Below are positions 1 to 64,000 of a DNA stretch of 64,000 nucleotides, piece by piece; within the stretch, counting starts at the first letter, position 1; every line of letters begins with the position of its first letter. The position numbers and the translations under genes were made by a program. The stretch lies in contig JBCCXL010000025.1 of NCBI GenBank assembly GCA_039191605.1, positions 2,074 to 66,073 on the forward strand, written 5' to 3'. Source of the stretch: Acidobacteriota bacterium (GTDB taxonomy: Bacteria > Acidobacteriota > Thermoanaerobaculia > Multivoradales > JAHZIX01). Under the pieces are notes generated by a model. The model was not told the origin of the DNA. It ran no database searches and saw only the letters and a list, made by a program, of their open reading frames with translations.

Positions 1-497
1 CGGAGCATTTCCTGCAGCGCTACGCGGAGGATCTCGACAAGCGGTTAGAAACCCTCGCCCCCGCTGCCGTGATGGCGCTGCAGGCGCATTCTTGGCCGGG
101 GAACGTGCGGGAGCTGCAGCACGTAATGCAGCGGGTGGCGGTGCTCTCGCCGGGGCCGGTGATCCATCGCCGCGACCTTGGCTTCGCTCTCCCTCAGCGC
201 GGCCACGGCCACCGCTCCACGCCTGGATCTATGGCGGATTTCGCTGCTGCTTCGCCTGCCTTCCTCGAGGGCGAGAGCGCCTTGCAGATGGAGGAGGCGG
301 GAGAGGTTCAGCCGCTGCGGAGCGCCAAGGCGAAAGTGGTCGAGAGCTTCGAGCGCGCCTATTTGGAGCGCCTGTTGACTCTCTTCGGGGGCAACATCAG
401 TCAGGCGGCTCGGGCGGCCCAAAAGAATCGCCGCGCTCTCTTCGAGCTGATCCGCAAGTACGGCATCGCCGTCGATAAATACCGCACCTCAGCCTAG
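1..497 (+). CDS. sigma-54-dependent transcriptional activator (bEBP), C-terminal fragment entering from upstream of the window
   Basis: Frame open from nt 3. The translation EHFLQRYAEDL...LQAHSWPGNVRELQHVMQRVAVLS is the end of the AAA+ sigma-54 interaction module. A Fis-type HTH follows (AYLERLLTLFGGNISQAARAAQKNRRALFELIRKYGI). Stop at 495-497. Confidence 0.9.
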   Translation, partial: EHFLQRYAEDLDKRLETLAPAAVMALQAHSWPGNVRELQHVMQRVAVLSPGPVIHRRDLGFALPQRGHGHRSTPGSMADFAAASPAFLEGESALQMEEAGEVQPLRSAKAKVVESFERAYLERLLTLFGGNISQAARAAQKNRRALFELIRKYGIAVDKYRTSA

Positions 498-660
498 CCC
501 TACCTCTCGCTTGATCGGGGTCTCGCTGCTTCATTTTTGGGCCTCACTGCCCCTGATCTAGGGCCTTGCTGACTTTTCCTCGGCCTCCATTTGCCGCTGG
601 GAGCATCGCTTTGCCCTTCGCGCCTCTCGGTGAGCGGTGGTCTTCCTCTGTCGTGGTGGG

Positions 661-709
661 CTGAGCTGTGCGGGTTGAGCTGTGCGGGTTGAGCTGTGTG
701 GGTTGAAGG
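661..709. repeat. 14-nt tandem repeat, 3.5 copies
   Basis: Read directly: ctgagctgtgcggg ttgagctgtgcggg ttgagctgtgtggg ttgaagg, head to tail, in the spacer after the bEBP gene. Confidence 0.9.
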
Positions 710-1010
710 CTTGGGCTCGCGGGGAGCAGGACGCTTTCACAGTGCAGGGCCGAGGCGTTGGCTCTTCGGCTGCTGAGGTGGCAGCGCCGACGGGTGGGAT
801 GTTTTTATCCACCCGGGATAAAAGCATCCAGCCCGCGTCTGAGCTGCCCGGATGAGAGCGAAGTCCGCGGCTGCGCTGACTCGATGCCCACTGGGGCTGG
901 TAGGGAGGGGAGCTAGCCTCGTCTGCGGAGGGTGGACAAAAAGCTCCCGGTGGTGGTGAGGGAGGCAGGGATCGAGGTCGGAAACACTGGGTTTTGAGGG
1001 CAGTCGAGGG

Positions 1011-1412
1011 GTGGCATTGGAGTTGCAGAGTACTGAGGGAAACGTGAACTCACCGTCTACCGCATCGGAGGACGAGGCGCCTGTGGCCACTCGACCCATG
1101 TCGACCCGAAACCGAGCCGCTGCTGAAGAATCGCAGCCCCACCGCGAACCCTCGGAGGTTGCCCGCGACATTCTGAGCTACCTGGCGGAGAACCCGCAGG
1201 CTCAGGACACTCTCGAGGGCATCGTCGAGTGGTGGTTGCTGGACCGACAACTCCGTAAGGCGCGGCGGTCGGTGCGGCAGGCCCTCGCGGAATTGGTCAG
1301 CGAACGAGTCGTGCTGGAGCTTCCTGGACCGGCGGACCGCAGCCGCTACCGACTCAATCCGGAGCGATTGGAGGATATTCGTCGCTGGCTGGGAGATCCC
1401 AATGAGCTCTAG
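1011..1412 (+). CDS. hypothetical small protein, possibly winged-helix-like
   Basis: 133-aa ORF. The C-terminal part (ARDILSYLAENPQAQDTLEGIVEWWLL...LAELVSERVVLEL...RYRLN) looks protein-like but no family was recognised. The start is uncertain: GTG 1011 overlaps the putative sigma-54 promoter, and in-frame GTG 1044 and ATG 1098 are alternatives. Confidence 0.45.
   Translation: MALELQSTEGNVNSPSTASEDEAPVATRPMSTRNRAAAEESQPHREPSEVARDILSYLAENPQAQDTLEGIVEWWLLDRQLRKARRSVRQALAELVSERVVLELPGPADRSRYRLNPERLEDIRRWLGDPNEL
1012..1027 (+). promoter_or_regulatory. candidate sigma-54 (-24/-12) promoter
   Basis: TGGCATtggagTTGCA matches TGGCAC-N5-TTGCW with exact GG-to-GC spacing. It lies ~0.5 kb downstream of a bEBP gene. 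Sequence match only. Confidence 0.45.
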
Positions 1413-1580
1413 TGCCGTCAGCGCTTCGGTCAGCTGCCGTGACGCCGAGGCACGGTGGGTCCGGCGGATCACCGAGAGGCTTCACCGTGGACCCTTAGCG
1501 CGCCCTGAGATGAGACTCCCGGAACGTGGGGCCGCCCACCCGTCGAGCCAGAGCCCCCATCGTGAGGTCAAGAAATCATC

Positions 1581-3458
1581 ATGACTGCCCCTGACCAAGA
1601 TTATTCAGACCAAGATTCTTTAGTCCATCGACTCCTCGATGGCGCGATTCGCCGGCTCCTGGTCGGCCCCAACGTCTTGCAACGGGTCGCCCGCGCTTTA
1701 CCGCGGGTCGATATTGGAGCGGCTTTCCGTGCGGGGGACGGTATCTCCTCCCTCCCCCGCGCGGGGGCCGAGTTTTTCTCCTCCGGCCGCCGCCGCTGGA
1801 TTCCCGTTGTCGCCCGGGCTTGTGGGCTCTGCCTGCTGCTTCCCGGCCTCGTTCTCGCTCCGTCCTCCGCTACCGCAGAGCCAGCCAATGAGGCAGAGGC
1901 GGAGGCCGCTGTGCCCCTCAGCCCTCCCCTGGAGGATTCCGAGTGGCGGGACGAGGTGCTTTACTTCGCCATCGTCGATCGCTTCGCCGACGGCGACGAG
2001 TCGAACAATCGGCGCGTCAACCGAAACGCCCAGGGGGCTTTTCACGGGGGCGACCTGGCGGGGCTGACGCAGCAGATCGCCGAGATCGCCGAGCTCGGGG
2101 CGACCGCCCTGTGGATCACCCCGGTAGTCAAGAACATCGACGGCTTCGTCACCGGGGCGGGCTTTCCGGATTGGGGCTACCACGGCTATTGGGCCGACGA
2201 TTTCTACGCTCTAGATCCTCGCTTCGGCAGCGAAGATGATCTCCGCCGCCTGGTGGCGGCGGCTCACGAGCGCGGCATCAAGGTGCTGCTAGACGTCGTC
2301 TACAACCATGGTGGTTACGACTCTCGCTACGCCCAGGAGCGCCGCTATCGGCCCTGGACTCGGGTAGAGAGCCGGGGAGAGTGCGGCAGCGACGATCTCA
2401 CCGGCTGCCTCGCCGGCCTGCCGGACTTTCGCACCGATCTGCCGGACGTGCGGGACTACCTGCTGGAGGCCCACCTGGGCCTCGCCGAGCGCACCGGCCT
2501 GGACGGCTTCCGGCTCGATACCGTCAAGCACGTGGAGCACGATTTCTGGCAGGTCCATCGCCAGGCGACCCGGGAGCGGCTGGGAGAGAACTTCTTTCTC
2601 CTCGGGGAGGTTTGGGGCGGTAACGCCAAAGCGCTGGACCCCTGGTTCTCCGGGGACGAGATGGACGCCGGTTTCGACTTCGGCTTCGTCGGATCGTCCA
2701 TCGCCTTCGTCCAGGGCCGCGGGCGGGCGGTGGCCTTCAACCGCTACCTGGAGAAGCGCCACGAGGTTCGGGAGGGCTATCACCTCTCCCACTACCTCTC
2801 CTCCCACGATGTGCCCGGTGCCCTCTACCAGCTCGAGGGCGACCTTCAGCGCTTCCGTCTGCTGGTGGCTCTGCAGCTCACCACCTACGGCATTCCCAAC
2901 ATCTACTACGGGGAAGAGGTCGGCCGCTTCGGCGGGGACTGGCCGGATAACCGCAGCGACATGCCCTGGGGAGATCGGGAGATCGAGCCGGGGGCCGGGG
3001 ACGAGCGCAACGAGGAGCTGAGGGATTACTACATCCAGCTCATCGCGGCTCGGGCCGAGCACCCGGCCCTGTGGCGCGGGGCTCATCGAGGCGTGCTCAC
3101 CGACGATAAGAATCTGCTGGTCTTCGCCCGCGAGGACGGCGAGAGCGGTGAAGTGGTCTACGTTGCGGTCAACCGCGGCGAGGAGGCGGTGAGCGCCTCG
3201 GTGCCAGTGCCCGAGATCTGGCTCGAGGCGGGGGCGGTTACCGAGCTGCTGGGGGGCAGTGAGCATGCCCTGGCGGCGCCGGTGGAGGCGGAAGCCACGG
3301 CGAATCTCAGCTTGACGGTACCGGCCCTCTCCGCCCGAATTTACGCTGTTCCCGCCGGTTCACCGACCGCAGTATCGACTGAGTTATCCAACGAGTTACC
3401 CACTGATTCATCTGCTGGGGCGCCGACTGCCGGCTCCTCCAACTCTGCCCAGGAGTGA
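1581..3458 (+). CDS. GH13 alpha-amylase family glycoside hydrolase, probably exported
   Basis: GH13 conserved regions are visible: [19 protein letters not shown] (nucleophile Asp), LLGEVWGG (acid/base Glu), YLSSHDV. The N-terminus has an RRRW plus hydrophobic stretch (Tat/Sec-like). The exact start is uncertain. Confidence 0.9.
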
Positions 3459-3465
3459 CGACGTC

Positions 3466-4563
3466 ATGGCCAACGTGACCCTCCAAAACGTCCAGAAGAG
3501 CTACGGTGAAGTCTCCGTCATCGACGATCTCAACCTCGAGATCCAGGATGGAGAGTTCATGGTCTTGGTGGGCCCCTCCGGCTGCGGAAAGTCCACCGCG
3601 CTGCGGATGATCGCCGGCCTGGAGGAGATCACCGGCGGGGAGGTCAAGATCGACGGTGGAGTGGTCAACGACCTGCCGCCGAAGGATCGAGACATCGCCA
3701 TGGTGTTCCAGAGCTATGCCCTCTATCCGCACATGACAGTGCGGCAGAACCTGGAGTTCGGCCTCAAGATCCGCAAGATGAAGCGGGAAGAGATCGACCG
3801 CCTGGTGCAGGAGGCGGCGGAGATTTTGGACATCGACCAGCTGCTGGATCGGCGCCCGAAGCAGCTTTCCGGCGGCCAGCGGCAGCGGGTGGCGGTGGGC
3901 CGGGCCATCGTCCGCAAGCCGAAGGTCTTCCTCTTCGACGAGCCGCTGTCCAACCTCGACGCCAAGCTGCGAGTGCAGATGCGGGCGGAGCTATCGAAGC
4001 TCCACTCGCGGCTGCAGACCACCACCGTCTACGTCACCCACGATCAGGTGGAGGCGATGACCATGGGCAACCGAATCGCGGTGCTCAAGGACGGTGACCT
4101 GATGCAGGTAGGCACCCCGCTGGAGCTCTTCCAGCAGCCGCAGAATCTCTTCGTAGCGAATTTCATCGGCACCCCGCCGATGAATTTCCTCGACGCCGTG
4201 GTGGCGGAAGGGGGCCGGGTGCTGCGCGCCGAGGGCGCCGATCTGCCGGTGCCCGAGAGCTGGAGCCGGGCGGTGGCGGGGCGCGACGGAGACGCCATTG
4301 CGGTGGGGGTGCGGCCAACGGACTTCTACGGTCCCGGCGAGACGGCGGACGGCGATACCGCCGCCCTCGATCTCCAGGTGGAGGTGGTGGAGCCCCTGGG
4401 GCACGAGGTGATGGTGCACGGCACCGCCGGTCCCGCCCGCCTGGTGGTGAACCTCGGCCCCCACAGCATCCCGCGCCTCGGAGAGACCCTGGAGGTGCGA
4501 GTGAAGCTCAGCGATCTCCACCTCTTCGATCCCGAAACCGAACAGCGCCTGTCGTCGGATTGA
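3466..4563 (+). CDS. sugar ABC transporter ATP-binding protein (MalK/MsiK/UgpC type)
   Basis: Walker [10 protein letters not shown], signature [10 protein letters not shown], Walker [10 protein letters not shown], and a C-terminal TOBE-like regulatory domain. Starts 8 nt after the amylase stop. Confidence 0.95.
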
Positions 4564-4688
4564 GGGCCGAAAGGGCCGAGACCCAAGCCCGCTCTGGCCC
4601 TAAACTCTCTGAATAGACTTCTGCACTCTTGCCGAAATTTCCCGAATTCTCCCTCTTTCCCCTGGTTGAGACCCCGAAAGGAGCCGTC

Positions 4689-5903
4689 ATGAAATCTCTC
4701 TCCTCCCTGATCCTGGCCGTCGCGGCGATGGCTCTGGTGCTGCCGCTGGAGGCCTTCGCCCAGACCGAGCTGGTGGTGTGGCACGCCTACCGCGCCGGCG
4801 AGAAGGCCGCCTTCGAGAAGGTCATCGAGACCTTCAACTCGAGCCAGAAAGAGATCCAGGTCAAGACCCTGGCGGTGCCCTACGACGCCTACGCCGACAA
4901 GATCAGCGCCGCGGTGCCCAGGGGTAAGGGGCCGGATGTCTTCATCTACGCCCAGGACCGCATGGGCGGCTGGGTCGAGGCGGGCAACACCATCGAGCCC
5001 ATCGACTTCTATCTCGAGGACGAGACGCTGGATCGCTTCATCCCGTCGACGGTGGACGCCATGACGTATCAGGGCACCATCTACGGCCTGCCGCTGAACT
5101 ACAAAGTGGTGACCATGTTCTACAACAAGAAGCTGGTCACCACGCCGCCGACGACCTCCAAGGAGCTGGTGGAGCTGGCGAAGAAGCACACCGACGCCAG
5201 CACCGGTCGCTACGGCCTGGCCTATTGGTACCCGGACTTCTACTACCACGCCAGCCTGATGAACGCCTTCGGCGGCGGCGTCTTCGACGACAACCGCAAG
5301 CCGGTGATCAACCAGGCCGCCAATGTGAAAAGCGTGGAGGCCCTGCTCGGCTGGCTGGAGAAGGACAAGATCCTGCCCGGCGAGCCCACCACCGCCCTGA
5401 TCACCGCGCTGTTCAACGGTGGCAAGGCCGCCATCGTCTTCAACGGCCCTTGGTTCCTGGGGGAGATCAAGGACGACGTGGACTACGGCCTGGCGCCGCT
5501 GCCGACCATCGAGGCCGCCGGGGGCCAGCCGATGCGCCCGTGGATGACCGTCGAGGGGGTGTACATCGCCGCGCCGTCGGAGCACAAGGACGAGGCCTTC
5601 ACCCTGGTGGAGTACCTCACCGATGCCGCCGCCGGCAAGGTGCTGGCCCTGGAGGGTGGTCAGACCCCCGCCAACGAGAGCGTCTACGAAGATTCCGCGG
5701 TGGCGAAGAACGAGACCCTGGCGGCCTTCCGCGAGCAGGTGGAGGTCGCGGTGCCGATGCCCAATCTTCCGGAGATGACCATGGTGTGGTCGCCGGTGAC
5801 CACCGCCATGAACACCATCGTCAAGGGCGCGGCGTCGCCGAAGGCTTCCCTCGATGCCGCCCAGAAGGACGCCGAGGAGCGCATCGACAATCTCTTGAAC
5901 TAA
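4689..5903 (+). CDS. maltose/maltodextrin-type ABC substrate-binding protein (MalE-like)
   Basis: Signal peptide MKSLSSLILAVAAMALVLPLEAFA. Family-1 SBP pattern (ELVVWHAY..., PDVFIYAQDRMGGWVEAG, LPLNYKVVTMFYNKK). AAAGGAG Shine-Dalgarno 7 nt before ATG 4689; the longer ORF from 4629 is unlikely. Confidence 0.85.
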   Translation: MKSLSSLILAVAAMALVLPLEAFAQTELVVWHAYRAGEKAAFEKVIETFNSSQKEIQVKTLAVPYDAYADKISAAVPRGKGPDVFIYAQDRMGGWVEAGNTIEPIDFYLEDETLDRFIPSTVDAMTYQGTIYGLPLNYKVVTMFYNKKLVTTPPTTSKELVELAKKHTDASTGRYGLAYWYPDFYYHASLMNAFGGGVFDDNRKPVINQAANVKSVEALLGWLEKDKILPGEPTTALITALFNGGKAAIVFNGPWFLGEIKDDVDYGLAPLPTIEAAGGQPMRPWMTVEGVYIAAPSEHKDEAFTLVEYLTDAAAGKVLALEGGQTPANESVYEDSAVAKNETLAAFREQVEVAVPMPNLPEMTMVWSPVTTAMNTIVKGAASPKASLDAAQKDAEERIDNLLN

Positions 5904-6152
5904 CGCCTCTTGAACTAGAAGCGAAGCGTCCTCAACAGGCAGCCACCCCTGGCTAGGTCCGTGAAGTAGGCCCCTTCACCTGTCCGAGCCAGAGCCCGCC
6001 GAGCGCCCCCTGGGCGCGTCGGATAGGGGAGGGGTGCGTCTACAGGATGCCTCGGCGCCTCATTTCTGAAGTGCCCTTGGCTGTCGCCAGCATCGCCAAC
6101 CCCAATCTCGAACCTCACCCAACCTTCCTCACCATCCAATGGAGTACCGGCC

Positions 6153-8276
6153 GTGACACAACGCATCCTCTGGCCCGTCGTGGGCTTGTTCGTCGCCCTC
6201 GCCTTCGGCGTAGGGGTGGGCCAATGGCTGCTCCAGGGCACCTACGAGCGCCAGCAGCGCTCGGCGGCGGAGCGCGCCGAGGTGGTGAGCACCATGGCGC
6301 TGTCGGAGCTGGTGTCGGCGACCCTCGAGGGCGGGGAGGAAGAAGGGGTCCAGGAGGTGGTGGAAGCCTGGCAGCAGCGCCACGACACCTTCCAGGTGGT
6401 GCGGGTGATTCAGGGTCGCCGGCTGGTGGCCTCCACCGCGGCGCAGGACCAGGGGGACCAAGCGGCACCGAGGCGCCTGGCGAGGGATGAGAAAGAGTAT
6501 TTCGATACCGCCCAGCGATTGCGCCAGGCGGTGGACAGCAATCGCCAGGGGAGCACCGCGGCGAAGGACGAGGTGGAGGTCTTGTCCCTCGAAGCCGCCG
6601 GTCTCTCGGTGGCGGTGCCGGTGGAGCTCGGAGGCGAGATCGAGGGTGCGGTGCTGGTGGAGACGGAAGCCGCCGCGGAGCTAGCCTCCGCGCCCTCCGG
6701 CACCGCCTGGCTCACCCTGGTCGCGCCGGTCTTGATTCTGGCGCTGTTGGGAGCCTTCACCCCTTTATCGCGCCGCGTCCTGGTGGCGGCGGCGGCGGTG
6801 CTGGCGGTGATCGCTCTCGGCTTCTTCGCCCAGCGCTCCGGCAGCTTGGTGACCTCGGCCCTCACCTCCGCCGGAGAGACGGTGGCGGAGCGCATGCAGC
6901 AGGATGCCGCCACCCTGCAGGAGCTGGTGGCGGCCCAGGTCGGTGCTACTACATCAGAGGCGGTTCTATCGGACGCGGCGGAATCCGAGGCGGTGGAATC
7001 CGAGGATGGCAGCTCCGAAGGACAGCCAGAGGATTCTAGCGAGGGCTCCACGCCGGAGGCGGCTGAGGGGACTACCGAGACCGAACAGCCGGCGGATGCT
7101 GAGGAGCCTGTAGAGACCGAACAGAGCTACGCCCTGGCGGCGGTGGATCCCTCCGCCTGGGATGTCGACCCTCAGCGGGCCGGCCGAGGCTGGATCGACG
7201 CCGCTGGCGCAGTGGTGCCCTCGGCGGTGTCGGAAGCCTCCCTCGGGGTGAGCTCCAGCCTGCGGCAGCGGCTGACGGCGGTGGGGCTGGGGGCGCTGCT
7301 GCTGCTCGCCTTCTTCGGCCTCGGCGGCGCCCAGCGGGTGGTCAGCGATCTGGTGACCTTCCGCCAGGCCTACAGCTATGTCGGTCCGGCGATGATCGGC
7401 ATGCTGATCCTGGTGTTCTTCCCCTTCTTCTACGGCATCGCTCTGTCCTTCACCAATCAGAGCATCTACAACACCGATCAGCCCATCACCGAGATCTGGA
7501 CCGGCTTCGAGAATTACGTCGAGATCCTCAGCGACTTCGAGCTTTACCGCGAGCTGGACGGCGAGAAGGTTCTCAACTTCGAGAACTTCTACTGGACCCT
7601 GTTCATCACCGTGCTGTGGACGGTGACCAACGTCACCATCGGCGTTTCGGTGGGTCTCGCCTTAGCCCTGATGCTGAATACCAAGGGGCTGGCTTTCAAA
7701 CCGATCTATCGGGTGATTTTGATCCTGCCGTGGGCGGTGCCCAACTACATCACCGCGCTGGTGTGGAAAGGCATGTTCCACAAGCAATTTGGGGTGATCA
7801 ACCAGGTCTTCCAGATCTTCGGGCTGGAACCGGTGGGGTGGTTCGACGGGGTCGCGACCTCTTTCTTGACGGTGTTGGCCACCAATAGCTGGCTGTCCTT
7901 CCCCTTCATGATGGTGATTTCCCTCGGCGCACTGCAGTCGATCCCGGCGGATCTCTACGAGGCGGCGCGGGTGGATGGCGCGACCCGGTGGCGGCAGTTC
8001 CGCTCCATCACCCTGCCGATGCTGAAACCGGCCCTGATTCCGGCGGTGATCCTGTCGGTGATCTGGACCTTCAACATGTTCAACATCATCTACCTGGTCT
8101 CCGGCGGTGAGCCCTCCGGCAGCACCGAGATCCTGATCACCGCGGCCTACAAGATTGCCTTCGAGCAATATCGCTACGGCTATGCCGCGGCCTACTCCAC
8201 GGTGATCTTCGGCATCTTGTTGGCCTATGGCTGGTGGCAGATCCGGGTGACCAAGGCGACGGAGGCGGTGCAATGA
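6153..8276 (+). CDS. MalF-like ABC sugar permease with ~400-aa N-terminal extension
   Basis: The C-terminal ~300 aa is a typical binding-protein-dependent permease with the EAA loop EAARVDGATRWRQFRSITLPMLKP. The N-terminal 400 aa holds TM segments, a ~170-aa extracytoplasmic-looking domain and an acidic Ser/Glu-rich linker. Confidence 0.85.
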   Translation: MTQRILWPVVGLFVALAFGVGVGQWLLQGTYERQQRSAAERAEVVSTMALSELVSATLEGGEEEGVQEVVEAWQQRHDTFQVVRVIQGRRLVASTAAQDQGDQAAPRRLARDEKEYFDTAQRLRQAVDSNRQGSTAAKDEVEVLSLEAAGLSVAVPVELGGEIEGAVLVETEAAAELASAPSGTAWLTLVAPVLILALLGAFTPLSRRVLVAAAAVLAVIALGFFAQRSGSLVTSALTSAGETVAERMQQDAATLQELVAAQVGATTSEAVLSDAAESEAVESEDGSSEGQPEDSSEGSTPEAAEGTTETEQPADAEEPVETEQSYALAAVDPSAWDVDPQRAGRGWIDAAGAVVPSAVSEASLGVSSSLRQRLTAVGLGALLLLAFFGLGGAQRVVSDLVTFRQAYSYVGPAMIGMLILVFFPFFYGIALSFTNQSIYNTDQPITEIWTGFENYVEILSDFELYRELDGEKVLNFENFYWTLFITVLWTVTNVTIGVSVGLALALMLNTKGLAFKPIYRVILILPWAVPNYITALVWKGMFHKQFGVINQVFQIFGLEPVGWFDGVATSFLTVLATNSWLSFPFMMVISLGALQSIPADLYEAARVDGATRWRQFRSITLPMLKPALIPAVILSVIWTFNMFNIIYLVSGGEPSGSTEILITAAYKIAFEQYRYGYAAAYSTVIFGILLAYGWWQIRVTKATEAVQ

Positions 8277-9157
8277 GCCGGTCCCAGCGCAACGAAGGCG
8301 GATCCCACGTCTTCCTTCACGTCTTCCTCATCGTCTTCTCCCTGCTCACCGCGTACCCGATCCTCTGGGTCTTCGCCATCGCCTTCAGCGGCGAGCAGAA
8401 CCTGGCCATCGTCGACGTGCCCCAGGACGCCACGGTGATGGATCGGCTGCGGGCGATCTTTCCGTGGCCGGATCAGGTGAGCGTCTCCAACTTCACCTCG
8501 GTGTGGACCGAGCAGCCCTTCGGCCGCTGGCTGCTCAACAGCGCCATCATCGCCTCGGCGACCACGGTGCTGGGAGTCTTTCTCTCCTGCACCGCCGGCT
8601 ATGCCTTCTCGCGCTTCAAGTTCCCCGGCCAGCGGGCGGGTCTGATGTCTTTCCTGGTGTCGCAGATGTTCCCCGGCACCCTGACCCTGATCCCCCTCTA
8701 CATCATCCTGGTGCAATTCCTCGGTCTGGGGTCCTCGTACCTCGGCCTGATCCTGGTCTACGCGGCGACGGCGATCCCCTTCTGCGTGTGGATGCTGAAG
8801 GGCTACTTCGACACCATCCCGCTGGAGCTGGAGGAGGCGGCGCTGATGGACGGCGCCTCCCGCGGCACCATCTTCTGGCGCATCATCCTGCCGCTGGCGA
8901 AGCCGGCGGTGGCGGTCACCGCGCTGTTCTCGTTCATGGCCGGCTGGAACGAGTTCATTCAGGCGGCGACCTTCATGGACGACGAGACCATGTACACCGC
9001 GCCGGTGGGCCTGCGCTTCTTCGTCGGCGGCTACGCCCAGGATTGGGGCTATTTCGCCGCCGGCGCCATCATCGTCGCCATTCCAGTAGTGATCCTGTTC
9101 CTCGCGCTGCAGCGCTTCCTCGTCTCTGGCCTGACCGCCGGAGCGGTGAAGGGCTAG
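8273..9157 (+). CDS. MalG-like ABC sugar permease
   Basis: EAA loop EAALMDGASRGTIFWRIILPLAKP and six hydrophobic segments. ATG 8273 overlaps the upstream stop (ATGA). Confidence 0.9.
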   Translation: MSRSQRNEGGSHVFLHVFLIVFSLLTAYPILWVFAIAFSGEQNLAIVDVPQDATVMDRLRAIFPWPDQVSVSNFTSVWTEQPFGRWLLNSAIIASATTVLGVFLSCTAGYAFSRFKFPGQRAGLMSFLVSQMFPGTLTLIPLYIILVQFLGLGSSYLGLILVYAATAIPFCVWMLKGYFDTIPLELEEAALMDGASRGTIFWRIILPLAKPAVAVTALFSFMAGWNEFIQAATFMDDETMYTAPVGLRFFVGGYAQDWGYFAAGAIIVAIPVVILFLALQRFLVSGLTAGAVKG

Positions 9158-9172
9158 TACGCCCAATTTCTG

Positions 9173-9199
9173 AATCCCGACTTCCTAATCCCGACTTCC
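9173..9199. repeat. two copies of AATCCCGACTTCC at 14-nt period
   Basis: Read directly: aatcccgacttcc t aatcccgacttcc, in the spacer upstream of gene 9287. Confidence 0.85.
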
Positions 9200-9286
9200 G
9201 AACCTCAACTTTCCAAGTCTGACTTCAACCATCCAACTGATCCGGGCTCCTGAACACACATGGGCTCATCGAAAGGAGGCACAACC

Positions 9287-10126
9287 ATGTCGAATCACCT
9301 GCAAAGCGTCGCGGCCCGTGTCGCGGTCGCGGCGCTCCTCGCCCTCGCTTTGATCGCCGTTCCCGTGGCGGCGGAGAAGCTGGAATTCAAAGACCCCACC
9401 GGGGATGACAACGGACCGGGGGAATACGTCTATCCCACCGATGCGGTGTACAACCCGGGCTCCTTCGACCTCACCGGTCTGTCGGTGAAGACCAAGGGCA
9501 AGAACGTCGACTTCTCGGTGGACCTCAACACCCGCCTAGAAGATCCCTGGAACATGGGCACCGGTTTCTCGGTGCAGATGATCTTCATCTTCATCGACAC
9601 CGACGGGGAAGAGGGCAGCGGCAATACCGAGACGCTGCCGGGTCTGAACGTCGAGTTCGCCCCCTATCACGCCTGGGACAAGGTGGTGATCCTCTCGCCC
9701 CAGGGCGCTTCTCGGGTCAAGACCGAGGTGGAGCAGAAGGTCGCTGATCTCGCCGGGGACATCGTGATTCCCGGTCGAGTCAAGGGCGTCAACCGCAGCA
9801 TCAGCGCTCGCGTGAAGCTCGAAGAGCTCGGTGGCGGCGATCCGTCTACCTGGGGCTACCAGGTGTTGGTGCAGTCCAACGAGGGCTTCCCCAGCGGCGG
9901 CGATCTGCTGACCCGCAAGGTCAATGAATTCGAGGGCCAGCACCGTTTCGGTGGCGGCAACGACTACGACTGCGACCCCCACGTCGTGGACATTCTCGCC
10001 GGCAGCGGCAGCGGCAGCGACGACGAAGTCGCCGCCCAGCACGCGCAGCTGGCCTATGAGTGCGATGCCGAGGGCAACGCAAGCAAGCGAGCGACTTTGA
10101 CCACCGTCCGCAAGTCCGCGGACTGA
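9287..10126 (+). CDS. secreted Glucodextran_C-like (glucan/cell-surface binding module) protein, paralog 1
   Basis: AAAGGAGG Shine-Dalgarno 7 nt before ATG 9287; signal peptide. The motif string DPTGDDNGPGEYVYPTD...GSFDLTGLSV...FSVQMIFIFIDTDGEEGSG...LPG...WDKVVILSP...FGGGNDY...PHVVDIL matches what I recall of Pfam Glucodextran_C (PF09985). Confidence 0.7.
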   Translation: MSNHLQSVAARVAVAALLALALIAVPVAAEKLEFKDPTGDDNGPGEYVYPTDAVYNPGSFDLTGLSVKTKGKNVDFSVDLNTRLEDPWNMGTGFSVQMIFIFIDTDGEEGSGNTETLPGLNVEFAPYHAWDKVVILSPQGASRVKTEVEQKVADLAGDIVIPGRVKGVNRSISARVKLEELGGGDPSTWGYQVLVQSNEGFPSGGDLLTRKVNEFEGQHRFGGGNDYDCDPHVVDILAGSGSGSDDEVAAQHAQLAYECDAEGNASKRATLTTVRKSAD

Positions 10127-10148
10127 TTTTTCTGGAGAGCTCAGAACG

Positions 10149-12347
10149 ATGAAAACTTCATTGCGTTTCGCCCTGGTGCTGGCGGCGGTGGCCCTGATGG
10201 CTGCCGGCTCCGCCGCCGAGGCGCAGCAGAAGCTGCAGATCGGAGGCAACGTCTACACTAAGTTCCTGTGGGGAACCGAGCGGGTGGACGGCAGTCTCTA
10301 CAACTTCACCACCATTCCCTCCGAGGGTTATGGCGACACCGGGCAGGGTACGGAGATCGAGCTTCTGCTCTCCGCCAAGGTCTCGAAGTGGGTGGAGATC
10401 AGCGGTCGCCTCAAGGGCCGCTTCAACCAGAACTTCTGGACTAATTTCGGCGGCTTCGGCGGCGGCGGAGTGGGAGATCCCGGCTCCGGCGACTGCCTCG
10501 GCGGCGACTGCGGCGAATTCGATTCCCGCTCTGCTCAATACCTCAAGGTACGCGGCATGACGGTGCTGCTGACCCCCGGCTACAGCTGGGTGGACACCAT
10601 CACCATCGGCTCGTCGGATTTCGGGATGTTCAACCCCATGGTCCACGGCAAGATCCGCTTCATCGACCGCGACAACGGCTCCGGGATCATCTTCCAGGGT
10701 TCCAACGCCGACCGCTCGGTGACCTATGACTTCACCCGCTTCTCCCTGCCTCGCCTATGGGCCGGTCCTGAGTTCGATACCGGCGACTTCGCGGCTCTCG
10801 ACTCCGCCTACACCCTGCAGCTGGGTATCAGTCCGTCATCGAGCTACGACCTGACCCTCATCGGAACCTACGTCAACGATACCGAGATCGACGCTAGCGA
10901 TCTCAACCTCGACGACGGCCGGGACCTGCGGGCTCGTTTCCGCAATTCGGTCTATGGCGCGGTGCTCAACGTCTACGCCAGCAACTCGGTGGATCTCGGG
11001 CTGCAGTACTACCACTCCGAGTCCCAGACCTTCAGTGACTTCGCGCCGTCCAGCTTCTTCGGCCTCTCCGGCTTCTCGCCGGTGCCGGCGGGCAAGCTCT
11101 CCGACGACGCGCTGATCGGTGATGTCGGACTCAACGATCCCTTCGGCAACGGCCTGTCCTTCAACCTGCAGTACTTCGATATCGGTTCGGATTACGTCTC
11201 TATTCTCGCCGCCCGCCGCGAGCAGGACGTGCTCCTCACCGAGGGCTTCGATGGCGCCTTTGCCTTCCCTGGCCCCAGCAACGCCGCCTTCGGCGTGTTC
11301 GGCGGCAACCCCACCCGCATCGGCTACGGCGGATGGCAGGGCAACGCCCAGCAGGTGGCCACCATCAACGTCGACAACGAGTTCACCGATTTCGACGAGC
11401 AGCTGGCGGAGACGGTGATCGGCTGGAAGGGCTTCACCTTCAACCCGGTGTACGGCTCCGGCTCCCTGGATATCTCCGCGGAGTACACCTACATCGACTA
11501 CAACACCAACTGGCAGGCCTTCGACGATCCCACCCGTCCGGTGGATTCGAGCATCTACCCGGTGCACGAGCTGGATACCGGCGTCGGCCACAACTTCCGT
11601 AGCGCCTACGCTCCCTTCCAGGAGAAGGAAACCGAGATCCTCGCCCTCAACTTCAAGTACCTACTGGATGCCGGCAAGGGCGTGGACATCTTCGGCAAGG
11701 TGAAGTTCATCGACGAGACCGACAAGCGCCTCGACGACTCGAACTTTCTGCCCTTCGCCGCCGGCGACTGCCCCGGTGGCGGCGTCGCCTGCGCCAACAA
11801 CGCCAACGCCTACAACGCGGCGGGCAACAGCACCTCGGCGATCTACGGCAACCCGCCGGTGATCACCGTCAACGGCGTGACCGGCTACCAGTGGAAGCCC
11901 TTCGACTCGCTGGCCGACGACGACCGGGACATGGACTACAAGATGTACCAGCTCGGCGCCGGCTATCAGCTCACCAACGATCTCTACGCCTCGCTGCAAT
12001 TCGAGCGCTACGACGTGGACCTGCAGGACGGCAACACCGCCTTCCAGGCCTACCAGCTCCACGAGATCGCCTCCGGTGACCACACCAAGAACAAGCTGAT
12101 CCTGAAGGCTCGCTACGTTCTCGGCGGCGCGGAGATCGGCTTCAACTACGAGTACAACGAAGGCACCTTCGACCCTGACTTCGGTACCGGCTTCGTCGTC
12201 AACTTCGCCGACGAAGGCACCGCCGCCAGCGTCAACGTGCCGGTGGGCTCGCCGGGCTTCTTCGGTCGCTTCGGCGGCTGGAACAGCCTGGCGGAGCGCG
12301 ACTTCGATCAGCAGCGCTTCAAGGCCTACGTCAAGGTCCAGTTCTAA
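10149..12347 (+). CDS. outer-membrane beta-barrel protein (large porin-like), family not recognised
   Basis: Signal peptide MKTSLRFALVLAAVALMAAGSAAEA. Gly/Tyr/Asn/Asp-rich alternating pattern throughout. The C-terminus ...RFKAYVKVQF ends in Phe, as in BAM substrates. Confidence 0.7.
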   Translation: MKTSLRFALVLAAVALMAAGSAAEAQQKLQIGGNVYTKFLWGTERVDGSLYNFTTIPSEGYGDTGQGTEIELLLSAKVSKWVEISGRLKGRFNQNFWTNFGGFGGGGVGDPGSGDCLGGDCGEFDSRSAQYLKVRGMTVLLTPGYSWVDTITIGSSDFGMFNPMVHGKIRFIDRDNGSGIIFQGSNADRSVTYDFTRFSLPRLWAGPEFDTGDFAALDSAYTLQLGISPSSSYDLTLIGTYVNDTEIDASDLNLDDGRDLRARFRNSVYGAVLNVYASNSVDLGLQYYHSESQTFSDFAPSSFFGLSGFSPVPAGKLSDDALIGDVGLNDPFGNGLSFNLQYFDIGSDYVSILAARREQDVLLTEGFDGAFAFPGPSNAAFGVFGGNPTRIGYGGWQGNAQQVATINVDNEFTDFDEQLAETVIGWKGFTFNPVYGSGSLDISAEYTYIDYNTNWQAFDDPTRPVDSSIYPVHELDTGVGHNFRSAYAPFQEKETEILALNFKYLLDAGKGVDIFGKVKFIDETDKRLDDSNFLPFAAGDCPGGGVACANNANAYNAAGNSTSAIYGNPPVITVNGVTGYQWKPFDSLADDDRDMDYKMYQLGAGYQLTNDLYASLQFERYDVDLQDGNTAFQAYQLHEIASGDHTKNKLILKARYVLGGAEIGFNYEYNEGTFDPDFGTGFVVNFADEGTAASVNVPVGSPGFFGRFGGWNSLAERDFDQQRFKAYVKVQF

Positions 12348-12483
12348 GCGGACCAACTCATCGGCTCGGGCCTCGAGGGGGCCCGGGTCGGTGACCGTCG
12401 ACGGTGGAGATCCTGCCGTCGGCGCAACCCCGTCTCCCGCTCTGGCCCTGGGCCGGGCGGGGGCTTCCCCTCGGGATTTTTCT

Positions 12484-12520
12484 GGCCTGACTGTATCGGC
12501 CTGACTGTATCGGCCTGACT
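12484..12520. repeat. 14-nt tandem repeat GGCCTGACTGTATC, 2.6 copies
   Basis: Read directly: ggcctgactgtatc ggcctgactgtatc ggcctgact, ~65 nt upstream of ATG 12584. Confidence 0.9.
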
Positions 12521-12583
12521 TTGCGGGCCCTGCTCTACCGGCTGTGGGCCCATCGAAACCACGACGCTTTGGGAGAAACCGTC

Positions 12584-13720
12584 ATGACTCGTTCTTCTCG
12601 CCTCGCTAGCTTACGCCTCGATCGCTGGACTCTGGGAGTCGCGCGACCGAGCTTCGGTCTCGTCGCCCTCGTGCTGCTGATTCTCGGATCTTTCGCCCTC
12701 GCCACGCCGGCGGCGGCGGATCGCGACGATGTCTTCTTCAAGATCACCGATCCCCGGGGCGATGACCACGGCGACGGCAGCCTGACCTATCCCATCTCTC
12801 CGGAGTTCAACGAAGGGGAGCTGGATCTCATCGAGCTCACCGCCAAGGCCGCCAAGGGCGGCACGGAATTCCAGGCGATCTTCGCTGAGCCGATCCGCCG
12901 GCCCCGCCGGGTGGCGGTGGACGCCACCGGGGTAAGCCTCTCGGACGTCGCCCGCTTCGGCTTCTACACCTTCAACATCGACATCTACATCGACACCGAT
13001 CGCGAGCCGGGCTCCGGCGCGGTGCAGACCCTGCCGGGGCGCCGGGCGGAGCTGGATGCCGGCCACGCCTGGGAGAAGGTGGTGGCCCTGACCCCCCGCC
13101 CCCACGCCGCCCGCGGACAGCTGCAGCGGCTGATGATCAAGTCCCTGGAGCGCTCCATGGCGACCACCGGCGAGGCCTCTACCGAGGTAGAGATCTCCGA
13201 GGTCAAGACGGTGGTGCCGGACGAGGTCGGCCGCCACGTCTTCTTCCCCACCCGGGTGCGGGTTTCCGGCTCGAAGGTGCGCTTCTTCGTGCCGGATAGC
13301 TTCCTCGGTGGTCCGGCCCAGGACGATTGGAGCTACACCGTGGTGGTCTCCGGCTCCGACCTGCTGCCCTCCTTCGAGCTCGGCGCAGCCCTCGGCCTCG
13401 GCGAGGCTGGCGAGCCCAACCTGATGGTGCTGCAGCGGGAAGAGGGGCGCAACCAGCTGACCTTCGGCGGCGGTACCGACAACCACAACCTCGAGACCCC
13501 CATCGTCGACATCATCGCTCCCCCGGAGCAGCGCCAGGAGCGTATGCTGCGCTCCTACAACCCGCGCACCGGAGAGCCGGTTCGACTGTCCGGCGTAGTG
13601 CCGGCCCAGGGCGATGAGCGCCCGGCCCGCTACGCCGCGCCGACCGCTCCCCAACAGGCTCCGGAAGTCTCCTCGAAGTCCGAGCGCGAGGACGACGATG
13701 CCGTCGGAGAGGTGCGCTGA
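12584..13720 (+). CDS. secreted Glucodextran_C-like protein, paralog 2
   Basis: GGGAGA Shine-Dalgarno before ATG 12584; TM/signal segment. DPRGDDHGDGSLTYP...GELDLIELT...FYTFNIDIYIDTDREPGSG...LPGRRAEL...WEKVVALTP...FGGGTDN...PIVDIIA aligns with paralogs 1 and 3. Confidence 0.65.
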   Translation: MTRSSRLASLRLDRWTLGVARPSFGLVALVLLILGSFALATPAAADRDDVFFKITDPRGDDHGDGSLTYPISPEFNEGELDLIELTAKAAKGGTEFQAIFAEPIRRPRRVAVDATGVSLSDVARFGFYTFNIDIYIDTDREPGSGAVQTLPGRRAELDAGHAWEKVVALTPRPHAARGQLQRLMIKSLERSMATTGEASTEVEISEVKTVVPDEVGRHVFFPTRVRVSGSKVRFFVPDSFLGGPAQDDWSYTVVVSGSDLLPSFELGAALGLGEAGEPNLMVLQREEGRNQLTFGGGTDNHNLETPIVDIIAPPEQRQERMLRSYNPRTGEPVRLSGVVPAQGDERPARYAAPTAPQQAPEVSSKSEREDDDAVGEVR

Positions 13721-14130
13721 TCCTAGGGTCTGAAGGGTCCCAACAAGCCCCGAGGGCGTGAGATTCAGCGGATGCCGGGCTGAGCCGGCCTGATGCTGGA
13801 TTTCCTTCTCGTCCTCAGTCTCGACTCGGGAAAATTCTCGCTCTCCCAACGCGAGTGGGGTGGAAGGAGCGGCGCCATGGCGCGGCGCTCCTTCCACCCA
13901 TCGTTTCGATTCGTCGCCTCGGGACTGAGCCGCGGCATGTTCGTGGAGCACTTCGTCGGACGTGCCTCGTGGCAGGTCTCGCCGGATTTCTTGCCGAATG
14001 TGTCGCCGGAGTGGGCTGATAGCCTCACGGGGCGAACCTCGGGGGGGCGCCGGACGGACTCGCTGGCCGAGCTGGCTCTAGCAACTCGCTGGACGGGGAG
14101 ACGAGCATTTCGTGGAAAGGAGCGCGGCTC

Positions 14131-15267
14131 ATGAAGCGATTTGGAGTCGGTGGGGGAAGCCCGCGGAGAGGGCTGCTGGGAAACGAGAACGTTGGGTTGA
14201 GGCCGCTAGGCTGGTGGGCTCTCTTCGCCGCCCTGGCGCTGATTGCCGTCGCTACCCTTCCGGTGTTGACGCAGGGAGAGGAGAAAGAGGGGGATCGGAA
14301 GGGAGAGATCTTCGCCGTCGCCGATCCTTACGGAGATGACTTTGGCGCCGGGGAGCTGGTCTACCCGCTGCGGGAAGGGTGGGGGCGTGGAGATCTCGAC
14401 CTGCTGCGCTTCAGCGCGAGTCGGGTGGACGGCGGAACCCGCTTCGAGGCCCGGCTGGCGAGGTCGATTCGGGCGCCGATGCGCCGCGCCGTGGACTTCA
14501 CCGGGATCCAGGAGACGGATATCGCCCGTCTTCCCTTCTATACCTTCAATCTAGACGCCTATATCGACACCTCCGGCAGCGAAGGGGAGGAAGCCCTGGA
14601 AGGATGGGGCGGGGAGCGGGCGATGATGCCGGGAAGGCTGGCGGAGCTGCCGCCGGGGGCCGGCTGGGAAAAGGCCGTGATCCTCACTCCGGCGCCGGCT
14701 CAGGCCCGAGGGGAGCTGGTGCGCACCGTCGCGGCGGCGCTGGAGGACGATCCCGGAACCAGCTTCTCTCATTGGCTGCAGTCTCCGGGGCAATCTCCGG
14801 GGCAGGCGCCGAGCCCGCTGCCCACCGGGCGCCAGCTGCGTCGGGCGGTGGAAGAGGCGCTGAGCCAGCGGGTGCATTTCCCTCAGCAGGTGCACGTCCG
14901 CGGCCGGGAGATCACCTTCTTCGTGCCTGACTCCTTCCTCGGCGGCGCGGCGAGGGCGGAGTGGGGTTACGTGGTGGTGATCACCGGGGCCGAGCTGCAG
15001 CAGCGGGTGAAGATCCCGCTGCTGGCGCCCTACACCCGTCCCGAGAGCGCCGGCCTCGCCATGCCGGTAGTTTCCGGCCGGTCGAAGGACGCCTTCGGCG
15101 GCGGAGCGTGGGATCAACCCCTCCAGCCTTGGTTGATCGACATCCTGGAGGGACCCGGCGCCGATCAGGGAGCGATCTTGCGCAGCTTCGACCCCACCGC
15201 CGGCACCCTGGCGAGAGTGCCACCGGTGGTGCCCGCGATCCTGCCGGCTGCCGATCCCGAAGACTAG
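14131..15267 (+). CDS. secreted Glucodextran_C-like protein, paralog 3
   Basis: GGAAAGGAG Shine-Dalgarno before ATG 14131; signal/TM segment. DPYGDDFGAGELVYP...GDLDLLRFS...FYTFNLDAYIDTSGSEGEE...GRLAEL...WEKAVILTP...FGGGAWD...PWLIDIL. Closest to paralog 2. Confidence 0.65.
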   Translation: MKRFGVGGGSPRRGLLGNENVGLRPLGWWALFAALALIAVATLPVLTQGEEKEGDRKGEIFAVADPYGDDFGAGELVYPLREGWGRGDLDLLRFSASRVDGGTRFEARLARSIRAPMRRAVDFTGIQETDIARLPFYTFNLDAYIDTSGSEGEEALEGWGGERAMMPGRLAELPPGAGWEKAVILTPAPAQARGELVRTVAAALEDDPGTSFSHWLQSPGQSPGQAPSPLPTGRQLRRAVEEALSQRVHFPQQVHVRGREITFFVPDSFLGGAARAEWGYVVVITGAELQQRVKIPLLAPYTRPESAGLAMPVVSGRSKDAFGGGAWDQPLQPWLIDILEGPGADQGAILRSFDPTAGTLARVPPVVPAILPAADPED

Positions 15268-15285
15268 AGATCTTGGGGATGAGGA

Positions 15286-16218
15286 ATGGCCAAGGACTTC
15301 GATAGCGCCCGCCGCGCGGCGGTGATTCAGGATCTGCTCGGCGCTCTGCGGGACGAGCCGGTGGACCTGCTGCCCTTCGACGAGGTGAGGGAGAGCCTGC
15401 ACCTGCGGCACCTTGTAGACCGCGGCATCTATGAGGTGCCCCTGGACCAGGTGGTGGGCTCCTTCAACCGCACCCGGGAATTCAACCGCGCCTTCCTGCC
15501 TCGCCGCGCCGGCCAGCGGGAGCGATGGAAGCGAATCGAGGCCCTGGCGAAGGGCTCCGAGGGCTTTCCGCCGGTGGAGCTCTACAAGGTGAGAGACGCC
15601 TACTTCGTCATTGACGGGCACCACCGGATCTCCGTGCTCCGCGCCCTCGAGGCGCCGACGGTGGAAGCCTGGGTGAAGGAATTCCTGACCCCCGTGCCCC
15701 TGTCCCCGGAGGAATCCATCGAAGAGGTGGTGAGCAAGGCCGGCCTCGCCGACTTCCTCGAGGCCACCGGCCTCGACGCCAGCGCCGAAGCCAGCTACCG
15801 GACCACCGCCGCCGGCGGCTACGAGCGCCTGCTGGAGCACATCGTGGTCCACCGCCATTACCTCGGTGTCGAGCAGCAGCGGGAAATCCCGTGGCGCGAG
15901 GCGGTGAGCTCCTGGCGAGATCGCGTCTACCAGCCGGTGATCGAAGTGGTGCGGCAGCGGCGAGTATTGGAACAATTTCCCCAGCGCACCGAGACCGATC
16001 TCTACCTCTTCACCATGGACCACTGGCACCTGCTGCGAGAGCGCTACGGCGACGAGCAAGTCGACGCCCAGCGCGCCGTCCACCACCTCTCCCGCAAACG
16101 CCGTCGCCGCCAGCGCCAGGAAATGCCCTGGGTGCGCCGCAAGCTCCACGACCTCTGGCGTCAGTGGCGGGGGAGTAGCATCAGAGAATCTGAAGCCCAA
16201 CAAGAGTCAAAGAAGTAA
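15286..16218 (+). CDS. ParB/Srx-fold N-terminal domain protein with uncharacterised C-terminal domain
   Basis: YFVIDGHHRISVLRAL is the DGHHR-type ParB-like nuclease-domain signature. The C-terminal half (ERLLEHIVVHRHYLGVEQQREIPW...) resembles a DUF I cannot name with certainty. Basic tail. Confidence 0.6.
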   Translation: MAKDFDSARRAAVIQDLLGALRDEPVDLLPFDEVRESLHLRHLVDRGIYEVPLDQVVGSFNRTREFNRAFLPRRAGQRERWKRIEALAKGSEGFPPVELYKVRDAYFVIDGHHRISVLRALEAPTVEAWVKEFLTPVPLSPEESIEEVVSKAGLADFLEATGLDASAEASYRTTAAGGYERLLEHIVVHRHYLGVEQQREIPWREAVSSWRDRVYQPVIEVVRQRRVLEQFPQRTETDLYLFTMDHWHLLRERYGDEQVDAQRAVHHLSRKRRRRQRQEMPWVRRKLHDLWRQWRGSSIRESEAQQESKK

Positions 16219-16482
16219 GTATGTCGGTGATTGATCGCTACTCACGAGTCTCGCTTTGATGGCGAAGCGGTTTAAGGTCCACCTAGATTCTTGTGATTTA
16301 TTATTGCGGCTTTGAGGGTCTAGCCATATAGATGGTGGCTGTCCATTCTCCGGCTTGAATCCGTTCTGCCGGGGCCTGACGGTTATGATGAGTGAAGGGT
16401 CGGCTTTTTGTATTGTGGATCTTGCAGCAGCTATGTTTTTATTTGAGGAGTGACTAGAATCTTATTGATTAGGGGGATTTAG

Positions 16483-18600
16483 ATGATGGGATCAGGGTTA
16501 CCCAAGATAGGAGTCGTTGGTTTAGGCGCTTATTATTCGAAGCTGGCTCCGTGGCTGGTGGGTAAATTTGATCAAGTAGCTTTGATAGATGCCCGGGCAG
16601 AAGTGCAAGAAACTCTGGCGGGTTCTATGCGGGGAAGGTTTACATGGGCAATGGATCCGGAGTGTATTGCCGAGAGATTGTCTAGAGCGAACCCGGATGG
16701 AGTGTTGCTTCTCATTCCCCCGGAGTCTTTCCAGGCGATCGCATTACCAATAGTTCAGCGAGGCCTGCGAGTCCTGCTGGAGAAGCCTTTTTGCCGTGAC
16801 GGGTTGGACCTCGAGAGGATTCTGGAAGAGCTGCGCTCCCCTGACCAAATTCTCTTTTCAGACTACTACCGAGATGTTCGATCTTTGCCGCTCATGTCCC
16901 TTTGCCAAGGCAATACTCTGACTTCATTGGAACGCTCCTTCGTGAAGAAGGCCAGCGCAGAAAGTCTTGAGCCGGGGGGCGATCTCACAGCGGTTACCAA
17001 AATCATCGGTCGGCTCAACGAGAGAGCTCCCTTCATCAATGGGGAGTGGCGCTCAGAGGCCGAGGGGGGTGGCGTGGTTCGCGACCTGATGGTTCACTTA
17101 CTCGCGGTGATCCAGCGCCTCTTTCCTGACCGATGGTTGAGGCCCAGGGAGGTCGTGTTGACTCAGCCAAGTCATGCCAGAGCGGAATCGCGTGCCAGGG
17201 TCATCGGGCACCTAGTGCCTGGTGGTCTGCAGATTGACCTAGAAGTTCAAAAAGGTGCGGTGAAGAGCCAAAGACATTTGACATTGCTCGGACCGGACTT
17301 TTCGCTGCGGCAATCCTTCGATGATCGCCACGAGGCGTATCTGGAGAGAAAAGGGAAGCGATTGATGCTAGCGGAGCTCGCCGGCAACCATTATGAGTTG
17401 AGTGCAGCCTTGTGGCGGTGCTGGTTGGACAATTCAGCCATTTCCGTAGGCCCTAGGGATTGTCGCGAGATCGTCTCAATCCTAGATTTGATTCGGCTCT
17501 CAGGCGAGCGGCTTGTGACAAGAAGGACGCCGGCTAGCGGGGAGGTGCTAGTGCGAGTTATCGATAAGCCTCATGAGAGAGAACAGCGAACAGTATTTCC
17601 CGTGACCAGTGTATGCACGATTCCTGCTACTGCAGATCATGATGAGAACAAGTCCCCGGATTGGCTTCTGGAGAGCGAATCCCGCGTGCTCGACAGTCTG
17701 AACACCAGAGCCGATGAGATGCTGGATTCTCTCGGCCCTCAGGAGGCTCGAATGGAGGTTCTGAGGCGTCACTTCTTCTACGAAGATTGGGATCGGAAAA
17801 TTGTTCCCCGTACGATTGTTCCGCCAGTGGCGTCCTACGTCGAGAAAGTCGGTAGTCGCGGAAAGAACTATGGTCACTTGACGTTCCCCCATGAGGCTGC
17901 CGGAATGGCAGCATTCAAGGCGATCGCCGGAAATCAATCGGACAAGATTCTTGTAGGGGAGTCTTATAAGGAGCTTGCAGATCAGAGAACGCGTTTTGTT
18001 TGCTTTGGTAGCTCGGTGGTCAACGAGCTCACTCGAATGGTTTTCCCCCTCGGCCTAGAGGGGAAGAGTGAGCTTCGGAGTCTCTTTGCGTTAGAGAAAA
18101 TTCCCTACAGAATCGTTTTGGATCGGCAGGACCCTGATGTCAAGGTGTACTCGGCGATGTTGGGTGGCGAGCGGCTGAAGAGGAGGAAAGCCATTATCGA
18201 GTCAATGCCCGGTGGTGTTTATAGAAAGCACTCATTGCCCCCTCAGGAGTATTTGTGGTCCGCTGGCCGATGGCAGGGGTGGCTGAGGCGAGATCGCCTA
18301 CTCGTCAGCAAGTTGCCGATCAACTTTGAAGGGGGCTCCTTGCTGTTGATCGAGGGAGGGCACGGAAGTGGGACCGAGGCGTTTCGGCTCCTTCTGAGCG
18401 AGAAGGCCTTCGATCCTCTCGCTTTGTCGGAGCTGAACCGGCTCCTCATCGGTTGGCGGTACTTCCAAATTGTCTTCGAGGTCGAGGACATCCGGCATGA
18501 GAAGGCTGGTAGCTCTCCACGCCATCTGAGGGTTTCATCGGATCTTCCGCCTCGGCAAGTACACCTATCGAAAGAGCTCTTGCCTTTTTGGAATAGTTAG
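16483..18600 (+). CDS. 705-aa fusion protein: N-terminal Gfo/Idh/MocA-type NAD(P)-binding Rossmann domain plus unknown C-terminal domain (possibly SLOG/LOG-like Rossmannoid)
   Basis: GGGGGA Shine-Dalgarno 7 nt before the ATG. The N-terminus KIGVVGLGAYYSKLAPWL...VALIDAR...PDGVLLLIPPESFQAIALPIVQRGLRVLLEKPF is the classic GFO_IDH_MocA pattern. The C-terminal ~340 aa has a strand/Gly-loop pattern (FVCFGSSVVNEL ... LLLIEGGHGSGTEAFRLLL). No family was recognised. Confidence 0.75.
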   Translation: MMGSGLPKIGVVGLGAYYSKLAPWLVGKFDQVALIDARAEVQETLAGSMRGRFTWAMDPECIAERLSRANPDGVLLLIPPESFQAIALPIVQRGLRVLLEKPFCRDGLDLERILEELRSPDQILFSDYYRDVRSLPLMSLCQGNTLTSLERSFVKKASAESLEPGGDLTAVTKIIGRLNERAPFINGEWRSEAEGGGVVRDLMVHLLAVIQRLFPDRWLRPREVVLTQPSHARAESRARVIGHLVPGGLQIDLEVQKGAVKSQRHLTLLGPDFSLRQSFDDRHEAYLERKGKRLMLAELAGNHYELSAALWRCWLDNSAISVGPRDCREIVSILDLIRLSGERLVTRRTPASGEVLVRVIDKPHEREQRTVFPVTSVCTIPATADHDENKSPDWLLESESRVLDSLNTRADEMLDSLGPQEARMEVLRRHFFYEDWDRKIVPRTIVPPVASYVEKVGSRGKNYGHLTFPHEAAGMAAFKAIAGNQSDKILVGESYKELADQRTRFVCFGSSVVNELTRMVFPLGLEGKSELRSLFALEKIPYRIVLDRQDPDVKVYSAMLGGERLKRRKAIIESMPGGVYRKHSLPPQEYLWSAGRWQGWLRRDRLLVSKLPINFEGGSLLLIEGGHGSGTEAFRLLLSEKAFDPLALSELNRLLIGWRYFQIVFEVEDIRHEKAGSSPRHLRVSSDLPPRQVHLSKELLPFWNS

Positions 18601-18748
18601 GAGGATTCGCGGGTAACTGCATAGGCGTTCAGCTCGCTGGTCCTTGGAGAAAGGCTCAGTGCATTCGTTGACTGCGGAAAGTCCATCAGGATTCAGCAAA
18701 GCTGCTTGGACCTCGAGAGTCTCGAACAGGTGACGGAGGTTCCAGATA

Positions 18749-18799
18749 GATGGAAGGGCTAGCCAGATGGAAGTGCCAGCCAGACGGAAGGGCCAGCCA
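18749..18799. repeat. 17-nt tandem repeat, 3 copies
   Basis: gatggaagggctagcca gatggaagtgccagcca gacggaagggccagcca, between the two convergent island genes. Confidence 0.9.
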
Positions 18800-18871
18800 A
18801 ATGACCGGGCGCCGGGCGCTAGGGAAGTGCCCCAAGCCCTCTTGGGAGAGGCGATCCAGTCATGCAGCGAG

Positions 18872-19285
18872 TCATTGCTCTACCTGCCGCTTGATCCTCG
18901 CCAAGTCGATCCGTGCTGCTTCGAGCCTCGATTCGAGGCGCTCTAGCTCGGCCGTCAGAGGCCCGCTTCTGATCTTGAGGTAGACCCAGGCGACGAGGGT
19001 CATGGCGGCAAAGAAGGTGAAAACGGCGAGCAGAAATAGAGGCCAAGGCCACGGACCTTCCGCGCTTGCGACTCCGAACAGGCTCTCGTACCAAGGTACC
19101 GCCATTCGAGTGACGAAGACCGAGAATCCCACCTGGATCACCAGGATGGGGAGCACCTTCGTAAGGAACTCATCAAAGCTGTTCACCGACAGGGATTGGA
19201 TCTCTTCGATCTCTTTTTTCAGCTTCGTGCGCCTGGCATCCAGGCGCGCCACGTTTTCTCTTTTTTCTACCAGAATGTCCTTCAT
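18872..19285 (-). CDS. small membrane protein: coiled-coil, 2 TM helices, coiled-coil
   Basis: GAGGAGAG Shine-Dalgarno before ATG 19285. Charged N-terminal heptad-like stretch MKDILVEKRENVARLDARRTKLKKEIEEIQ. Hydrophobic segments VLPILVIQVGFSVFVT and WPLFLLAVFTFFAAMTLVAWVYL. C-terminal ELERLESRLEAARIDLARIKRQVEQ. Confidence 0.6.
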   Translation of the reverse strand: MKDILVEKRENVARLDARRTKLKKEIEEIQSLSVNSFDEFLTKVLPILVIQVGFSVFVTRMAVPWYESLFGVASAEGPWPWPLFLLAVFTFFAAMTLVAWVYLKIRSGPLTAELERLESRLEAARIDLARIKRQVEQ

Positions 19286-19581
19286 GCTGCACTCTCCTCG
19301 AATGAACGACGGGCCTTCCGCTAGAAGGGCTTTCAACTAGGCAGCCCCATGTCGCAATGCTGCCGGGGCCCCACTGGTTTTCTAGCATTCTGACGTTCTA
19401 GCATTTTGGTCGACTGACTCGCGGCTCTATCGGCCTGCTGATTTGTCTGCTCTGTGGTGATGATTCTCTCCCACGGCTTTCACCGACTCTTGCTTCTTGC
19501 CTGCATGCTTTTTACGTTCTGGTGTCGGGAGCGGGCTTGGGGAAAGGCTTTGAGCATCTTGCGATACGGAGTCTTTGGAGT

Positions 19582-20556
19582 TTAGCTGCGATAGAGATCT
19601 CCGATCTTCGGCCTCAGGCTGCTGGGAGGAACTCCCATTTCGCGGCCGAAGGCGCGGCTGAAGGCGGCGGCAGATTCGTAGCCGACCGACTGGGCCACTT
19701 CGCTGACGGAGGAGCCCTGGCGGAGCTGTCGTGCCGCCAGTCGTAGTCGCCAGGAGCTTAGATACTTCATGGGAGATTGGCCGACGGCGGCCTTGAATCG
19801 GGAGGCGAAGGGAGAGCGAGAGAGACCGAGCTGATTCGCCAGCTCCGGCACGGTCCAGGGGTGTTGGGGGTTGGCGTGGAGCAGGGAGAGGGCGCGGCCG
19901 GCGACCGGGTCCTGGAGCGCCGCCAGCCAGCTGGCGGCCTCTCCCTGGTGCTCTTGAAGCCAGCGCCGCAGGGCGCCGACCAAAATCAGGTCGACGAAGC
20001 GTGCTCTCGCTAGGGAGCTTCCCGGCAGATCTTGCGCCGTTTCTGCCGCGAGCAGCTTCATGATGGTGCTCAGCCAGCGCTCGGGGGCGCCCTCGGATCC
20101 CCGCAGGATCAGGAGCGGCGGAAGCGCTTCGATGAGCGCCTCGCTGCCTATGGAGTCGATGACGAATCGACCGCAGGTTAGCTCGGTAGAGGAGGGCAGC
20201 CCGGAAGATTTCTGGGGTTGGGCTGGCTCATCGCTTAAATCGAGGCAGCGCTGATCAGCGTCGTAGCGCTCGGGCAAGACTTCGGTCAATGACCTGCGGT
20301 GTCGTGGGGCGGGATCGGAGGAGATCGTATGTCCGCTGCCGCTCACCAGCAGGATCAAGTCCCCTGCGCGAGTTTCCTCGGCTTGATTCTCAGCCGGCAG
20401 GCTGATCCAACAGGAGCCGCGCTCCACGACGTGGAAGTGAGCCTGGCCAGGCGGTAGGGAGAGGGAGGTGTCGTGGCCCAGGAGCGTGCAGCAGAAGATC
20501 TCTCCGCGAAGCTGTAGATGTCCGAGGACCTCGGACAAGACATCCTCAGCGGCCAT
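19582..20556 (-). CDS. AraC family transcriptional regulator with N-terminal cupin-type domain
   Basis: C-terminal double HTH (LANQLGLSRSPFASRFKAAVGQSPMKYL...VAQSVGYESAAAFSRAFGREMG). N-terminal cupin-like sensor region. Confidence 0.9.
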   Translation of the reverse strand: MAAEDVLSEVLGHLQLRGEIFCCTLLGHDTSLSLPPGQAHFHVVERGSCWISLPAENQAEETRAGDLILLVSGSGHTISSDPAPRHRRSLTEVLPERYDADQRCLDLSDEPAQPQKSSGLPSSTELTCGRFVIDSIGSEALIEALPPLLILRGSEGAPERWLSTIMKLLAAETAQDLPGSSLARARFVDLILVGALRRWLQEHQGEAASWLAALQDPVAGRALSLLHANPQHPWTVPELANQLGLSRSPFASRFKAAVGQSPMKYLSSWRLRLAARQLRQGSSVSEVAQSVGYESAAAFSRAFGREMGVPPSSLRPKIGDLYRS

Positions 20557-20729
20557 TCTCTTGAACCTCTAGAAGGAGCATTGTAGGCGCTTCTGCAAAG
20601 AAATCAGTCTTCTTGATCATAGATCCTCTCATCTACCCGGAATATAACAGGAGCTCACGATCCGGTGAGTTTCCTGGCGCCCCCCGAGGCCCTGGGCTCG
20701 TCGGCCAGGATCCCTACGGAGGAATGACC

Positions 20730-21812
20730 ATGTTGAGAGTTTCGAGGATGCAGAAGGAATTGATTCCTCTGGTGGCTGTTGTCTCGCTGGCTGTTGGCCT
20801 GCAGGCTGCAGGCTGCGGCCAGGCTGAGGAGCGAGGACTGCCCGAGGAGCCTGAGCAGCGGGCCGTCGCGGGCAGCGGGAATCAGAATCCCGATATCCAG
20901 GGCGCGGAAGCCGCCAACCCCCTGGCGGCGGGGATCGCTATCGAGCGCCCTCCCCACGCCGCCGCGGAGGTCGCTCATAGGGAGGCGACGGTGCTGGCGG
21001 AATGGCCGGTGGGCACCTTCGTGGAGAACCTAGTGGCGCTGGCGGACGGCTCTTTCTTGGTGAGTGTGGTGACCGCGAAGCGTATCGATAGGGTCAGCGC
21101 CGATGGATCGAGGGCTGTCTTTGCCCAATTCGAGCACGAGCCGACGGGCCTCTCGAGGGTCGGTGACGAGGTGATCGTGAATCTCGGGGCCCCGGGGCAG
21201 CCGGGCTGGGCTCTGTGGGGCCTCTCGTTGGCCGATGGAGAGAGACGGTCCATCGCCGAGATCCCGGAGGCTCTCTTTCTCAATGGCTCCACGCCCTTCG
21301 GCGATCGCTCCGTCTTGGTGACGGATTCGATCCTCGGCCAGGTATTCCAGGTCGATCTCCTCGACGGAAGCTACCGGGTCTGGTGGCGTGACGAGCGTCT
21401 CGGCAAGATCTCGGAGGACCGCTGGATGCCCGGAGCCAACGGCATCGCCGCGACGGAGAACGAGGTCTTCGTCGCGAGCACGGAGAGGGCCTTGCTGCTC
21501 AGGGTAGAGATCCAGCCGAACGGCAGCGCCGGGGCCGCCGGCGTGCTGGGGGAGCAGCTCGTCGGAGATGATCTGGTCCTCGCCGCCGACGGCACGATCT
21601 ACCTCACCACCAACGTCTACAACCAGGTCCTCGCGGTGAGCGAGGACGGCAGCCGCCGAGAGCTGGCGGGCGTCGATCAATTCATGAACGGCGCGACGGC
21701 GGCGGCTCTAGCTCCTGACGGCCATCTGGTGGTCACCACCACCGGCGGCATCCTAGCGCCGGTGGACGGAGTGGTGCAGCCGGCGAAGCTCGTTCGCCTG
21801 AAGATCAGCTGA
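20730..21812 (+). CDS. beta-propeller lipoprotein (SMP-30/gluconolactonase/strictosidine-synthase-like)
   Basis: GGAGG Shine-Dalgarno 9 nt before ATG 20730. Signal plus lipobox-like LQAAGC. Repeating blade-like segments (ADGSFLVS, SVLVTDS, PGANGIAATENEVFVAST, DGTIYLTT, DGHLVVTT). Divergent from the AraC gene. Confidence 0.6.
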   Translation: MLRVSRMQKELIPLVAVVSLAVGLQAAGCGQAEERGLPEEPEQRAVAGSGNQNPDIQGAEAANPLAAGIAIERPPHAAAEVAHREATVLAEWPVGTFVENLVALADGSFLVSVVTAKRIDRVSADGSRAVFAQFEHEPTGLSRVGDEVIVNLGAPGQPGWALWGLSLADGERRSIAEIPEALFLNGSTPFGDRSVLVTDSILGQVFQVDLLDGSYRVWWRDERLGKISEDRWMPGANGIAATENEVFVASTERALLLRVEIQPNGSAGAAGVLGEQLVGDDLVLAADGTIYLTTNVYNQVLAVSEDGSRRELAGVDQFMNGATAAALAPDGHLVVTTTGGILAPVDGVVQPAKLVRLKIS

Positions 21813-21866
21813 GCGCTGAGGCCCCTTCTCGGCGAGAGCCGAGGAGGAGGTTGCCTGCTCTGGGCC

Positions 21867-23258
21867 TCAGCTGTCTTCCAGGATCTCGTCCTTCTGCGGA
21901 TCCCACACCGTCACCGGGCCGAGGCTGGAGAGCTGTTCCTTCAGGGCGTCGGCGGGGCCGACGGCGAGGATGGTGGCCTGGGCGGGGTGGAGATGGCGCT
22001 GGGCGAGATCCAGGAGGCCCTCGGGGGTGACGCTGCGGAAGGATTCGAGGTATTGGTCGAAATAGTCGTCCGGCAGATCGTAGAGGGGCAGCAGGGTGAG
22101 TCGCGCGGCGAGGTCGTCGAAGGTTTGGAGCTGGGTGGCGAAGATGCCGGTGAGGTAGTTGGCGGTGTCTTCCAGCTCCTCGAGATCCACCGCCTCGCGG
22201 CGCAGGATCTCCATTTCCTTGAGGATCTCTTCCGTAGCGCGGCCGGCGACCTCGGTGGCGACGGCGGTCTGTACCTTGAAGGGGCCGGCGCCCCGGCGGC
22301 CGATGAAGCGGCTGTGGGCGCCGTAGGTGAAGCCGTGGACCTCGCGCAGATTGAGGTTGATGCGGCTGATGAACTTCCCGCCGAGCAGGGCGTTGAGCAC
22401 CATCAGCGAGCCGTATTCCGGATCGGTGCGGGGGACGCCGACGTGTCCCACCCGAAGCTCCGTCTGAGCCGCCGCCGGGCGGTGAACGATCCACACCCGG
22501 CGCTCTCCCGGCGCTGACTCAGGATAGGTGGGATGGAGCGGAGCGGGGCCGAGATCGAGGCGACCGAAGGATGAGTCCAGCAGCGGCAGCAGCTGGTCTT
22601 CGGACACCGCGCCGGCGGCCACCAGGAAGGCTCCCTGGCAGCGGTAGTGGCGCTGGTAGAAGTTGCGGATGGCCGTCTCGTCGATCTTCTCCAGGCTCGC
22701 CTCGTTGCCGTGGAGGGAGCTGCCGTAGAGAGCGTCGCCGTAGAGGGCGCGATCGAGGTAGAGGTTGGCGAGGGCCTGGGAGTCGTCCCGCCGTTGCAGC
22801 AGGCTGGCCTGCCGCCGCTCCGCCAGTCGGCGGATCTCTCGGGTGGGAAAGGCGGGTTCCAGCACCACCTCCGACAGCAGCTCGACGGTGGCTTCGAGGT
22901 GGGTCGAGAGGCCGAAGGTGCTGACGTACGCAGCATTCCAGCCAGCATCGGTGGTCAGGCTGCCGCCCAAGGCCTCAGCGGCGTGGGCGATGGCCCGCGA
23001 ATCTCGCCGGGTAGAACCTTCATCCAGCAGGCTGGCGGTAAACGTAGCGATGCCGTCGAGACCCTCGGGATCGTGCTCGCCGCCGGCGGGGGCGAAGAGC
23101 TCCAGTCGAGCGAGGGGGAGGGTGGGATCCGGGGCCAGCACCACCGGTAGACCGTTATTGAGCCGGTGCCGGGAGAAGGAGGGGAAGACGAAGTCGCGGG
23201 CGGGCCGCAGCGCCGGTGGCGAGTTGCGGTCCAGGGAAGGAGAGAGGATGTCGCTCAT
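21867..23258 (-). CDS. M16 (pitrilysin) family peptidase, non-catalytic-type subunit
   Basis: M16 fold pattern, but the HxxEH position reads ATFTASLLDEGS. ATGA overlap with the upstream M16 gene. Confidence 0.85.
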   Translation of the reverse strand: MSDILSPSLDRNSPPALRPARDFVFPSFSRHRLNNGLPVVLAPDPTLPLARLELFAPAGGEHDPEGLDGIATFTASLLDEGSTRRDSRAIAHAAEALGGSLTTDAGWNAAYVSTFGLSTHLEATVELLSEVVLEPAFPTREIRRLAERRQASLLQRRDDSQALANLYLDRALYGDALYGSSLHGNEASLEKIDETAIRNFYQRHYRCQGAFLVAAGAVSEDQLLPLLDSSFGRLDLGPAPLHPTYPESAPGERRVWIVHRPAAAQTELRVGHVGVPRTDPEYGSLMVLNALLGGKFISRINLNLREVHGFTYGAHSRFIGRRGAGPFKVQTAVATEVAGRATEEILKEMEILRREAVDLEELEDTANYLTGIFATQLQTFDDLAARLTLLPLYDLPDDYFDQYLESFRSVTPEGLLDLAQRHLHPAQATILAVGPADALKEQLSSLGPVTVWDPQKDEILEDS

Positions 23259-24631
23259 CGTGCTGCTCCCTCGTCGGCTACCGCTTCGGCGTTCGACTTG
23301 CTGCGGGGAAGATAGGTGACGCTCACTCGCTGATGGCGCTGGAGGAATTGCCGGGCGAAGCCGGCGAGGTCCTGCGACTCCAGCTCCAGGTAGCGGCGAT
23401 GCTCCTCCATAGCGCGCTCCGGGGCGTCGAAATAGGTCGTCATCTCGCTCAGGCGATCGGCGCGATCCTCGATGGTCTGGAGCCCCTGATAGTGCGAGAC
23501 CAGCGTTCGATTGCGGGCTCGCTCCAGGTGTTCCGGCGCTAGCTTGCCGGCGGCGGCCCGGTCGAGCTCCGCCAACAGCTCCTCCTCGAGCTCCTTCGGG
23601 TCGACGCCGGGACGGCAGGTGGCGATGACGTAGAAGGTGGTCGCAATCTCCAGCGGCAGAATGTACGCGGCCACATCCTGTGCCAGCTGGCGCTCGTACA
23701 CCAGGCGCTGATAGAGGGGAGAAGACTTGCCGCTGCCGAGGGCGGTGGCCAGCAGGTCGCCGGCATACCAGGAACGATCCCCGTAGGCCGGAGCCCGGAA
23801 GCCGAGATAGACCCGCGAGAGCTGGACGTCGTCCTCCACCTGGATGGTGCGCGGCGACTCCATCGGCAGAGTGTCGGCGACCACCGGTGGGGGAGTGGGG
23901 CCGGAGGCGAGGGGGCCGAAGAAGCGCTCCACCTGCTCCAGGGCGCGATCCGGATCGAAGTCACCGCATAGGGTGAGCACCGCGTTATTCGGCAGGTAGT
24001 AGGTGCTGAAGAAGGCCTGGACGTCCTCCAGGGTGGCGGCGGCGATGTCCTCCATGGTGCCGATCACCGGCCAGCTATAGGGGTGTCCCGGGGGCCAGAG
24101 CAATTCTTGGAGACGCTCGAAGGCCCGTCCGTAGGGTCGGTTGTCGGTGCGCTGGCGACGCTCGTTCATCACCACGCTGCGCTGGTTCTCGAGCTTCTCT
24201 GAGTCGATTCCCGGCAGCAGAAAGCCCATGCGATCCGACTCCAGCCACAGGGCGAGGTCGAGAGCGCCGGCGGGAAGGGTCTCGTAATAGTTGGTGCGGT
24301 CGAACCAGGTCGATCCGTTGACCACGCCGCCGACCTTCTGCACGTGTTGGAAGTGCTGATTGTCGGGCACGTGTTCCGAGCCCTGGAAGAGCATGTGCTC
24401 AAAGAGATGGGCGAAGCCGGTTCGTCCCGGTCGCTCGTTCTTCGAGCCGACGTGGTACCAGAGGTTGACGGCGACCAGGGGAAGGGTGTGATCTGGCTGC
24501 AGATTGACTCGGAGGCCGTTGTCCAGCTGGTGGCGGCGCAGATCCAGATCGGTGATGGAGGCTAGGTCAGGGGTAGTGGAGGGGCACATGCTCGGGGTGG
24601 GGAAAGGGAGTCGAAGGGCTCGGTTGGCCAA
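23255..24631 (-). CDS. M16 family zinc metallopeptidase (catalytic HxxEH subunit)
   Basis: GFAHLFEHMLFQGSEH carries the inverted zinc motif HxxEH. The start may be the internal Met MCPSTT. Confidence 0.85.
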   Translation of the reverse strand: MANRALRLPFPTPSMCPSTTPDLASITDLDLRRHQLDNGLRVNLQPDHTLPLVAVNLWYHVGSKNERPGRTGFAHLFEHMLFQGSEHVPDNQHFQHVQKVGGVVNGSTWFDRTNYYETLPAGALDLALWLESDRMGFLLPGIDSEKLENQRSVVMNERRQRTDNRPYGRAFERLQELLWPPGHPYSWPVIGTMEDIAAATLEDVQAFFSTYYLPNNAVLTLCGDFDPDRALEQVERFFGPLASGPTPPPVVADTLPMESPRTIQVEDDVQLSRVYLGFRAPAYGDRSWYAGDLLATALGSGKSSPLYQRLVYERQLAQDVAAYILPLEIATTFYVIATCRPGVDPKELEEELLAELDRAAAGKLAPEHLERARNRTLVSHYQGLQTIEDRADRLSEMTTYFDAPERAMEEHRRYLELESQDLAGFARQFLQRHQRVSVTYLPRSKSNAEAVADEGAAR

Positions 24632-25002
24632 GAAGGTCCAGCTTCGATGCCGTCACGACTCGCTGTGGAGGAGTTTCGGCAGGAGAGAACCGCGCGGATA
24701 CCGCGGGATGGAGCGTCTGCAGGGAGAAGACGACAGGACGATTCTCTGAGGGCTGATGGAGAATGGAAGCCGGTACGGACGAATCCTCGAAGGAGAGGCA
24801 AGAGAAGAGATGAGGGAGGCAGCGGAAGTGAGCGCATGCCTACCGTGAGGGGATTCAGGCAGTCTACGGAGGCATAGAAAGGGTGTCAACCGGAGGTGGG
24901 GCGACTCCCAGGGGCTCCGTCGAAGGCAGTCGCCGGCCCTGCTGGGATGACTTCAAAAAGCCGTTGGGGGCTGCAGATTGGCGGGAGTGCGGCAGAAATC
25001 CC

Positions 25003-25031
25003 TTGACTTACGCCGTGTTGCCGCCTACGAT
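25003..25031 (+). promoter_or_regulatory. candidate sigma-70 promoter of lexA (TTGACT-17 nt-TACGAT)
   Basis: TTGACT 25003-25008, a 17-nt spacer, then TACGAT 25026-25031. The ATG at 25039 begins 8 nt after the -10 hexamer and has no Shine-Dalgarno. Confidence 0.5.
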
Positions 25032-25038
25032 AATCGCC

Positions 25039-25857
25039 ATGGCTAAGCAAGATCTCCCGCTCGACTCTGCTCCCTCCCCGATTTCGGATTCCTCCGTATC
25101 GAACTCGTCCGAGGCGAAGGAATTCGCCTCCTCTAAGGATAGTGCTGCTTCAGAGGCCGGAGTCCCAGCCGCTGCGGCGCCGGCGGCCAAGAAGAGGACC
25201 CCGCGGGCGGCGAAGAGGGGGCGCCCCCAGGGGGGAGGCTCGAAGGCGAAGTATCTGACCGAGCGTCAGAAAGCCATTCTCGACTTCATTCTCAGCTTCC
25301 AGGGGGAGCAGGGAATCGCTCCGACCCATCGCGAGATCTGCGATCAATTTGGCTACAGCTCCTATGGAACGGTCTACAAGCACCTCAAGCTCTTGGAGCA
25401 GAAGGGCTACCTAACCCGCGACTGGAACCAGAAGCGGGGGATTCAGGTGGTGATGGAAGAAGAGGAGACGGAGGCTTCCGGCCTTCCCTTCTACGGCAAG
25501 ATTGCCGCCGGTCGGCCCATCGAGGCGATTCAGGGAAGAGATCGACTGGAGGTGCCTGGGCATCTGCTGAGTCGTCGTCCTGGGGAACACTACGTTCTTC
25601 GGGTGGCTGGTGAATCGATGATCGAGGAAGGCATCCACGACGGCGATCTGGTGGTGGTGCTGAGCCGGGACGATGCGGAGACCGGGGACATGGTCGTGGC
25701 CCTGGTGGACGACGAAGCGACGCTGAAGCGCTTCTATCCGGAAGGAGAGCAGGTGCGCCTCCAGCCCGCGAACCCTCAGATGAAGCCGATCTTTGTTCCG
25801 GCAGACCAGCTGCGGATTCAGGGCGTGGTGGTGGGTCTGATGCGGAAGTACCTCTGA
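25039..25857 (+). CDS. lexA: LexA repressor (S24 peptidase) with ~75-aa N-terminal extension
   Basis: LTERQKAILDFILSFQGEQGIAPTHREICDQFGYSSYGTVYKHLKLLEQKGYL is the wHTH. FYGKIAAGRPIEA is the cleavage site region. VAGESMIEEGI carries the Ser and ATLKRFY the Lys. The start is chosen at ATG 25039 rather than GTG 24883. Confidence 0.9.
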   Translation: MAKQDLPLDSAPSPISDSSVSNSSEAKEFASSKDSAASEAGVPAAAAPAAKKRTPRAAKRGRPQGGGSKAKYLTERQKAILDFILSFQGEQGIAPTHREICDQFGYSSYGTVYKHLKLLEQKGYLTRDWNQKRGIQVVMEEEETEASGLPFYGKIAAGRPIEAIQGRDRLEVPGHLLSRRPGEHYVLRVAGESMIEEGIHDGDLVVVLSRDDAETGDMVVALVDDEATLKRFYPEGEQVRLQPANPQMKPIFVPADQLRIQGVVVGLMRKYL

Positions 25858-25888
25858 GATGTCTCTCTAGGAACGGTGCGCTCGAGCG

Positions 25889-26007
25889 TCCTGACCCCTG
25901 GTTTCTGACATTCCAGAATCTGATACTCCAGACCCTGATACCCCATACCCTGAGATCCCGGCTCCCGGGCTTACGCCCCTGAAGTCCGTACCCCTGAGGT
26001 CCCTGCT
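25889..26007. repeat. periodic ~15-nt CTGA-core array (about 7-8 units)
   Basis: CTGA occurs at 25891, 25905, 25920, 25935, 25950, 25979 and 25994 (spacings 14, 15, 15, 15, 29, 15). Units such as tctgacattccagaa / tctgatactccagac / cctgataccccatac / cctgagatcccggct. Confidence 0.8.
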
Positions 26008-26403
26008 GTGGGGCCTTTTCTCTTCTGGGCACGCTGGTTCGGCATGCCGGTCTCTTGTGCACCCTGGTGCCTTGTGCTTGGGCACCTTGGTCTTTTGGGG
26101 CACCCTGGGCTCCCTTATTGGGGTGGGCTGGCGCCTCGCAGAGCCTTTGGTCCTCCGAGCTCCTCGATTCCGCTTTGCCGATTGTGGCGTCATCGGGGGT
26201 TGGGGGTATTCAGAGTCAGAGCTCTCTGAGGCTAGAGTTGTCGGGTGGTACCGCTGGAGCAGGGGGCGGTTTGGAAAGGGCCCGGAAGTCCTTTCGTCTC
26301 TGCTTTTTTCTCCTAAATCGGTTATCCTTGAGAGCCCTTCGCCCACAAAACGCGTAGCGAGCTTCCCCCCCAGGTGAGCCGCGCGGGAGCCGACCCGCAA
26401 GCT

Positions 26404-27846
26404 ATGGATCTCGATTCACTACTCAAATTCATGACCAAGAAGGGGGCGTCGGACCTGCACCTCAAGCCGACTCGCCCTCCCTTGCTCCGCGTCGACGGCA
26501 AGATCGTGCCGGTCGATTTAGAGCCCTTTCGTCCAGACGCCCTGAGGGAAATGCTGGAGGGCATTCTCGACGATGCCCAGAAGCGGCGCCTCGAAGAAAA
26601 TAAGAGCGTCGATCTCGGCTATGGGGTGCGCGGTCTCGCCCGCTTTCGAGGCAATCTCTATCTGCAGCGGGGCAGCATGGCGGCAACCTTTCGCCGCGTA
26701 CCCTTCAATATCGCCTCGGCGGAGGATCTAGACCTACCGGAAACCCTGCTGGATTTTTGCAAGATCCACATGGGGCTCGTCTTGGTCACGGGTCCCACCG
26801 GTAGCGGCAAGTCCACCACCCTGGCGGCGATGATCAAGCACATCTCGCGCACTCGCCAGGTGCACGTGATCACCATCGAAGATCCGATGGAGTTTCTGTT
26901 CACGGACAACATGGCGACCATTTCTCAGCGCGAGGTGGGGACCGATACGGTGAGCTTCGCCGAGGCCCTGCGCAACGCCATGCGGCAGGACCCGGACGTC
27001 ATCATGGTGGGAGAGATGCGTGATCCGGAGACCGTGGCGACGGTGATTACCGCGGCGGAAACCGGCCACCTGGTGTTCTCCACGCTGCATACGAATTCCG
27101 CCCCGCAGACCATCGACCGTATTCTCGATACCTTCCCTTCAGATCAGCAGCCGCAGATCCGGGCCCAGCTAGGGCAGATCCTCAAGGGCGTGATCTCGAT
27201 GAAGCTGGTGGAGCGTAAGGATGGTGGCCGGGTCGCCTCCCTCGAGATTCTCAAGGCCTCTCCGAAGGTCTCGAACATGGTCGAGAAGGGGGAGATCGGC
27301 GAGCTGCACGAGGAGCTGGAGTCCTCGGTTGGCTACTACAAGATGCAGAGCATGAATCAGAGCCTGCTCTCGCTCCTGGTCAACGGCTCCATCACCTACG
27401 ACGAAGCGATGAACCAATCCACGGATCCGGAGGATCTTTCGCTCAAGCTGCGCAAGCTCTTCCCGAAGCTCATCGAGAGTGATTCGACGGACGGAGACGA
27501 CGATATGTCCAGCGCAGATTTTTCGCAGATCCACGAGCTCTTGGAATTTCGCCGCCTGTTCGAGGAGCAGGAAGAGAAGGTCAAGCAGCGGATGCTGGAG
27601 AAGGATGAGGTCATCGGTCGCCTCGAAACGGTGGTCTCAGACCGGGATCGCTCCATCGATCAGCTGGAAGATCAGATCCGCGGCCTTCAGGACGAAGCGG
27701 ATAAGCAGCAGGGGGAGTACACCCGCCTGCGGCAGGAAGCGCAGGAGAAGATCGACAAGCTGATGCAGCGAATCCGTCAGCTGACTCAGGGCGCCCAGCC
27801 GGAGGCACCGCCGCCGCCGCCGAAGAAGTCCGGCATTTTCCGCTGA
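26404..27846 (+). CDS. pilT: PilT-like type IV pilus retraction ATPase with ~135-aa C-terminal coiled-coil extension
   Basis: MDLDSLLKFMTKKGASDLHL, Walker A GPTGSGKSTTLAAMI, GHLVFSTLHTNSA, GVISMKLV. The C-terminus is a charged heptad-like region ending PPPPPKKSGIFR. The alternative GTG start 26374 is less likely. Confidence 0.85.
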   Translation: MDLDSLLKFMTKKGASDLHLKPTRPPLLRVDGKIVPVDLEPFRPDALREMLEGILDDAQKRRLEENKSVDLGYGVRGLARFRGNLYLQRGSMAATFRRVPFNIASAEDLDLPETLLDFCKIHMGLVLVTGPTGSGKSTTLAAMIKHISRTRQVHVITIEDPMEFLFTDNMATISQREVGTDTVSFAEALRNAMRQDPDVIMVGEMRDPETVATVITAAETGHLVFSTLHTNSAPQTIDRILDTFPSDQQPQIRAQLGQILKGVISMKLVERKDGGRVASLEILKASPKVSNMVEKGEIGELHEELESSVGYYKMQSMNQSLLSLLVNGSITYDEAMNQSTDPEDLSLKLRKLFPKLIESDSTDGDDDMSSADFSQIHELLEFRRLFEEQEEKVKQRMLEKDEVIGRLETVVSDRDRSIDQLEDQIRGLQDEADKQQGEYTRLRQEAQEKIDKLMQRIRQLTQGAQPEAPPPPPKKSGIFR

Positions 27847-28185
27847 GGGGCTCGCGGGGTAGCAGCATTGCGCCCGAAGACTGGGTTGGGCTCTTCCGAC
27901 GGGCTCTGCTGAAGGGGCCCGCTGAACGAGCCTCGCTGGCCGTTCGATTGAAGGCCGTCTGATCCAAGACCGGTTCGGTCCAAGGATGCCGATGGGGGAA
28001 GCGTCGAGCTATTCAGGCCCCCTCGCTCTTTTGCCTCTTTGGTGAGCCTCTTTGGCTGAGGAGCCCTTCTGCCTCCCGCGCCGAGGAGAGGGCGATTCTC
28101 GCTACCGAGAGGATGCTTCCGGGAAGAGATTTGTTGTAGCGCCTCAACAGGGTTAAACTCCCGCTTGAGGTAATGGGCTACAACT

Positions 28186-28572
28186 ATGCATGAAATCAAG
28201 AGAATTGCCCGGTTAGCGAAGCTGCATCTGGAAGCCTCGGAGGAAGCGGAGCTGCAGCAGCAGCTGGCGAGGGTCTTCGAGTATTTAGAGCGGCTCGAGC
28301 CCGTGTCGTTGGAGGGCGGAGCTGGGGGCGAGTCAGCGCAGAGCGGACTTGAGCCTCAGGATCGGTCGTTTCGTGAGCCTGCGGCCCCACCCTTAGAGCC
28401 TGAACCCTTAAAGCCTGAGGCCGCGCCTTTGGAGCCTGCGGACGAGCCCGGGGAGATCACTCCGGCGCTGAGCCGATCCAGCCTGCTCGCCAACGCGCCT
28501 CGCCATCGCGACGGCCATCTCGTCGTTCCCGGGGTGTTCAGCGCTGCCGGAGAGAGCCGCCGTGGCCGCTGA
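28186..28572 (+). CDS. gatC: Asp/Glu-tRNA amidotransferase subunit C with Pro/Glu-rich C-terminal tail
   Basis: IKRIARLAKLHLEASEEAELQQQLARVFEYLERLEPV is the typical GatC core. Located directly upstream of gatA. Confidence 0.8.
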   Translation: MHEIKRIARLAKLHLEASEEAELQQQLARVFEYLERLEPVSLEGGAGGESAQSGLEPQDRSFREPAAPPLEPEPLKPEAAPLEPADEPGEITPALSRSSLLANAPRHRDGHLVVPGVFSAAGESRRGR

Positions 28573-30109
28573 GGAGCTCGCCCATCTCGACTCGACGAGC
28601 CTCGCCTCGGGGCTTCGGCGAGGCGACTTTTCCGCCTTGGAGTTGATGGACTTTTGCCTGCGGCGCATCCAGCGAGCTGATTCCCGGCTACAGGCCTTCA
28701 TCGAGGTTTTCACCGACGACGCCCTGCGCGAAGCGGAAGCGGTGGATCGCCGTCTCGCTGCCGGTGGCCGCCTCGGCCCCCTGGCGGGAGTGCCGGTGGC
28801 GATTAAAGACAATCTCAGCATCGCCGGGCGGTCGCTGTCCTGTGGGTCGCGGATTCTCGAGGGCTACGTGGCGCCCTATTCCGCGACCGCCGTAGAGCGC
28901 CTGCAGCGGGCCGGTGCCATCGTCGTCGGCCGCACCAATCTCGATGAAATGGCCATGGGCTCTTCCTGCGAGACTTCGATCTGGGGATCGACCCTCAATC
29001 CATGGGACTTGGGGCGAGTGCCGGGAGGCTCTAGCGGCGGATCTGCCGCCGCGGTTGCCGCGGCGATGGTGCCCTTGGCTCTGGGCTCGGACACCGGCGG
29101 CTCGGTACGGCAGCCGGCAGCCTTCACCGGCGTTGTGGGGCTGCGGCCGACCTATGGTCGAGTGTCTCGCCACGGTTTGGTGGCCTTCGCCTCTTCCTTC
29201 GATCAGGTCGGGCCCTTGGCGAGGTCGGTACGGGATGTCGCCCTGGCGCTGGAGGTGCTGGCCGGCCCGGATCCCCGGGACAGCACTACCACCAAGGAGC
29301 CGGTGGAGAGCTGGGGATCCTCACTTCAGGGGATTGAGGATGCCCCCTCCCTGGCGGGGCTGAGACTAGGCTGGTGCGAGCTGGCAGGAGATCTTGCGGT
29401 AGACGCCGCCACCGAGGCCTGCTGGCGGCGGAGCTGTCAGCGGCTGGAGGCTCTCGGCGCCACCCTGGTTCCGCTTCAGCTGCCGACCCTGGATCAAGCC
29501 CTCGCCATCTATTCGGTGCTGGCTCCCTGCGAGGCGAGCTCCAATCTGGCCCGATTCGACGGCGTCCGCTTCGGTCGTCGGGCGGCGGAGGCGGAAGACC
29601 TGGAAGATTCTGCTGTTGAAGAATTGAGTCTGGAAGATCTCTACGTCCGCAGCCGTTCCGAGGGCTTCGGTCCCGAGGTCAAGCGACGAATCCTGTTGGG
29701 AACCTACGCGCTGTCGGCGGGTGATCGGGAGAGCTACTACTACCGTGCGCGGCGGGCGCTACGCCAAGTGCGCCGCGAGTTGCGGGAAGCCCTGGAGCGG
29801 GTCGACGCCCTGATCAGCCCGACGACGCCGACCTCCGCCTTTGCCCTGGGAGCTCGCCGTGAGCCGCTGGAGATGTATCGCAGCGATATCTTCACCTGCG
29901 CGCCGAGCCTGGCTGGCCTCCCGGCTATCGCGGTCCCCGCCGGCCTGACGGGGGAGGGATTGCCCTCCTCGCTCCAGGTGACGGGAGCCCCCTTCGCCGA
30001 GGCCAAGATTCTGCGCATCGCCACCGCCTTTGAGGCGGATCGGCAGAGAGACGAAGGGATGCTGAGGCCTTCGATGGAATGGATGAATGCTTCGGGGGTC
30101 GCGGCATGA
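28562..30109 (+). CDS. gatA: Asp/Glu-tRNA amidotransferase subunit A (amidase signature family)
   Basis: GVPVAIKDNLSIAG, GRTNLDEMAMGSS, GGSSGGSAAAVAA (amidase signature). GTG start overlaps the gatC end by 11 nt. Confidence 0.9.
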   Translation: MAAEELAHLDSTSLASGLRRGDFSALELMDFCLRRIQRADSRLQAFIEVFTDDALREAEAVDRRLAAGGRLGPLAGVPVAIKDNLSIAGRSLSCGSRILEGYVAPYSATAVERLQRAGAIVVGRTNLDEMAMGSSCETSIWGSTLNPWDLGRVPGGSSGGSAAAVAAAMVPLALGSDTGGSVRQPAAFTGVVGLRPTYGRVSRHGLVAFASSFDQVGPLARSVRDVALALEVLAGPDPRDSTTTKEPVESWGSSLQGIEDAPSLAGLRLGWCELAGDLAVDAATEACWRRSCQRLEALGATLVPLQLPTLDQALAIYSVLAPCEASSNLARFDGVRFGRRAAEAEDLEDSAVEELSLEDLYVRSRSEGFGPEVKRRILLGTYALSAGDRESYYYRARRALRQVRRELREALERVDALISPTTPTSAFALGARREPLEMYRSDIFTCAPSLAGLPAIAVPAGLTGEGLPSSLQVTGAPFAEAKILRIATAFEADRQRDEGMLRPSMEWMNASGVAA

Positions 30110-32106
30110 GGCTGCCTAAATACGCCAAACGCCGCCTATTCCAGGTCGCCTTGGTGCTGATGTTGGTCTCTGTCGGGGACCCGGCGGCATTTGAGGCTGC
30201 GGCAGACAAGGGAGTCACTCTCACCTTGGCGATCCCCGGTGGGGAAGGGGGCCAGCGGGCCGTTTGGACCGCCGACGGGATCTATATCGAGGCTCAGCCC
30301 CTGCCCGGCGAGGGGCTCTTGGCGTTCAGCCGCCGACTCTGCGGCAGCGAGACGGCAGCTTCCGCCATCGCCCAGGCCCACGGAGGCCGGCGCGGAATGC
30401 TGGCGGGAGCGTGGTACCGAATTCCCGTCGACTGGCTCTCCCCGGTGCATCAGCAGGTCGTGATGACCACCCTGTTTCCGGGGGATCAGCGCAGCAGCGC
30501 CGGATGGCGCCACCGGGTCTCACAGCGGGACGACACCCTGTGGGCGATCTCGGAGCGGTTTACCGGTCGCGGTGAGCTCTTCCCGGAGCTTCGTCGGGCC
30601 AATCAGCTGACCGACAACACAATTCGCCCAGGGCAGCGATTGCTGATTCCGGCGGCGCTGCTGCGCCCGGAGCTGCGGGCGATGCTGCCCCAGGTTCCCG
30701 GCGCCGCTATTGGGGCTGGCGGGGCCGGTGGGGCGACGATGGCCCCGTCGCAGGGGGGTGGCGTTACGACTCCCACTTCCGCTTCGCCCTCCACTAGACC
30801 TTCCATTGGGTCCTCTACTGGGCTCTCCACTGGGGCTAGCAACTCGGCAGCGGGGGCGGCCCCCGCTGCTTCGTCGGTGACGACGGCTCCCTTCTCCGTC
30901 GAGGCGACCACGGCGCAGCGCTTCCCGTCCCTCGGCGACGTGCGGCTGGAGTACGGATCGGATCGCGACGGCGACTTCGCGCTCTACCGGCTCAAGCCCG
31001 GCGAGGCCCTCTACTCCAGCGTGGTGGTGCGCTTCACCGGCCGGGTTTACGCCAACGACGTCAATGCTCTGGCGGCGGATATCGCTCGGCGCAGCGGAGT
31101 GGCGGACGTCACCGATATGGCGGTGGGCTACCCGGTGAAGATCCCCTTCGCGTTGCTGCAGCCGGAATTCCTGCCTCCGGGGCATCCCCGACGGCAGGAG
31201 TTCGAGCAGAATCAGCGGGCTAGCGCCGCGTTCAGCAACACGGTTCGCTCCCGCAATCTTCAGGGCATCACGGTGATTCTCGATCCCGGCCACGGTGGGA
31301 ACGATGTCGGCGCTTCCCGAAGAGGAGTGTGGGAGAGCGTCTACGTCTATGACATCGCTCTGCGCCTCAAGCGGCATCTGGAGACCACGACCTCGGCGCG
31401 GGTCTTTCTCTCCACCGAGGCGAAGGGCGGAACGGAGGTAGGAGAGCGGGATGTGCTGCCCTACGACAAAACCCATCGGGTGCTCACCGACCCTCCCTAC
31501 TCGCTGAACCAGGACTCCACCGTCGGGGTCCATCTACGCTGGTATCTATCCAACCGCATCTACCGCGAGGCTCTGGAGCGTGGAGCCCAATCGGATCACG
31601 TGGTGTTTCTCTCGATCCACGCCGATTCTCTCCACCCCTCTCTGCGCGGGGCTATGGCCTATATCCCCGACGCTAAGCTGCGGCGGTCGAGCTACTCCAA
31701 GAGCGGCAGCGTGTATCGCGCGCGGCGGGAGGTGCGGGAGCAGCCCCGGGTGACCTTCACCCGCGAGGAGATGGTGCGCTCGGAAGGTCTCAGTCGGCAG
31801 TTGGCGACGGAGATCATCGACGCCTTTTCCCGGGCCGGGCTCGCGGTACATCCGGAGCAGCCGGTGAGGCAGAAGATCTATCGCGGGCGCAAGCCCTGGG
31901 TTCCGGCGGTCTTGCGCTACAACCGAGTGCCCGCCTCGATGCTCTTCGAGGTCAGCAATCTGGCCAATGACGAAGATCGCAGATTGCTGCAGACTCGCCG
32001 TTTCCGAGAGACGGCGGCGGTAGCTATTGCCGACGGACTCTTGCGCTACTACGGCGTCGATAGCCGATCCGCGCCGCCGCCGCAGCGGATTGCGGCGGAG
32101 GAGTGA
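30106..32106 (+). CDS. N-acetylmuramoyl-L-alanine amidase (Amidase_3, AmiC-like) with LysM domain
   Basis: ATG 30106 overlaps the gatA stop (ATGA). Signal peptide. LysM-like HRVSQRDDTLWAISERF...IRPGQRLLIP. Amidase_3 motifs ILDPGHGGNDVGA and VFLSIHADS. Confidence 0.85.
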   Translation: MRLPKYAKRRLFQVALVLMLVSVGDPAAFEAAADKGVTLTLAIPGGEGGQRAVWTADGIYIEAQPLPGEGLLAFSRRLCGSETAASAIAQAHGGRRGMLAGAWYRIPVDWLSPVHQQVVMTTLFPGDQRSSAGWRHRVSQRDDTLWAISERFTGRGELFPELRRANQLTDNTIRPGQRLLIPAALLRPELRAMLPQVPGAAIGAGGAGGATMAPSQGGGVTTPTSASPSTRPSIGSSTGLSTGASNSAAGAAPAASSVTTAPFSVEATTAQRFPSLGDVRLEYGSDRDGDFALYRLKPGEALYSSVVVRFTGRVYANDVNALAADIARRSGVADVTDMAVGYPVKIPFALLQPEFLPPGHPRRQEFEQNQRASAAFSNTVRSRNLQGITVILDPGHGGNDVGASRRGVWESVYVYDIALRLKRHLETTTSARVFLSTEAKGGTEVGERDVLPYDKTHRVLTDPPYSLNQDSTVGVHLRWYLSNRIYREALERGAQSDHVVFLSIHADSLHPSLRGAMAYIPDAKLRRSSYSKSGSVYRARREVREQPRVTFTREEMVRSEGLSRQLATEIIDAFSRAGLAVHPEQPVRQKIYRGRKPWVPAVLRYNRVPASMLFEVSNLANDEDRRLLQTRRFRETAAVAIADGLLRYYGVDSRSAPPPQRIAAEE

Positions 32107-32172
32107 CCCCGAGGGTTCGGGGCGCGGGAACCTCTTCGATGCCGCGGGGGTCTCATCGAGAGGAGACCCTCG

Positions 32173-32874
32173 ATGAATGCCGCCAACCTCTACCCCGTCG
32201 CCGCCGTGATCGCTGACTCGGCGACCCCGTCGACGGCGGATGCCCAGCGGGCGCTGGATCTCGAATTAGCCCAGCGTCATCGCTGGGGCGACGATGCGGC
32301 CTTCGAAGAGCTCTACGAGCGCTTCTCGGGCTTGGTCTACAACCTCTGCCTACGGATGGCGGGGGAGCGAGAGCTGGCGTCGGATCTCGCCCAGGAGATC
32401 TTCCTTCGCATCTTTCGTCACCTCGGCCGCTTCGAGGGTCGCGCTAGCCTCAAGACCTGGGTGACCCAGGTGACCCTCAACCACTGCCGCTCCCGTCTCG
32501 GTCGGCGTCACCGCCGTCGACAGCGATTCCGCCCCCAGCCGCTGGTAGAAGAGGGGGAGGAGGGAGTGGAGCTGGTAGATGAGGGTCGCGATCCGGAACA
32601 GCGGGCGGCCGCGGCGGAGGAGAGTCGCCAGGTGGCCGCAGCGGTGGCTCAGCTTCCCTCCCCCTACCGCGAGGCGGTGGTGCTCTGTGATTTAGAAGGG
32701 ATGTCTTATCAACAGATCGCCGAGATTCTCGAGGTGCGCATCGGCACGGTGCGCTCGCGCATTGCCCGCGGGCGCACGCGGCTGCGAGCGATACTCGAGA
32801 AGAGCGAGCTAGCGACCGGTACTATTGGACAGCGGCCCGGGGGCGGCACCCGGTCCCGCGGAGAGAAAGCATGA
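32173..32874 (+). CDS. ECF-type RNA polymerase sigma factor
   Basis: Region 2 (LVYNLCLRMAGERELASDLAQEIFLRIFRHLGRFEGRASLKTWVTQVTLNHCRS) and region 4 (YREAVVLCDLEGMSYQQIAEILEVRIGTVRSRIARGR). Confidence 0.9.
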   Translation: MNAANLYPVAAVIADSATPSTADAQRALDLELAQRHRWGDDAAFEELYERFSGLVYNLCLRMAGERELASDLAQEIFLRIFRHLGRFEGRASLKTWVTQVTLNHCRSRLGRRHRRRQRFRPQPLVEEGEEGVELVDEGRDPEQRAAAAEESRQVAAAVAQLPSPYREAVVLCDLEGMSYQQIAEILEVRIGTVRSRIARGRTRLRAILEKSELATGTIGQRPGGGTRSRGEKA

Positions 32875-33560
32875 GCGCCTTAGCCCAGAACAAGGATCCC
32901 CACGGTCACCTCAGCGATGAGGAGCTGTCGGCGGCCGTCGACGGCGAGCTACCGCGCCCGCATCTACGGCTAGTAGAGGAGCACCTGCAGCGTTGTGAGA
33001 TCTGCCGTCAGCGGCAGCTGGATCTGCTGCGGGTGGTAGAGCCGCTGCGCCGATTGCAGCGCCAGGCGCCACCGCCGGCTCTCGGGCAGCTGGTGATGGA
33101 TCGCGTTCGCTACCAGCGGGGCCAGCGCAGCTGGATCGAAGCGGTGGAGGATCGTCTCCCAGGGCCGGTGAGCCGCCAAAGCCCGGTGGGCTATTCCTTC
33201 GCCCTGGTGATCGCCCTCGCCGCCTGTCTCTTTTTCTTTGCCGATTGGCTGGAGCGTCGCGAATCGCCGAGCCCCACCTTCTCGGTGCCGACGGTGGAGG
33301 GGGCGGTGGTGGACGGGCGCGCCTTCGAGCTGACGGCGGACGGCATCTGGATCCAGAGCGCGGTCCGGGAGCGGGCTGGGGCTGCGGCTCCGCGGCTCCT
33401 TTTGCTGGAGTCCGCGGCGGGTCAGGAACTGGCTCTGCGCTGGCCCGGCGCCGCCCTCTTGGCCCGCTCCGGGGAGGTGGTGCTACAAGATCAAGATGGC
33501 CAGTTGGTGCGCCTGAAGGCGCAAGGGCCCGCAGAAATAGAAAAGCCCGCAGCGCGGTAG
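32871..33560 (+). CDS. anti-sigma factor (zf-HC2 type, single TM)
   Basis: ATGA overlap with the sigma gene. HLQRCEICRQRQ is the H-x3-C-x2-C motif. One hydrophobic segment, FALVIALAACLFFFADWL. Confidence 0.75.
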   Translation: MSALAQNKDPHGHLSDEELSAAVDGELPRPHLRLVEEHLQRCEICRQRQLDLLRVVEPLRRLQRQAPPPALGQLVMDRVRYQRGQRSWIEAVEDRLPGPVSRQSPVGYSFALVIALAACLFFFADWLERRESPSPTFSVPTVEGAVVDGRAFELTADGIWIQSAVRERAGAAAPRLLLLESAAGQELALRWPGAALLARSGEVVLQDQDGQLVRLKAQGPAEIEKPAAR

Positions 33561-33694
33561 AGCGGCGGGCTAGTCAACCTGTAGGCCAGTGAATCCGCAG
33601 GCTAATCAGGCAGAGAGGCGTATCCCCCTCTCGAGCTCCCCTCAGTGGGTCCCCTTCCGGCAGAGCTCCCAATGGAGCTCCTTCGAGAGCTTCC

Positions 33695-35776
33695 TCAGGC
33701 GGGGTTGAAGACCTCGATGGCGGCGATGGTGTACTCGGTACCGGAGTAGTTCAGGGTATCGCCCACCCGCTTGCCGAGGATCTTCTGCGCCAGCTCCGAC
33801 TCGTAGGAGATGATGTCCGACTCCGGGTCGCTCTCCCAGGGGCCGAGGATGGTCAGGGAGGAGCCCTCGCCGCCGTCGAGGGTCAGCCTGGTGCCGATGA
33901 CCACCTGGTCCGTCTGCACCGCGTTGAGGTCGATGGGGCGAGTCCGGGAAAGGTCGCTGTTGAGGGCGGCGAGTCGGGCCGAGAGGTATTCATGGCGCTG
34001 GCGGGCGCTCTTGTATTCAAAATTCTCTCGCAGATCACCGAGGGCTCGCGCTTCTTCGATGGCCTTGCGGTTCGCCGGTAGCTCCACGCTCTTGAGGTGG
34101 CGGAATTCCTCCCGCTTGGTCTCGATGGAGCTCTCAAGGGCGTAGAGGGGAGCGTCCTGGTCGTCCCGCAGGTCGGAGAATTTGAGCTCCAGGGAGGTCA
34201 CCAGGGCGTCCCGCTGGTAGCCCTCTAGAGCGGCGCTCTTGGTGATCGCATCGCGGGCTGGCTCCGCCTGCTCGGGCTCCAGGTCCTGCAATAGCTTAGG
34301 GGCCGTGCCGCCGCTCTCCAGCAGGGGAACCAGGCGGGAGGCGCGGTAGCTGGCGAAAGCTTCGTCCTGCAGCGCGGTGAGCAGCTGCTTGAGCAGGCGC
34401 AGGGGGTTGTGCTGGCGCAGCCCGTCGTCGTCGCTGGCACGTTCGGCGAGCCAAACGAAACCTGCGGGGTTCTTGCGCGGCTGGGAGAGCAGCTGCTCGA
34501 TGAAGCTCTTGCGCTCCTCCGGCGCTTCCGCGGTGAGACCCGCTAGCAGCAGGTCCAGCAGACGTGGGTCTTCCTCGCGGGCGATGAAGCGGCCGAAGTG
34601 CTGGGGCCAGTCCTCGCGGTCGTTCTGCACCAGCTCGTAGACCCGCTGCCGCAGGGCGCGGTCGTCCAGCCCGCCGACGAGCTCGAGGAGGTTAGGGCTC
34701 TGGGCCACCAGGGTCTCGGGGGTCCACTCGACGTCGGTGAGGGTGGTGCCAGCGCGATCCAGGGCGTGCCAGATCTCGAAAGCTCGGCCGACCCGGGAGC
34801 TCTTGACCTCCTCACCGGCCTTGTGGAGGGCATCGACCATCCTCTTCTTGAGGCCGGCGTCACGATCCGCGTTGCGCTTCAGCAGGTCGATCTTGCCGCG
34901 AATTCCGGCGCGTTCGAAGGCGGTCCAAAGAGCGGAGAAGGCGTCCTCGCTGGTGGCCGCCCAGCGATAGTTCTGACGGCCTTTGGCTTGGGTGAGCACC
35001 TGAGGGTGCTTGCGGGCGGCGGTCCACCAGCGATTCCAGCCTTTCTCGGTGATCACGCCGGTGAGAGCTTGGCGCACCTCGGTGGCGGTCATCGGACTGT
35101 TGTAGCTCACCAGCACTCGGCGCAGCAGCTCGGAGGGGTCCTGCTTGGCCAATTCCCTGAGGCTTTCGGGATCCTCCAGCTTCTGCCGCAGGACGTGGTC
35201 GGGCTCCAGCGCCTGAAGCATCTTGGCGGCGGCACGAAAGCCCACCATCAGCCCCTTGTGGCGCTCGAGATCGACCTTGAAGCTCTCCAAGGCAATATTG
35301 ATCTCGACGATGCGTCCGGCTCCGCGGCCCACCATCCACACCGGAGTGCCGATGTCGAAGCCCATCAGCGCCTTGAGTCGGTCGACCCGATCCCAGGTCT
35401 TGGCGGGATCCTTCTGCACTTTGTCGAGGCCGACCTTACTCTCCAGCAGCTCGTACATGCTGTGGTCGTCATAGATGCTGCGCAGACAGACCAGAATCGC
35501 CTTGTGGAGATCTTCTGGCTCATAGATCGTAGGGCCGATGCGGCGCAGCAGCTTGAGACGAGGCTCCCAAAGCTCTTTTTCGATCAGCAGATCATCGAGA
35601 ATCTCCAGCAAGAAGCGGGAGCGATCTGCCTCGTTGTTGCCGATCAGCGCTCGGGCGACGCCGACGAAGTAATCGAGATCCTCTGGTTGCTTCGAGGAGT
35701 GGCCGAGCCACTCGTCCTCGATGGCCTCGAAGTTACCTTTGGAGAGATGTGCCTGGGTTTGCTTAGAAATCGCCAT
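33695..35776 (-). CDS. Gre-factor-like protein: ~540-aa helical N-terminal region plus GreA/GreB coiled-coil and C-terminal domain
   Basis: The C-terminal 150 aa reads IEEARALGDLRENFEYKSARQRHEYLSARLAALNSDL (Gre coiled-coil tip with D..E) then VVIGTRLTL...ISYESELAQKILGKRVGDTL (Gre C-terminal domain). Start taken at ATG 35776; TTG 35785 is possible. Confidence 0.75.
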   Translation of the reverse strand: MAISKQTQAHLSKGNFEAIEDEWLGHSSKQPEDLDYFVGVARALIGNNEADRSRFLLEILDDLLIEKELWEPRLKLLRRIGPTIYEPEDLHKAILVCLRSIYDDHSMYELLESKVGLDKVQKDPAKTWDRVDRLKALMGFDIGTPVWMVGRGAGRIVEINIALESFKVDLERHKGLMVGFRAAAKMLQALEPDHVLRQKLEDPESLRELAKQDPSELLRRVLVSYNSPMTATEVRQALTGVITEKGWNRWWTAARKHPQVLTQAKGRQNYRWAATSEDAFSALWTAFERAGIRGKIDLLKRNADRDAGLKKRMVDALHKAGEEVKSSRVGRAFEIWHALDRAGTTLTDVEWTPETLVAQSPNLLELVGGLDDRALRQRVYELVQNDREDWPQHFGRFIAREEDPRLLDLLLAGLTAEAPEERKSFIEQLLSQPRKNPAGFVWLAERASDDDGLRQHNPLRLLKQLLTALQDEAFASYRASRLVPLLESGGTAPKLLQDLEPEQAEPARDAITKSAALEGYQRDALVTSLELKFSDLRDDQDAPLYALESSIETKREEFRHLKSVELPANRKAIEEARALGDLRENFEYKSARQRHEYLSARLAALNSDLSRTRPIDLNAVQTDQVVIGTRLTLDGGEGSSLTILGPWESDPESDIISYESELAQKILGKRVGDTLNYSGTEYTIAAIEVFNPA

Positions 35777-35919
35777 AGATCCCAAGACAATACCAAAAAA
35801 TCCTAGCGCGCCGTAGCACTCTGTCAGCGCAATTGAGGGGTTGGAAACTCTGGATCCTGCGCACCGGCGGTGTCGCGGCGACGGGATAGGGGGGCTCTGC
35901 GCTGCTAGAGTTGGAAGAT

Positions 35920-36822
35920 ATGAAAGAGGAGACCGCCAATTTCCTCGACGGGTCGTCGTCGTCGGCGGCGCCGGACGAGATCAGCGAAGATCCCGCCGAC
36001 GAGATCAGCGAAGATCCCGGCGACGAGATCAGCGAAGATCCCGGCGGAGAACGTGGGGAGATCACGTCGGGCAGCGAGCTGTCGCGGCTGCTGCGGGATG
36101 CTGGGCCCGAGGCGCTGCGGGATCTGCTGCGCCAGCGGGGGGAGGAGCTCACGGTGGAAGAAGCGCGGCAGGCGCTGCGCAACCCCTTCGTAGACGAGGC
36201 CCTGGTGCGCGCCTTGGTGGAGCGGCGATCGCTTCTTTCCTCCTACGAGCTGCGCCGAGATTTGGCGGCGCATCCGAGCACCCCGAGGGTGATCGCGTCC
36301 CGCTTTTTGGGGGGACTGTATTGGGGCGACCTGCTGAAGCTATCCCTCAGCCTGCGGGTGCCGCCGGCGGTGAGAGTGTTGGCGGAACGGGAGCTGGTGC
36401 AGCGGCTTCCCGGCTTGGCCCTCGGCGAGAAGGTGAGTCTCGCCCGGCGAGGGGCCCGACCGGTGCTTCATCAGCTGAGGAAAGAATCGCATTTTCGGGT
36501 GATCGCGGCGCTGCTGCAGAACCCTCGGTTGACGGTGGATATCGTGCAGCCCCTGGCGGGGGATCTCCAGGCTCCGCCGGAGATCCTGCGCCAGCTTGCG
36601 GAGCATCCCCGTTGGGGAGTGCGCTACCCCGTGCGCCTCGCTCTCTGTCGTAATCCACGGACGCCGCCGCAGGTCGCCCTGCGCCTGCTTCCGATGCTGA
36701 AGAAGGTCGATCTAAAAGGCTTGGCTTCCGATCGGCGCATCTCGTCGGTGCTGCGCCGTCGCGCGGCGCGATTGCTTTCGTCGACGCCTCCTCGCGGGAC
36801 AGGGAGTCTCGGCGGATCCTAG
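35920..36822 (+). CDS. helical repeat protein (leucine-rich-variant/HEAT-like), paralog of 37927-38940
   Basis: Repeats of the type L..HP.TP..V...L / LL.NPR.... The C-terminus CRNPRTPPQVALRLLPMLKKVDLKGLASDRRISSVLRRRAARLL aligns with VRNPRAPVGLAIKLLSRLSVRDLRDLRRDRNVPDPVRQTANRLY of the downstream paralog. Confidence 0.6.
   Translation: MKEETANFLDGSSSSAAPDEISEDPADEISEDPGDEISEDPGGERGEITSGSELSRLLRDAGPEALRDLLRQRGEELTVEEARQALRNPFVDEALVRALVERRSLLSSYELRRDLAAHPSTPRVIASRFLGGLYWGDLLKLSLSLRVPPAVRVLAERELVQRLPGLALGEKVSLARRGARPVLHQLRKESHFRVIAALLQNPRLTVDIVQPLAGDLQAPPEILRQLAEHPRWGVRYPVRLALCRNPRTPPQVALRLLPMLKKVDLKGLASDRRISSVLRRRAARLLSSTPPRGTGSLGGS
35974..36045 (+). repeat. 24-nt in-frame tandem repeat, 3 copies (encodes DEISEDP[A/G])
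   Basis: gacgagatcagcgaagatcccgcc / gacgagatcagcgaagatcccggc / gacgagatcagcgaagatcccggc, read directly inside CDS 35920-36822. Confidence 0.9.
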
Positions 36823-37039
36823 GGTGACGCATCGGTCGCGGACGATCGGCGTAAACACGGCGGTCTGTGCAACTCTCGCAGGTCGAGTACAATAGGCGAG
36901 CTTCCGGTATGGGATCTTCGATACGATTCGTGCTTCCCGCTCCGGGCCTACCCCAGCCGCCGCGGCGGCACCCCCGTGCCCTCTTCCCGAGCCCAACCCG
37001 GTCGTCTCCTGCGAGACGGCGACCTCGGTAGCTTTTGCG

Positions 37040-37930
37040 ATGACGACCTCCAGCCGCACCACGCCCCGAACCCCACCATGGGAAGGCCCCGACAACCAGG
37101 GGATAACCTTCGGAACCTGGCTTCGCCGACAGCGAGAGGTGCGGGAGATCGAGCTCAAAGAGATCGCCGACAGCACCAAGGTGAGCCTGCGCTATCTACA
37201 GGCCTTCGAGCAGGACCGCTTCGAGCTGCTTCCGGCTCTGGTGTTCTCTCGCGGCTTTCTGCGCCAATACGCCGAATGTGTGGGGCTGGATCCCGACGAG
37301 GTCCTGAACTCCTTCCTCTGGGCGATCAACGCTTCTCAGCCGGAAGAGGAAGAGCCGGAGGAGGTACGCCGCCGCGAGGTCGAGGCGAATCGCTCGATTC
37401 TGATCCCGGTGCTGATCCTGGTGGTGGCCCTGGTGGCTCTGGTGGCGGGGCTCTTGATCTCCTCTGGAGACGAGGAAGAGGCAGCCGCCGAATCCCAGGA
37501 AGCGGTGGTGGAGGACTCCGCGCCGGCGACCTCGGGACCGAATTTCGTCCCGCCGGTGCGTCAGGCGGCGGCCCCCGCTCCAGCGGTGGAGCCCCCACCT
37601 CCAGAGCCCTCGGCGCCGCTGGTGGTCACCCTGGAGTTCACCCGGGACTGCTGGGTGGAGGCGGTGGTGCGCAACGCTCCCGAGGGGCGTGATCAGCGCA
37701 TCTCCCAGACTTTCTGGCAGGGAGAATCGTTGACCCTCGAGGCGCAGCGGGCGGTGGTGCTGCGCAAGTTGGGCAACGCCGGTGGCGTGCAGGTGGAGGT
37801 CAACGGCCTTCCCTTCGAGCTCGGTGGCCGCGAGGGGCAGGTGATCAATGATCTGCGCATCGATCTGGAGACCGCCGCTGAGCTGCGGGCGGCTGATGCT
37901 GGGGCTGCTGATGCCGGAGGTGGTCCTTGA
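37040..37930 (+). CDS. rodZ: RodZ-like cytoskeleton-associated protein (HTH, TM, C-terminal beta domain)
   Basis: FGTWLRRQREVREIELKEIADSTKVSLRYLQAFEQDRFELLPALVFSRGFLRQYAECVG is the RodZ-type HTH. TM segment ILIPVLILVVALVALVAGLLI. The C-terminal VTLEFTRDCWVEAVV...GGVQVEVNG is DUF4115-like. Confidence 0.8.
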   Translation: MTTSSRTTPRTPPWEGPDNQGITFGTWLRRQREVREIELKEIADSTKVSLRYLQAFEQDRFELLPALVFSRGFLRQYAECVGLDPDEVLNSFLWAINASQPEEEEPEEVRRREVEANRSILIPVLILVVALVALVAGLLISSGDEEEAAAESQEAVVEDSAPATSGPNFVPPVRQAAAPAPAVEPPPPEPSAPLVVTLEFTRDCWVEAVVRNAPEGRDQRISQTFWQGESLTLEAQRAVVLRKLGNAGGVQVEVNGLPFELGGREGQVINDLRIDLETAAELRAADAGAADAGGGP

Positions 37931-38940
37931 ACCCGACCTCGCCGCTGATTCAGCGAGTGCTCGCCGGCGCCGACCGCAACCTCCAGATGCTGGCGGCGGA
38001 CGGTCTGCTGCCGGTTCCGCCGGAAGAGCTGATCCCGGTTCAGATTTTTCTCGCCCGTAGCCCCGACGTGGAGGTCTCCACCAAGGCGAAGCTGTCCTTG
38101 ACGGGAACCGCGCCTCGCTTGGTCTCCAGCTACCTCAAGGAGGTGGAGGAGATCGCGCCGCTGGAATTCTTCCTGCGCACGTCGTCGGAGCCACTGATTC
38201 TGCAGACCATCCTGCAGCGACGGAATCTCCCCAACCACCTCCTCCTCGAGGTGGCGCCAAAACTGGATGGGGACCTGCAGGAAATTTTGTTGCTGAGACA
38301 GGATCAGATCATTCAGGCCCCCCAGATTTTGGATGCCCTGGAACAAAACCCTCAGCTTTCCGCCTATTCCAAGCGGCGGATCCAGGAATACCGAGAGCAC
38401 CTGCTGCCGCGGGAAAAGCCAGAGAAGCCGAAAACCAAGGCCATCGAGGAGGTCACCGAAGAGGAAGTGCAGGAGGCCATCGCCGAGGTCAAGCGCACGA
38501 TCCCCGCGGAAGGTGAGGAAGATGACCTCACGGGGCTCACCGAGGTGCAGATCAAGGCGTTGCCCATTCCGGTGCGTATGAAGCTCACGGTGGGCGCGAA
38601 CCGCACTCTTCGCGGTATCCTGATTCGGGACGTCAACTCCACCGTGGCGATGACGTGTCTGGAGAACAACTCCTGGGCGGATACTGAGATCGAATCCGTT
38701 TGTCAGAATCGAAACACCCACGAGGAGGTCATGCTGGGGGTCAGCCGAAATCGCCAGTGGATGAGCAAGTACGCCATCGTTCAAGCCTTTGTCCGGAACC
38801 CTAGGGCCCCGGTAGGTCTTGCTATTAAACTGCTGTCACGATTGTCCGTCCGAGACTTACGGGACCTCCGTCGAGACCGCAATGTCCCCGATCCCGTCCG
38901 CCAGACGGCGAATCGGCTGTATAGAATCAAAGTAAGATAG
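37927..38940 (+). CDS. helical repeat protein, paralog of 35920-36822
   Basis: TTG start overlaps the rodZ stop (TTGA). The N-terminus LIQRVLAGADRNLQMLAADGLLPVPPEELIPVQIFL and the C-terminal NPR-repeat region align with the upstream paralog. Confidence 0.6.
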   Translation: MNPTSPLIQRVLAGADRNLQMLAADGLLPVPPEELIPVQIFLARSPDVEVSTKAKLSLTGTAPRLVSSYLKEVEEIAPLEFFLRTSSEPLILQTILQRRNLPNHLLLEVAPKLDGDLQEILLLRQDQIIQAPQILDALEQNPQLSAYSKRRIQEYREHLLPREKPEKPKTKAIEEVTEEEVQEAIAEVKRTIPAEGEEDDLTGLTEVQIKALPIPVRMKLTVGANRTLRGILIRDVNSTVAMTCLENNSWADTEIESVCQNRNTHEEVMLGVSRNRQWMSKYAIVQAFVRNPRAPVGLAIKLLSRLSVRDLRDLRRDRNVPDPVRQTANRLYRIKVR

Positions 38941-38950
38941 GAAGCGTCCG

Positions 38951-39598
38951 ATGGCGACGAACTACTACTCCATTCTCGGCGTGCCGCAGAACGCGACGAG
39001 GGACCAGGTACGTTCGCGGTTCTTGGAGTTGGCCCGTCAGCTACACCCGGACCGCTTCCGCGGTGATGCCAAGCGCCAAGCAGAAATCGATTTTCAAGAG
39101 ATCACTGAGGCGTTCAACATTCTCTCCAACCCCCAGCGCCGCCGAGACCACGATCGTGAGCTGGCGCGACCGCAGGCGGAAGATGAGCAGGATGACGCGA
39201 AGCAGGCAGCAAAGGTTTATATGCAACGAGGCGTCAAGTCCTATCGCGAGGGCAACTATTCCGCGGCTGCCGACAGCTTTGATCGCGCTACCAAGGAAAA
39301 TCCGGAGGATCCCAAGACCTGGTTCCACCTCGCTTTGGCCTGTAGCCGCCTGCCGAGATTCCGGCAGCGGGGCCTCGAGGCGATCACGGAGGCCTGTCGT
39401 CGGGACGCGATGAACGCGAAATACCACAAGCTTGCGGGGCGCATGTATGCCGAGGCGGGGAGCGTCGAGGATGCGGAACGGGCCTATAACCGGGCGCTGC
39501 AATGGGGAGGCGAGGATGCCTCCGTGCGCTCGGCCCTCGACGAGCTGAAGAAGAAATCGAAGCGTGGTGGCCTCTCCTCGCTCTTCGGCAGGTCTTGA
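38951..39598 (+). CDS. J-domain protein with TPR repeats
   Basis: NYYSILGVPQNATRDQVRSRFLELARQLHPDRF carries the HPD motif. TPR-like C-terminus (GNYSAAADSFDRATKENPEDPKTWFHLALA...). Confidence 0.85.
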   Translation: MATNYYSILGVPQNATRDQVRSRFLELARQLHPDRFRGDAKRQAEIDFQEITEAFNILSNPQRRRDHDRELARPQAEDEQDDAKQAAKVYMQRGVKSYREGNYSAAADSFDRATKENPEDPKTWFHLALACSRLPRFRQRGLEAITEACRRDAMNAKYHKLAGRMYAEAGSVEDAERAYNRALQWGGEDASVRSALDELKKKSKRGGLSSLFGRS

Positions 39599-39600
39599 TC

Positions 39601-40377
39601 ATGCTGCGTATCCGAGCCTGCGGACTGACGGACATCGGTCTCGCCCGAGCCCACAACGAAGATTGCTTCGGCATTGATGCCGAGAACCAGCTGGCGGTGG
39701 TCGCCGACGGCATGGGGGGGCACAGCCACGGGGAGGTGGCCTCCCGCATCGCGGTGGAGTCGATCCAGGAATTCGTTGGCACCCGGGTGACCCGGGCGAG
39801 CTTCAACGGAGCGCGGCCGGAAGGCAGCCATAGCGGTTTGCGGCAGCACTCCCGGGTGCTGCGGGATGCCGTACGCTCCGCCCACCACCGGGTGCTCGGG
39901 GCGATTCGTGAAGACGGCTCCCTCTACGGCATGGGCACCACCGTGGTCGGCTTTCTGCTGCGGGAAGACGTCGCCGCCGTCGCCCACGTCGGGGATAGCC
40001 GGGTGTATCGTCTGCGGGGTGGAGACATGGAGCTGCTGACCCAGGATCACACCTGGGTCAACGAGCAGGTGATGGCGGGCTTTCTCTCCCCAGAGCAGGC
40101 GCGGGTGCATCCCTTAAAGAACGTGATCACCCGCGCCCTCGGCGGCGAGTCGGACGTGCAGGTGGATGTCCGAGAGCTGCGCGCCCGCGCCGGGGATGTC
40201 TACCTGCTGTGCTCCGATGGCCTGACCACGATGATGCAGGATCCCGAGATTCTCGCCGAGGTGACGCGCTCCGGGCGCTCCCTCGAGCAGGTCTGTCGCG
40301 GCCTGATTCAGGAAGCGAATTCCCGCGGTGGGCTGGATAACATCACCGTGATTCTGCTGGCCATCGAGGAAGTCTGA
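39601..40377 (+). CDS. PP2C-family Ser/Thr protein phosphatase
   Basis: GLTDIGLARAHNEDCF, VVADGMGGHSHGEVAS, YLLCSDGLT, GGLDNITVILL. ATG 39601 lies 2 nt after the upstream stop. Confidence 0.9.
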   Translation: MLRIRACGLTDIGLARAHNEDCFGIDAENQLAVVADGMGGHSHGEVASRIAVESIQEFVGTRVTRASFNGARPEGSHSGLRQHSRVLRDAVRSAHHRVLGAIREDGSLYGMGTTVVGFLLREDVAAVAHVGDSRVYRLRGGDMELLTQDHTWVNEQVMAGFLSPEQARVHPLKNVITRALGGESDVQVDVRELRARAGDVYLLCSDGLTTMMQDPEILAEVTRSGRSLEQVCRGLIQEANSRGGLDNITVILLAIEEV

Positions 40378-40494
40378 GAGATCCCAATCTAGGGATGCCT
40401 CCCGTCTCGAGGCTTTCCTCCCAGGAGCTCCCCCGGATCGGGACGAGCCGAAGGATCCTCGATCGGTGCGGAACCCTCAGTCCCTGAAGAGCCC

Positions 40495-41661
40495 TCAATC
40501 TCCGAATAGATAGCCGTCGCGGGCGGTGATCTCGAATTCCGGGTTAGTCGCCTCCACCTCGACCTCCTGATAGCCGCTCTTATCCGCTGGATGACGGCTC
40601 TGGTAGCTCAGCAGGTAATAGCCATTATTGGCCTTGGAGACCCTGCTGAGGGCGGTGCGGAAGGTGGAGTGGTTGAAGAGATACTCACCACCGGTGGCGT
40701 TGGCGAAATGGTTGAGGCTGCCGGCCATGGTGTGGCGCACGTTGGGCAGGCTGAGGTCGATGGCGTAGGTCGCGATGTTGCTGTCGTTGAGGTGGCGGAT
40801 GGTGGGCTCGGTGTAGCGGGCATCGGGCTGGTAACCGCCGAAGGTGTCGACACGACCGAAGCCGAGGGAGAAGAGCAGGAGGTTCTTGCGTCCAGGGGTG
40901 CTGCCGGCGGCCTTGGCGAGCTCCTGGAGCCCTTCGTAGATGGTTTCCGTGCTGTCTCCTAGGGCCTCTCCTTGGGGTAGGTGAGCGGCGAGGCTGGGGA
41001 TTCCTCGATCTCCCTCGTCCCCGATTCGCGACGGCCAATTCTCGCCTCCGGCGCTGCGCACGGCGCGGTCGATGGCTCCCTCCAGTAGCTCCTGATCCTG
41101 AGTGAAGTCCTGGTGCAGGCGCAGCTTGACGTCATAGCTCAACACCGCGACCCAGTCGCCGGGCTGGAGATCCTGCTGCACCCAATCTTTGGAGTATTTG
41201 CCCGCCTGGAGCTGACGCTGGACGATGCCCGGAGCCTCTCCGGCCTTGCGCCGCTGGTCTTCGAAGAGCAGGATGAAGTAGCGGTCCCGGGGCTGGCGAT
41301 CGAGATCGCTGCCCCGCGCCTCGAGGCTGGCCCCGAGATTGGCCTCGGCCTCGCCGCCGGGCTGTGCTTCCAGCAGGCGGTGGCTGTAGAAGACGACGGA
41401 GTCCAGGGCCACCAGGTCGCCGTCCTCGCTGACCCGGAAATCCTCGGGACCAAGGCCGACGACGACATTGCCGGCCTCGTCGGTGACCTGCACGTCCAGC
41501 AGCACCTCGGTGACCTCTACGGCGTCCTCGAAGGTGGCCTCCTGCTGCGCGGCGAGGGGAAGGGCCACCAGCCCTAGGAGCAGAGCCAGCAGGGCGCAGA
41601 GACTGCCTCTGCGAAGGGTGCTGGGAGACGAGGCGGAAGGGGCATGAAGGGGAGAGGGCAT
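40495..41661 (-). CDS. VWA-domain protein of the acidobacterial VWFA-related type
   Basis: GGAGG Shine-Dalgarno 5 nt before ATG 41661; signal peptide. VEVTEVLLDVQVTDEAGNVVVGLGPEDFRVSEDG is the N-terminal pattern I associate with TIGR03436. A VWA-like region follows (YFILLFEDQ...NLLLFSLGFG). Confidence 0.7.
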   Translation of the reverse strand: MPSPLHAPSASSPSTLRRGSLCALLALLLGLVALPLAAQQEATFEDAVEVTEVLLDVQVTDEAGNVVVGLGPEDFRVSEDGDLVALDSVVFYSHRLLEAQPGGEAEANLGASLEARGSDLDRQPRDRYFILLFEDQRRKAGEAPGIVQRQLQAGKYSKDWVQQDLQPGDWVAVLSYDVKLRLHQDFTQDQELLEGAIDRAVRSAGGENWPSRIGDEGDRGIPSLAAHLPQGEALGDSTETIYEGLQELAKAAGSTPGRKNLLLFSLGFGRVDTFGGYQPDARYTEPTIRHLNDSNIATYAIDLSLPNVRHTMAGSLNHFANATGGEYLFNHSTFRTALSRVSKANNGYYLLSYQSRHPADKSGYQEVEVEATNPEFEITARDGYLFGD

Positions 41662-42045
41662 GGGGACCTCCAAAACGAGCGAGGGTACGGGGAGCGGGGA
41701 CTTGGGAAGCTGGTTCATTGGAGCTGGTTCAATCGGAGCCTGAGCTGCTCCGCTCATTTGCAACAATCAGAGAAGAGCAAAATGGTTGCCAGCTTGTTCA
41801 AATCTGCCTGATGATTCGGCCGCCGCCGGGATTAGGGCCGCTAACGATCCTCTCGTGCTGGAAATCGAGCGTTCAGCGGGATGATCTGGGCACTGGCGGC
41901 GCCTCGCTAGCCTGTCGAGAGCGGCTCGCTCCGCGGCAGCTGCCCCCGGCGGGGGACGGCGGTGTCCTTCCCGGGGGGCATCTGTCTTGAGGATCAGGAC
42001 ACGGGGTTTAGGGGCGGAGGGTGGCGAGGTCGGCTAGCGGACGAC

Positions 42046-44223
42046 TCAGGTCGAGCTCGTCTCCTGGCTGTAGGAGTAGAAGCCGCCCGCGTCGGCCAGT
42101 TGCCGCAGCGCCGCGGACGGCGCGAAGCGAGGCCCGACGGATTGCGCTAGGCGCTCCAGCACCCGAACGATCTCGTCGATCCCCTGCTCGTCCGCCCAGC
42201 GGCAGAGGCCGCCGCGGAAGGGAGGAAAGCCGGCGCCGGTGAGCAGGGCGAAGTCGATATCTTCGGGGCAGCTGACCACTCGCTCCACCAGGCAGCGGGC
42301 GGCCTCGTTGACCATCGGGAGAGTGACACGATCGCAGGCCACCAGCGGCTCCTTTAAGGAGCGGCGCTGGCCGCTGTCGAGGAGCGGGTAGAGATCCGAG
42401 TTCGGGGTGCGGCGGCCTTCTTCGCAGCGGTAATAGCCGATTCCGGTCTTGGTGCCCAGCCAGCGCCGCTGCAGGAAGATCTCCTCCAGCTCCCACGGCG
42501 GCAGCGCGAAGCGGCCAGGGAAGGCGCGCTGCAGGGTGGTGACGACATCGATGGCGAGATCGATGCCGACTCGATCGATCAGGGCCAGGGGGCCCATCGG
42601 CAGGCCCCAGCTCTCCAGGGCGTGGTCGATATCGTCGATGCGATAACCCTCCGCCAGCAGGCAGAGGGCCTCGGTCATAGCGAAGGAGAGGATTCGATTG
42701 ACCAAAAAGCCCGGGCTGTCCTTCACCGCCACCGGGCGCTTGCCGAGGCGCAGAGCGAAGGCGCGGGCGATTTCCAGACTCGCCGGTGAGGTCTTCTCGC
42801 CGGCTACCAGCTCCACCAGGGGGAGCCGTCCCGGCGGGTTGAAGAAGTGTAGGCCCACCAGGCGCTGAGGGTGCCGGAGACCGCGGGCGAGGTCGTTCAC
42901 CGAGAGCGAGGAAGTGTTGGTGGCAAACACGGTGTTCGGCCTCACCTCTTCCTCCAGGCGCTGGAGCAGCCTTCGCTTCGACTCCAGATTCTCGGTGATC
43001 GCTTCCACCACCAGATCCACGCCGTGGAAGCCGGTGGTGTCGAGACAGGGCTGGAGACGAGTGAGGGCAGCGCGGCTCTCGGTGCGGCTCAGCCGTCGCC
43101 GCTTGACCCGATTGTGGAGCACTCGGGAGGCGTTGCGCAGGGCAGCGATGGAGGATTCAGGATCGGTATCCAGCAGGCGCACCGGGAGGCCTCCCTGGAT
43201 CGCCACCAGCTGCGCGATCTCCGAGCCCATCACACCCGCTCCCACCACCGCTATTCGGCTCAAATGGACGTTGCTGGGGGGCTGGTCTTTGGCCCTCTGG
43301 TGAAGCTGGAAGACGTGCTGCAGATTGGCCGCTACGGTACCGGTGGCGAGCTCGCCGAGGGCTCGGGCCTCGGCCTCAAGACCAGCCTCCTTGCCCTGCT
43401 CGAGGCCGACCTTCACCACCTCGATGGTGCGGGCGGGGGCGGGGTAGCGGCCGTCGGTCTTGGCGAGGGTGCGGCGGCGCGCCTGGTCGAAGACGATGCG
43501 GCGGCCGAGGGGGTTGTCCTGCAGCATTTCCCGAAGGTCCAGCTCGGCGGCGGCCTCTATTTGTCCCGCCATCACCGCTCGGGCAAATCGATGGACGTGA
43601 CGCAGGAAGCCCGCGGTCGGCACCAGCTCGTCCACCAGGCCGAGTCGCCGCGCCCGCGGGGCGTCGACGCTCTTCCCGGTGAGCATCAGCTGCAGCGCTT
43701 CCGCCAGGCCGATGCGCCGCGGCAGGCGAACGGTACAGCCCCAGGCCGGCAGGATGCCGAGGCGAACTTCCGGCAGGCCGAGGCGTAGGGAGTTCTCGGC
43801 GGCCACCCGATAGGTGCAGGATAGGGCCAGCTCCATGCCGCCGCCGACACAGACTCCGCGCAGGGCGGCGACGGTGGGGAAGGGGAGCGCTTCCCAGGCG
43901 GAGAACAGCCGCTGGCCGAAGCGGGCACCCTCTTGGGCCTTCCGCTGCGCGACCTCCCGCTGTTGGCGACCGCCGGGCACATCATTGCCGAGGGCCCGAA
44001 TCATCGAGATGTCGGCGCCGTGGCAGAAGGACTTTGCCTTGGCGGAGAGCACCACCAGGCAGCGAATGTCGGAGCGCTGGCGAAGCACCTCGACCCAGTT
44101 GGCGAGGCTTTGAAGGGCGTCCTGGGTGAACAGGTTGACGGAGCGTCGGGGCTGGTTGAAGGTCAGGGTCGCCAGCCCTTCGGCGCCGACTTCGAGACCG
44201 AAGGCCTCCTCCGTCGAGCTCAG
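42046..44223 (-). CDS. FadJ/FadB-like bifunctional enoyl-CoA hydratase / 3-hydroxyacyl-CoA dehydrogenase (start codon unresolved)
   Basis: Crotonase motifs (FCHGADISM, VCVGGGMELAL) and the NAD-binding IAVVGAGVMGSEIAQL. The tracked ORF starts at GTG 44088, but the frame stays open to 44256. The upstream residues FGLEVGAEGLATLTFNQPRRSVNLFTQDALQSL are clearly the first crotonase strands. Confidence 0.8.
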   Translation of the reverse strand: MSSTEEAFGLEVGAEGLATLTFNQPRRSVNLFTQDALQSLANWVEVLRQRSDIRCLVVLSAKAKSFCHGADISMIRALGNDVPGGRQQREVAQRKAQEGARFGQRLFSAWEALPFPTVAALRGVCVGGGMELALSCTYRVAAENSLRLGLPEVRLGILPAWGCTVRLPRRIGLAEALQLMLTGKSVDAPRARRLGLVDELVPTAGFLRHVHRFARAVMAGQIEAAAELDLREMLQDNPLGRRIVFDQARRRTLAKTDGRYPAPARTIEVVKVGLEQGKEAGLEAEARALGELATGTVAANLQHVFQLHQRAKDQPPSNVHLSRIAVVGAGVMGSEIAQLVAIQGGLPVRLLDTDPESSIAALRNASRVLHNRVKRRRLSRTESRAALTRLQPCLDTTGFHGVDLVVEAITENLESKRRLLQRLEEEVRPNTVFATNTSSLSVNDLARGLRHPQRLVGLHFFNPPGRLPLVELVAGEKTSPASLEIARAFALRLGKRPVAVKDSPGFLVNRILSFAMTEALCLLAEGYRIDDIDHALESWGLPMGPLALIDRVGIDLAIDVVTTLQRAFPGRFALPPWELEEIFLQRRWLGTKTGIGYYRCEEGRRTPNSDLYPLLDSGQRRSLKEPLVACDRVTLPMVNEAARCLVERVVSCPEDIDFALLTGAGFPPFRGGLCRWADEQGIDEIVRVLERLAQSVGPRFAPSAALRQLADAGGFYSYSQETSST

Positions 44224-45998
44224 CCCTCTGCCTCCTCGTACATCTGATCGACGACGTCACCGAACTTGTCGTTGATGATCCGCCGCTTGATCTTCAGGGT
44301 CGGGGTGAGCTCGCCACCCTCGATGGTCCACTCCTCCGGCAGCAGGTGGAAGATGCCCACCCGCTCGTACTTCGCCAGCTTGCCGTTGACCTTGCGGATC
44401 TCGCCGTCGATCAGCTCCCGCACCCGGTCGTCGGTGGCGAGGGCGGCGTCATCGCTGCTGTCGATGCCCTGCTTCTGGGCCCAGGGCTTGAGGTTCTCGA
44501 GATCCGGAACCACCAGCGCCGAGAGGAATTTCCGGCGGTCGCCGATGACCATCACCTGGTTGATGTAGGGGCTGCTCTTCAAGGCATTCTCGATCGGCGC
44601 CGGGGCAACGTTTTTGCCGTAGGCGTTGACGATGATCTCCTTCTTGCGATCGGTGATGCGAAGGTAGCCCTCGTCATCGATCACGCCGATGTCGCCGGTG
44701 TGGAACCAGCCGTCGTCGTCGATGGCCTCGGCGGTGGCGTCGGGAAGGTTGTGATAGCCCTTCATGATGTTCGGGCCCTTGGCGAGGATCTCGCCGTCCT
44801 CGGCGATCTTCAGGGTGACGATGTCGATGGCCCGCCCGACGCTGCCGAGCTTGGTGTGCCCCGGGGCGTTGACGGTGAGCACCGGAGAGGTCTCCGACAG
44901 GCCGTAGCCCTCGAAGATGCTGATGCCCGCTCCCCAGAAGAACTCTGCGACCTCCCGCGATAGCGGGGCTCCGCCGGAGCAGGCCATGCGGAAGCGGCCG
45001 CCGAGGCGGTCCCTGAGCTTGCCGAACACCAGCTTGTCGGCGATCAGCAGCTGAATGCCCAGAAGGCCCGGGGGGGTCTTGTTCTTCAGGCGGTAGGGCA
45101 GGGTCTTGCGCCCTACGCCGACGGCCCAATGGAAGATCTTCTGGCGCAGCGGCGGCGCCTGGGCGATGTTCTCCATCACCTTGCCGAGGATCTTCTCGTA
45201 CACCCGGGGGACGGAAACGAAGACGTGGGGCCTCACCTCGCCCATGTTCTGCGCCACGTGGGCCACCGACTCGGCGTAGGCGATGGTCACCCCGCAGTAG
45301 AAGTAGATGTAGCTGACGGTGCGCTCGAAGGAGTGGGAGAGGGGCAGGAAGGAGAGGGCGGTGAAATGCGGCTCGATGCCCAGGTAGTCGAGGGAGGAGA
45401 GAGCGTTGGAGATGATGTTGTGATGGGTGAGCATCACGCCCTTGGGGTTGCCGGTGGTGCCGCTGGTGTAGATGAAGGTGGCCAGATCTTCCGGCTCTAC
45501 CGCCCGGCTATTGGCCTCGAATTCCTCCGCCGTGGCCCCAGCGCCGGCCTCGATCCAGTCGTCCAGGGTCTCGACTCCTTCTTCTCCCTCGCTGTCGCCG
45601 ATGAGCACCAGGCGCTCGAGGGCGGGAAGCTCCTGTACCTGGAGGCCGCGATAGCGCTCGAAGCCCTCGGCGAAGACGATCTTGGTACTCGCGTCATTGG
45701 CGATGTAGGCCGCCTGGTCCGGCGTCAGGGTGGGGTAGATGGGCACTACCACCGCGCCGAGGCTCAGGGTGGCGAAGTCGATGATGGGCCAATGGGGCCC
45801 GTTTTCGGCCATCAGACCGACGCAATCCCCCTTCTGCACTCCGGCGTCCGCAAGGGCCTTGGCCAAACGCTGTACCGAATCCACCATCTCGGCGGTGGAG
45901 ATGGGGCGATATTGGCCGTCCACCTTGTGGAGCAGGCAATCGGGCTTCTGGTTCTTGGCGTTGACCAGGAACAGCTCGGGGATCGTACGAATGGCCAT
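44220..45998 (-). CDS. fadD: long-chain fatty-acid-CoA ligase (AMP-forming)
   Basis: AMP-binding motif YTSGTTGNPKGVMLTHHN; GWFHTGDIGVIDDEGYLRITDRKKEIIV. Confidence 0.9.
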   Translation of the reverse strand: MAIRTIPELFLVNAKNQKPDCLLHKVDGQYRPISTAEMVDSVQRLAKALADAGVQKGDCVGLMAENGPHWPIIDFATLSLGAVVVPIYPTLTPDQAAYIANDASTKIVFAEGFERYRGLQVQELPALERLVLIGDSEGEEGVETLDDWIEAGAGATAEEFEANSRAVEPEDLATFIYTSGTTGNPKGVMLTHHNIISNALSSLDYLGIEPHFTALSFLPLSHSFERTVSYIYFYCGVTIAYAESVAHVAQNMGEVRPHVFVSVPRVYEKILGKVMENIAQAPPLRQKIFHWAVGVGRKTLPYRLKNKTPPGLLGIQLLIADKLVFGKLRDRLGGRFRMACSGGAPLSREVAEFFWGAGISIFEGYGLSETSPVLTVNAPGHTKLGSVGRAIDIVTLKIAEDGEILAKGPNIMKGYHNLPDATAEAIDDDGWFHTGDIGVIDDEGYLRITDRKKEIIVNAYGKNVAPAPIENALKSSPYINQVMVIGDRRKFLSALVVPDLENLKPWAQKQGIDSSDDAALATDDRVRELIDGEIRKVNGKLAKYERVGIFHLLPEEWTIEGGELTPTLKIKRRIINDKFGDVVDQMYEEAEG

Positions 45999-46250
45999 TG
46001 AGATCGACTCCTTGCTTAATCTGGATGTCTCCGCGCCGGCCGCCGATGGGTGTCCCGGTGCACTGCTAGCGGAGGGCCTGCTCCTCGCCGTCGGAGGTGC
46101 TGTGCGGCGTTCTGCCCGAAAGATCCCGCTCGGGACTTGAGAAGGATCGCGGGAGAGAGGGGTAGAGTTTATATACTCCCGTCGTTTGCGGCATGCCGCA
46201 GTGCGACAAAGTTCCCCTGAAAGCGCCCTCGAGGCGCAGGAGATGCTCCA

Positions 46251-48230
46251 GTGGCCGATTCATCTTCCGCTCCCAACTCTCTCCCCCAGATGCGCGAGGC
46301 CCTCGATCGACTGGATCGCGAGTTCATCGAGCTACTGGCCAAGCGAATGCGCCTGGTCTCCGATGTGGCGGCCCTCAAGCGTCAGCAGCCGGATGTCCCG
46401 CTGCGGGACGAGGGCCGAGAGCGGCAGATTTTCGAGGTGTGGGCTCAGGAAGCGCGCTCCCACGGGCTCTCTCCCTACTTTGTCGGTCGACTGTTGCGGG
46501 AGCTGCTGAATTACTCCCGCCGTGATCAAGAGCGCCACCTAGATCGCGCCGAGGCGACTTCCCAAGCGGCGTTGCGGGTGGGTTACCAGGGAGCGCCGGG
46601 GAGCTACAGCGATCTCGCCGTGGGCAAGCTCTTCGCCGCCCGCTCGGTGGATCGTCTGGAGCGGGTGGGATTCGATACTTTCCGCGAGGCGGTGGAGGCG
46701 GTGGAGAGCGGCCGCGTGGAATATTCCCTGCTGCCCATCGAGAACACCATCGTCGGCGGCATCTACGAGGTCTACGATCTGCTGGCGGATCGTTCCCTCT
46801 CCCTGGTGGGAGAGGAGGTGTGGCCGGTGGAGCACTGCCTGGTGGGGCTGCCGGGAACCCGTCCGGAAGCGCTGCGGGTGATCCGCTCCCATCCGGTGGC
46901 CCTGCAGCAATGCGAGCGCTTCCTGCGCTCCCTGGTGGGGGTGCGTCAGGAGAGCTGGTTCGATACCGCCGGGGCGGCGCAGGCGGTGGCGGAAGCCGGC
47001 GACCCGGGGCTTGCGGCGATCTCGTCCGAAGAGGCGGCCCACGCCTGGAATCTGCAGATCCTGCGCCGCGACGTGGCGGATCACCGCCGCAACCTGACCC
47101 GCTTCCTGCTCATCGGCCGCAAGGCGGAGGAGCCGGACCCGAGGCAGCCGGCCAAGACCTCGCTGCTGCTGGTGGTCGCCCATCAGCATGGCGCGCTGGC
47201 CCGCTGCCTGCGGGTCTTCGACAGCCACGGCATCAATCTCACCAAGCTCGAGAGCCGGCCGCTGCCGGAAACTCCCTGGGCCTACCGCTTCTACATCGAT
47301 CTCGAGGGGCGGGCCCAAGACCACAAAGTGGTGGAGGCCATCGCCCAGCTCAAGCCCTTCTCTACCCGGCTGGAGATCCTCGGCTCCTACACCCGCCGCG
47401 CCGGGGGCTTTGAGGACGCGCCGGTACCGGCGCCGCCCTTAGCGGTGGAGGACGAGGAAGAGTCGACCTCCGTCGCCCGCCGAGTGGTGAGCGTCGGGGA
47501 CGTGGTGCTGGGGGGCGGGGCCTTCGGCCTCTGCGTCGGCGCCGCTCGGGGGGCTCGCCGCCGGGAGCTGGCCCGTCTGGCGTCGGTGGCCCGGGAATGT
47601 GGTGCCCTGGGGCTGGTGGCCGGACCGATGAGCGGCGAGGGCTCCCTGGTGCAGCAGCTGGAGCTGGTGCAGGAGGTCACCCACGCCTATGAGCTGCTCT
47701 CGGTAGTGGCGGTGGATCGCGCCGAAGACGTGCCGAGCATCGCGGCTCAGGCCAACGTGCTGCGAATCCCCGGGCACCAGATGGCCAGCGTCGCCCTGCT
47801 GGAGGCGGTGGGGCGCAGCGGGCGGGCGGCGCTATTGGAGCGCGGTCCTTCCGCCACGGTGGAGGATCTGCTGGCGGCGGCGGCGGTCTTCGAGGCCACC
47901 GGCAATCATCAGCTGATCCTGGTGGAGAGCGGCATTCGTACCTTCGAGACCGCCACCCGCAGCACGGTGGACGTCGGCGCGGTGGCGGTGCTGCGGCAGC
48001 GCTGTGATCTGCCGGTTTGGGTGGCCCCCGGCGCCGCCGGGGAGGCGGCCCTGATCGAGCCTCTGGCCCTCGCCGCCGCTGCTGCCGGAGCCGATGGGCT
48101 GCTGCTGGAGTGGGCTTCGGAGGAGAGCCCCGAGGCATTGGATCCCGAGCAGCCCTCTCCCTTCGAGCGCCAGCTGCCGGTGATCGCCGCCCGTCTCGCG
48201 CCGGTGCTGGCGGCCTTGGGCAAGACCTGA
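46251..48230 (+). CDS. pheA: chorismate mutase / prephenate dehydratase (P-protein, with ACT) fused to a C-terminal DAH7P-synthase-like domain
   Basis: CM_2 (REALDRLDREFIELLAKRMRLV...), PDT (RVGYQGAPGSYSDLA...), ACT (TSLLLVVAHQHGALARCLRVFDSHGINLTKLESRP). A ~250-aa domain with GIRTFETATRSTVD and AAGADGLLLEW follows. The real start may be ATG 46290. Confidence 0.85.
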   Translation: MADSSSAPNSLPQMREALDRLDREFIELLAKRMRLVSDVAALKRQQPDVPLRDEGRERQIFEVWAQEARSHGLSPYFVGRLLRELLNYSRRDQERHLDRAEATSQAALRVGYQGAPGSYSDLAVGKLFAARSVDRLERVGFDTFREAVEAVESGRVEYSLLPIENTIVGGIYEVYDLLADRSLSLVGEEVWPVEHCLVGLPGTRPEALRVIRSHPVALQQCERFLRSLVGVRQESWFDTAGAAQAVAEAGDPGLAAISSEEAAHAWNLQILRRDVADHRRNLTRFLLIGRKAEEPDPRQPAKTSLLLVVAHQHGALARCLRVFDSHGINLTKLESRPLPETPWAYRFYIDLEGRAQDHKVVEAIAQLKPFSTRLEILGSYTRRAGGFEDAPVPAPPLAVEDEEESTSVARRVVSVGDVVLGGGAFGLCVGAARGARRRELARLASVARECGALGLVAGPMSGEGSLVQQLELVQEVTHAYELLSVVAVDRAEDVPSIAAQANVLRIPGHQMASVALLEAVGRSGRAALLERGPSATVEDLLAAAAVFEATGNHQLILVESGIRTFETATRSTVDVGAVAVLRQRCDLPVWVAPGAAGEAALIEPLALAAAAAGADGLLLEWASEESPEALDPEQPSPFERQLPVIAARLAPVLAALGKT

Positions 48231-48262
48231 GTCTGGCGGGTTTCCGCTCAGCTGATTCCGGC

Positions 48263-49483
48263 TCAGCTGGCGTACAGCTGGAGCTCCGACCCCACTCGAT
48301 CCGCCAGGCCGCAGGCGATCTCCAGATTGGGATGGCGCACGAAGAGCCAGCCGTCGGAGAGCAGGGTCGCCTTCCAGTTGCGCCGCGGATGCCCCAGCGG
48401 CAGCAGGTCCACGCCCACCACGTGCTCGCCGATTTCCGTCAGCAGACGCTGCAGGCCCTCGACTCGGGTGATGCGCCCCTGTCCCTGGGCGCGCTTGAAG
48501 ATCACCGAGGCGTTGTATTTGCGCTCCGTCGGCTGGGTCAGGCGACCGTGGCAGACCGCTTCTGCCCAGCCGACGTAGACGTCCGTGTCGCAGGTGTAGT
48601 TCATCAGATCGACGGAGCGTGCCCCCGGGGGGCGGCCACCGATCTCGCCGAATACCGCCTCGCCGCTGGAGGTGAGAAACCACTCCATATGGGTGAAGCC
48701 GGTGGAGAAGCCCAGGGCCTCGATCACCCGCTCCCCGAGGCGGTGTCCCGCCGCCAGCTCCGGCCGGTCGAGGTTGCGCAGGTTCATCGTCTGCGGGCTG
48801 ATCCACTCCAGGGAGCGGCCGACGAGGACGTTCGGGCGGTACCAAGCGATGTTGCGAAACAGGATCTCGCCGTTGGCGCAGATGGTGTCGAAGGTATATT
48901 CGCGGGCGTCGATGAACTCCTCGACGCTGACCTCCGGGACGTGGCGGATGCTGCTCAGCACCTCTTCCAGCTCGGCGTCGCTCTCCACTCGGTGGGTATC
49001 GGCGCTGCCGGCTCCGGCGATGGGCTTGATGATCAGCGGGTAGCCGATGCGCTCCGCCGCTTCCCGCACGCCCGCGGCGCTCTGCGCCGCGGCGTGGCGG
49101 GGAGTGCGGATGCCGGCGTTGTCGAGGGCCTGCTTCATCGCCTCTTTGTCGCGGAAGAGATGGGTTTGCTGGACCCCCATGCCGGGGAGCCCGAGGGTTT
49201 CCCGCAGCCTCGCGGCGAGCATCATGCCGGGCTCCCACAGACATTCCACCCGATCCACTCCGCCCCGCGGCCGCAGCCAGTCCACCACCGCGCGGGTGAC
49301 CTCCGCCTCGTTCCACAGGTTGGGTACCTGGAGATAGTCCGAGAGGGCGTGGCGGGCGGCCTGGGGGATCATCCCCGAGGGCTGGTCGCCGAGGCCGAAG
49401 ACCCGGGCTCCCACCTGCGCCAGACCGCGGGTGAAGAGGTTCATCTCGGTGGGGAAGCCGGGGGAGATCATCAACACCTTCAT
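48263..49483 (-). CDS. ATP-grasp ligase, L-amino-acid-ligase-like (paralog A)
   Basis: FRDKEAMKQALDNAGIRTP, GYPLIIKPIAGAGSADT, VEEFIDAREYTFD, FTHMEWFL, EIGGRPPG. GGAG Shine-Dalgarno before ATG 49483. Alignable along its length with 49606-50877 and 60347-61567. Confidence 0.8.
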   Translation of the reverse strand: MKVLMISPGFPTEMNLFTRGLAQVGARVFGLGDQPSGMIPQAARHALSDYLQVPNLWNEAEVTRAVVDWLRPRGGVDRVECLWEPGMMLAARLRETLGLPGMGVQQTHLFRDKEAMKQALDNAGIRTPRHAAAQSAAGVREAAERIGYPLIIKPIAGAGSADTHRVESDAELEEVLSSIRHVPEVSVEEFIDAREYTFDTICANGEILFRNIAWYRPNVLVGRSLEWISPQTMNLRNLDRPELAAGHRLGERVIEALGFSTGFTHMEWFLTSSGEAVFGEIGGRPPGARSVDLMNYTCDTDVYVGWAEAVCHGRLTQPTERKYNASVIFKRAQGQGRITRVEGLQRLLTEIGEHVVGVDLLPLGHPRRNWKATLLSDGWLFVRHPNLEIACGLADRVGSELQLYAS

Positions 49484-49605
49484 AGCGGGCTCCGGGAGGT
49501 TGGGGACTCTAGGGGGGAGAAGGAATGTCAGAAGCACGCCGGAAAGGGGCTCGTACTTCTTGTTTCAGGCTTTGGGCTTTGGGCTGCGGGATCGAGGTGG
49601 GGGCG

Positions 49606-50877
49606 TCAGCCGAGCTCCACCTGCACCAGGCTGATCAGTCGGTGCAGGGCCTTTTCTACAACTTCGGTCTCGGGGTGGCGCAGGATCACGAAGCCTTCGC
49701 CCTCGTAGGTGCCGGTGGGGGTCTGGCCTTCCTTCGGCAGGTGCGCCTCCACCACCAGGGAGCCGAGCTCCCGCTGGGCCTGATCAAGGCCGCGGATCGC
49801 TCGCACCCGGCTGCCGCGCCCCTGGCCGCGGAGGAAGGCGGCGCCGGTGGCGTAGCGCCGCGGCGGCAGCCACAGCTGATCGAAGATCGCCAGCCGGGCC
49901 CAGGTGCTCTTGAAGGGAGCGTCGTGGGCCCAGGACAGCAGGGAGGTGATCTGGGCCCCCGGGGGACGGGCACCGACCTCGGAAACCGCTACCGAGCCGT
50001 CGCCGCGGCGGAACCACTCCATGTGGGTCATGCCGGTGCCCATGCCGAGGGCGTCGAGGGCCTGGAATGCCACCGGCCGGAAATCGTCCCAGGCGGGGTC
50101 ATCGAGCTCCCGGGGGAGCAGCACGCACCACTGGATCCATGGGGTCTCCAGCACCTCCAGGGGGGTGGGGCGGTAGTGGCAGACGGAATGCCATAGAGGC
50201 TTGCCCTGGACGCACAGGGTCTCGAAGGAGGATTCTTCCCCCCGCACCCATTCTTCCAGCAGCAGCTCCCGCCCGAGGCCCGGTCGCAGCACCTCGAAGG
50301 AGCGCCGCAGGGCGTCGTCATCCTGCACTCGAAAGGTCGCCTTGGCGCCGGCGCCGGCGGGAGGCTTGACGATCAGTGGATAGCCCACCTCGGCGGCGAA
50401 GGCGAGGGCGGCGGAGACGTCGGTGACCAGCCGATGGCGAGCGCAGGGCACCCCCGCGGCGCGAAAAATCTCCTTCATCCGCGCTTTGTCCCGGAAGCCG
50501 CGGGCGGTCTCGGCGCTCATCCCGTCGATGCCGAGGGTGTCGCGCACCCGGCCGAGGGGAACCTGCAGCTGCTCGAGGGTGCCGAGGAGTCGGTCGACGC
50601 CCCCCAAGACCTTGGTGAGGTAGCGCACCGCCGAGGTCAGCTGCTGGGGATCGAGGGCCTGATCAACCCGGTAATGGGCGACCAGGCGGTGGCGCAGGGC
50701 CGCCGGCAGCTGCTCCACCGGCTGCTGGCTGACCAGGGCGAGGCGTACCCGCGGCAGCGAGGCGGCGGCCTCGATGAAGGCGTTGGTGGTGGGCAGAAAG
50801 AAGGGAGCGACGAAGACGACATTGCGATAATCCCTGGAGGGATCCGAGCCGTCGACGGAGGGTGCGGTATGGGGCAT
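49606..50877 (-). CDS. ATP-grasp ligase, L-amino-acid-ligase-like (paralog B)
   Basis: FRDKARMKEIFRAAGVPCA, GYPLIVKPPAGAGAKAT, MTHMEWFR, EVGARPPG. Divergent from glgA. Confidence 0.8.
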   Translation of the reverse strand: MPHTAPSVDGSDPSRDYRNVVFVAPFFLPTTNAFIEAAASLPRVRLALVSQQPVEQLPAALRHRLVAHYRVDQALDPQQLTSAVRYLTKVLGGVDRLLGTLEQLQVPLGRVRDTLGIDGMSAETARGFRDKARMKEIFRAAGVPCARHRLVTDVSAALAFAAEVGYPLIVKPPAGAGAKATFRVQDDDALRRSFEVLRPGLGRELLLEEWVRGEESSFETLCVQGKPLWHSVCHYRPTPLEVLETPWIQWCVLLPRELDDPAWDDFRPVAFQALDALGMGTGMTHMEWFRRGDGSVAVSEVGARPPGAQITSLLSWAHDAPFKSTWARLAIFDQLWLPPRRYATGAAFLRGQGRGSRVRAIRGLDQAQRELGSLVVEAHLPKEGQTPTGTYEGEGFVILRHPETEVVEKALHRLISLVQVELG

Positions 50878-50956
50878 GGGGAATCTCCCGGAGAGGCGGT
50901 GCGAGGGATGGCATTCCCTACGGCGTGCCGAGTATATGCGGGATAAGATCGAGAGT

Positions 50957-52414
50957 ATGAGCGCTCTGAAACTGTGTTTGCTTTCCGCCGAGATGGTTCC
51001 CTACGCCAAGACCGGTGGCCTCGCCGACGTCACCGCCGGTCTCTCCAGGTTCCTCGCCGCCGAGGGCCACGACGTGAGGGTCTTTCTTCCCTTCTACGAC
51101 GTCATCAAGTCCGCCGGCCGGGACTTCACGCCGGTCTCCTTTCTCACCGACGTACCGGTCACCCTGGGGGGGCGCACCTTTCGCTACACGGTGCGCACCG
51201 ATAGCGCCGGAGAGGGAGATGCGGGGCGCTATTTCATCGATTGCCCCGCCCTCTTCCACCGCGGGGGGATCTACACCGGAGGGCTGGACGACGCCCTGCG
51301 CTTCGCGGTGCTCACCCGCGCCACCATCGAGGCCTGCCAGCGCATGGGTTTCGCCCCGGACGTCTTCCACTGCAGCGATTGGCATACCGCCCTGCTTCCT
51401 CTCTACCTTCGGGTGCACTACGGCTGGGATCGCCTCTTCGCCAACTCCCGGACCCTGCTGACGATCCACAATCTCGGCTATCAGGGAGTGGTCTCCACCC
51501 AGCATCTGAACGCTCTGGATCTCGCCGGCTGCGCCGACATGCTCTACCAGGAAGATCTAGAGGCCGGGCGCCTGAGCTTTCTCAAGACCGGCTTTTTGTA
51601 CGCCGACTTTCTCTCCACCGTCAGCCGCACCTACGCGCGGGAGATTCAGACGCCGGACTTCGGTTTCGGCCTCGACGGCGTGTTGCGGGCGCGCTGGGAT
51701 CATCTGGTGGGCATCGTCAACGGCGTGGACTACGGAGACTGGAATCCGGCGGAGGATCCTCACCTTCCCGCCGCCTACAGCGTCGACGACCTCAGCGGCA
51801 AGGAGCGCTGTAAGCAGTACCTGCTGGAATCCCTGGGGCTGGACTACGACCCGAAGGTGCCGGTCTTCGGCATGGTGACCCGGCTGACTCCGCAAAAAGG
51901 GCTGGATCTTCTGCCGGGACCGGTTTCCGAGCTGCTGGGGGCTCACGACGTTCGCCTGGTGATGCTGGGCTCTGGGGAGCCCCGCTACGAGGCGATGCTG
52001 GCGGACTTCCAGCGCCGCTTTCCTAAAAAAGCCTGCTTCTTCCGCGGCTATAGCGAGCCCTTGGCCCATCTGGTGGAGGCGGGGAGCGATTTCTTCTTGA
52101 TGCCCTCCCGTTATGAGCCCTGCGGCCTGAATCAGATGTACAGCCTGCGCTACGGCACGGTGCCCATCGTGCGAAAGACCGGAGGACTAGCGGATACGGT
52201 GCAGCTCTTCGATCGCCAGCAGGGAGAGGGCACCGGCATCGTCTTCGACCACTTCGACGCCGACGCCCTGCGCTGGGCGCTGCTCTTCGCCCTCGATCTC
52301 TGGCGCCAGCCGGAGGCGCTGGAACAGGCGCGCCGCAACGCGATGAATCAGGACTATTCATGGCAATCCCAGGGACCTCAATACGTCGAGCTCTACCGCC
52401 GCCTGGTCGGCTGA
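50957..52414 (+). CDS. glgA: glycogen (starch) synthase, GT5
   Basis: LKLCLLSAEMVPYAKTGGLADV is the KTGGL motif. The C-terminal GT-B region reads PSRYEPCGLNQMYSLRYGTVPIVRKTGGLADTV. The start could also be ATG 50936. Confidence 0.9.
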   Translation: MSALKLCLLSAEMVPYAKTGGLADVTAGLSRFLAAEGHDVRVFLPFYDVIKSAGRDFTPVSFLTDVPVTLGGRTFRYTVRTDSAGEGDAGRYFIDCPALFHRGGIYTGGLDDALRFAVLTRATIEACQRMGFAPDVFHCSDWHTALLPLYLRVHYGWDRLFANSRTLLTIHNLGYQGVVSTQHLNALDLAGCADMLYQEDLEAGRLSFLKTGFLYADFLSTVSRTYAREIQTPDFGFGLDGVLRARWDHLVGIVNGVDYGDWNPAEDPHLPAAYSVDDLSGKERCKQYLLESLGLDYDPKVPVFGMVTRLTPQKGLDLLPGPVSELLGAHDVRLVMLGSGEPRYEAMLADFQRRFPKKACFFRGYSEPLAHLVEAGSDFFLMPSRYEPCGLNQMYSLRYGTVPIVRKTGGLADTVQLFDRQQGEGTGIVFDHFDADALRWALLFALDLWRQPEALEQARRNAMNQDYSWQSQGPQYVELYRRLVG

Positions 52415-52423
52415 GGCTGCCGG

Positions 52424-52933
52424 TTGCAGATCTACCTGCCGATCTTCGAGACCCTGGACGTCGCTGAGCTGCGCTGGATGGTGGCTGGCGGCTGGGCGGT
52501 TTCTCTTCACGGGGCTCCACGAATGACCGTGGATCTAGATCTCGTCGTGGACCTCGAACCGCCGGCAGGGCAGGAGCTATTGGAGGCGTTTCGTCGTCTC
52601 GGCCTGGTTCCCCAGCTGCCGGTCCCGCCCCAAAACCTGCTGGATGCCAGTCTCCGGCGCCGTTGGCAAGAGGAGCGAGGGCTGCGGGCTTTCTCCTGGT
52701 ACGATGCCGCCAACCCCCTGAGGATTGTCGATTTAGTGCTGGCCCTACCGGCGCCCTTCGAAGACTTGTGGCAGCGGCGAGCGATGTTTTCGGTGCGAGG
52801 TCGCCGGATTGCCGCGGTGAGCCGCAAAGATCTCGTCGCGATGAAAGAGCAGGCCTCTCGACCGCGAGATCTCGAGGACCTTCGTCGCTTGATGCAATCG
52901 AGGGACGATGAACCCGGTGGGCAGCGATCTTAG
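52424..52933 (+). CDS. minimal nucleotidyltransferase-fold protein
   Basis: GGWAVSLHGAPRMTVDLDLVV fits the hG[GS]-x9-13-DxD NTase signature. TTG start 10 nt after the glgA stop. Confidence 0.55.
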   Translation: MQIYLPIFETLDVAELRWMVAGGWAVSLHGAPRMTVDLDLVVDLEPPAGQELLEAFRRLGLVPQLPVPPQNLLDASLRRRWQEERGLRAFSWYDAANPLRIVDLVLALPAPFEDLWQRRAMFSVRGRRIAAVSRKDLVAMKEQASRPRDLEDLRRLMQSRDDEPGGQRS

Positions 52934-52978
52934 GCCAGGGTATGCAAGCCAGGATAGGTAGGCCATGGAGATGGAGTC

Positions 52979-53320
52979 GTGACTGAGGTGAAAGATCAAC
53001 AGCCGAATGCCGAGGGGGGCGAAGACCCGCTGGCGGACGCTCCGTGGACGCCGGAGGCTTCGGAGAAAGAGCAGCTGCGGCGCATCGCCGGAGCCAGCGT
53101 TGAGGAGCGAGTCGCGTGGGTAGAGGACATGCTCCTCCTGGCCTTCGAGATGGGCTGGGCCCAGCCGGTGCGGCCGGTGGATGCCGAGACCTGGGAGCGC
53201 TGGCGGGAGCACGGGCGGCCTCCCGGGGATTGGCGTACGGCCCACGACCCGTGGCCAAGCGCAGACCACCAAGACCACTATCAGGCAGCGCCGAGTCGAG
53301 TTGAGGAGGACGGCCGATGA
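52979..53320 (+). CDS. hypothetical 113-aa protein
   Basis: GTG start; the stop overlaps the next ATG (ATGA at 53317). No family was recognised. Confidence 0.4.
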   Translation: MTEVKDQQPNAEGGEDPLADAPWTPEASEKEQLRRIAGASVEERVAWVEDMLLLAFEMGWAQPVRPVDAETWERWREHGRPPGDWRTAHDPWPSADHQDHYQAAPSRVEEDGR

Positions 53321-54777
53321 ACCTTTCCCAGCGATGCAGACTTTGGTGGAGAGCCTTGGCCCTCGGAGGGATGGTCCTCTCCTTCGCCGTCGCCTGTGGC
53401 AGCGCGGGGACTCAGGAGCCCCAGAGCCCGGCAGATGCTGCGGTGGCGGGAGCTGACGTCGGTTCTGAGACGAGCTCTGAGACGGACCTCGAGGGAGGTA
53501 CCAGCGAGGGGAGCGCAGATCTTTCGGGGGAAGGTTCCGCTGGTGGTCAGGCGCCTGCGAATGACGCGGCTACGAGCGCAGAAGCTGCCGCCCCTCGCCC
53601 CGCATCCGGTTTATCCCTCGCCCCCCTGCCAGCCCTGGAGGATGAGCTGGTGACGGCTCTGGGCTTTGCCCGGACGGCGGTGGAGGCCTACCGTCAAGGG
53701 CGCTATGACGAGGCCCGAGGGGCGCTGAATCGCGCCGCGACGGTGCTGGAGGGGGCACCGCTGCCGCCGGCATTCCGCCGCGCCGGGCTTCAGCTGCTGC
53801 AGCCCTCCCTGGCAGCGGAGGCCGCCGACGGTGCTCTTCCAGCACCGTCCCTGGAGGAATTACGGCAGCGGCTGGAGGCGGCATCGGCGGATCGAATCCT
53901 GCGCCGCCGCCTCGACCTGACCCGCCGGCTGGAGCCGGTCTGTCATGCCCTAGGGGCCAACGCTCCCCGCGATGCTCGGCTGCTGGACGATATCGCCGGG
54001 CATCTAGTGGAGCAGGCGCGCAACCCCGGGGCCATCAATACGGCCCTGCGTCGCCGTGCTCGCCACGGTGCGGTGGTGCGGGCGGAGCTGCGCCGCGCTG
54101 GATTACCCCAGGAGCTGGAGGCGCTGGTGCTGGTGGAGAGCCGATACGATCCCCAGGCCCGTAGCCCCGCCGGCGCCCGAGGCCTGTGGCAGCTGACCCC
54201 CAAGACCGCCAACGGCTTTGGGATTCGAGGAGCCCAGCTGCTGGATCCAGCAGATTCCACCCGCGCGGCGGCGGCCTATTGGCGACAGCTGCAGCAACTC
54301 TTCGGCCCCGAGCAGGTCACCCTCGCCCTAGCCGCCTACAACGCGGGCGAGAATCGGGTGCTGCGCTGCCTCCGGCAGGCGGAGGACCCGCTGAGGCGAA
54401 ATTACGAGCACATCGCACCGTGCCTGCCGCCGGAGACGCGGAATCACGTGCCCAAAGTGCTGGCGGCCTTCCTGGTGCTCGCCGACCCCGAAGCCTTCGG
54501 TCTGCGGGCTAACGCCGGTCCCGGGGCGGAGCAGCGCGGCCAAGGCGCGGGATCTAGCGCTAGCGGAGGCGCAACGAGGAGTGAGACTGGCGGCAGCGCC
54601 GGAAGCGCCAGCGGGGCTCAGACCGCGGCCCGCGAGCACGTGGTGGAAGCTGGCGAGACCCTCTACCGCATCGCGCTGCGCTATGGGCTGGCTCCGGAGC
54701 AGCTGGCGCGCTGGAACGGGATCGCCGACCCCCGCTCCCTGAAGCCCGGACAGGTCTTGCGGCTCGCGCCTCCGTAG
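53317..54777 (+). CDS. lytic transglycosylase (SLT domain) lipoprotein with C-terminal LysM
   Basis: Lipobox FAVAC. SLT motifs LVLVESRYDP (catalytic Glu), GLWQLTP, AAYNAGENRV. LysM reads HVVEAGETLYRIALRYG...LKPGQVLRL. Confidence 0.85.
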   Translation: MNLSQRCRLWWRALALGGMVLSFAVACGSAGTQEPQSPADAAVAGADVGSETSSETDLEGGTSEGSADLSGEGSAGGQAPANDAATSAEAAAPRPASGLSLAPLPALEDELVTALGFARTAVEAYRQGRYDEARGALNRAATVLEGAPLPPAFRRAGLQLLQPSLAAEAADGALPAPSLEELRQRLEAASADRILRRRLDLTRRLEPVCHALGANAPRDARLLDDIAGHLVEQARNPGAINTALRRRARHGAVVRAELRRAGLPQELEALVLVESRYDPQARSPAGARGLWQLTPKTANGFGIRGAQLLDPADSTRAAAAYWRQLQQLFGPEQVTLALAAYNAGENRVLRCLRQAEDPLRRNYEHIAPCLPPETRNHVPKVLAAFLVLADPEAFGLRANAGPGAEQRGQGAGSSASGGATRSETGGSAGSASGAQTAAREHVVEAGETLYRIALRYGLAPEQLARWNGIADPRSLKPGQVLRLAPP

Positions 54778-55428
54778 ATTGGCCCGCCCTTCAGCTGTTT
54801 ACTCCTGAGGCTCAGCCGATCTACTCCTGAGGATGAGTCGGCTGATCCCTGAGGAGCACTCTTCTGATGGGGATGTTCTTGATGTGGCGCTTCTGGTGAG
54901 GCCTACCCTGGCTGATTTCATCTTGGCCGGGTTGCGTTGGGCGATGGTCCGAGACGGCCTCCGTCCTGAAGGAACAAGTTGTCAGAAAAGAAGCTCTGAA
55001 ACGGTCAGGCGTGCTGGGAGGTTTTCCTCGGAACCGAGATTTTCCTTGCTGAAGAAATTTATAAGATGGAGTAAGTATCTCCCCAAGGATGCTCTCCATC
55101 TGTTCTCGATTCGCTGGCGAGTCTCCTGCCACCGGGCTCGAGTGCCGAAGCCCTCCTTTCTTCCGGACCGAGCTCTCCGTGGTTCCCAAGCTTTAGCGAC
55201 TGATTCTTCCCTCTGCCGGGCCTAGGCCCGGCTTTTCTGTGGGCAGATTCAGAGGACGAGATCGTGGCTCGGGAGGGAGGAGCGGCTTGGGCTCGAGACA
55301 AAGAGATTTCGTGGTTTCGCGCTCGTTCAGCTTTGGAGTATCATCATCGAGACGATTCCAATTCAATCTCCCGTGGTGAAAACCGCGTACTCGAGGTGCT
55401 GGCGCTGCCGGTGCCCTTGCTGCGAAGA

Positions 55429-55452
55429 ACGGAACGCACGTTCCGTCCTTTT
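55429..55452 (+). terminator. intrinsic-terminator-like hairpin plus T tract in the 5' region of gene 55480
   Basis: acggaacg-ca-cgttccgt (8-bp inverted repeat) followed by ccTTTTat. Lies 28 nt upstream of ATG 55480. Confidence 0.5.
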
Positions 55453-55479
55453 ATCTGATGTTCTGAAGGAGAGAATCAC

Positions 55480-56271
55480 ATGTCATCTCATCGTCTAAGC
55501 CTCTTCATCGCCTCCATCGCCCTGTTGGCCTTGGCTCTCGGCGCCGCTTTCAACTCTCCGCTCCAGGCGGCCGATCGCATTTCCATGCCGGACTCTTACG
55601 AGCCCCAGGACCTCATCGCTGAGGACTGGCAGCCGTTGGGGGTCGACGCCTGGACCCGCACGGCCCTGAACGGGCACCAGCAATTCCTCGCCACCACCGA
55701 GCGCGGCATGATCGCTCTGCGGCCGGTAATTCACGAGCGCATGTCCTATGCCGTGGAGCTCTACCTGCGCCACGGCGACAAGGGTTTCCTGAAGGTCATG
55801 GAGCACCACCAGGCAACCCTGCGCAAGATCGATGCTCTCGAGGCGAAGCACGGCTCCGGCCCGGGCCTGATGAGCCGTGAAGCGGCGGGCACCTCCAAGG
55901 CCGCCGCGCCGCCGCCGCAATGCTCCATCGACGTGCTGGTAGATACCGGCCATGTCGGCTGCTACAACGTGGCCTATGCCGAAGGTGAGTACATCGCCGA
56001 TCAGGCTCCCTGTCTCGGCAACTGCGAGCTGTGGACCTTCGCCTTCGCCGGTCGCACCAGCTGCACCACCGGCGTCGAGACCTACGATTACGACATCACC
56101 GAGATCACCTACAGCGCTCCCGGTGGCGGCGGGCATTACAGCAACGCCTTCCACCTCACCACCGACAACGAGTCCTGCAACAACTTTGCTGAGGCGGAGT
56201 GGAATTGCAGCGCCGGGGGCTTCCTCTACGACTACACCACCGGCAGCGACTGCGGCTGCTGGGCCTGCTAA
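55480..56271 (+). CDS. secreted protein with helical N-terminal region and Cys-rich C-terminal domain (10 Cys)
   Basis: AGGAGAG Shine-Dalgarno; signal peptide MSSHRLSLFIASIALLALALGAAFNSPLQA. The C-terminal ~120 aa holds 10 cysteines and ends DCGCWAC. No family was recognised. Confidence 0.7.
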   Translation: MSSHRLSLFIASIALLALALGAAFNSPLQAADRISMPDSYEPQDLIAEDWQPLGVDAWTRTALNGHQQFLATTERGMIALRPVIHERMSYAVELYLRHGDKGFLKVMEHHQATLRKIDALEAKHGSGPGLMSREAAGTSKAAAPPPQCSIDVLVDTGHVGCYNVAYAEGEYIADQAPCLGNCELWTFAFAGRTSCTTGVETYDYDITEITYSAPGGGGHYSNAFHLTTDNESCNNFAEAEWNCSAGGFLYDYTTGSDCGCWAC

Positions 56272-56315
56272 GTCCGAGATAGCTTTCACGCTCGCGTTCG
56301 GATGGAACGCAAAGC

Positions 56316-56345
56316 AAAACCGCCGGCCCCTGGGCCGGCGGTTTT
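56316..56345. terminator. bidirectional intrinsic terminator between convergent genes
   Basis: AAAA-CCGCCGGCC-cctg-GGCCGGCGG-TTTT: a perfect 9-bp GC stem flanked by an A tract and a T tract. Confidence 0.8.
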
Positions 56346-56388
56346 CTTATTGAACGAAGCCGAGGGCCTCAGGCTGAAGGGGCCTTGC

Positions 56389-57630
56389 TCAACCGGGGTT
56401 GCCCTCGGTCTCCCGCCAGTGCTGGATGCGGCCCCAGAAGAGCTCGGTGAAGGGCTCGATCTCGTGGTCCGGGTAGAGGGCGCTGACCTTCTGGCGGACG
56501 GCGTTCTTGGCGGTCTCGCTGCCGAAGAACTCCCACACGATCTCGTCGAGATGGAGCAGGTGGCGGGCCTGGAAGTCCTCGAAACGGTCGACCTCCAGAC
56601 GCTCCCGGGCGATGGCGGCGTAGGCGGCGACGCGCTCGCGGTAGGGCAGATCCTGCTCCAGCACCTGGTAGTAGGGCTCCCAGTCGACGGTGCGGAGCAT
56701 CTTGCGGCCGGTGACGGCGCAGTACAGGGACCAGGCGATCTTCGAGCGGATCAGCCACGGGAAGTGGTAGTGCAGGGAGGTGACCTGGGAATCGGGGCAG
56801 GCGTTGGCGAAGTCGATGGGGTGGAAGACGCCATCGGCGCGCAGGGATTCGCAGGAGTTGAAGTCCCAGCCGAAGAAGGTGTTGATGGTGAGGGTCATGT
56901 CCTCCAGCAGCTGGCGCTCGTCGGCGCTGATCTGCGGAGTCTCCATGGTGTAGCGGTCATGGAGAGGAGCGGAGGGATCGTAGCGCACGATCTTGACCTG
57001 AGGGCCGAGGCCGACGCAGCGCACGAAGAGGTCGTGGGGCAGCACGGCCTTCTGTAGATGCATCAGCCGCTTGCCGCTCTCGTTGTAGGCCTTGTGGAGC
57101 TGCTCCGCGTTGTCGATCTTGTTGACCCCCACCCAGGCGCCGCCGTCGTAGGGCTTGATGAAGAGGGGATAGCCGATGGTCTCGCCGATGCTGTCGAGAT
57201 CGAAGAGGCGAGCGTAGCGGGCCAGAGTGGGCTCGAGGTCGGGGCTGGGCTCGTATTCTTTCTGCGGCACCAGCCAGGTTTCCGGCACCGGAAAGCCGAG
57301 GTGAGCGATGGCGGCGTAGGTGGTGGCCTTCTCCATGCTCTGCACGCTCCACGGATTGTTGAGCACGTAGAGCTGATCCATCAGGATGGATTTCTTGATC
57401 CACTCCCGGCTGGGGTAGTACCAGTGGGTGAGGCGATCCAGCACCACGTCGTAGCGGCAGGGCTGACGAATGTCGAAGGGCTCGATGGTGACTCGCTCCA
57501 CCTCGACCTGCACCGTATCCCCTTTCCAGGGCACCGAAAGGTCCAGTCGGCGCACGATCTCCTCGTAGCACAGGGGCCAACAAATATCTGCGCCCAGGGA
57601 AAGACCGATGCGCCGGGTGACTTCAGCCAT
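56389..57630 (-). CDS. ATP-grasp ligase, RimK/glutathione-synthetase-like (distinct from paralogs A, B and D)
   Basis: GYPLFIKPYDGGAWVGVNKIDNAEQL, LFVRCVGLGPQVKIVRYDP, and the N-terminal pre-ATP-grasp pattern RYDVVLDRLTHW. GAGGAGG Shine-Dalgarno 5 nt before the ATG, 27 nt after the esterase stop. Confidence 0.75.
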   Translation of the reverse strand: MAEVTRRIGLSLGADICWPLCYEEIVRRLDLSVPWKGDTVQVEVERVTIEPFDIRQPCRYDVVLDRLTHWYYPSREWIKKSILMDQLYVLNNPWSVQSMEKATTYAAIAHLGFPVPETWLVPQKEYEPSPDLEPTLARYARLFDLDSIGETIGYPLFIKPYDGGAWVGVNKIDNAEQLHKAYNESGKRLMHLQKAVLPHDLFVRCVGLGPQVKIVRYDPSAPLHDRYTMETPQISADERQLLEDMTLTINTFFGWDFNSCESLRADGVFHPIDFANACPDSQVTSLHYHFPWLIRSKIAWSLYCAVTGRKMLRTVDWEPYYQVLEQDLPYRERVAAYAAIARERLEVDRFEDFQARHLLHLDEIVWEFFGSETAKNAVRQKVSALYPDHEIEPFTELFWGRIQHWRETEGNPG

Positions 57631-57657
57631 GATGCCTCCTCGCTCGTCGAGCGAGCG

Positions 57658-58797
57658 TCATTCGTAAACCATCCACAGCGGGCCGGGGAAGAGCCACGAG
57701 AGGCCCTCCCTCAGGCGGTCCCGCCAATTTTCCCAATTGTGGCCGTCCCGAGCCTCGACGTAGCGCACTTCGAGGCCCGACTCCCGCAGCAGCGGGATCA
57801 GGGAGCGGTTGTAGTAGATCGGGCGTTCGTAGGTTCCACAACAGATGAATAGCTTATCCGCTGGGCGACCGGGGCGGCTGCGAAAGCGGTTGACGAAGGC
57901 CACCACCGGGTCGAAGACCGGGCCCTTCTGGTGCTCGCCGATGTCGGTGAAGGCGAAGGAGCCGGATTGCAGCAGCAGGCGGTCGAAGGTGCCGGGGTAG
58001 CTCCACGCCGCGTGCAGGGAGGCGACGGCGCCGAAGCTGGCGCCCATCAAGCCTCGAGACCCAGGGGCGTCGGTGAGGGGGTAGCGTTCCTCCATCGCCG
58101 GCAAGAGCTCTTCCACCAGGAAGCGCGCGTGCTTTGGATTGGCGCCGTACTCCACCAGTCGCTGGTCGCCGGGGGCCTGGGTCAGGGCGACGATCATCGG
58201 GGGGATCTCGTGACGGTGGATGAGGTTGTCGAGCACCGTCTTGAGCCCGGAATAGTCGAGGTATTCGAAGCCGTCATGGACGATCAGGAGGGGGTAGCGA
58301 GCGCGGGGGCGAAAGCGCGCCGGGAGATAGACCCCCACCCGGCGCTGCTCACCGAAAGCGGCGGAGGACACCATCAGGTTCTCGAAGCTTCCCGGACGGG
58401 CCTCGGGATCCGGGTGGGCCCATTCCGGCTCGACGTAGCCCTCGCTGTGGGCCACCGAGTTGGCGCCGAAGGGATCCCGCGCCAGGTGCGGGTTCAGCGG
58501 ATCCCGCACCCAGCTGCGGCTCTCCCCCTGATGGACCTCGAATTTGTACTCTACCCGCGATCCCCGGGGGAGCTGGAGGGTGGTGTGCCAGAGGTCTAGA
58601 TCCTGCACCGGATCCAATATCTGCCCGGTCTCGAGGCCGAAGATGAAGTGCTTCAGCTCTACTCGATCCGCCGAGCCGTGGTAGACGAAGGTGACGTCGG
58701 AGCCTTCGACGAGAGGGAATTCGTGGCTCTCCAGGAAAGCGTGGAGATCCTGGTGATCCGGCTGAGCGTCGAGAAAGCGATCGAGAACCGAGGTCAC
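57658..58797 (-). CDS. alpha/beta-hydrolase esterase (PF00756-like) with N-terminal CBM48/E-set-like beta-sandwich
   Basis: The N-terminus VTFVYHGSADRVELKHFIFGLE...WHTTLQLPRGSRVEYKFEV...WVRDPLNP has a CBM48/E-set pattern. The hydrolase core is YPLLIVHDG...RGLMGASFGAVASL (GxSxG). GTG 58797 overlaps the upstream stop (GTGA). Confidence 0.75.
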   Translation of the reverse strand: MTSVLDRFLDAQPDHQDLHAFLESHEFPLVEGSDVTFVYHGSADRVELKHFIFGLETGQILDPVQDLDLWHTTLQLPRGSRVEYKFEVHQGESRSWVRDPLNPHLARDPFGANSVAHSEGYVEPEWAHPDPEARPGSFENLMVSSAAFGEQRRVGVYLPARFRPRARYPLLIVHDGFEYLDYSGLKTVLDNLIHRHEIPPMIVALTQAPGDQRLVEYGANPKHARFLVEELLPAMEERYPLTDAPGSRGLMGASFGAVASLHAAWSYPGTFDRLLLQSGSFAFTDIGEHQKGPVFDPVVAFVNRFRSRPGRPADKLFICCGTYERPIYYNRSLIPLLRESGLEVRYVEARDGHNWENWRDRLREGLSWLFPGPLWMVYE

Positions 58798-60041
58798 GGT
58801 GAGTCTCCGGCGGGTAGCTGCGGTGGGGGGAGCTCGACTCCCGAAGCGCGGGATCGGGGGGAAGGCTGCGGTTCCGTGGGGTTGGCTCCCTCGGAGTTGA
58901 TCTCCTCGGTCCAGCGGCCGTCGATATCCTCTCCCTGACTGGAAGGGGGCCACGGCCAGTCGGGGCGCCAGCGCGCCGACTCGCCAGGGAAGGGGGCCAC
59001 GGATCCATCCGGGAGCAATCGCTTCACCTCGCCACCGCTGACGCATCGAAGCTGGTCTCCGTCGCCGTATTGGTGAGCGGCTTCAGGATGGAGAGAGTCG
59101 TGGTGGCTTCTCTTCCCGGCGTTGTCGTTGTCGTTGTCGTTGTCGTTCTCGTTCCCGCTGGCGTTCAGCGAAGCTGTGGGCCAGCAGTCGACGCTATCTC
59201 CCTGATCCAGGGTGAGAGCGGCCATCGGCGCGAAGCGGCGGGCGAAGAGCCCCACTCGCACCGGATCATCCAGCTGAAGCCGGCTACTGGCGTGGGGCAG
59301 GGGGAGCACCCCCGGCACCAGGCCTAGACCGCGGTCGAGGATCTCGGCGTTACCGGCCCCCTGGGGCGGTCGATCGTGGAACAGAACGATGTGCTCGGCG
59401 CACGCCATGGCTCCGGCGGACCAGGCGATCACCGGTTTCCCGACCAGGAGCTCGGGCAGGCCGAAGAGCCGCAGCCGATTCAGCAGCACCGCCACATGGC
59501 CACCGGCGATGGTCACCGCCGCGGCGCCTTCGAGAATGCTCGCCAGCTCTTCCCGATCCGGCTTCAGAGCCGCCTCGGTGCGGGCGCGCCACAGGGCATC
59601 GTGGCGATCGTGAATCTCGGCGATGCGGCGGCAGTGGTGACCGTCCAGGTGGCGCACTAGCTCCAGGGCATCCTGGCGCTCCGGGTCGATCAGCGCCCCC
59701 GGGTCTGGCAGGCGCAATAGCTGCCGGGTGCTCTCCAGCAGCGGATGCAGTCTGCGGCGGTAGAGGCGCTGGAGATCCTTGAGGCGATTTTGGCGACGGC
59801 GCAGGGCGTTGAAGAGCTCCGGGTGGGCTTCGAACGCGGCATCTGCCCGGGCATGGAGCCTCAGGTTGACCACTTCCCGGCCGACGTGCTCGCGGAGCTC
59901 GTCGACCTCTTCCTCCCGCTCCTGCCAGCCGGCGGTGACGGTGGCAATAGGGCCATCGATCTCGAGACGCCGCAGGGCGTCGACGATGATCGGCTGAAGT
60001 CGCTGGGGTCCGAGGAGAGTAACGCTGGTGGGGTGACTCAT
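58794..60041 (-). CDS. S51-family (cyanophycinase / dipeptidase E-like) peptidase with helical insertion and low-complexity C-terminal tail
   Basis: AVTIAGGHVAVLLNRL, the nucleophile motif PVIAWSAGAMA (G-x-S-A-G), and LPLPHASS (His) ~35 aa later. A ~125-aa charged helical insert lies between the first strands and the GG motif. Start taken at ATG 60041. Confidence 0.65.
   Translation of the reverse strand: MSHPTSVTLLGPQRLQPIIVDALRRLEIDGPIATVTAGWQEREEEVDELREHVGREVVNLRLHARADAAFEAHPELFNALRRRQNRLKDLQRLYRRRLHPLLESTRQLLRLPDPGALIDPERQDALELVRHLDGHHCRRIAEIHDRHDALWRARTEAALKPDREELASILEGAAAVTIAGGHVAVLLNRLRLFGLPELLVGKPVIAWSAGAMACAEHIVLFHDRPPQGAGNAEILDRGLGLVPGVLPLPHASSRLQLDDPVRVGLFARRFAPMAALTLDQGDSVDCWPTASLNASGNENDNDNDNDNAGKRSHHDSLHPEAAHQYGDGDQLRCVSGGEVKRLLPDGSVAPFPGESARWRPDWPWPPSSQGEDIDGRWTEEINSEGANPTEPQPSPRSRASGVELPPPQLPAGDSP
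59121..59153. repeat. hexanucleotide microsatellite (GTTGTC)4-5 inside the S51 gene (encodes NENDNDNDNDN)
   Basis: gttgtc gttgtc gttgtc gttgtc gttctc gtt, read directly. Confidence 0.9.
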
Positions 60042-60346
60042 GGGAGGTGCTATTATCCATGGGTTACGCCACAGCAAGAAGCCCGAGTCGAGGTCTCGCT
60101 GCATTCGACGAGATGGCGCTGAGCGGTGGCGGGGCAACTCACTCTCTCCGCTCCATTTTCTGGTTGCCGATCCAGCTCTGGGCTCCACCGCATTCCTTGG
60201 CTGGTCCCTTGGCTGCATCCCTCGACTGGTGTGCCCAACGAATCACCTTTTCGACAGTCTGATCCTGAGTTTGATTCGCCGCTCGGCCTGTCGTGGTCGG
60301 GCCGAGATTTCCCGCCTCAACCCGCCTCAACCATGAGAGCCGCACC

Positions 60347-61567
60347 ATGCACGTGCTATTCGTCGAGCCGTCTTTTCCCTACAACCAGATTCGCTTCGTC
60401 CAGGCCCTGGCGAGCGTCGGCGCCAGGGTCACCGGGATTGGCGAAGTGCCCCCGGATCACCTACCGAGCGCGGTGCGAGAAGCGCTTCACGGCTATGAGC
60501 ACATCGGCAACGTCTGCGATACCGGGGCGCTCTACGGAGCGGTGCGCCGAGTGCAGCAGCGGGGCTGGGTCGATCGCCTGGAGGCGACGGTGGAGGCACA
60601 CATTCTCACCGCCGCGAAGGTCAGGGAAGCCTGCCAGATTCCCGGCACCACCGAGCGCACCGCCTTCCTCTGCCGCGACAAGCCGGCGATGAAGGAGGCG
60701 TTGCGCCAGGCCGGGGTCCCCTGTGCCCTCTCTATCGGCTCCTCCGACCCGAAAGAGATTCGGGATTTTGCCCGCCAGACCGGCTATCCCTTGATCATCA
60801 AGCCTCGCGACGCCGCCGGCGCGGCGGGAACCTGGAAGGTGGAAACCGACGACGATTTAGAACGGGTGTTGCGGGAATCCGGCGCGGCGGCGGGGCGCTC
60901 CGTCGCCGTGGAGGAGTTCATCGAGGGCCACGAGGCCTTTTACGACACCCTCACCATCGGCGGGGAGGTGGTGTACGAATTCATCACCCATTACTACCCC
61001 GGGGTGCTGGAGGCGATGCGGACGCGCTGGATCTCGCCTCAATTCATCGCCACCAACCGGGTAGATGCGGAGACCTACGCCGAGGTCAAGGAGATGGGCA
61101 AGCGGGTCATCGAGGTGCTGGGCATCGGCACCTCCGCCACTCATATGGAGTGGTTCTATGGACCCAAGGGGCTGAAATTCTCCGAGATCGGCTGCCGGCC
61201 GCCGGGGGTCGGGGCGTGGGATCTCTACTGCGCCGGCAACGATATGGATCTCTACCGTCAGTGGGCGATGGCCCTGGTTCATCGACGGGTAGAGCAGCCG
61301 GCCTCTCGCCGCTTCGCCGCCGGCATCATCAACCTGCGGCCGGATCGCGACGGGCATATCGCCGGCTACGAGGGGCTCGAAGGGATTCAGCAGGCCTTCG
61401 GCGACTGGATTCTCGACTCCAAGCTGCCCAACCCCGGCACCCCCACTCAGCCGGTGGAGGCGGGCTATATGGCCAACGCCTGGCTCCGCATGCGCCATCC
61501 AGATTACGACGAGCTTCGCCGGATGCTCGATCTGGTGGGGAAGACGGTGAAGGTGCGAGCTGCCTGA
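60347..61567 (+). CDS. ATP-grasp ligase, L-amino-acid-ligase-like (paralog D)
   Basis: CRDKPAMKEALRQAGVPCA, GYPLIIKPRDAAGAAGT, VEEFIEGHEAFYD, ATHMEWFY, EIGCRPPG. Divergent from the S51 operon. Confidence 0.8.
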   Translation: MHVLFVEPSFPYNQIRFVQALASVGARVTGIGEVPPDHLPSAVREALHGYEHIGNVCDTGALYGAVRRVQQRGWVDRLEATVEAHILTAAKVREACQIPGTTERTAFLCRDKPAMKEALRQAGVPCALSIGSSDPKEIRDFARQTGYPLIIKPRDAAGAAGTWKVETDDDLERVLRESGAAAGRSVAVEEFIEGHEAFYDTLTIGGEVVYEFITHYYPGVLEAMRTRWISPQFIATNRVDAETYAEVKEMGKRVIEVLGIGTSATHMEWFYGPKGLKFSEIGCRPPGVGAWDLYCAGNDMDLYRQWAMALVHRRVEQPASRRFAAGIINLRPDRDGHIAGYEGLEGIQQAFGDWILDSKLPNPGTPTQPVEAGYMANAWLRMRHPDYDELRRMLDLVGKTVKVRAA

Positions 61568-61808
61568 GGATCTGTTGAGGGGGGGTGATCTTTGGAGGAG
61601 GTGCCGCGGTGGCGGCGCAGCGTTCTTCCCCCAAGAACACCCTGGAGTCCTCGATATCGCTATGGAGTCCACATAGCCCTGCTAGTCCACGCAGTCCATC
61701 AAGTTCCCGTAGTTCTGGTTTTCGCCGTGCGCTTCTGCCCATCGTGACTCAGCCCCAATCTAGAATCTTCTTCCCTTCCCTTCTTTAACCAGTGGAGTTC
61801 CAGTAACC

Positions 61809-63377
61809 GTGTCCACCTCAGCTACCGCCTCGATCTCCAGCCCGCCGAGCCCTCAGCTGCCGGAACGCTTCGAGCCTGTTCCCGACTTTCTCACCGCTGC
61901 TGAGCCTCGGCTCGTATGGCAGCGCTTCAACGAGCTGCGTCAGATCCCTCGACCTTCGAAGGCGGAACAGGCGGCGGTGCGCTGGGTGGAGAATTGGGCG
62001 GCGGACCACGAATTCCAGCTGCGCCGCGACGCCCGAGGCAACCTCGCGGTGGACGTACCGGCCTCCGTCGGTCGCGAGAAAGCTCCCAAGGTCGTTCTCC
62101 AGGCTCATCTCGATATGGTGTGCGAGAAGAATAGCGATACCGAATTCGACTTTCTGAAGGATCCCATTCGGCTGCTGCGGGACGGCGATCTGATCACCGC
62201 CGACGGCACCACCCTCGGCGCCGATAACGGCATCGGCGTTGCCGGGATGATGGCGATGGCGGAGGATCCGGAGGTCATCCACGGCCCTCTGGAGCTGCTC
62301 TTCACCCTCGATGAGGAGACCGGGCTGAACGGCGTGCGGGATCTCGACCCGGCGCTGGTGACCGGCGATCTACTGATCAACCTGGATACCGAGGACGATC
62401 ACATGCTGACCGTCGGCTCGGCCGGAGCCCAGGGCGTTTCCCTGAGTTTCGCCGTCACCCGGGAGGCCGAAGCGCCAGCGGCGCTGAGCCTGCTGCGGCT
62501 GCGAGTCACGGGAGCCACCGGCGGCCATTCCGGAGCCGATATTCACCTCGGGCGAGTCAACGCCAACAAGGTTTTAGGAGAGATTCTCGCCGCTCTTCAC
62601 TACAAGGCGCCGGGATCGGCCATCGTCGACCTCCAGGGTGGGAGCGCCCGCAACGTGATTCCTCGAGAATCTGAGGTGCTGTTGTGGGCCGAGCCGAGGA
62701 CCGCGGCGGCGGTCGTGGAGAAAGCTCGGGGGGTGATGCGCCAGCGCTATGCCGCTACTGATCCTCACCTACAGATCGAGTTATTGGAGGAGGATAGCGA
62801 GGCGAAGCCGGCGCCGTGGACCGCGGAAACCACGGAAGCGATCCTGCTGCTGCTGCGGCGGTTGCCCAACGGCCGCCTGAAGCGCAGCGAGCGCTTCCCG
62901 GAGCTCACCCAAACCTCCGCCAATCTCGCCGTGATGCACTGTGGTGGCGAAACTAAGCAGGATGGAACGGTGGAGGAGGAGGGCTTTCACATCCTCTACT
63001 CCTGCCGCTCGTCGGTGATGGAGGAGCTCTTCGCCACCACCGAAAGGATCGCTATCATCGCCCGCGAGTTAGGGGCCGAGGCGGAGATCCTCGCCAGCTA
63101 CCCCAGCTGGGAGCTGCCGGAAAATTCTGCTCTGCTGGAGATCTGCCGCCGGGAATTCCAGCGAATCCTCGATCAGGAGCCGGAGGTGACGGCGGTGCAC
63201 GGCGGCCTGGAATGCGCCGTTCTCGGGGACAAAGTGCCCCGCCTCGACGTGATCTCTCTAGGCCCCAATATTGCCAACCCCCATTCGCCCGACGAGTGGG
63301 TGAGCATCGCCTCGGTGGAGAAGGTCTTCCAGCGCCTGCTGCCGGGTCTCCTCGACGCTCTCTCTGCCGAAAGCTGA
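61809..63377 (+). CDS. pepD: aminoacyl-histidine (Xaa-His) dipeptidase, M20C
   Basis: FNELRQIPRPS, VVLQAHLDMVCEK, GTTLGADNGIGVAGMMAM, VHGGLECAVLG, GPNIANPHSPDEWVSI: typical PepD signatures. GTG start. Confidence 0.85.
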   Translation: MSTSATASISSPPSPQLPERFEPVPDFLTAAEPRLVWQRFNELRQIPRPSKAEQAAVRWVENWAADHEFQLRRDARGNLAVDVPASVGREKAPKVVLQAHLDMVCEKNSDTEFDFLKDPIRLLRDGDLITADGTTLGADNGIGVAGMMAMAEDPEVIHGPLELLFTLDEETGLNGVRDLDPALVTGDLLINLDTEDDHMLTVGSAGAQGVSLSFAVTREAEAPAALSLLRLRVTGATGGHSGADIHLGRVNANKVLGEILAALHYKAPGSAIVDLQGGSARNVIPRESEVLLWAEPRTAAAVVEKARGVMRQRYAATDPHLQIELLEEDSEAKPAPWTAETTEAILLLLRRLPNGRLKRSERFPELTQTSANLAVMHCGGETKQDGTVEEEGFHILYSCRSSVMEELFATTERIAIIARELGAEAEILASYPSWELPENSALLEICRREFQRILDQEPEVTAVHGGLECAVLGDKVPRLDVISLGPNIANPHSPDEWVSIASVEKVFQRLLPGLLDALSAES

Positions 63378-63387
63378 GCTTCCGGGT

Positions 63388-63416
63388 TTCAAGGTGCGCG
63401 CCGCGCGGGCCTTGAA
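63388..63416 (+). terminator. GC-rich stem-loop after pepD (possible terminator)
   Basis: ttcaagg...ccttgaa form a 7-bp outer stem with additional CGCG pairing inside. There is no clean T tract. Confidence 0.35.
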
Positions 63417-63488
63417 GCTGCGCAAAAAGATCTTTGTTGCCCCGAAGATTCCTCGGTTCTCTCAGCTGCTCATCGTCGAACAATCCTG

Positions 63489-63532
63489 CTGACTCCTAAG
63501 CCCTGACTCCATAAGCTCTGACTCTGAAGCCT
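63489..63532. repeat. 14-15-nt tandem repeat with CTGACTC core, 3 copies
   Basis: ctgactcctaagcc / ctgactccataagct / ctgactctgaagcct, ~55 nt upstream of GTG 63588. Confidence 0.85.
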
Positions 63533-63587
63533 CGATCCCGAAGTTCTGCCCTAGAGATCCTGGCCCCCCAACGCCCATTTCTATCCC

Positions 63588-64000
63588 GTGAAGAATCCAA
63601 GCGAATCCGAAGACCGCCCCCGCCACTCTCAGGAAGAGGAATCCGCCTCCCGGCTTCGGCTGGAATCCCTGGGACAAACCATGGTGGAGCTCGGGGAATC
63701 CCAGGGAGCCGGAGAGTCCTCGAGTCTGCTGCGATTGGTTTTGGATTCCATGCATTCCGGCGTGTTCTGGAAGGATCAGAGCTCCACCTACATGGGCTGC
63801 AACCAGAGCTTCGCGAGGATGGTTGGCCTCAGCTCCCCGGAGGACATCGTCGGGCGCACCGACGATGAGCTGCCCTGGGCCGATGAGGCGGAGCGCTTTC
63901 GCCAGGCGGATCGCCAGGTGATCGAATGTGGCCGGGCGATTCTGGACATCGAGGGGCCGTACACCCGCCTTGACGGAACCCAGGGATGGCTGCGCACCAG
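63588..64000 (+). CDS. PAS-domain sensor protein, 5' fragment running out of the window
   Basis: Not in the ORF track because it has no stop in the window. The frame is open from 63555. Translation ...SLLRLVLDSMHSGVFWKDQSSTYMGCNQSFARMVGLSSPEDIVGRTDDELPW...ECGRAILDIEGPYTRLDGTQGWLRT is a PAS fold. The start is GTG 63588 or ATG 63681. Confidence 0.75.
   Translation, partial: MKNPSESEDRPRHSQEEESASRLRLESLGQTMVELGESQGAGESSSLLRLVLDSMHSGVFWKDQSSTYMGCNQSFARMVGLSSPEDIVGRTDDELPWADEAERFRQADRQVIECGRAILDIEGPYTRLDGTQGWLRT

Follow-up and report, generated by a model that had tools for sequence, protein, structure and literature searches.

A recurrent bacterial cluster of ATP-grasp ligases and hydrolases adjoining glycogen genes

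Clusters carrying several ligases of the L-amino-acid-ligase (Lal) type yield phosphonopeptides and similar compounds (PMC11867202), and S51 peptidases are reported to give immunity to a peptidyl-nucleotide antibiotic (PMC9239234). The window analysed here, a stretch of 64,000 nucleotides from an Acidobacteriota bacterium, carries a gene cluster in which four ATP-dependent ligases accompany two or three hydrolases; it is found again, adjoining glycogen genes, in hundreds of bacterial species of about ten phyla. No described pathway with this gene set was found within the literature accessible to search, and no defence-system match was found for the cluster. An earlier note, made from the DNA letters alone, had also failed to match it to a described pathway, a statement borne out by our literature and database search.

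Gene content of the window

The features of the cluster are the following, with positions counted from the first base of the window:

48263-49537, minus strand: ATP-grasp A, 424 aa, L-amino-acid-ligase type (best PDB match 4wd3, E=4e-17)
49606-50877, minus strand: ATP-grasp B, 423 aa, L-amino-acid-ligase type (Pfam and NCBIfam ATP-grasp matches)
50876-52414, plus strand: GlgA, ADP-glucose-type glycogen synthase (PF08323, 231.8 bits; TIGR02095, 523.3 bits against a cutoff of 328.45)
56316-56345, no strand assigned: bidirectional intrinsic-terminator-like hairpin (13-bp stem with 9 GC pairs, 4-nt loop)
56389-57630, minus strand: ATP-grasp C, 413 aa (partial Dala_Dala_lig_C Pfam match, 24.8 bits)
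57658-58797, minus strand: Fes/CE1-type serine esterase, 379 aa (PF00756, 80.2 bits)
58794-60041, minus strand: S51-like hydrolase, 415 aa (PF03575, 25.0 bits against a cutoff of 23.9)
60052-60057, minus strand: -10-like box GATAAT, 10 nt before the ATG of the S51-like gene
60347-61567, plus strand: ATP-grasp D, 406 aa, L-amino-acid-ligase type (Pfam ATP-grasp models)
61809-63377, plus strand: PepD, Xaa-His or non-specific dipeptidase, M20 (TIGR01893, 466.6 bits against a cutoff of 343.75)

The genes reported earlier, with their GTGA overlap, the 27-nt gap bearing GAGGAGG, the terminator, the divergent ATP-grasp D and the paralogs A and B, were all found in place. The GTG start of the esterase (58797-58795) shares 3 bases with the S51 stop codon TGA (58796-58794), giving GTGA at 58797-58794, and in an independently gene-called marine contig these two genes overlap by 4 bases. 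GAGGAGG, in the 27-nt gap, is separated by 5 nt from the start codon of ATP-grasp C (ATG at 57630). The hairpin lies between an A-run and a T-run and separates this gene from a secreted Cys-rich ORF on the plus strand.

The start of the S51-like protein (MSHPT) is backed by an N-terminal alignment of 36 homologues and by the closest relative of the window, locus L034. No Shine-Dalgarno sequence is present before its ATG, the 21 nt GGATAATAGCACCTCCCATGAG are identical in L034, and TAnnnT-like boxes stand at an equal distance in other loci having the divergent arrangement. This suggests that the transcript of the S51-esterase-ATP-grasp C operon may be leaderless or have a very short leader. ATP-grasp D diverges from the S51-like gene across 305 nt, and its start at 60347 (MHV) is kept in relatives. 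ATP-grasp B lies upstream of A and is divergent from glgA, with a matching order in L034. GlgA has two KTGGLAD motifs and homology from about residue 32, and its true start is likely the ATG at 50957. The window copy of the module is in two blocks about 5.5 kb apart (A, B and glgA; C, esterase and S51) with unrelated genes between them, and in L034 the blocks are only 1.2 kb apart.

Ligases and hydrolases of the module

The best PDB match of ATP-grasp D, as of A, is the L-amino acid ligase 4wd3 (E=9e-17), which we take to be RizA of the rhizocticin pathway, and BL00235 and BacD follow. ATP-grasp A forms its own orthologue group, with 47-75% identity to A orthologues against 31-38% to D orthologues. 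B, whose orthologues show 42-66% identity, is placed only by its Pfam and NCBIfam ATP-grasp matches and groups with A and D.

ATP-grasp C belongs to a very conserved family that stands isolated among ATP-grasp enzymes and has a helical extension at the C-terminus. A search gave only 1571 matches at E<=1e-3 among 1.8 billion representatives, identity across phyla is 63-76%, and K159, E261, D273 and N276 are invariant down to relatives of 26-41% identity. The ATP- and Mg-binding positions thereby do not vary, and the enzyme looks active. It had been called RimK/GshB-like; however, no RimK or GshB model matched it, and only partial D-Ala-D-Ala ligase matches of about 25 bits were obtained. With its AF2 model (pLDDT 72.5), Foldseek retrieved MdnC, synapsin, RimK, Ddl and ITPK1 at a probability of 1.0, with TM scores of only 0.3-0.47.

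In the esterase, an N-terminal beta-sandwich of enterochelin-esterase type, about 130 aa long, precedes the PF00756 alpha/beta-hydrolase domain at the C-terminus. In the PDB the esterase matches Fes 2b20 (E=9e-14) and ferulic acid esterases best, and its closest solved relatives cleave aminoacyl or sugar esters; against NF007758 it scores 104.9 bits, under the cutoff of 222. The GASxG and DGHxW motifs are at least 95% conserved among 70 orthologues, and with these GxSxG and His motifs kept the enzyme looks active. The esterase had been described as carrying a CBM48 module: the PF00756 assignment holds, but CBM48 is not established (E=0.037, 14.8 bits against a cutoff of 22.4), as Enterochelin_N is the best-scoring Pfam model for the N-terminal domain, with weak CBM_20 and CBM_48 signals. 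Among the 119 homologues listed, about a third carry PF11806, PF00756 occurring with or without it, and none carries CBM_48.

The S51-like protein has a class-I GATase-like/S51 fold with a helical hairpin of about 110 residues inserted at residues 62-172. Foldseek with its predicted structure (AF2, pLDDT 87.9) retrieved PepE, pseudo-CphB and cyanophycinase, with TMt reaching 0.66 and E between 3e-6 and 5e-4. Both the GGH(V) and the WSAGAM motif are kept, and Ser208 occupies the nucleophile elbow; of 65 sequences, 57 have Ser and 7 have Cys at this position. In 23 of the 65 another residue stands in place of the canonical S51 His, and thus in some lineages the protein may be something other than a conventional peptidase. 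Of the former description as cyanophycinase/PepE-like, the S51 fold is retained; the equivalog is not, given the insertion, the variable His and the lack of any NCBIfam match, to cyanophycinase and PepE models included. Homologues are usually about 310 aa long; the window protein additionally has an insert of low complexity (ND repeat) and a C-terminal tail of some 65 aa, both specific to it, and its gene contains a 6-nt tandem repeat at 59120-59153.

Recurrence of the module and its glycogen neighbours

Frequencies were taken from 77 distinct (deduplicated) related loci in which ATP-grasp C has 6 kb or more of sequence on each side. Of these, 91% have the esterase; the S51-like gene occurs in 83% (in the unbiased C-anchored subset, 76%), a second small esterase in 78%, ligases D, A and B in 68%, 49% and 43%, and a GCS2 ligase with CBS domains in 36%, while GlgA lies in or beside the module in 48%. 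The second esterase and the GCS2 ligase, frequent members elsewhere, are absent from the window and were therefore invisible to the earlier note. A D orthologue occurs in 21 of 22 S51-anchored loci, and A and B occur together in 32 loci.

The loci come from about ten phyla, and the spread reaches at least 561 species genomes. Across phyla, S51, esterase and ATP-grasp C follow one another in this order, with tight gaps or overlaps between them, and ligases and hydrolases share one operon. The earlier proposal that the genes form a functional unit is supported by this synteny; an absence of synteny elsewhere, named there as its refutation, is decisively contradicted by well over 100 independent genomes. 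The module has probably spread horizontally.

The universal core is the esterase, ATP-grasp C and the small esterase, with C as its anchor. This minimal core, with a C-like gene, persists in Actinomycetota, Chloroflexota and Calditrichota, and the S51 and Lal-type genes are absent from the minimal actinomycetotal and chloroflexotal form. Thus, the peptide part may have been added to a core with a possibly different chemistry of its own. Accessory amidohydrolases differ by lineage, with AstE/AspA-like carboxypeptidase-fold genes near some loci.

The glycogen link suggested earlier is supported by synteny with glgA, glgC, glgX, malQ and pgm: among 127 loci of at least 15 kb, 59 have such a gene beside the module, differing by phylum. 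GlgA is the first operon gene in several phyla, and glgA lies immediately upstream on the same strand, with gaps below 100 nt, in Myxococcota, Gemmatimonadota, Binatia, Eisenbacteria and Gammaproteobacteria.

A possible peptide-like compound and the alternatives

The best explanation, which we hold tentatively and as a quite possible one, is a cytoplasmic module for the synthesis and breakdown of a peptide-like compound made without ribosomes, either an oligomer or a polymer, whose units are linked by amide bonds and probably by ester bonds too; its activity would be coordinated with glycogen metabolism. Signal peptides are absent from the module proteins. Ligases A, B and D would each convert a carboxylate to an acyl-phosphate at the expense of ATP and then couple it to an amino group. 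ATP-grasp C would form a further bond, to be reversed by the esterases; since C is almost always flanked by one or two Fes/CE1-type esterases, an ester bond is the most likely, or else an amide that alpha/beta-hydrolases can cleave. The S51-like Ser hydrolase, usual companion of ligase D, would cleave the peptide part, and variable amidohydrolases (PepD here, AstE/AspA-like or formylglutamate-amidohydrolase-like enzymes elsewhere) would finish the breakdown. Co-transcription with or adjacency to the glycogen genes, and the CBS domains on a fifth ligase in many genomes, may tie the cycle to carbon and energy status.

Some observations count against the peptide-like compound. Five different ligases exceed the need of any known reserve polymer, the 63-75% identity of C is unusual for small-molecule enzymes, and no feature here separates a polymer from a short peptide. 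The lack of a CphA-like polymerase architecture, the replaced His of many S51-like proteins and the minimal form devoid of S51 and Lal-type genes count against it as well.

Adjacency to glycogen genes could also mean direct action on glucan instead of co-regulation. It is possible, if unlikely, that glycogen or another alpha-glucan is reversibly esterified, with C attaching a carboxylate (an amino acid, a peptide made by A, B and D, or an organic acid) to hydroxyls, two CE1/Fes-type esterases removing it, and the S51-like enzyme and dipeptidases trimming or recycling the peptide. This would resemble the reversible phosphorylation of plant starch, with its ATP-grasp-type dikinase and CBM-bearing hydrolase. 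The various glycogen genes beside the module and the glgA-first operons fit it, and so do the sugar-ester hydrolases among characterised esterase relatives (ferulic acid esterases and esterases with an "isoamylase N-terminal domain"). Hydroxyl-acylating or phosphorylating enzymes (MdnC, ITPK1) are among the fold matches of C, but match no better than RimK or Ddl. Calditrichota-type esterases bear an FNGW motif, on our reading of a kind typical of CBM48/CBM20 modules, and the weak CBM signals point the same way; however, these are below threshold, the homologues are labelled Enterochelin_N, and hhalign of the N-domain against GlgX N-domains gave a probability of 0.4%. Moreover, in about half of the loci a glycogen gene is lacking within 10 kb, and we know of no aminoacylated or peptidylated glycogen.

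Somewhat less probable is RimK-like protein tailing, in which C, with or without A, B and D, would attach amino acids to a conserved protein of the cell and the hydrolases would act as erasers. The conservation of C would fit a macromolecular substrate, RimK and the peptide-modifying MdnC are among its fold matches, and similar pairings with a carboxypeptidase-fold gene, as near some loci here, were reportedly proposed by Iyer et al. in 2009 for RimK-type systems. However, compact operons with gaps below 130 nt contain no conserved candidate substrate gene or small precursor ORF, enzymes of the L-amino-acid-ligase type normally use free amino acids, and the glycogen linkage would be unexplained.

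We consider improbable a bioactive "Trojan-horse" type oligopeptide made by the L-amino-acid ligases, in which case the S51-like peptidase and the esterases would provide self-immunity or maturation. The precedents cited at the outset, the best PDB match of A and D and an MFS transporter in the Calditrichota-type variant speak for it. Nevertheless, no exporter, warhead-biosynthesis gene or regulator occurs in the window or most loci, conservation and spread are at a housekeeping level atypical of antibiotic clusters, and the glycogen-gene association is not accounted for.

Very improbable is the version in the earlier note, a true cyanophycin-like (beta-Asp-Arg) or carnosine-type cycle with the S51-like protein as cyanophycinase or PepE and PepD as an integral part. 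The S51 fold is present, PepD is adjacent to D in the window and follows it by 18 nt in L034, and the ATP-grasp domains weakly match the G-domain region of cyanophycin synthetase, though no better than they match Ddl or CPSase. In agreement with the note, no Mur-ligase domain, NRPS or transporter lies in 40-64 kb; CphA-like polymerase architecture is likewise absent, and the S51-like protein differs as described above. PepD occurs in 1 of the 77 loci, and only L001 and L034, the two closest relatives, have it as a neighbour. This takes PepD, and with it the carnosine-type logic, out of the conserved set: its presence is specific to the lineage, and it is no more than an accessory dipeptidase of the last step. 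Chance adjacency of unrelated genes of separate known pathways, which the 5.5-kb gap in the window would allow, is negligible, being already contradicted by order and adjacency conserved in more than 100 genomes of about ten phyla and by the 1.2-kb spacing in L034.

As for known systems, a true cyanophycin system is not indicated, and the idea of a reserve or osmolyte cycle is compatible with the data, either a reserve or a stress role being conceivable for the peptide-like compound. Ligases A, B and D might act in series or convergently, like multi-ligase oligopeptide pathways, for which the convergent building of tripeptides by two Lal-type ligases is a precedent (PMC11867202).

Gene layout and conservation of the module

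Every gene of the module that the earlier note had described was reproduced at its coordinates by ORF listing and domain scans. The features of the window are as follows.

60041-58794, minus strand: S51-like gene (ORF listing and domain scans)
Ending at 57658, minus strand: esterase gene with GTG start (ORF listing and domain scans)
ATG at 57630, minus strand: ATP-grasp gene C (ORF listing and domain scans)
Start at 60347, plus strand: ATP-grasp gene D, with an MHV start conserved among relatives
61809-63377, plus strand: pepD (TIGR01893, 466.6 bits, cutoff 343.75)
48263-50877: paralogous ATP-grasp genes A and B, divergent from glgA
52745-53278: ORF between glgA and C, no counterpart in related loci
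53317-54777: SLT-LysM ORF between glgA and C, no counterpart in related loci
55480-56271, plus strand: secreted Cys-rich ORF between glgA and C, no counterpart in related loci

The three minus-strand genes are tightly packed. The GTGA at 58797-58794 joins the GTG start of the esterase gene to the TGA stop of the S51-like gene, three bases being common to both, and a GAGGAGG lies 5 nt upstream of the ATG of C, within the 27-nt spacer that follows the esterase gene. Downstream of C there is a 13-bp stem-loop (56316-56345) with an A run and a T run on its flanks. In the window the block formed by glgA, B and A is kept apart from the block formed by C, the esterase gene and the S51-like gene by genes that are not conserved elsewhere. 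Because the ORFs of this interval (52745-56271) have no counterparts in related loci, they are taken as a probable insertion. The last of them encodes a protein of 263 aa that carries a signal peptide and is Cys-rich in its C-terminal half; neither Pfam nor NCBIfam matched it, and beside the module elsewhere it is not conserved. Neither the Rfam nor the tRNA scan of the window returned anything, and a scan of the divergent region for consensus promoters found nothing. A -10-like box (GATAAT or another TAnnnT) lies 7-12 nt upstream of the S51-like start codon, with no Shine-Dalgarno sequence, in the window (60042-60060, minus strand) and in eight related loci (L034, L038, L039, L043, L050, L083, L090 and L100); 21 nt at this box are identical between the window and its closest relative, L034. 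This suggests that the operon mRNA starting at the S51-like gene may be leaderless or near-leaderless.

Other parts of the window also showed unusual features. A low-GC island at 16200-19500 (54-58% as against ~65%), possibly acquired horizontally, contains a 705-aa ORF (16483-18600) matching the GFO_IDH_MocA Rossmann domain at its N-terminus only. In the 659-aa product of the plus-strand gene at 46251-48230, chorismate mutase and prephenate dehydratase (PheA) are joined in an unusual fusion to a partial DAHP-synthase domain (positions ~135-302 of the 338 of the profile), and the synthase part may be truncated. A 696-aa protein (33695-35785, minus strand) is GreA/GreB-like in its last ~145 residues only, and LexA (24883-25857, plus strand) carries an N-terminal extension of ~120 residues.

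Species-representative genomes were scanned three times, with the S51-like protein, C and divergent relatives of C as the respective seeds, and 189 loci were obtained. Gene frequencies were determined in a C-anchored set with at least 6 kb on either side (n=42) and in a pooled, deduplicated set (n=77).

Frequency of gene families in loci related to the module

Gene family: C-anchored loci (n=42); pooled loci (n=77)
Esterase: 83%; 91%
S51-like protein: 76%; 83%
Second, small PF00756 esterase (~250 aa): 71%; 78%
D: 60%; 68%
GlgA: 48%; 48%
A: 43%; 49%
B: 40%; 43%
~700-aa GCS2 ligase with two CBS domains: 33%; 36%
PepD: 2%; 1%

The order S51-like gene, esterase, C, small esterase is retained across phyla, with gaps below 100 nt or overlaps. 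The synteny that the earlier note had asked for in other genomes is thus present, and the cluster is real and strongly non-random. Carriers are labelled as Acidobacteriota, Myxococcota, Gemmatimonadota, Planctomycetota, Eisenbacteria, Binatia, Gamma- and Alphaproteobacteria and Acidimicrobiales, a few of the MAG labels being clearly mis-binned; Nannocystis punicea FL3 and Acidobacteria bacterium Mor1 are cultured carriers. A more divergent form has only three genes, those of the two esterases and of a C-like protein (40-45% identity); it is found in Actinomycetota (Kribbella, Nocardioides, Ornithinimicrobium), Chloroflexota and Calditrichota. From this three-gene form, these genes are defined as the universal core, to which the S51-like gene and the ligase genes A, B and D are add-ons. 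A search of the window for the small esterase and the GCS2-CBS gene found neither.

Loci of the Calditrichota type (L114-L116 and L130) contain a YbdK-like GCS2 gene, an MFS transporter, the small esterase, a C-like ATP-grasp gene and then the esterase. In three Chloroflexota loci (L124, L129 and L135) the small esterase is followed by two tandem C-like genes, so that the core ligase is duplicated. The only fusion encountered when fusions were sought among divergent C homologues is a metagenomic protein of 616 aa (P0368), in which the C-terminus of a PF00756 esterase is apparently fused to a C-like ATP-grasp protein; it may be a genuine Rosetta-stone fusion, or a read-through or other artefact of gene calling.

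PepD, which had been counted as a member of the system, is rare in related loci (1% of the pooled set), so that its membership is not borne out. The closest relative, L034, has the same mirror-image layout as the window, with pepD after D and with glgA/B A just 1.2 kb from C. By its TIGR01893 score the protein is an Xaa-His (cytosol non-specific) dipeptidase of the M20 type. In some Myxococcota loci, AstE/AspA-like and formylglutamate-amidohydrolase-like genes lie near the module. Terminal amidohydrolases thus look as if they were swapped lineage by lineage, and PepD may fill this place in the window.

Predicted properties of the encoded proteins

The best PDB match of A and D was 4wd3 (E=4e-17 and 9e-17, respectively), followed by BL00235 (3vot) and BacD, all of them L-amino acid ligases (Lals). 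B has only Pfam and NCBIfam ATP-grasp matches and groups with A and D. The three are separate orthologue groups, since orthologues from different phyla are 42-75% identical and the paralogues among themselves only 30-37%. As free-standing ATP-grasp proteins in the size range of ~400-470 aa, closest to characterised Lals by PDB search (A and D) or by clustering with these two (B), they are predicted to be of the Lal type and may form dipeptides. A synthetase of the CphA type, in which a G domain is fused to a Mur-ligase-like M domain (~870 aa), was ruled out: all four ATP-grasp proteins of the window measure 406-424 aa, they have no Mur-ligase domain, and they score 31-37 bits against the cyanophycin synthetase model TIGR02068 (cutoff 850).

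ATP-grasp C had been labelled RimK/GshB-like, a label that we rejected. It has no match to rimK_fam or GshB models at E<=0.01, and its matches to D-Ala-D-Ala ligase models are limited to one 40-residue stretch (~25 bits, cutoffs above 240). Foldseek with the AF2 model (pLDDT 72.5, lid domain disordered) returned MdnC, synapsin, RimK, Ddl and ITPK1, all equally weak, with probability 1.0 and with TM scores that are low because the lid is poorly modelled. C is nevertheless an ATP-grasp protein by its fold and by the ATP-binding Lys (K159) and the Mg-binding residues (E261, D273 and N276), which are invariant even among relatives of 26-41% identity. The family is isolated, with 1571 matches at E<=1e-3 among 1.8 billion representatives, and its conservation is unusually high (63-76% identity between phyla). 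No match to C was found in the plasmid collection searched.

The esterase matches PF00756 at 80 bits, and its nearest solved relatives are Fes (best PDB match, E=9e-14) and ferulic acid esterases; its GASxG and DGHxW motifs are conserved. S-formylglutathione hydrolases also belong to PF00756. Against the enterochelin esterase equivalog model NF007758 the protein scored 104.9 bits, below the cutoff of 222, and it has no siderophore genes in its vicinity. It is a member of PF00756 and not a Fes equivalog. The earlier note had assigned a CBM48 to its N-terminal domain, which was not established: Enterochelin_N matched better (E=3.5e-4) than CBM_20 (E=0.0075) and CBM_48 (PF02922; E=0.037, 14.8 bits as against a gathering score of 22.4), and of the 119 homologues listed about a third carry PF11806 and none PF02922. 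An hhalign comparison with the CBM48 N-domains of neighbouring GlgX gave a probability of 0.4%, a weak test with a template of just three sequences. We assign this domain to the enterochelin-esterase type. In the esterase of the Calditrichota-type loci, an FNGW motif, which we take to be typical of CBM48/CBM20 modules, was noticed by eye in the N-domain.

The S51-like protein passes the PF03575 cutoff marginally (25.0 bits, cutoff 23.9), with profile positions 70-164 alone covered. No S51 entry of the PDB was found by single-sequence or profile searches; the fold search alone finds them. Its AF2 model (pLDDT 87.9) matched PepE (6iru), pseudo-CphB (7uqv) and cyanophycinase (3en0) with probability 1.0, E-values of 3e-6 to 5e-4 and TMt of 0.45-0.66, and on this model the protein is predicted to have the class-I glutamine-amidotransferase-like alpha/beta fold of S51. 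A two-helix hairpin of ~110 residues (62-172) is inserted in the modelled fold. Ser208, in a WSAGAM elbow that fits the GxSAG pattern, occupies the position of the S51 nucleophile and aligns with the Cys elbow of PdxT; among 65 family members this position is Ser in 57, Cys in seven and Ala in one. The canonical S51 His corresponds to His250, in a PLPH motif with S51-typical spacing, and is kept in 42 of the 65, the rest having D, Q, S or E. H222, H182, H136, D133, E43, R65, R254 and R269 are invariant in all of them.

In the Polyangia/Labilithrix clade (L019-L021, L024, L029, L030 and L033) the nucleophile Ser is replaced by Cys and the canonical His by Gln, and FHH stands in place of FHD in all seven loci but L024, which keeps FHD. 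These coordinated substitutions hint at an alternative catalytic arrangement. The copy in the window exceeds the usual ~310 aa by ~100 residues owing to an (Asn-Asp)n insert and a Pro-rich tail of ~65 aa; the insert is encoded by a hexanucleotide tandem repeat at 59120-59166 (CGTTGT x5.7 on the plus strand).

Association with glycogen genes and possible function

The tie to glycogen that had been suggested for these genes is borne out by their neighbourhoods. Of the 127 loci that span at least 15 kb, 59 have a glycogen gene at a distance of up to 8-10 kb from the module, the genes being GlgA (46), GlgC (12), MalQ (7), GlgX (6), Pgm (6, in Actinomycetota) and a large GH13 protein (2). The GlgA of the window is a canonical glycogen synthase of the ADP-glucose type (GT5), which scores 523.3 bits against TIGR02095 (cutoff 328.45) and contains the KTGGLAD motif twice. 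Since glgA is found on the same strand directly upstream of the module in several phyla, with gaps below 100 nt, and is paired with glgC in other loci, its product looks like the ordinary enzyme of glycogen synthesis rather than a diverged paralogue. A second glucan-related locus, an alpha-glucan/maltodextrin utilisation cluster, lies 35-40 kb from the module (1581-15267, plus strand). A GH13 neopullulanase-like enzyme and a MalK-like ATPase are encoded there together with a solute-binding protein and two permeases, of which the first, with 707 aa, is unusually long; three Glucodextran_C (PF09985) proteins and a 732-aa ORF without Pfam match complete the cluster.

According to gene content, synteny, folds and catalytic residues, our preferred but tentative interpretation is that the module is a cytoplasmic, glycogen-linked unit that builds and degrades a peptide-like compound of non-ribosomal origin. 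A, B and D would form amide bonds, C would form the bond which the flanking esterases undo, and the S51-like enzyme together with the variable terminal amidohydrolase would recycle the peptide part.

The main rival is direct and reversible esterification of glycogen, in which C and the two Fes/CE1-type esterases would put amino acids, or short peptides made by A, B and D, on glycogen at the expense of ATP. It is the most economical account of the esterase core and the glycogen genes, but the glucan binding that it presupposes is hypothetical, and we regard it as unlikely. If true, it would be a previously unknown covalent modification linking carbon and nitrogen storage, and would give bacteria an equivalent of the reversible phosphorylation of starch. 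In plants, the GWD/PWD dikinases and SEX4/LSF2 phosphatases pair an ATP-using enzyme having an ATP-grasp-type nucleotide domain with a hydrolase having a glucan-binding module, and both have a genetic and functional link to alpha-glucan turnover. The resemblance is one of analogy, with homology reaching no further than the superfamily level; the hydrolases of the module are of the carboxylesterase type and not phosphatases, and would bind glucan only putatively.

All further explanations are less likely than glycogen esterification. Tailing of a protein by the module is improbable. A precursor peptide or substrate gene was sought; in compact operons the gaps leave too little room for one, and additional conserved families were present in 11 loci at most, so that a RiPP or graspetide reading is rejected as well. 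PADLOC gave no defence-system match, and neither an NRPS nor a CphA architecture is present.

At least several hundred species, including Acidobacteriota, Myxococcota, Planctomycetota, Gemmatimonadota, Actinomycetota and Chloroflexota, have retained four to five dedicated ATP-dependent ligases and three hydrolases as a group beside glycogen genes. Because this gene set is so widely conserved, its product is likely to be physiologically important; in the literature searched it is so far undescribed. Its identification could uncover a novel storage or stress compound of bacteria that abound in soil, sediment and wastewater, a novel enzymatic way of making peptides or depsipeptides, or a novel modification of glycogen. 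Moreover, two unannotated protein families are defined here, that of ATP-grasp C and that of the hairpin-bearing S51-like protein, and cultured carriers such as Nannocystis punicea, Kribbella and Ornithinimicrobium make the question directly testable.

Comparison with known systems

Lal oligopeptide pathways (RizA/rhizocticin, BacD/bacilysin and PnaB+PnaC/phosphonoalamides) resemble the module in that A and D are closest to 4wd3, BL00235 and BacD in the PDB. They also have several ligases per locus, which could work sequentially or convergently; indeed, two Lal-type ligases build tripeptides convergently (PMC11867202). However, the module lacks genes for warhead biosynthesis and export, has hydrolases and glgA in the same operon, and is far more widely spread and more strongly conserved, so that a cluster for a bioactive oligopeptide appears quite improbable.

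Cyanophycin metabolism (CphA, S51 CphB/CphE and isoaspartyl dipeptidase) likewise brings together, at a single locus, ATP-grasp ligation, a serine hydrolase with the S51 fold and a terminal dipeptidase, is cytoplasmic, and follows the logic of a reserve material whose synthesis and degradation genes lie together. Unusual aspartyl amides are reported as targets of S51 peptidases (PMC9239234), which is a published precedent for a piece of the module's logic. Unlike this system, the module lacks CphA and a Mur-ligase-like M domain, and none of the NCBIfam models of the synthetase, of cyanophycinase or of PepE matched at cutoff. It has instead three free-standing Lal-type ligases, a novel ATP-grasp protein and often a GCS2 ligase, an S51-like protein into which a helical hairpin is inserted and whose canonical His varies, two Fes/CE1 esterases in its core, and linked glycogen genes. 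The cyanophycin-like or carnosine-type cycle of the earlier note is therefore very doubtful, its cyanophycin part being wrong or unproven. Chance adjacency is hardly credible given an order and adjacency conserved across phyla, which bears out the view of the genes as a functional unit.

Glutathione-type synthesis also pairs a GCS-family with an ATP-grasp ligase, and many relatives have a GCS2-family carboxylate-amine ligase gene in the ATP-grasp operon. However, this gene is absent from the window, its product has a weak GCS2 match (31 bits) and two CBS domains, C is not GshB-like, and thiol-related genes are lacking. With Fes and CE1 esterases the module esterase shares the architecture of an N-terminal beta-sandwich of the Enterochelin_N type ahead of a PF00756 Ser-His hydrolase domain, but it misses the equivalog cutoff, has no siderophore genes nearby and is strictly coupled to an ATP-grasp gene. 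No published description of this gene combination was found in the literature searched, in agreement with the earlier note, which could match it to no described pathway; an earlier in silico mention is possible. In kind, the cluster is a variant of metabolism by ATP-grasp ligases and hydrolases, built on two unannotated families.
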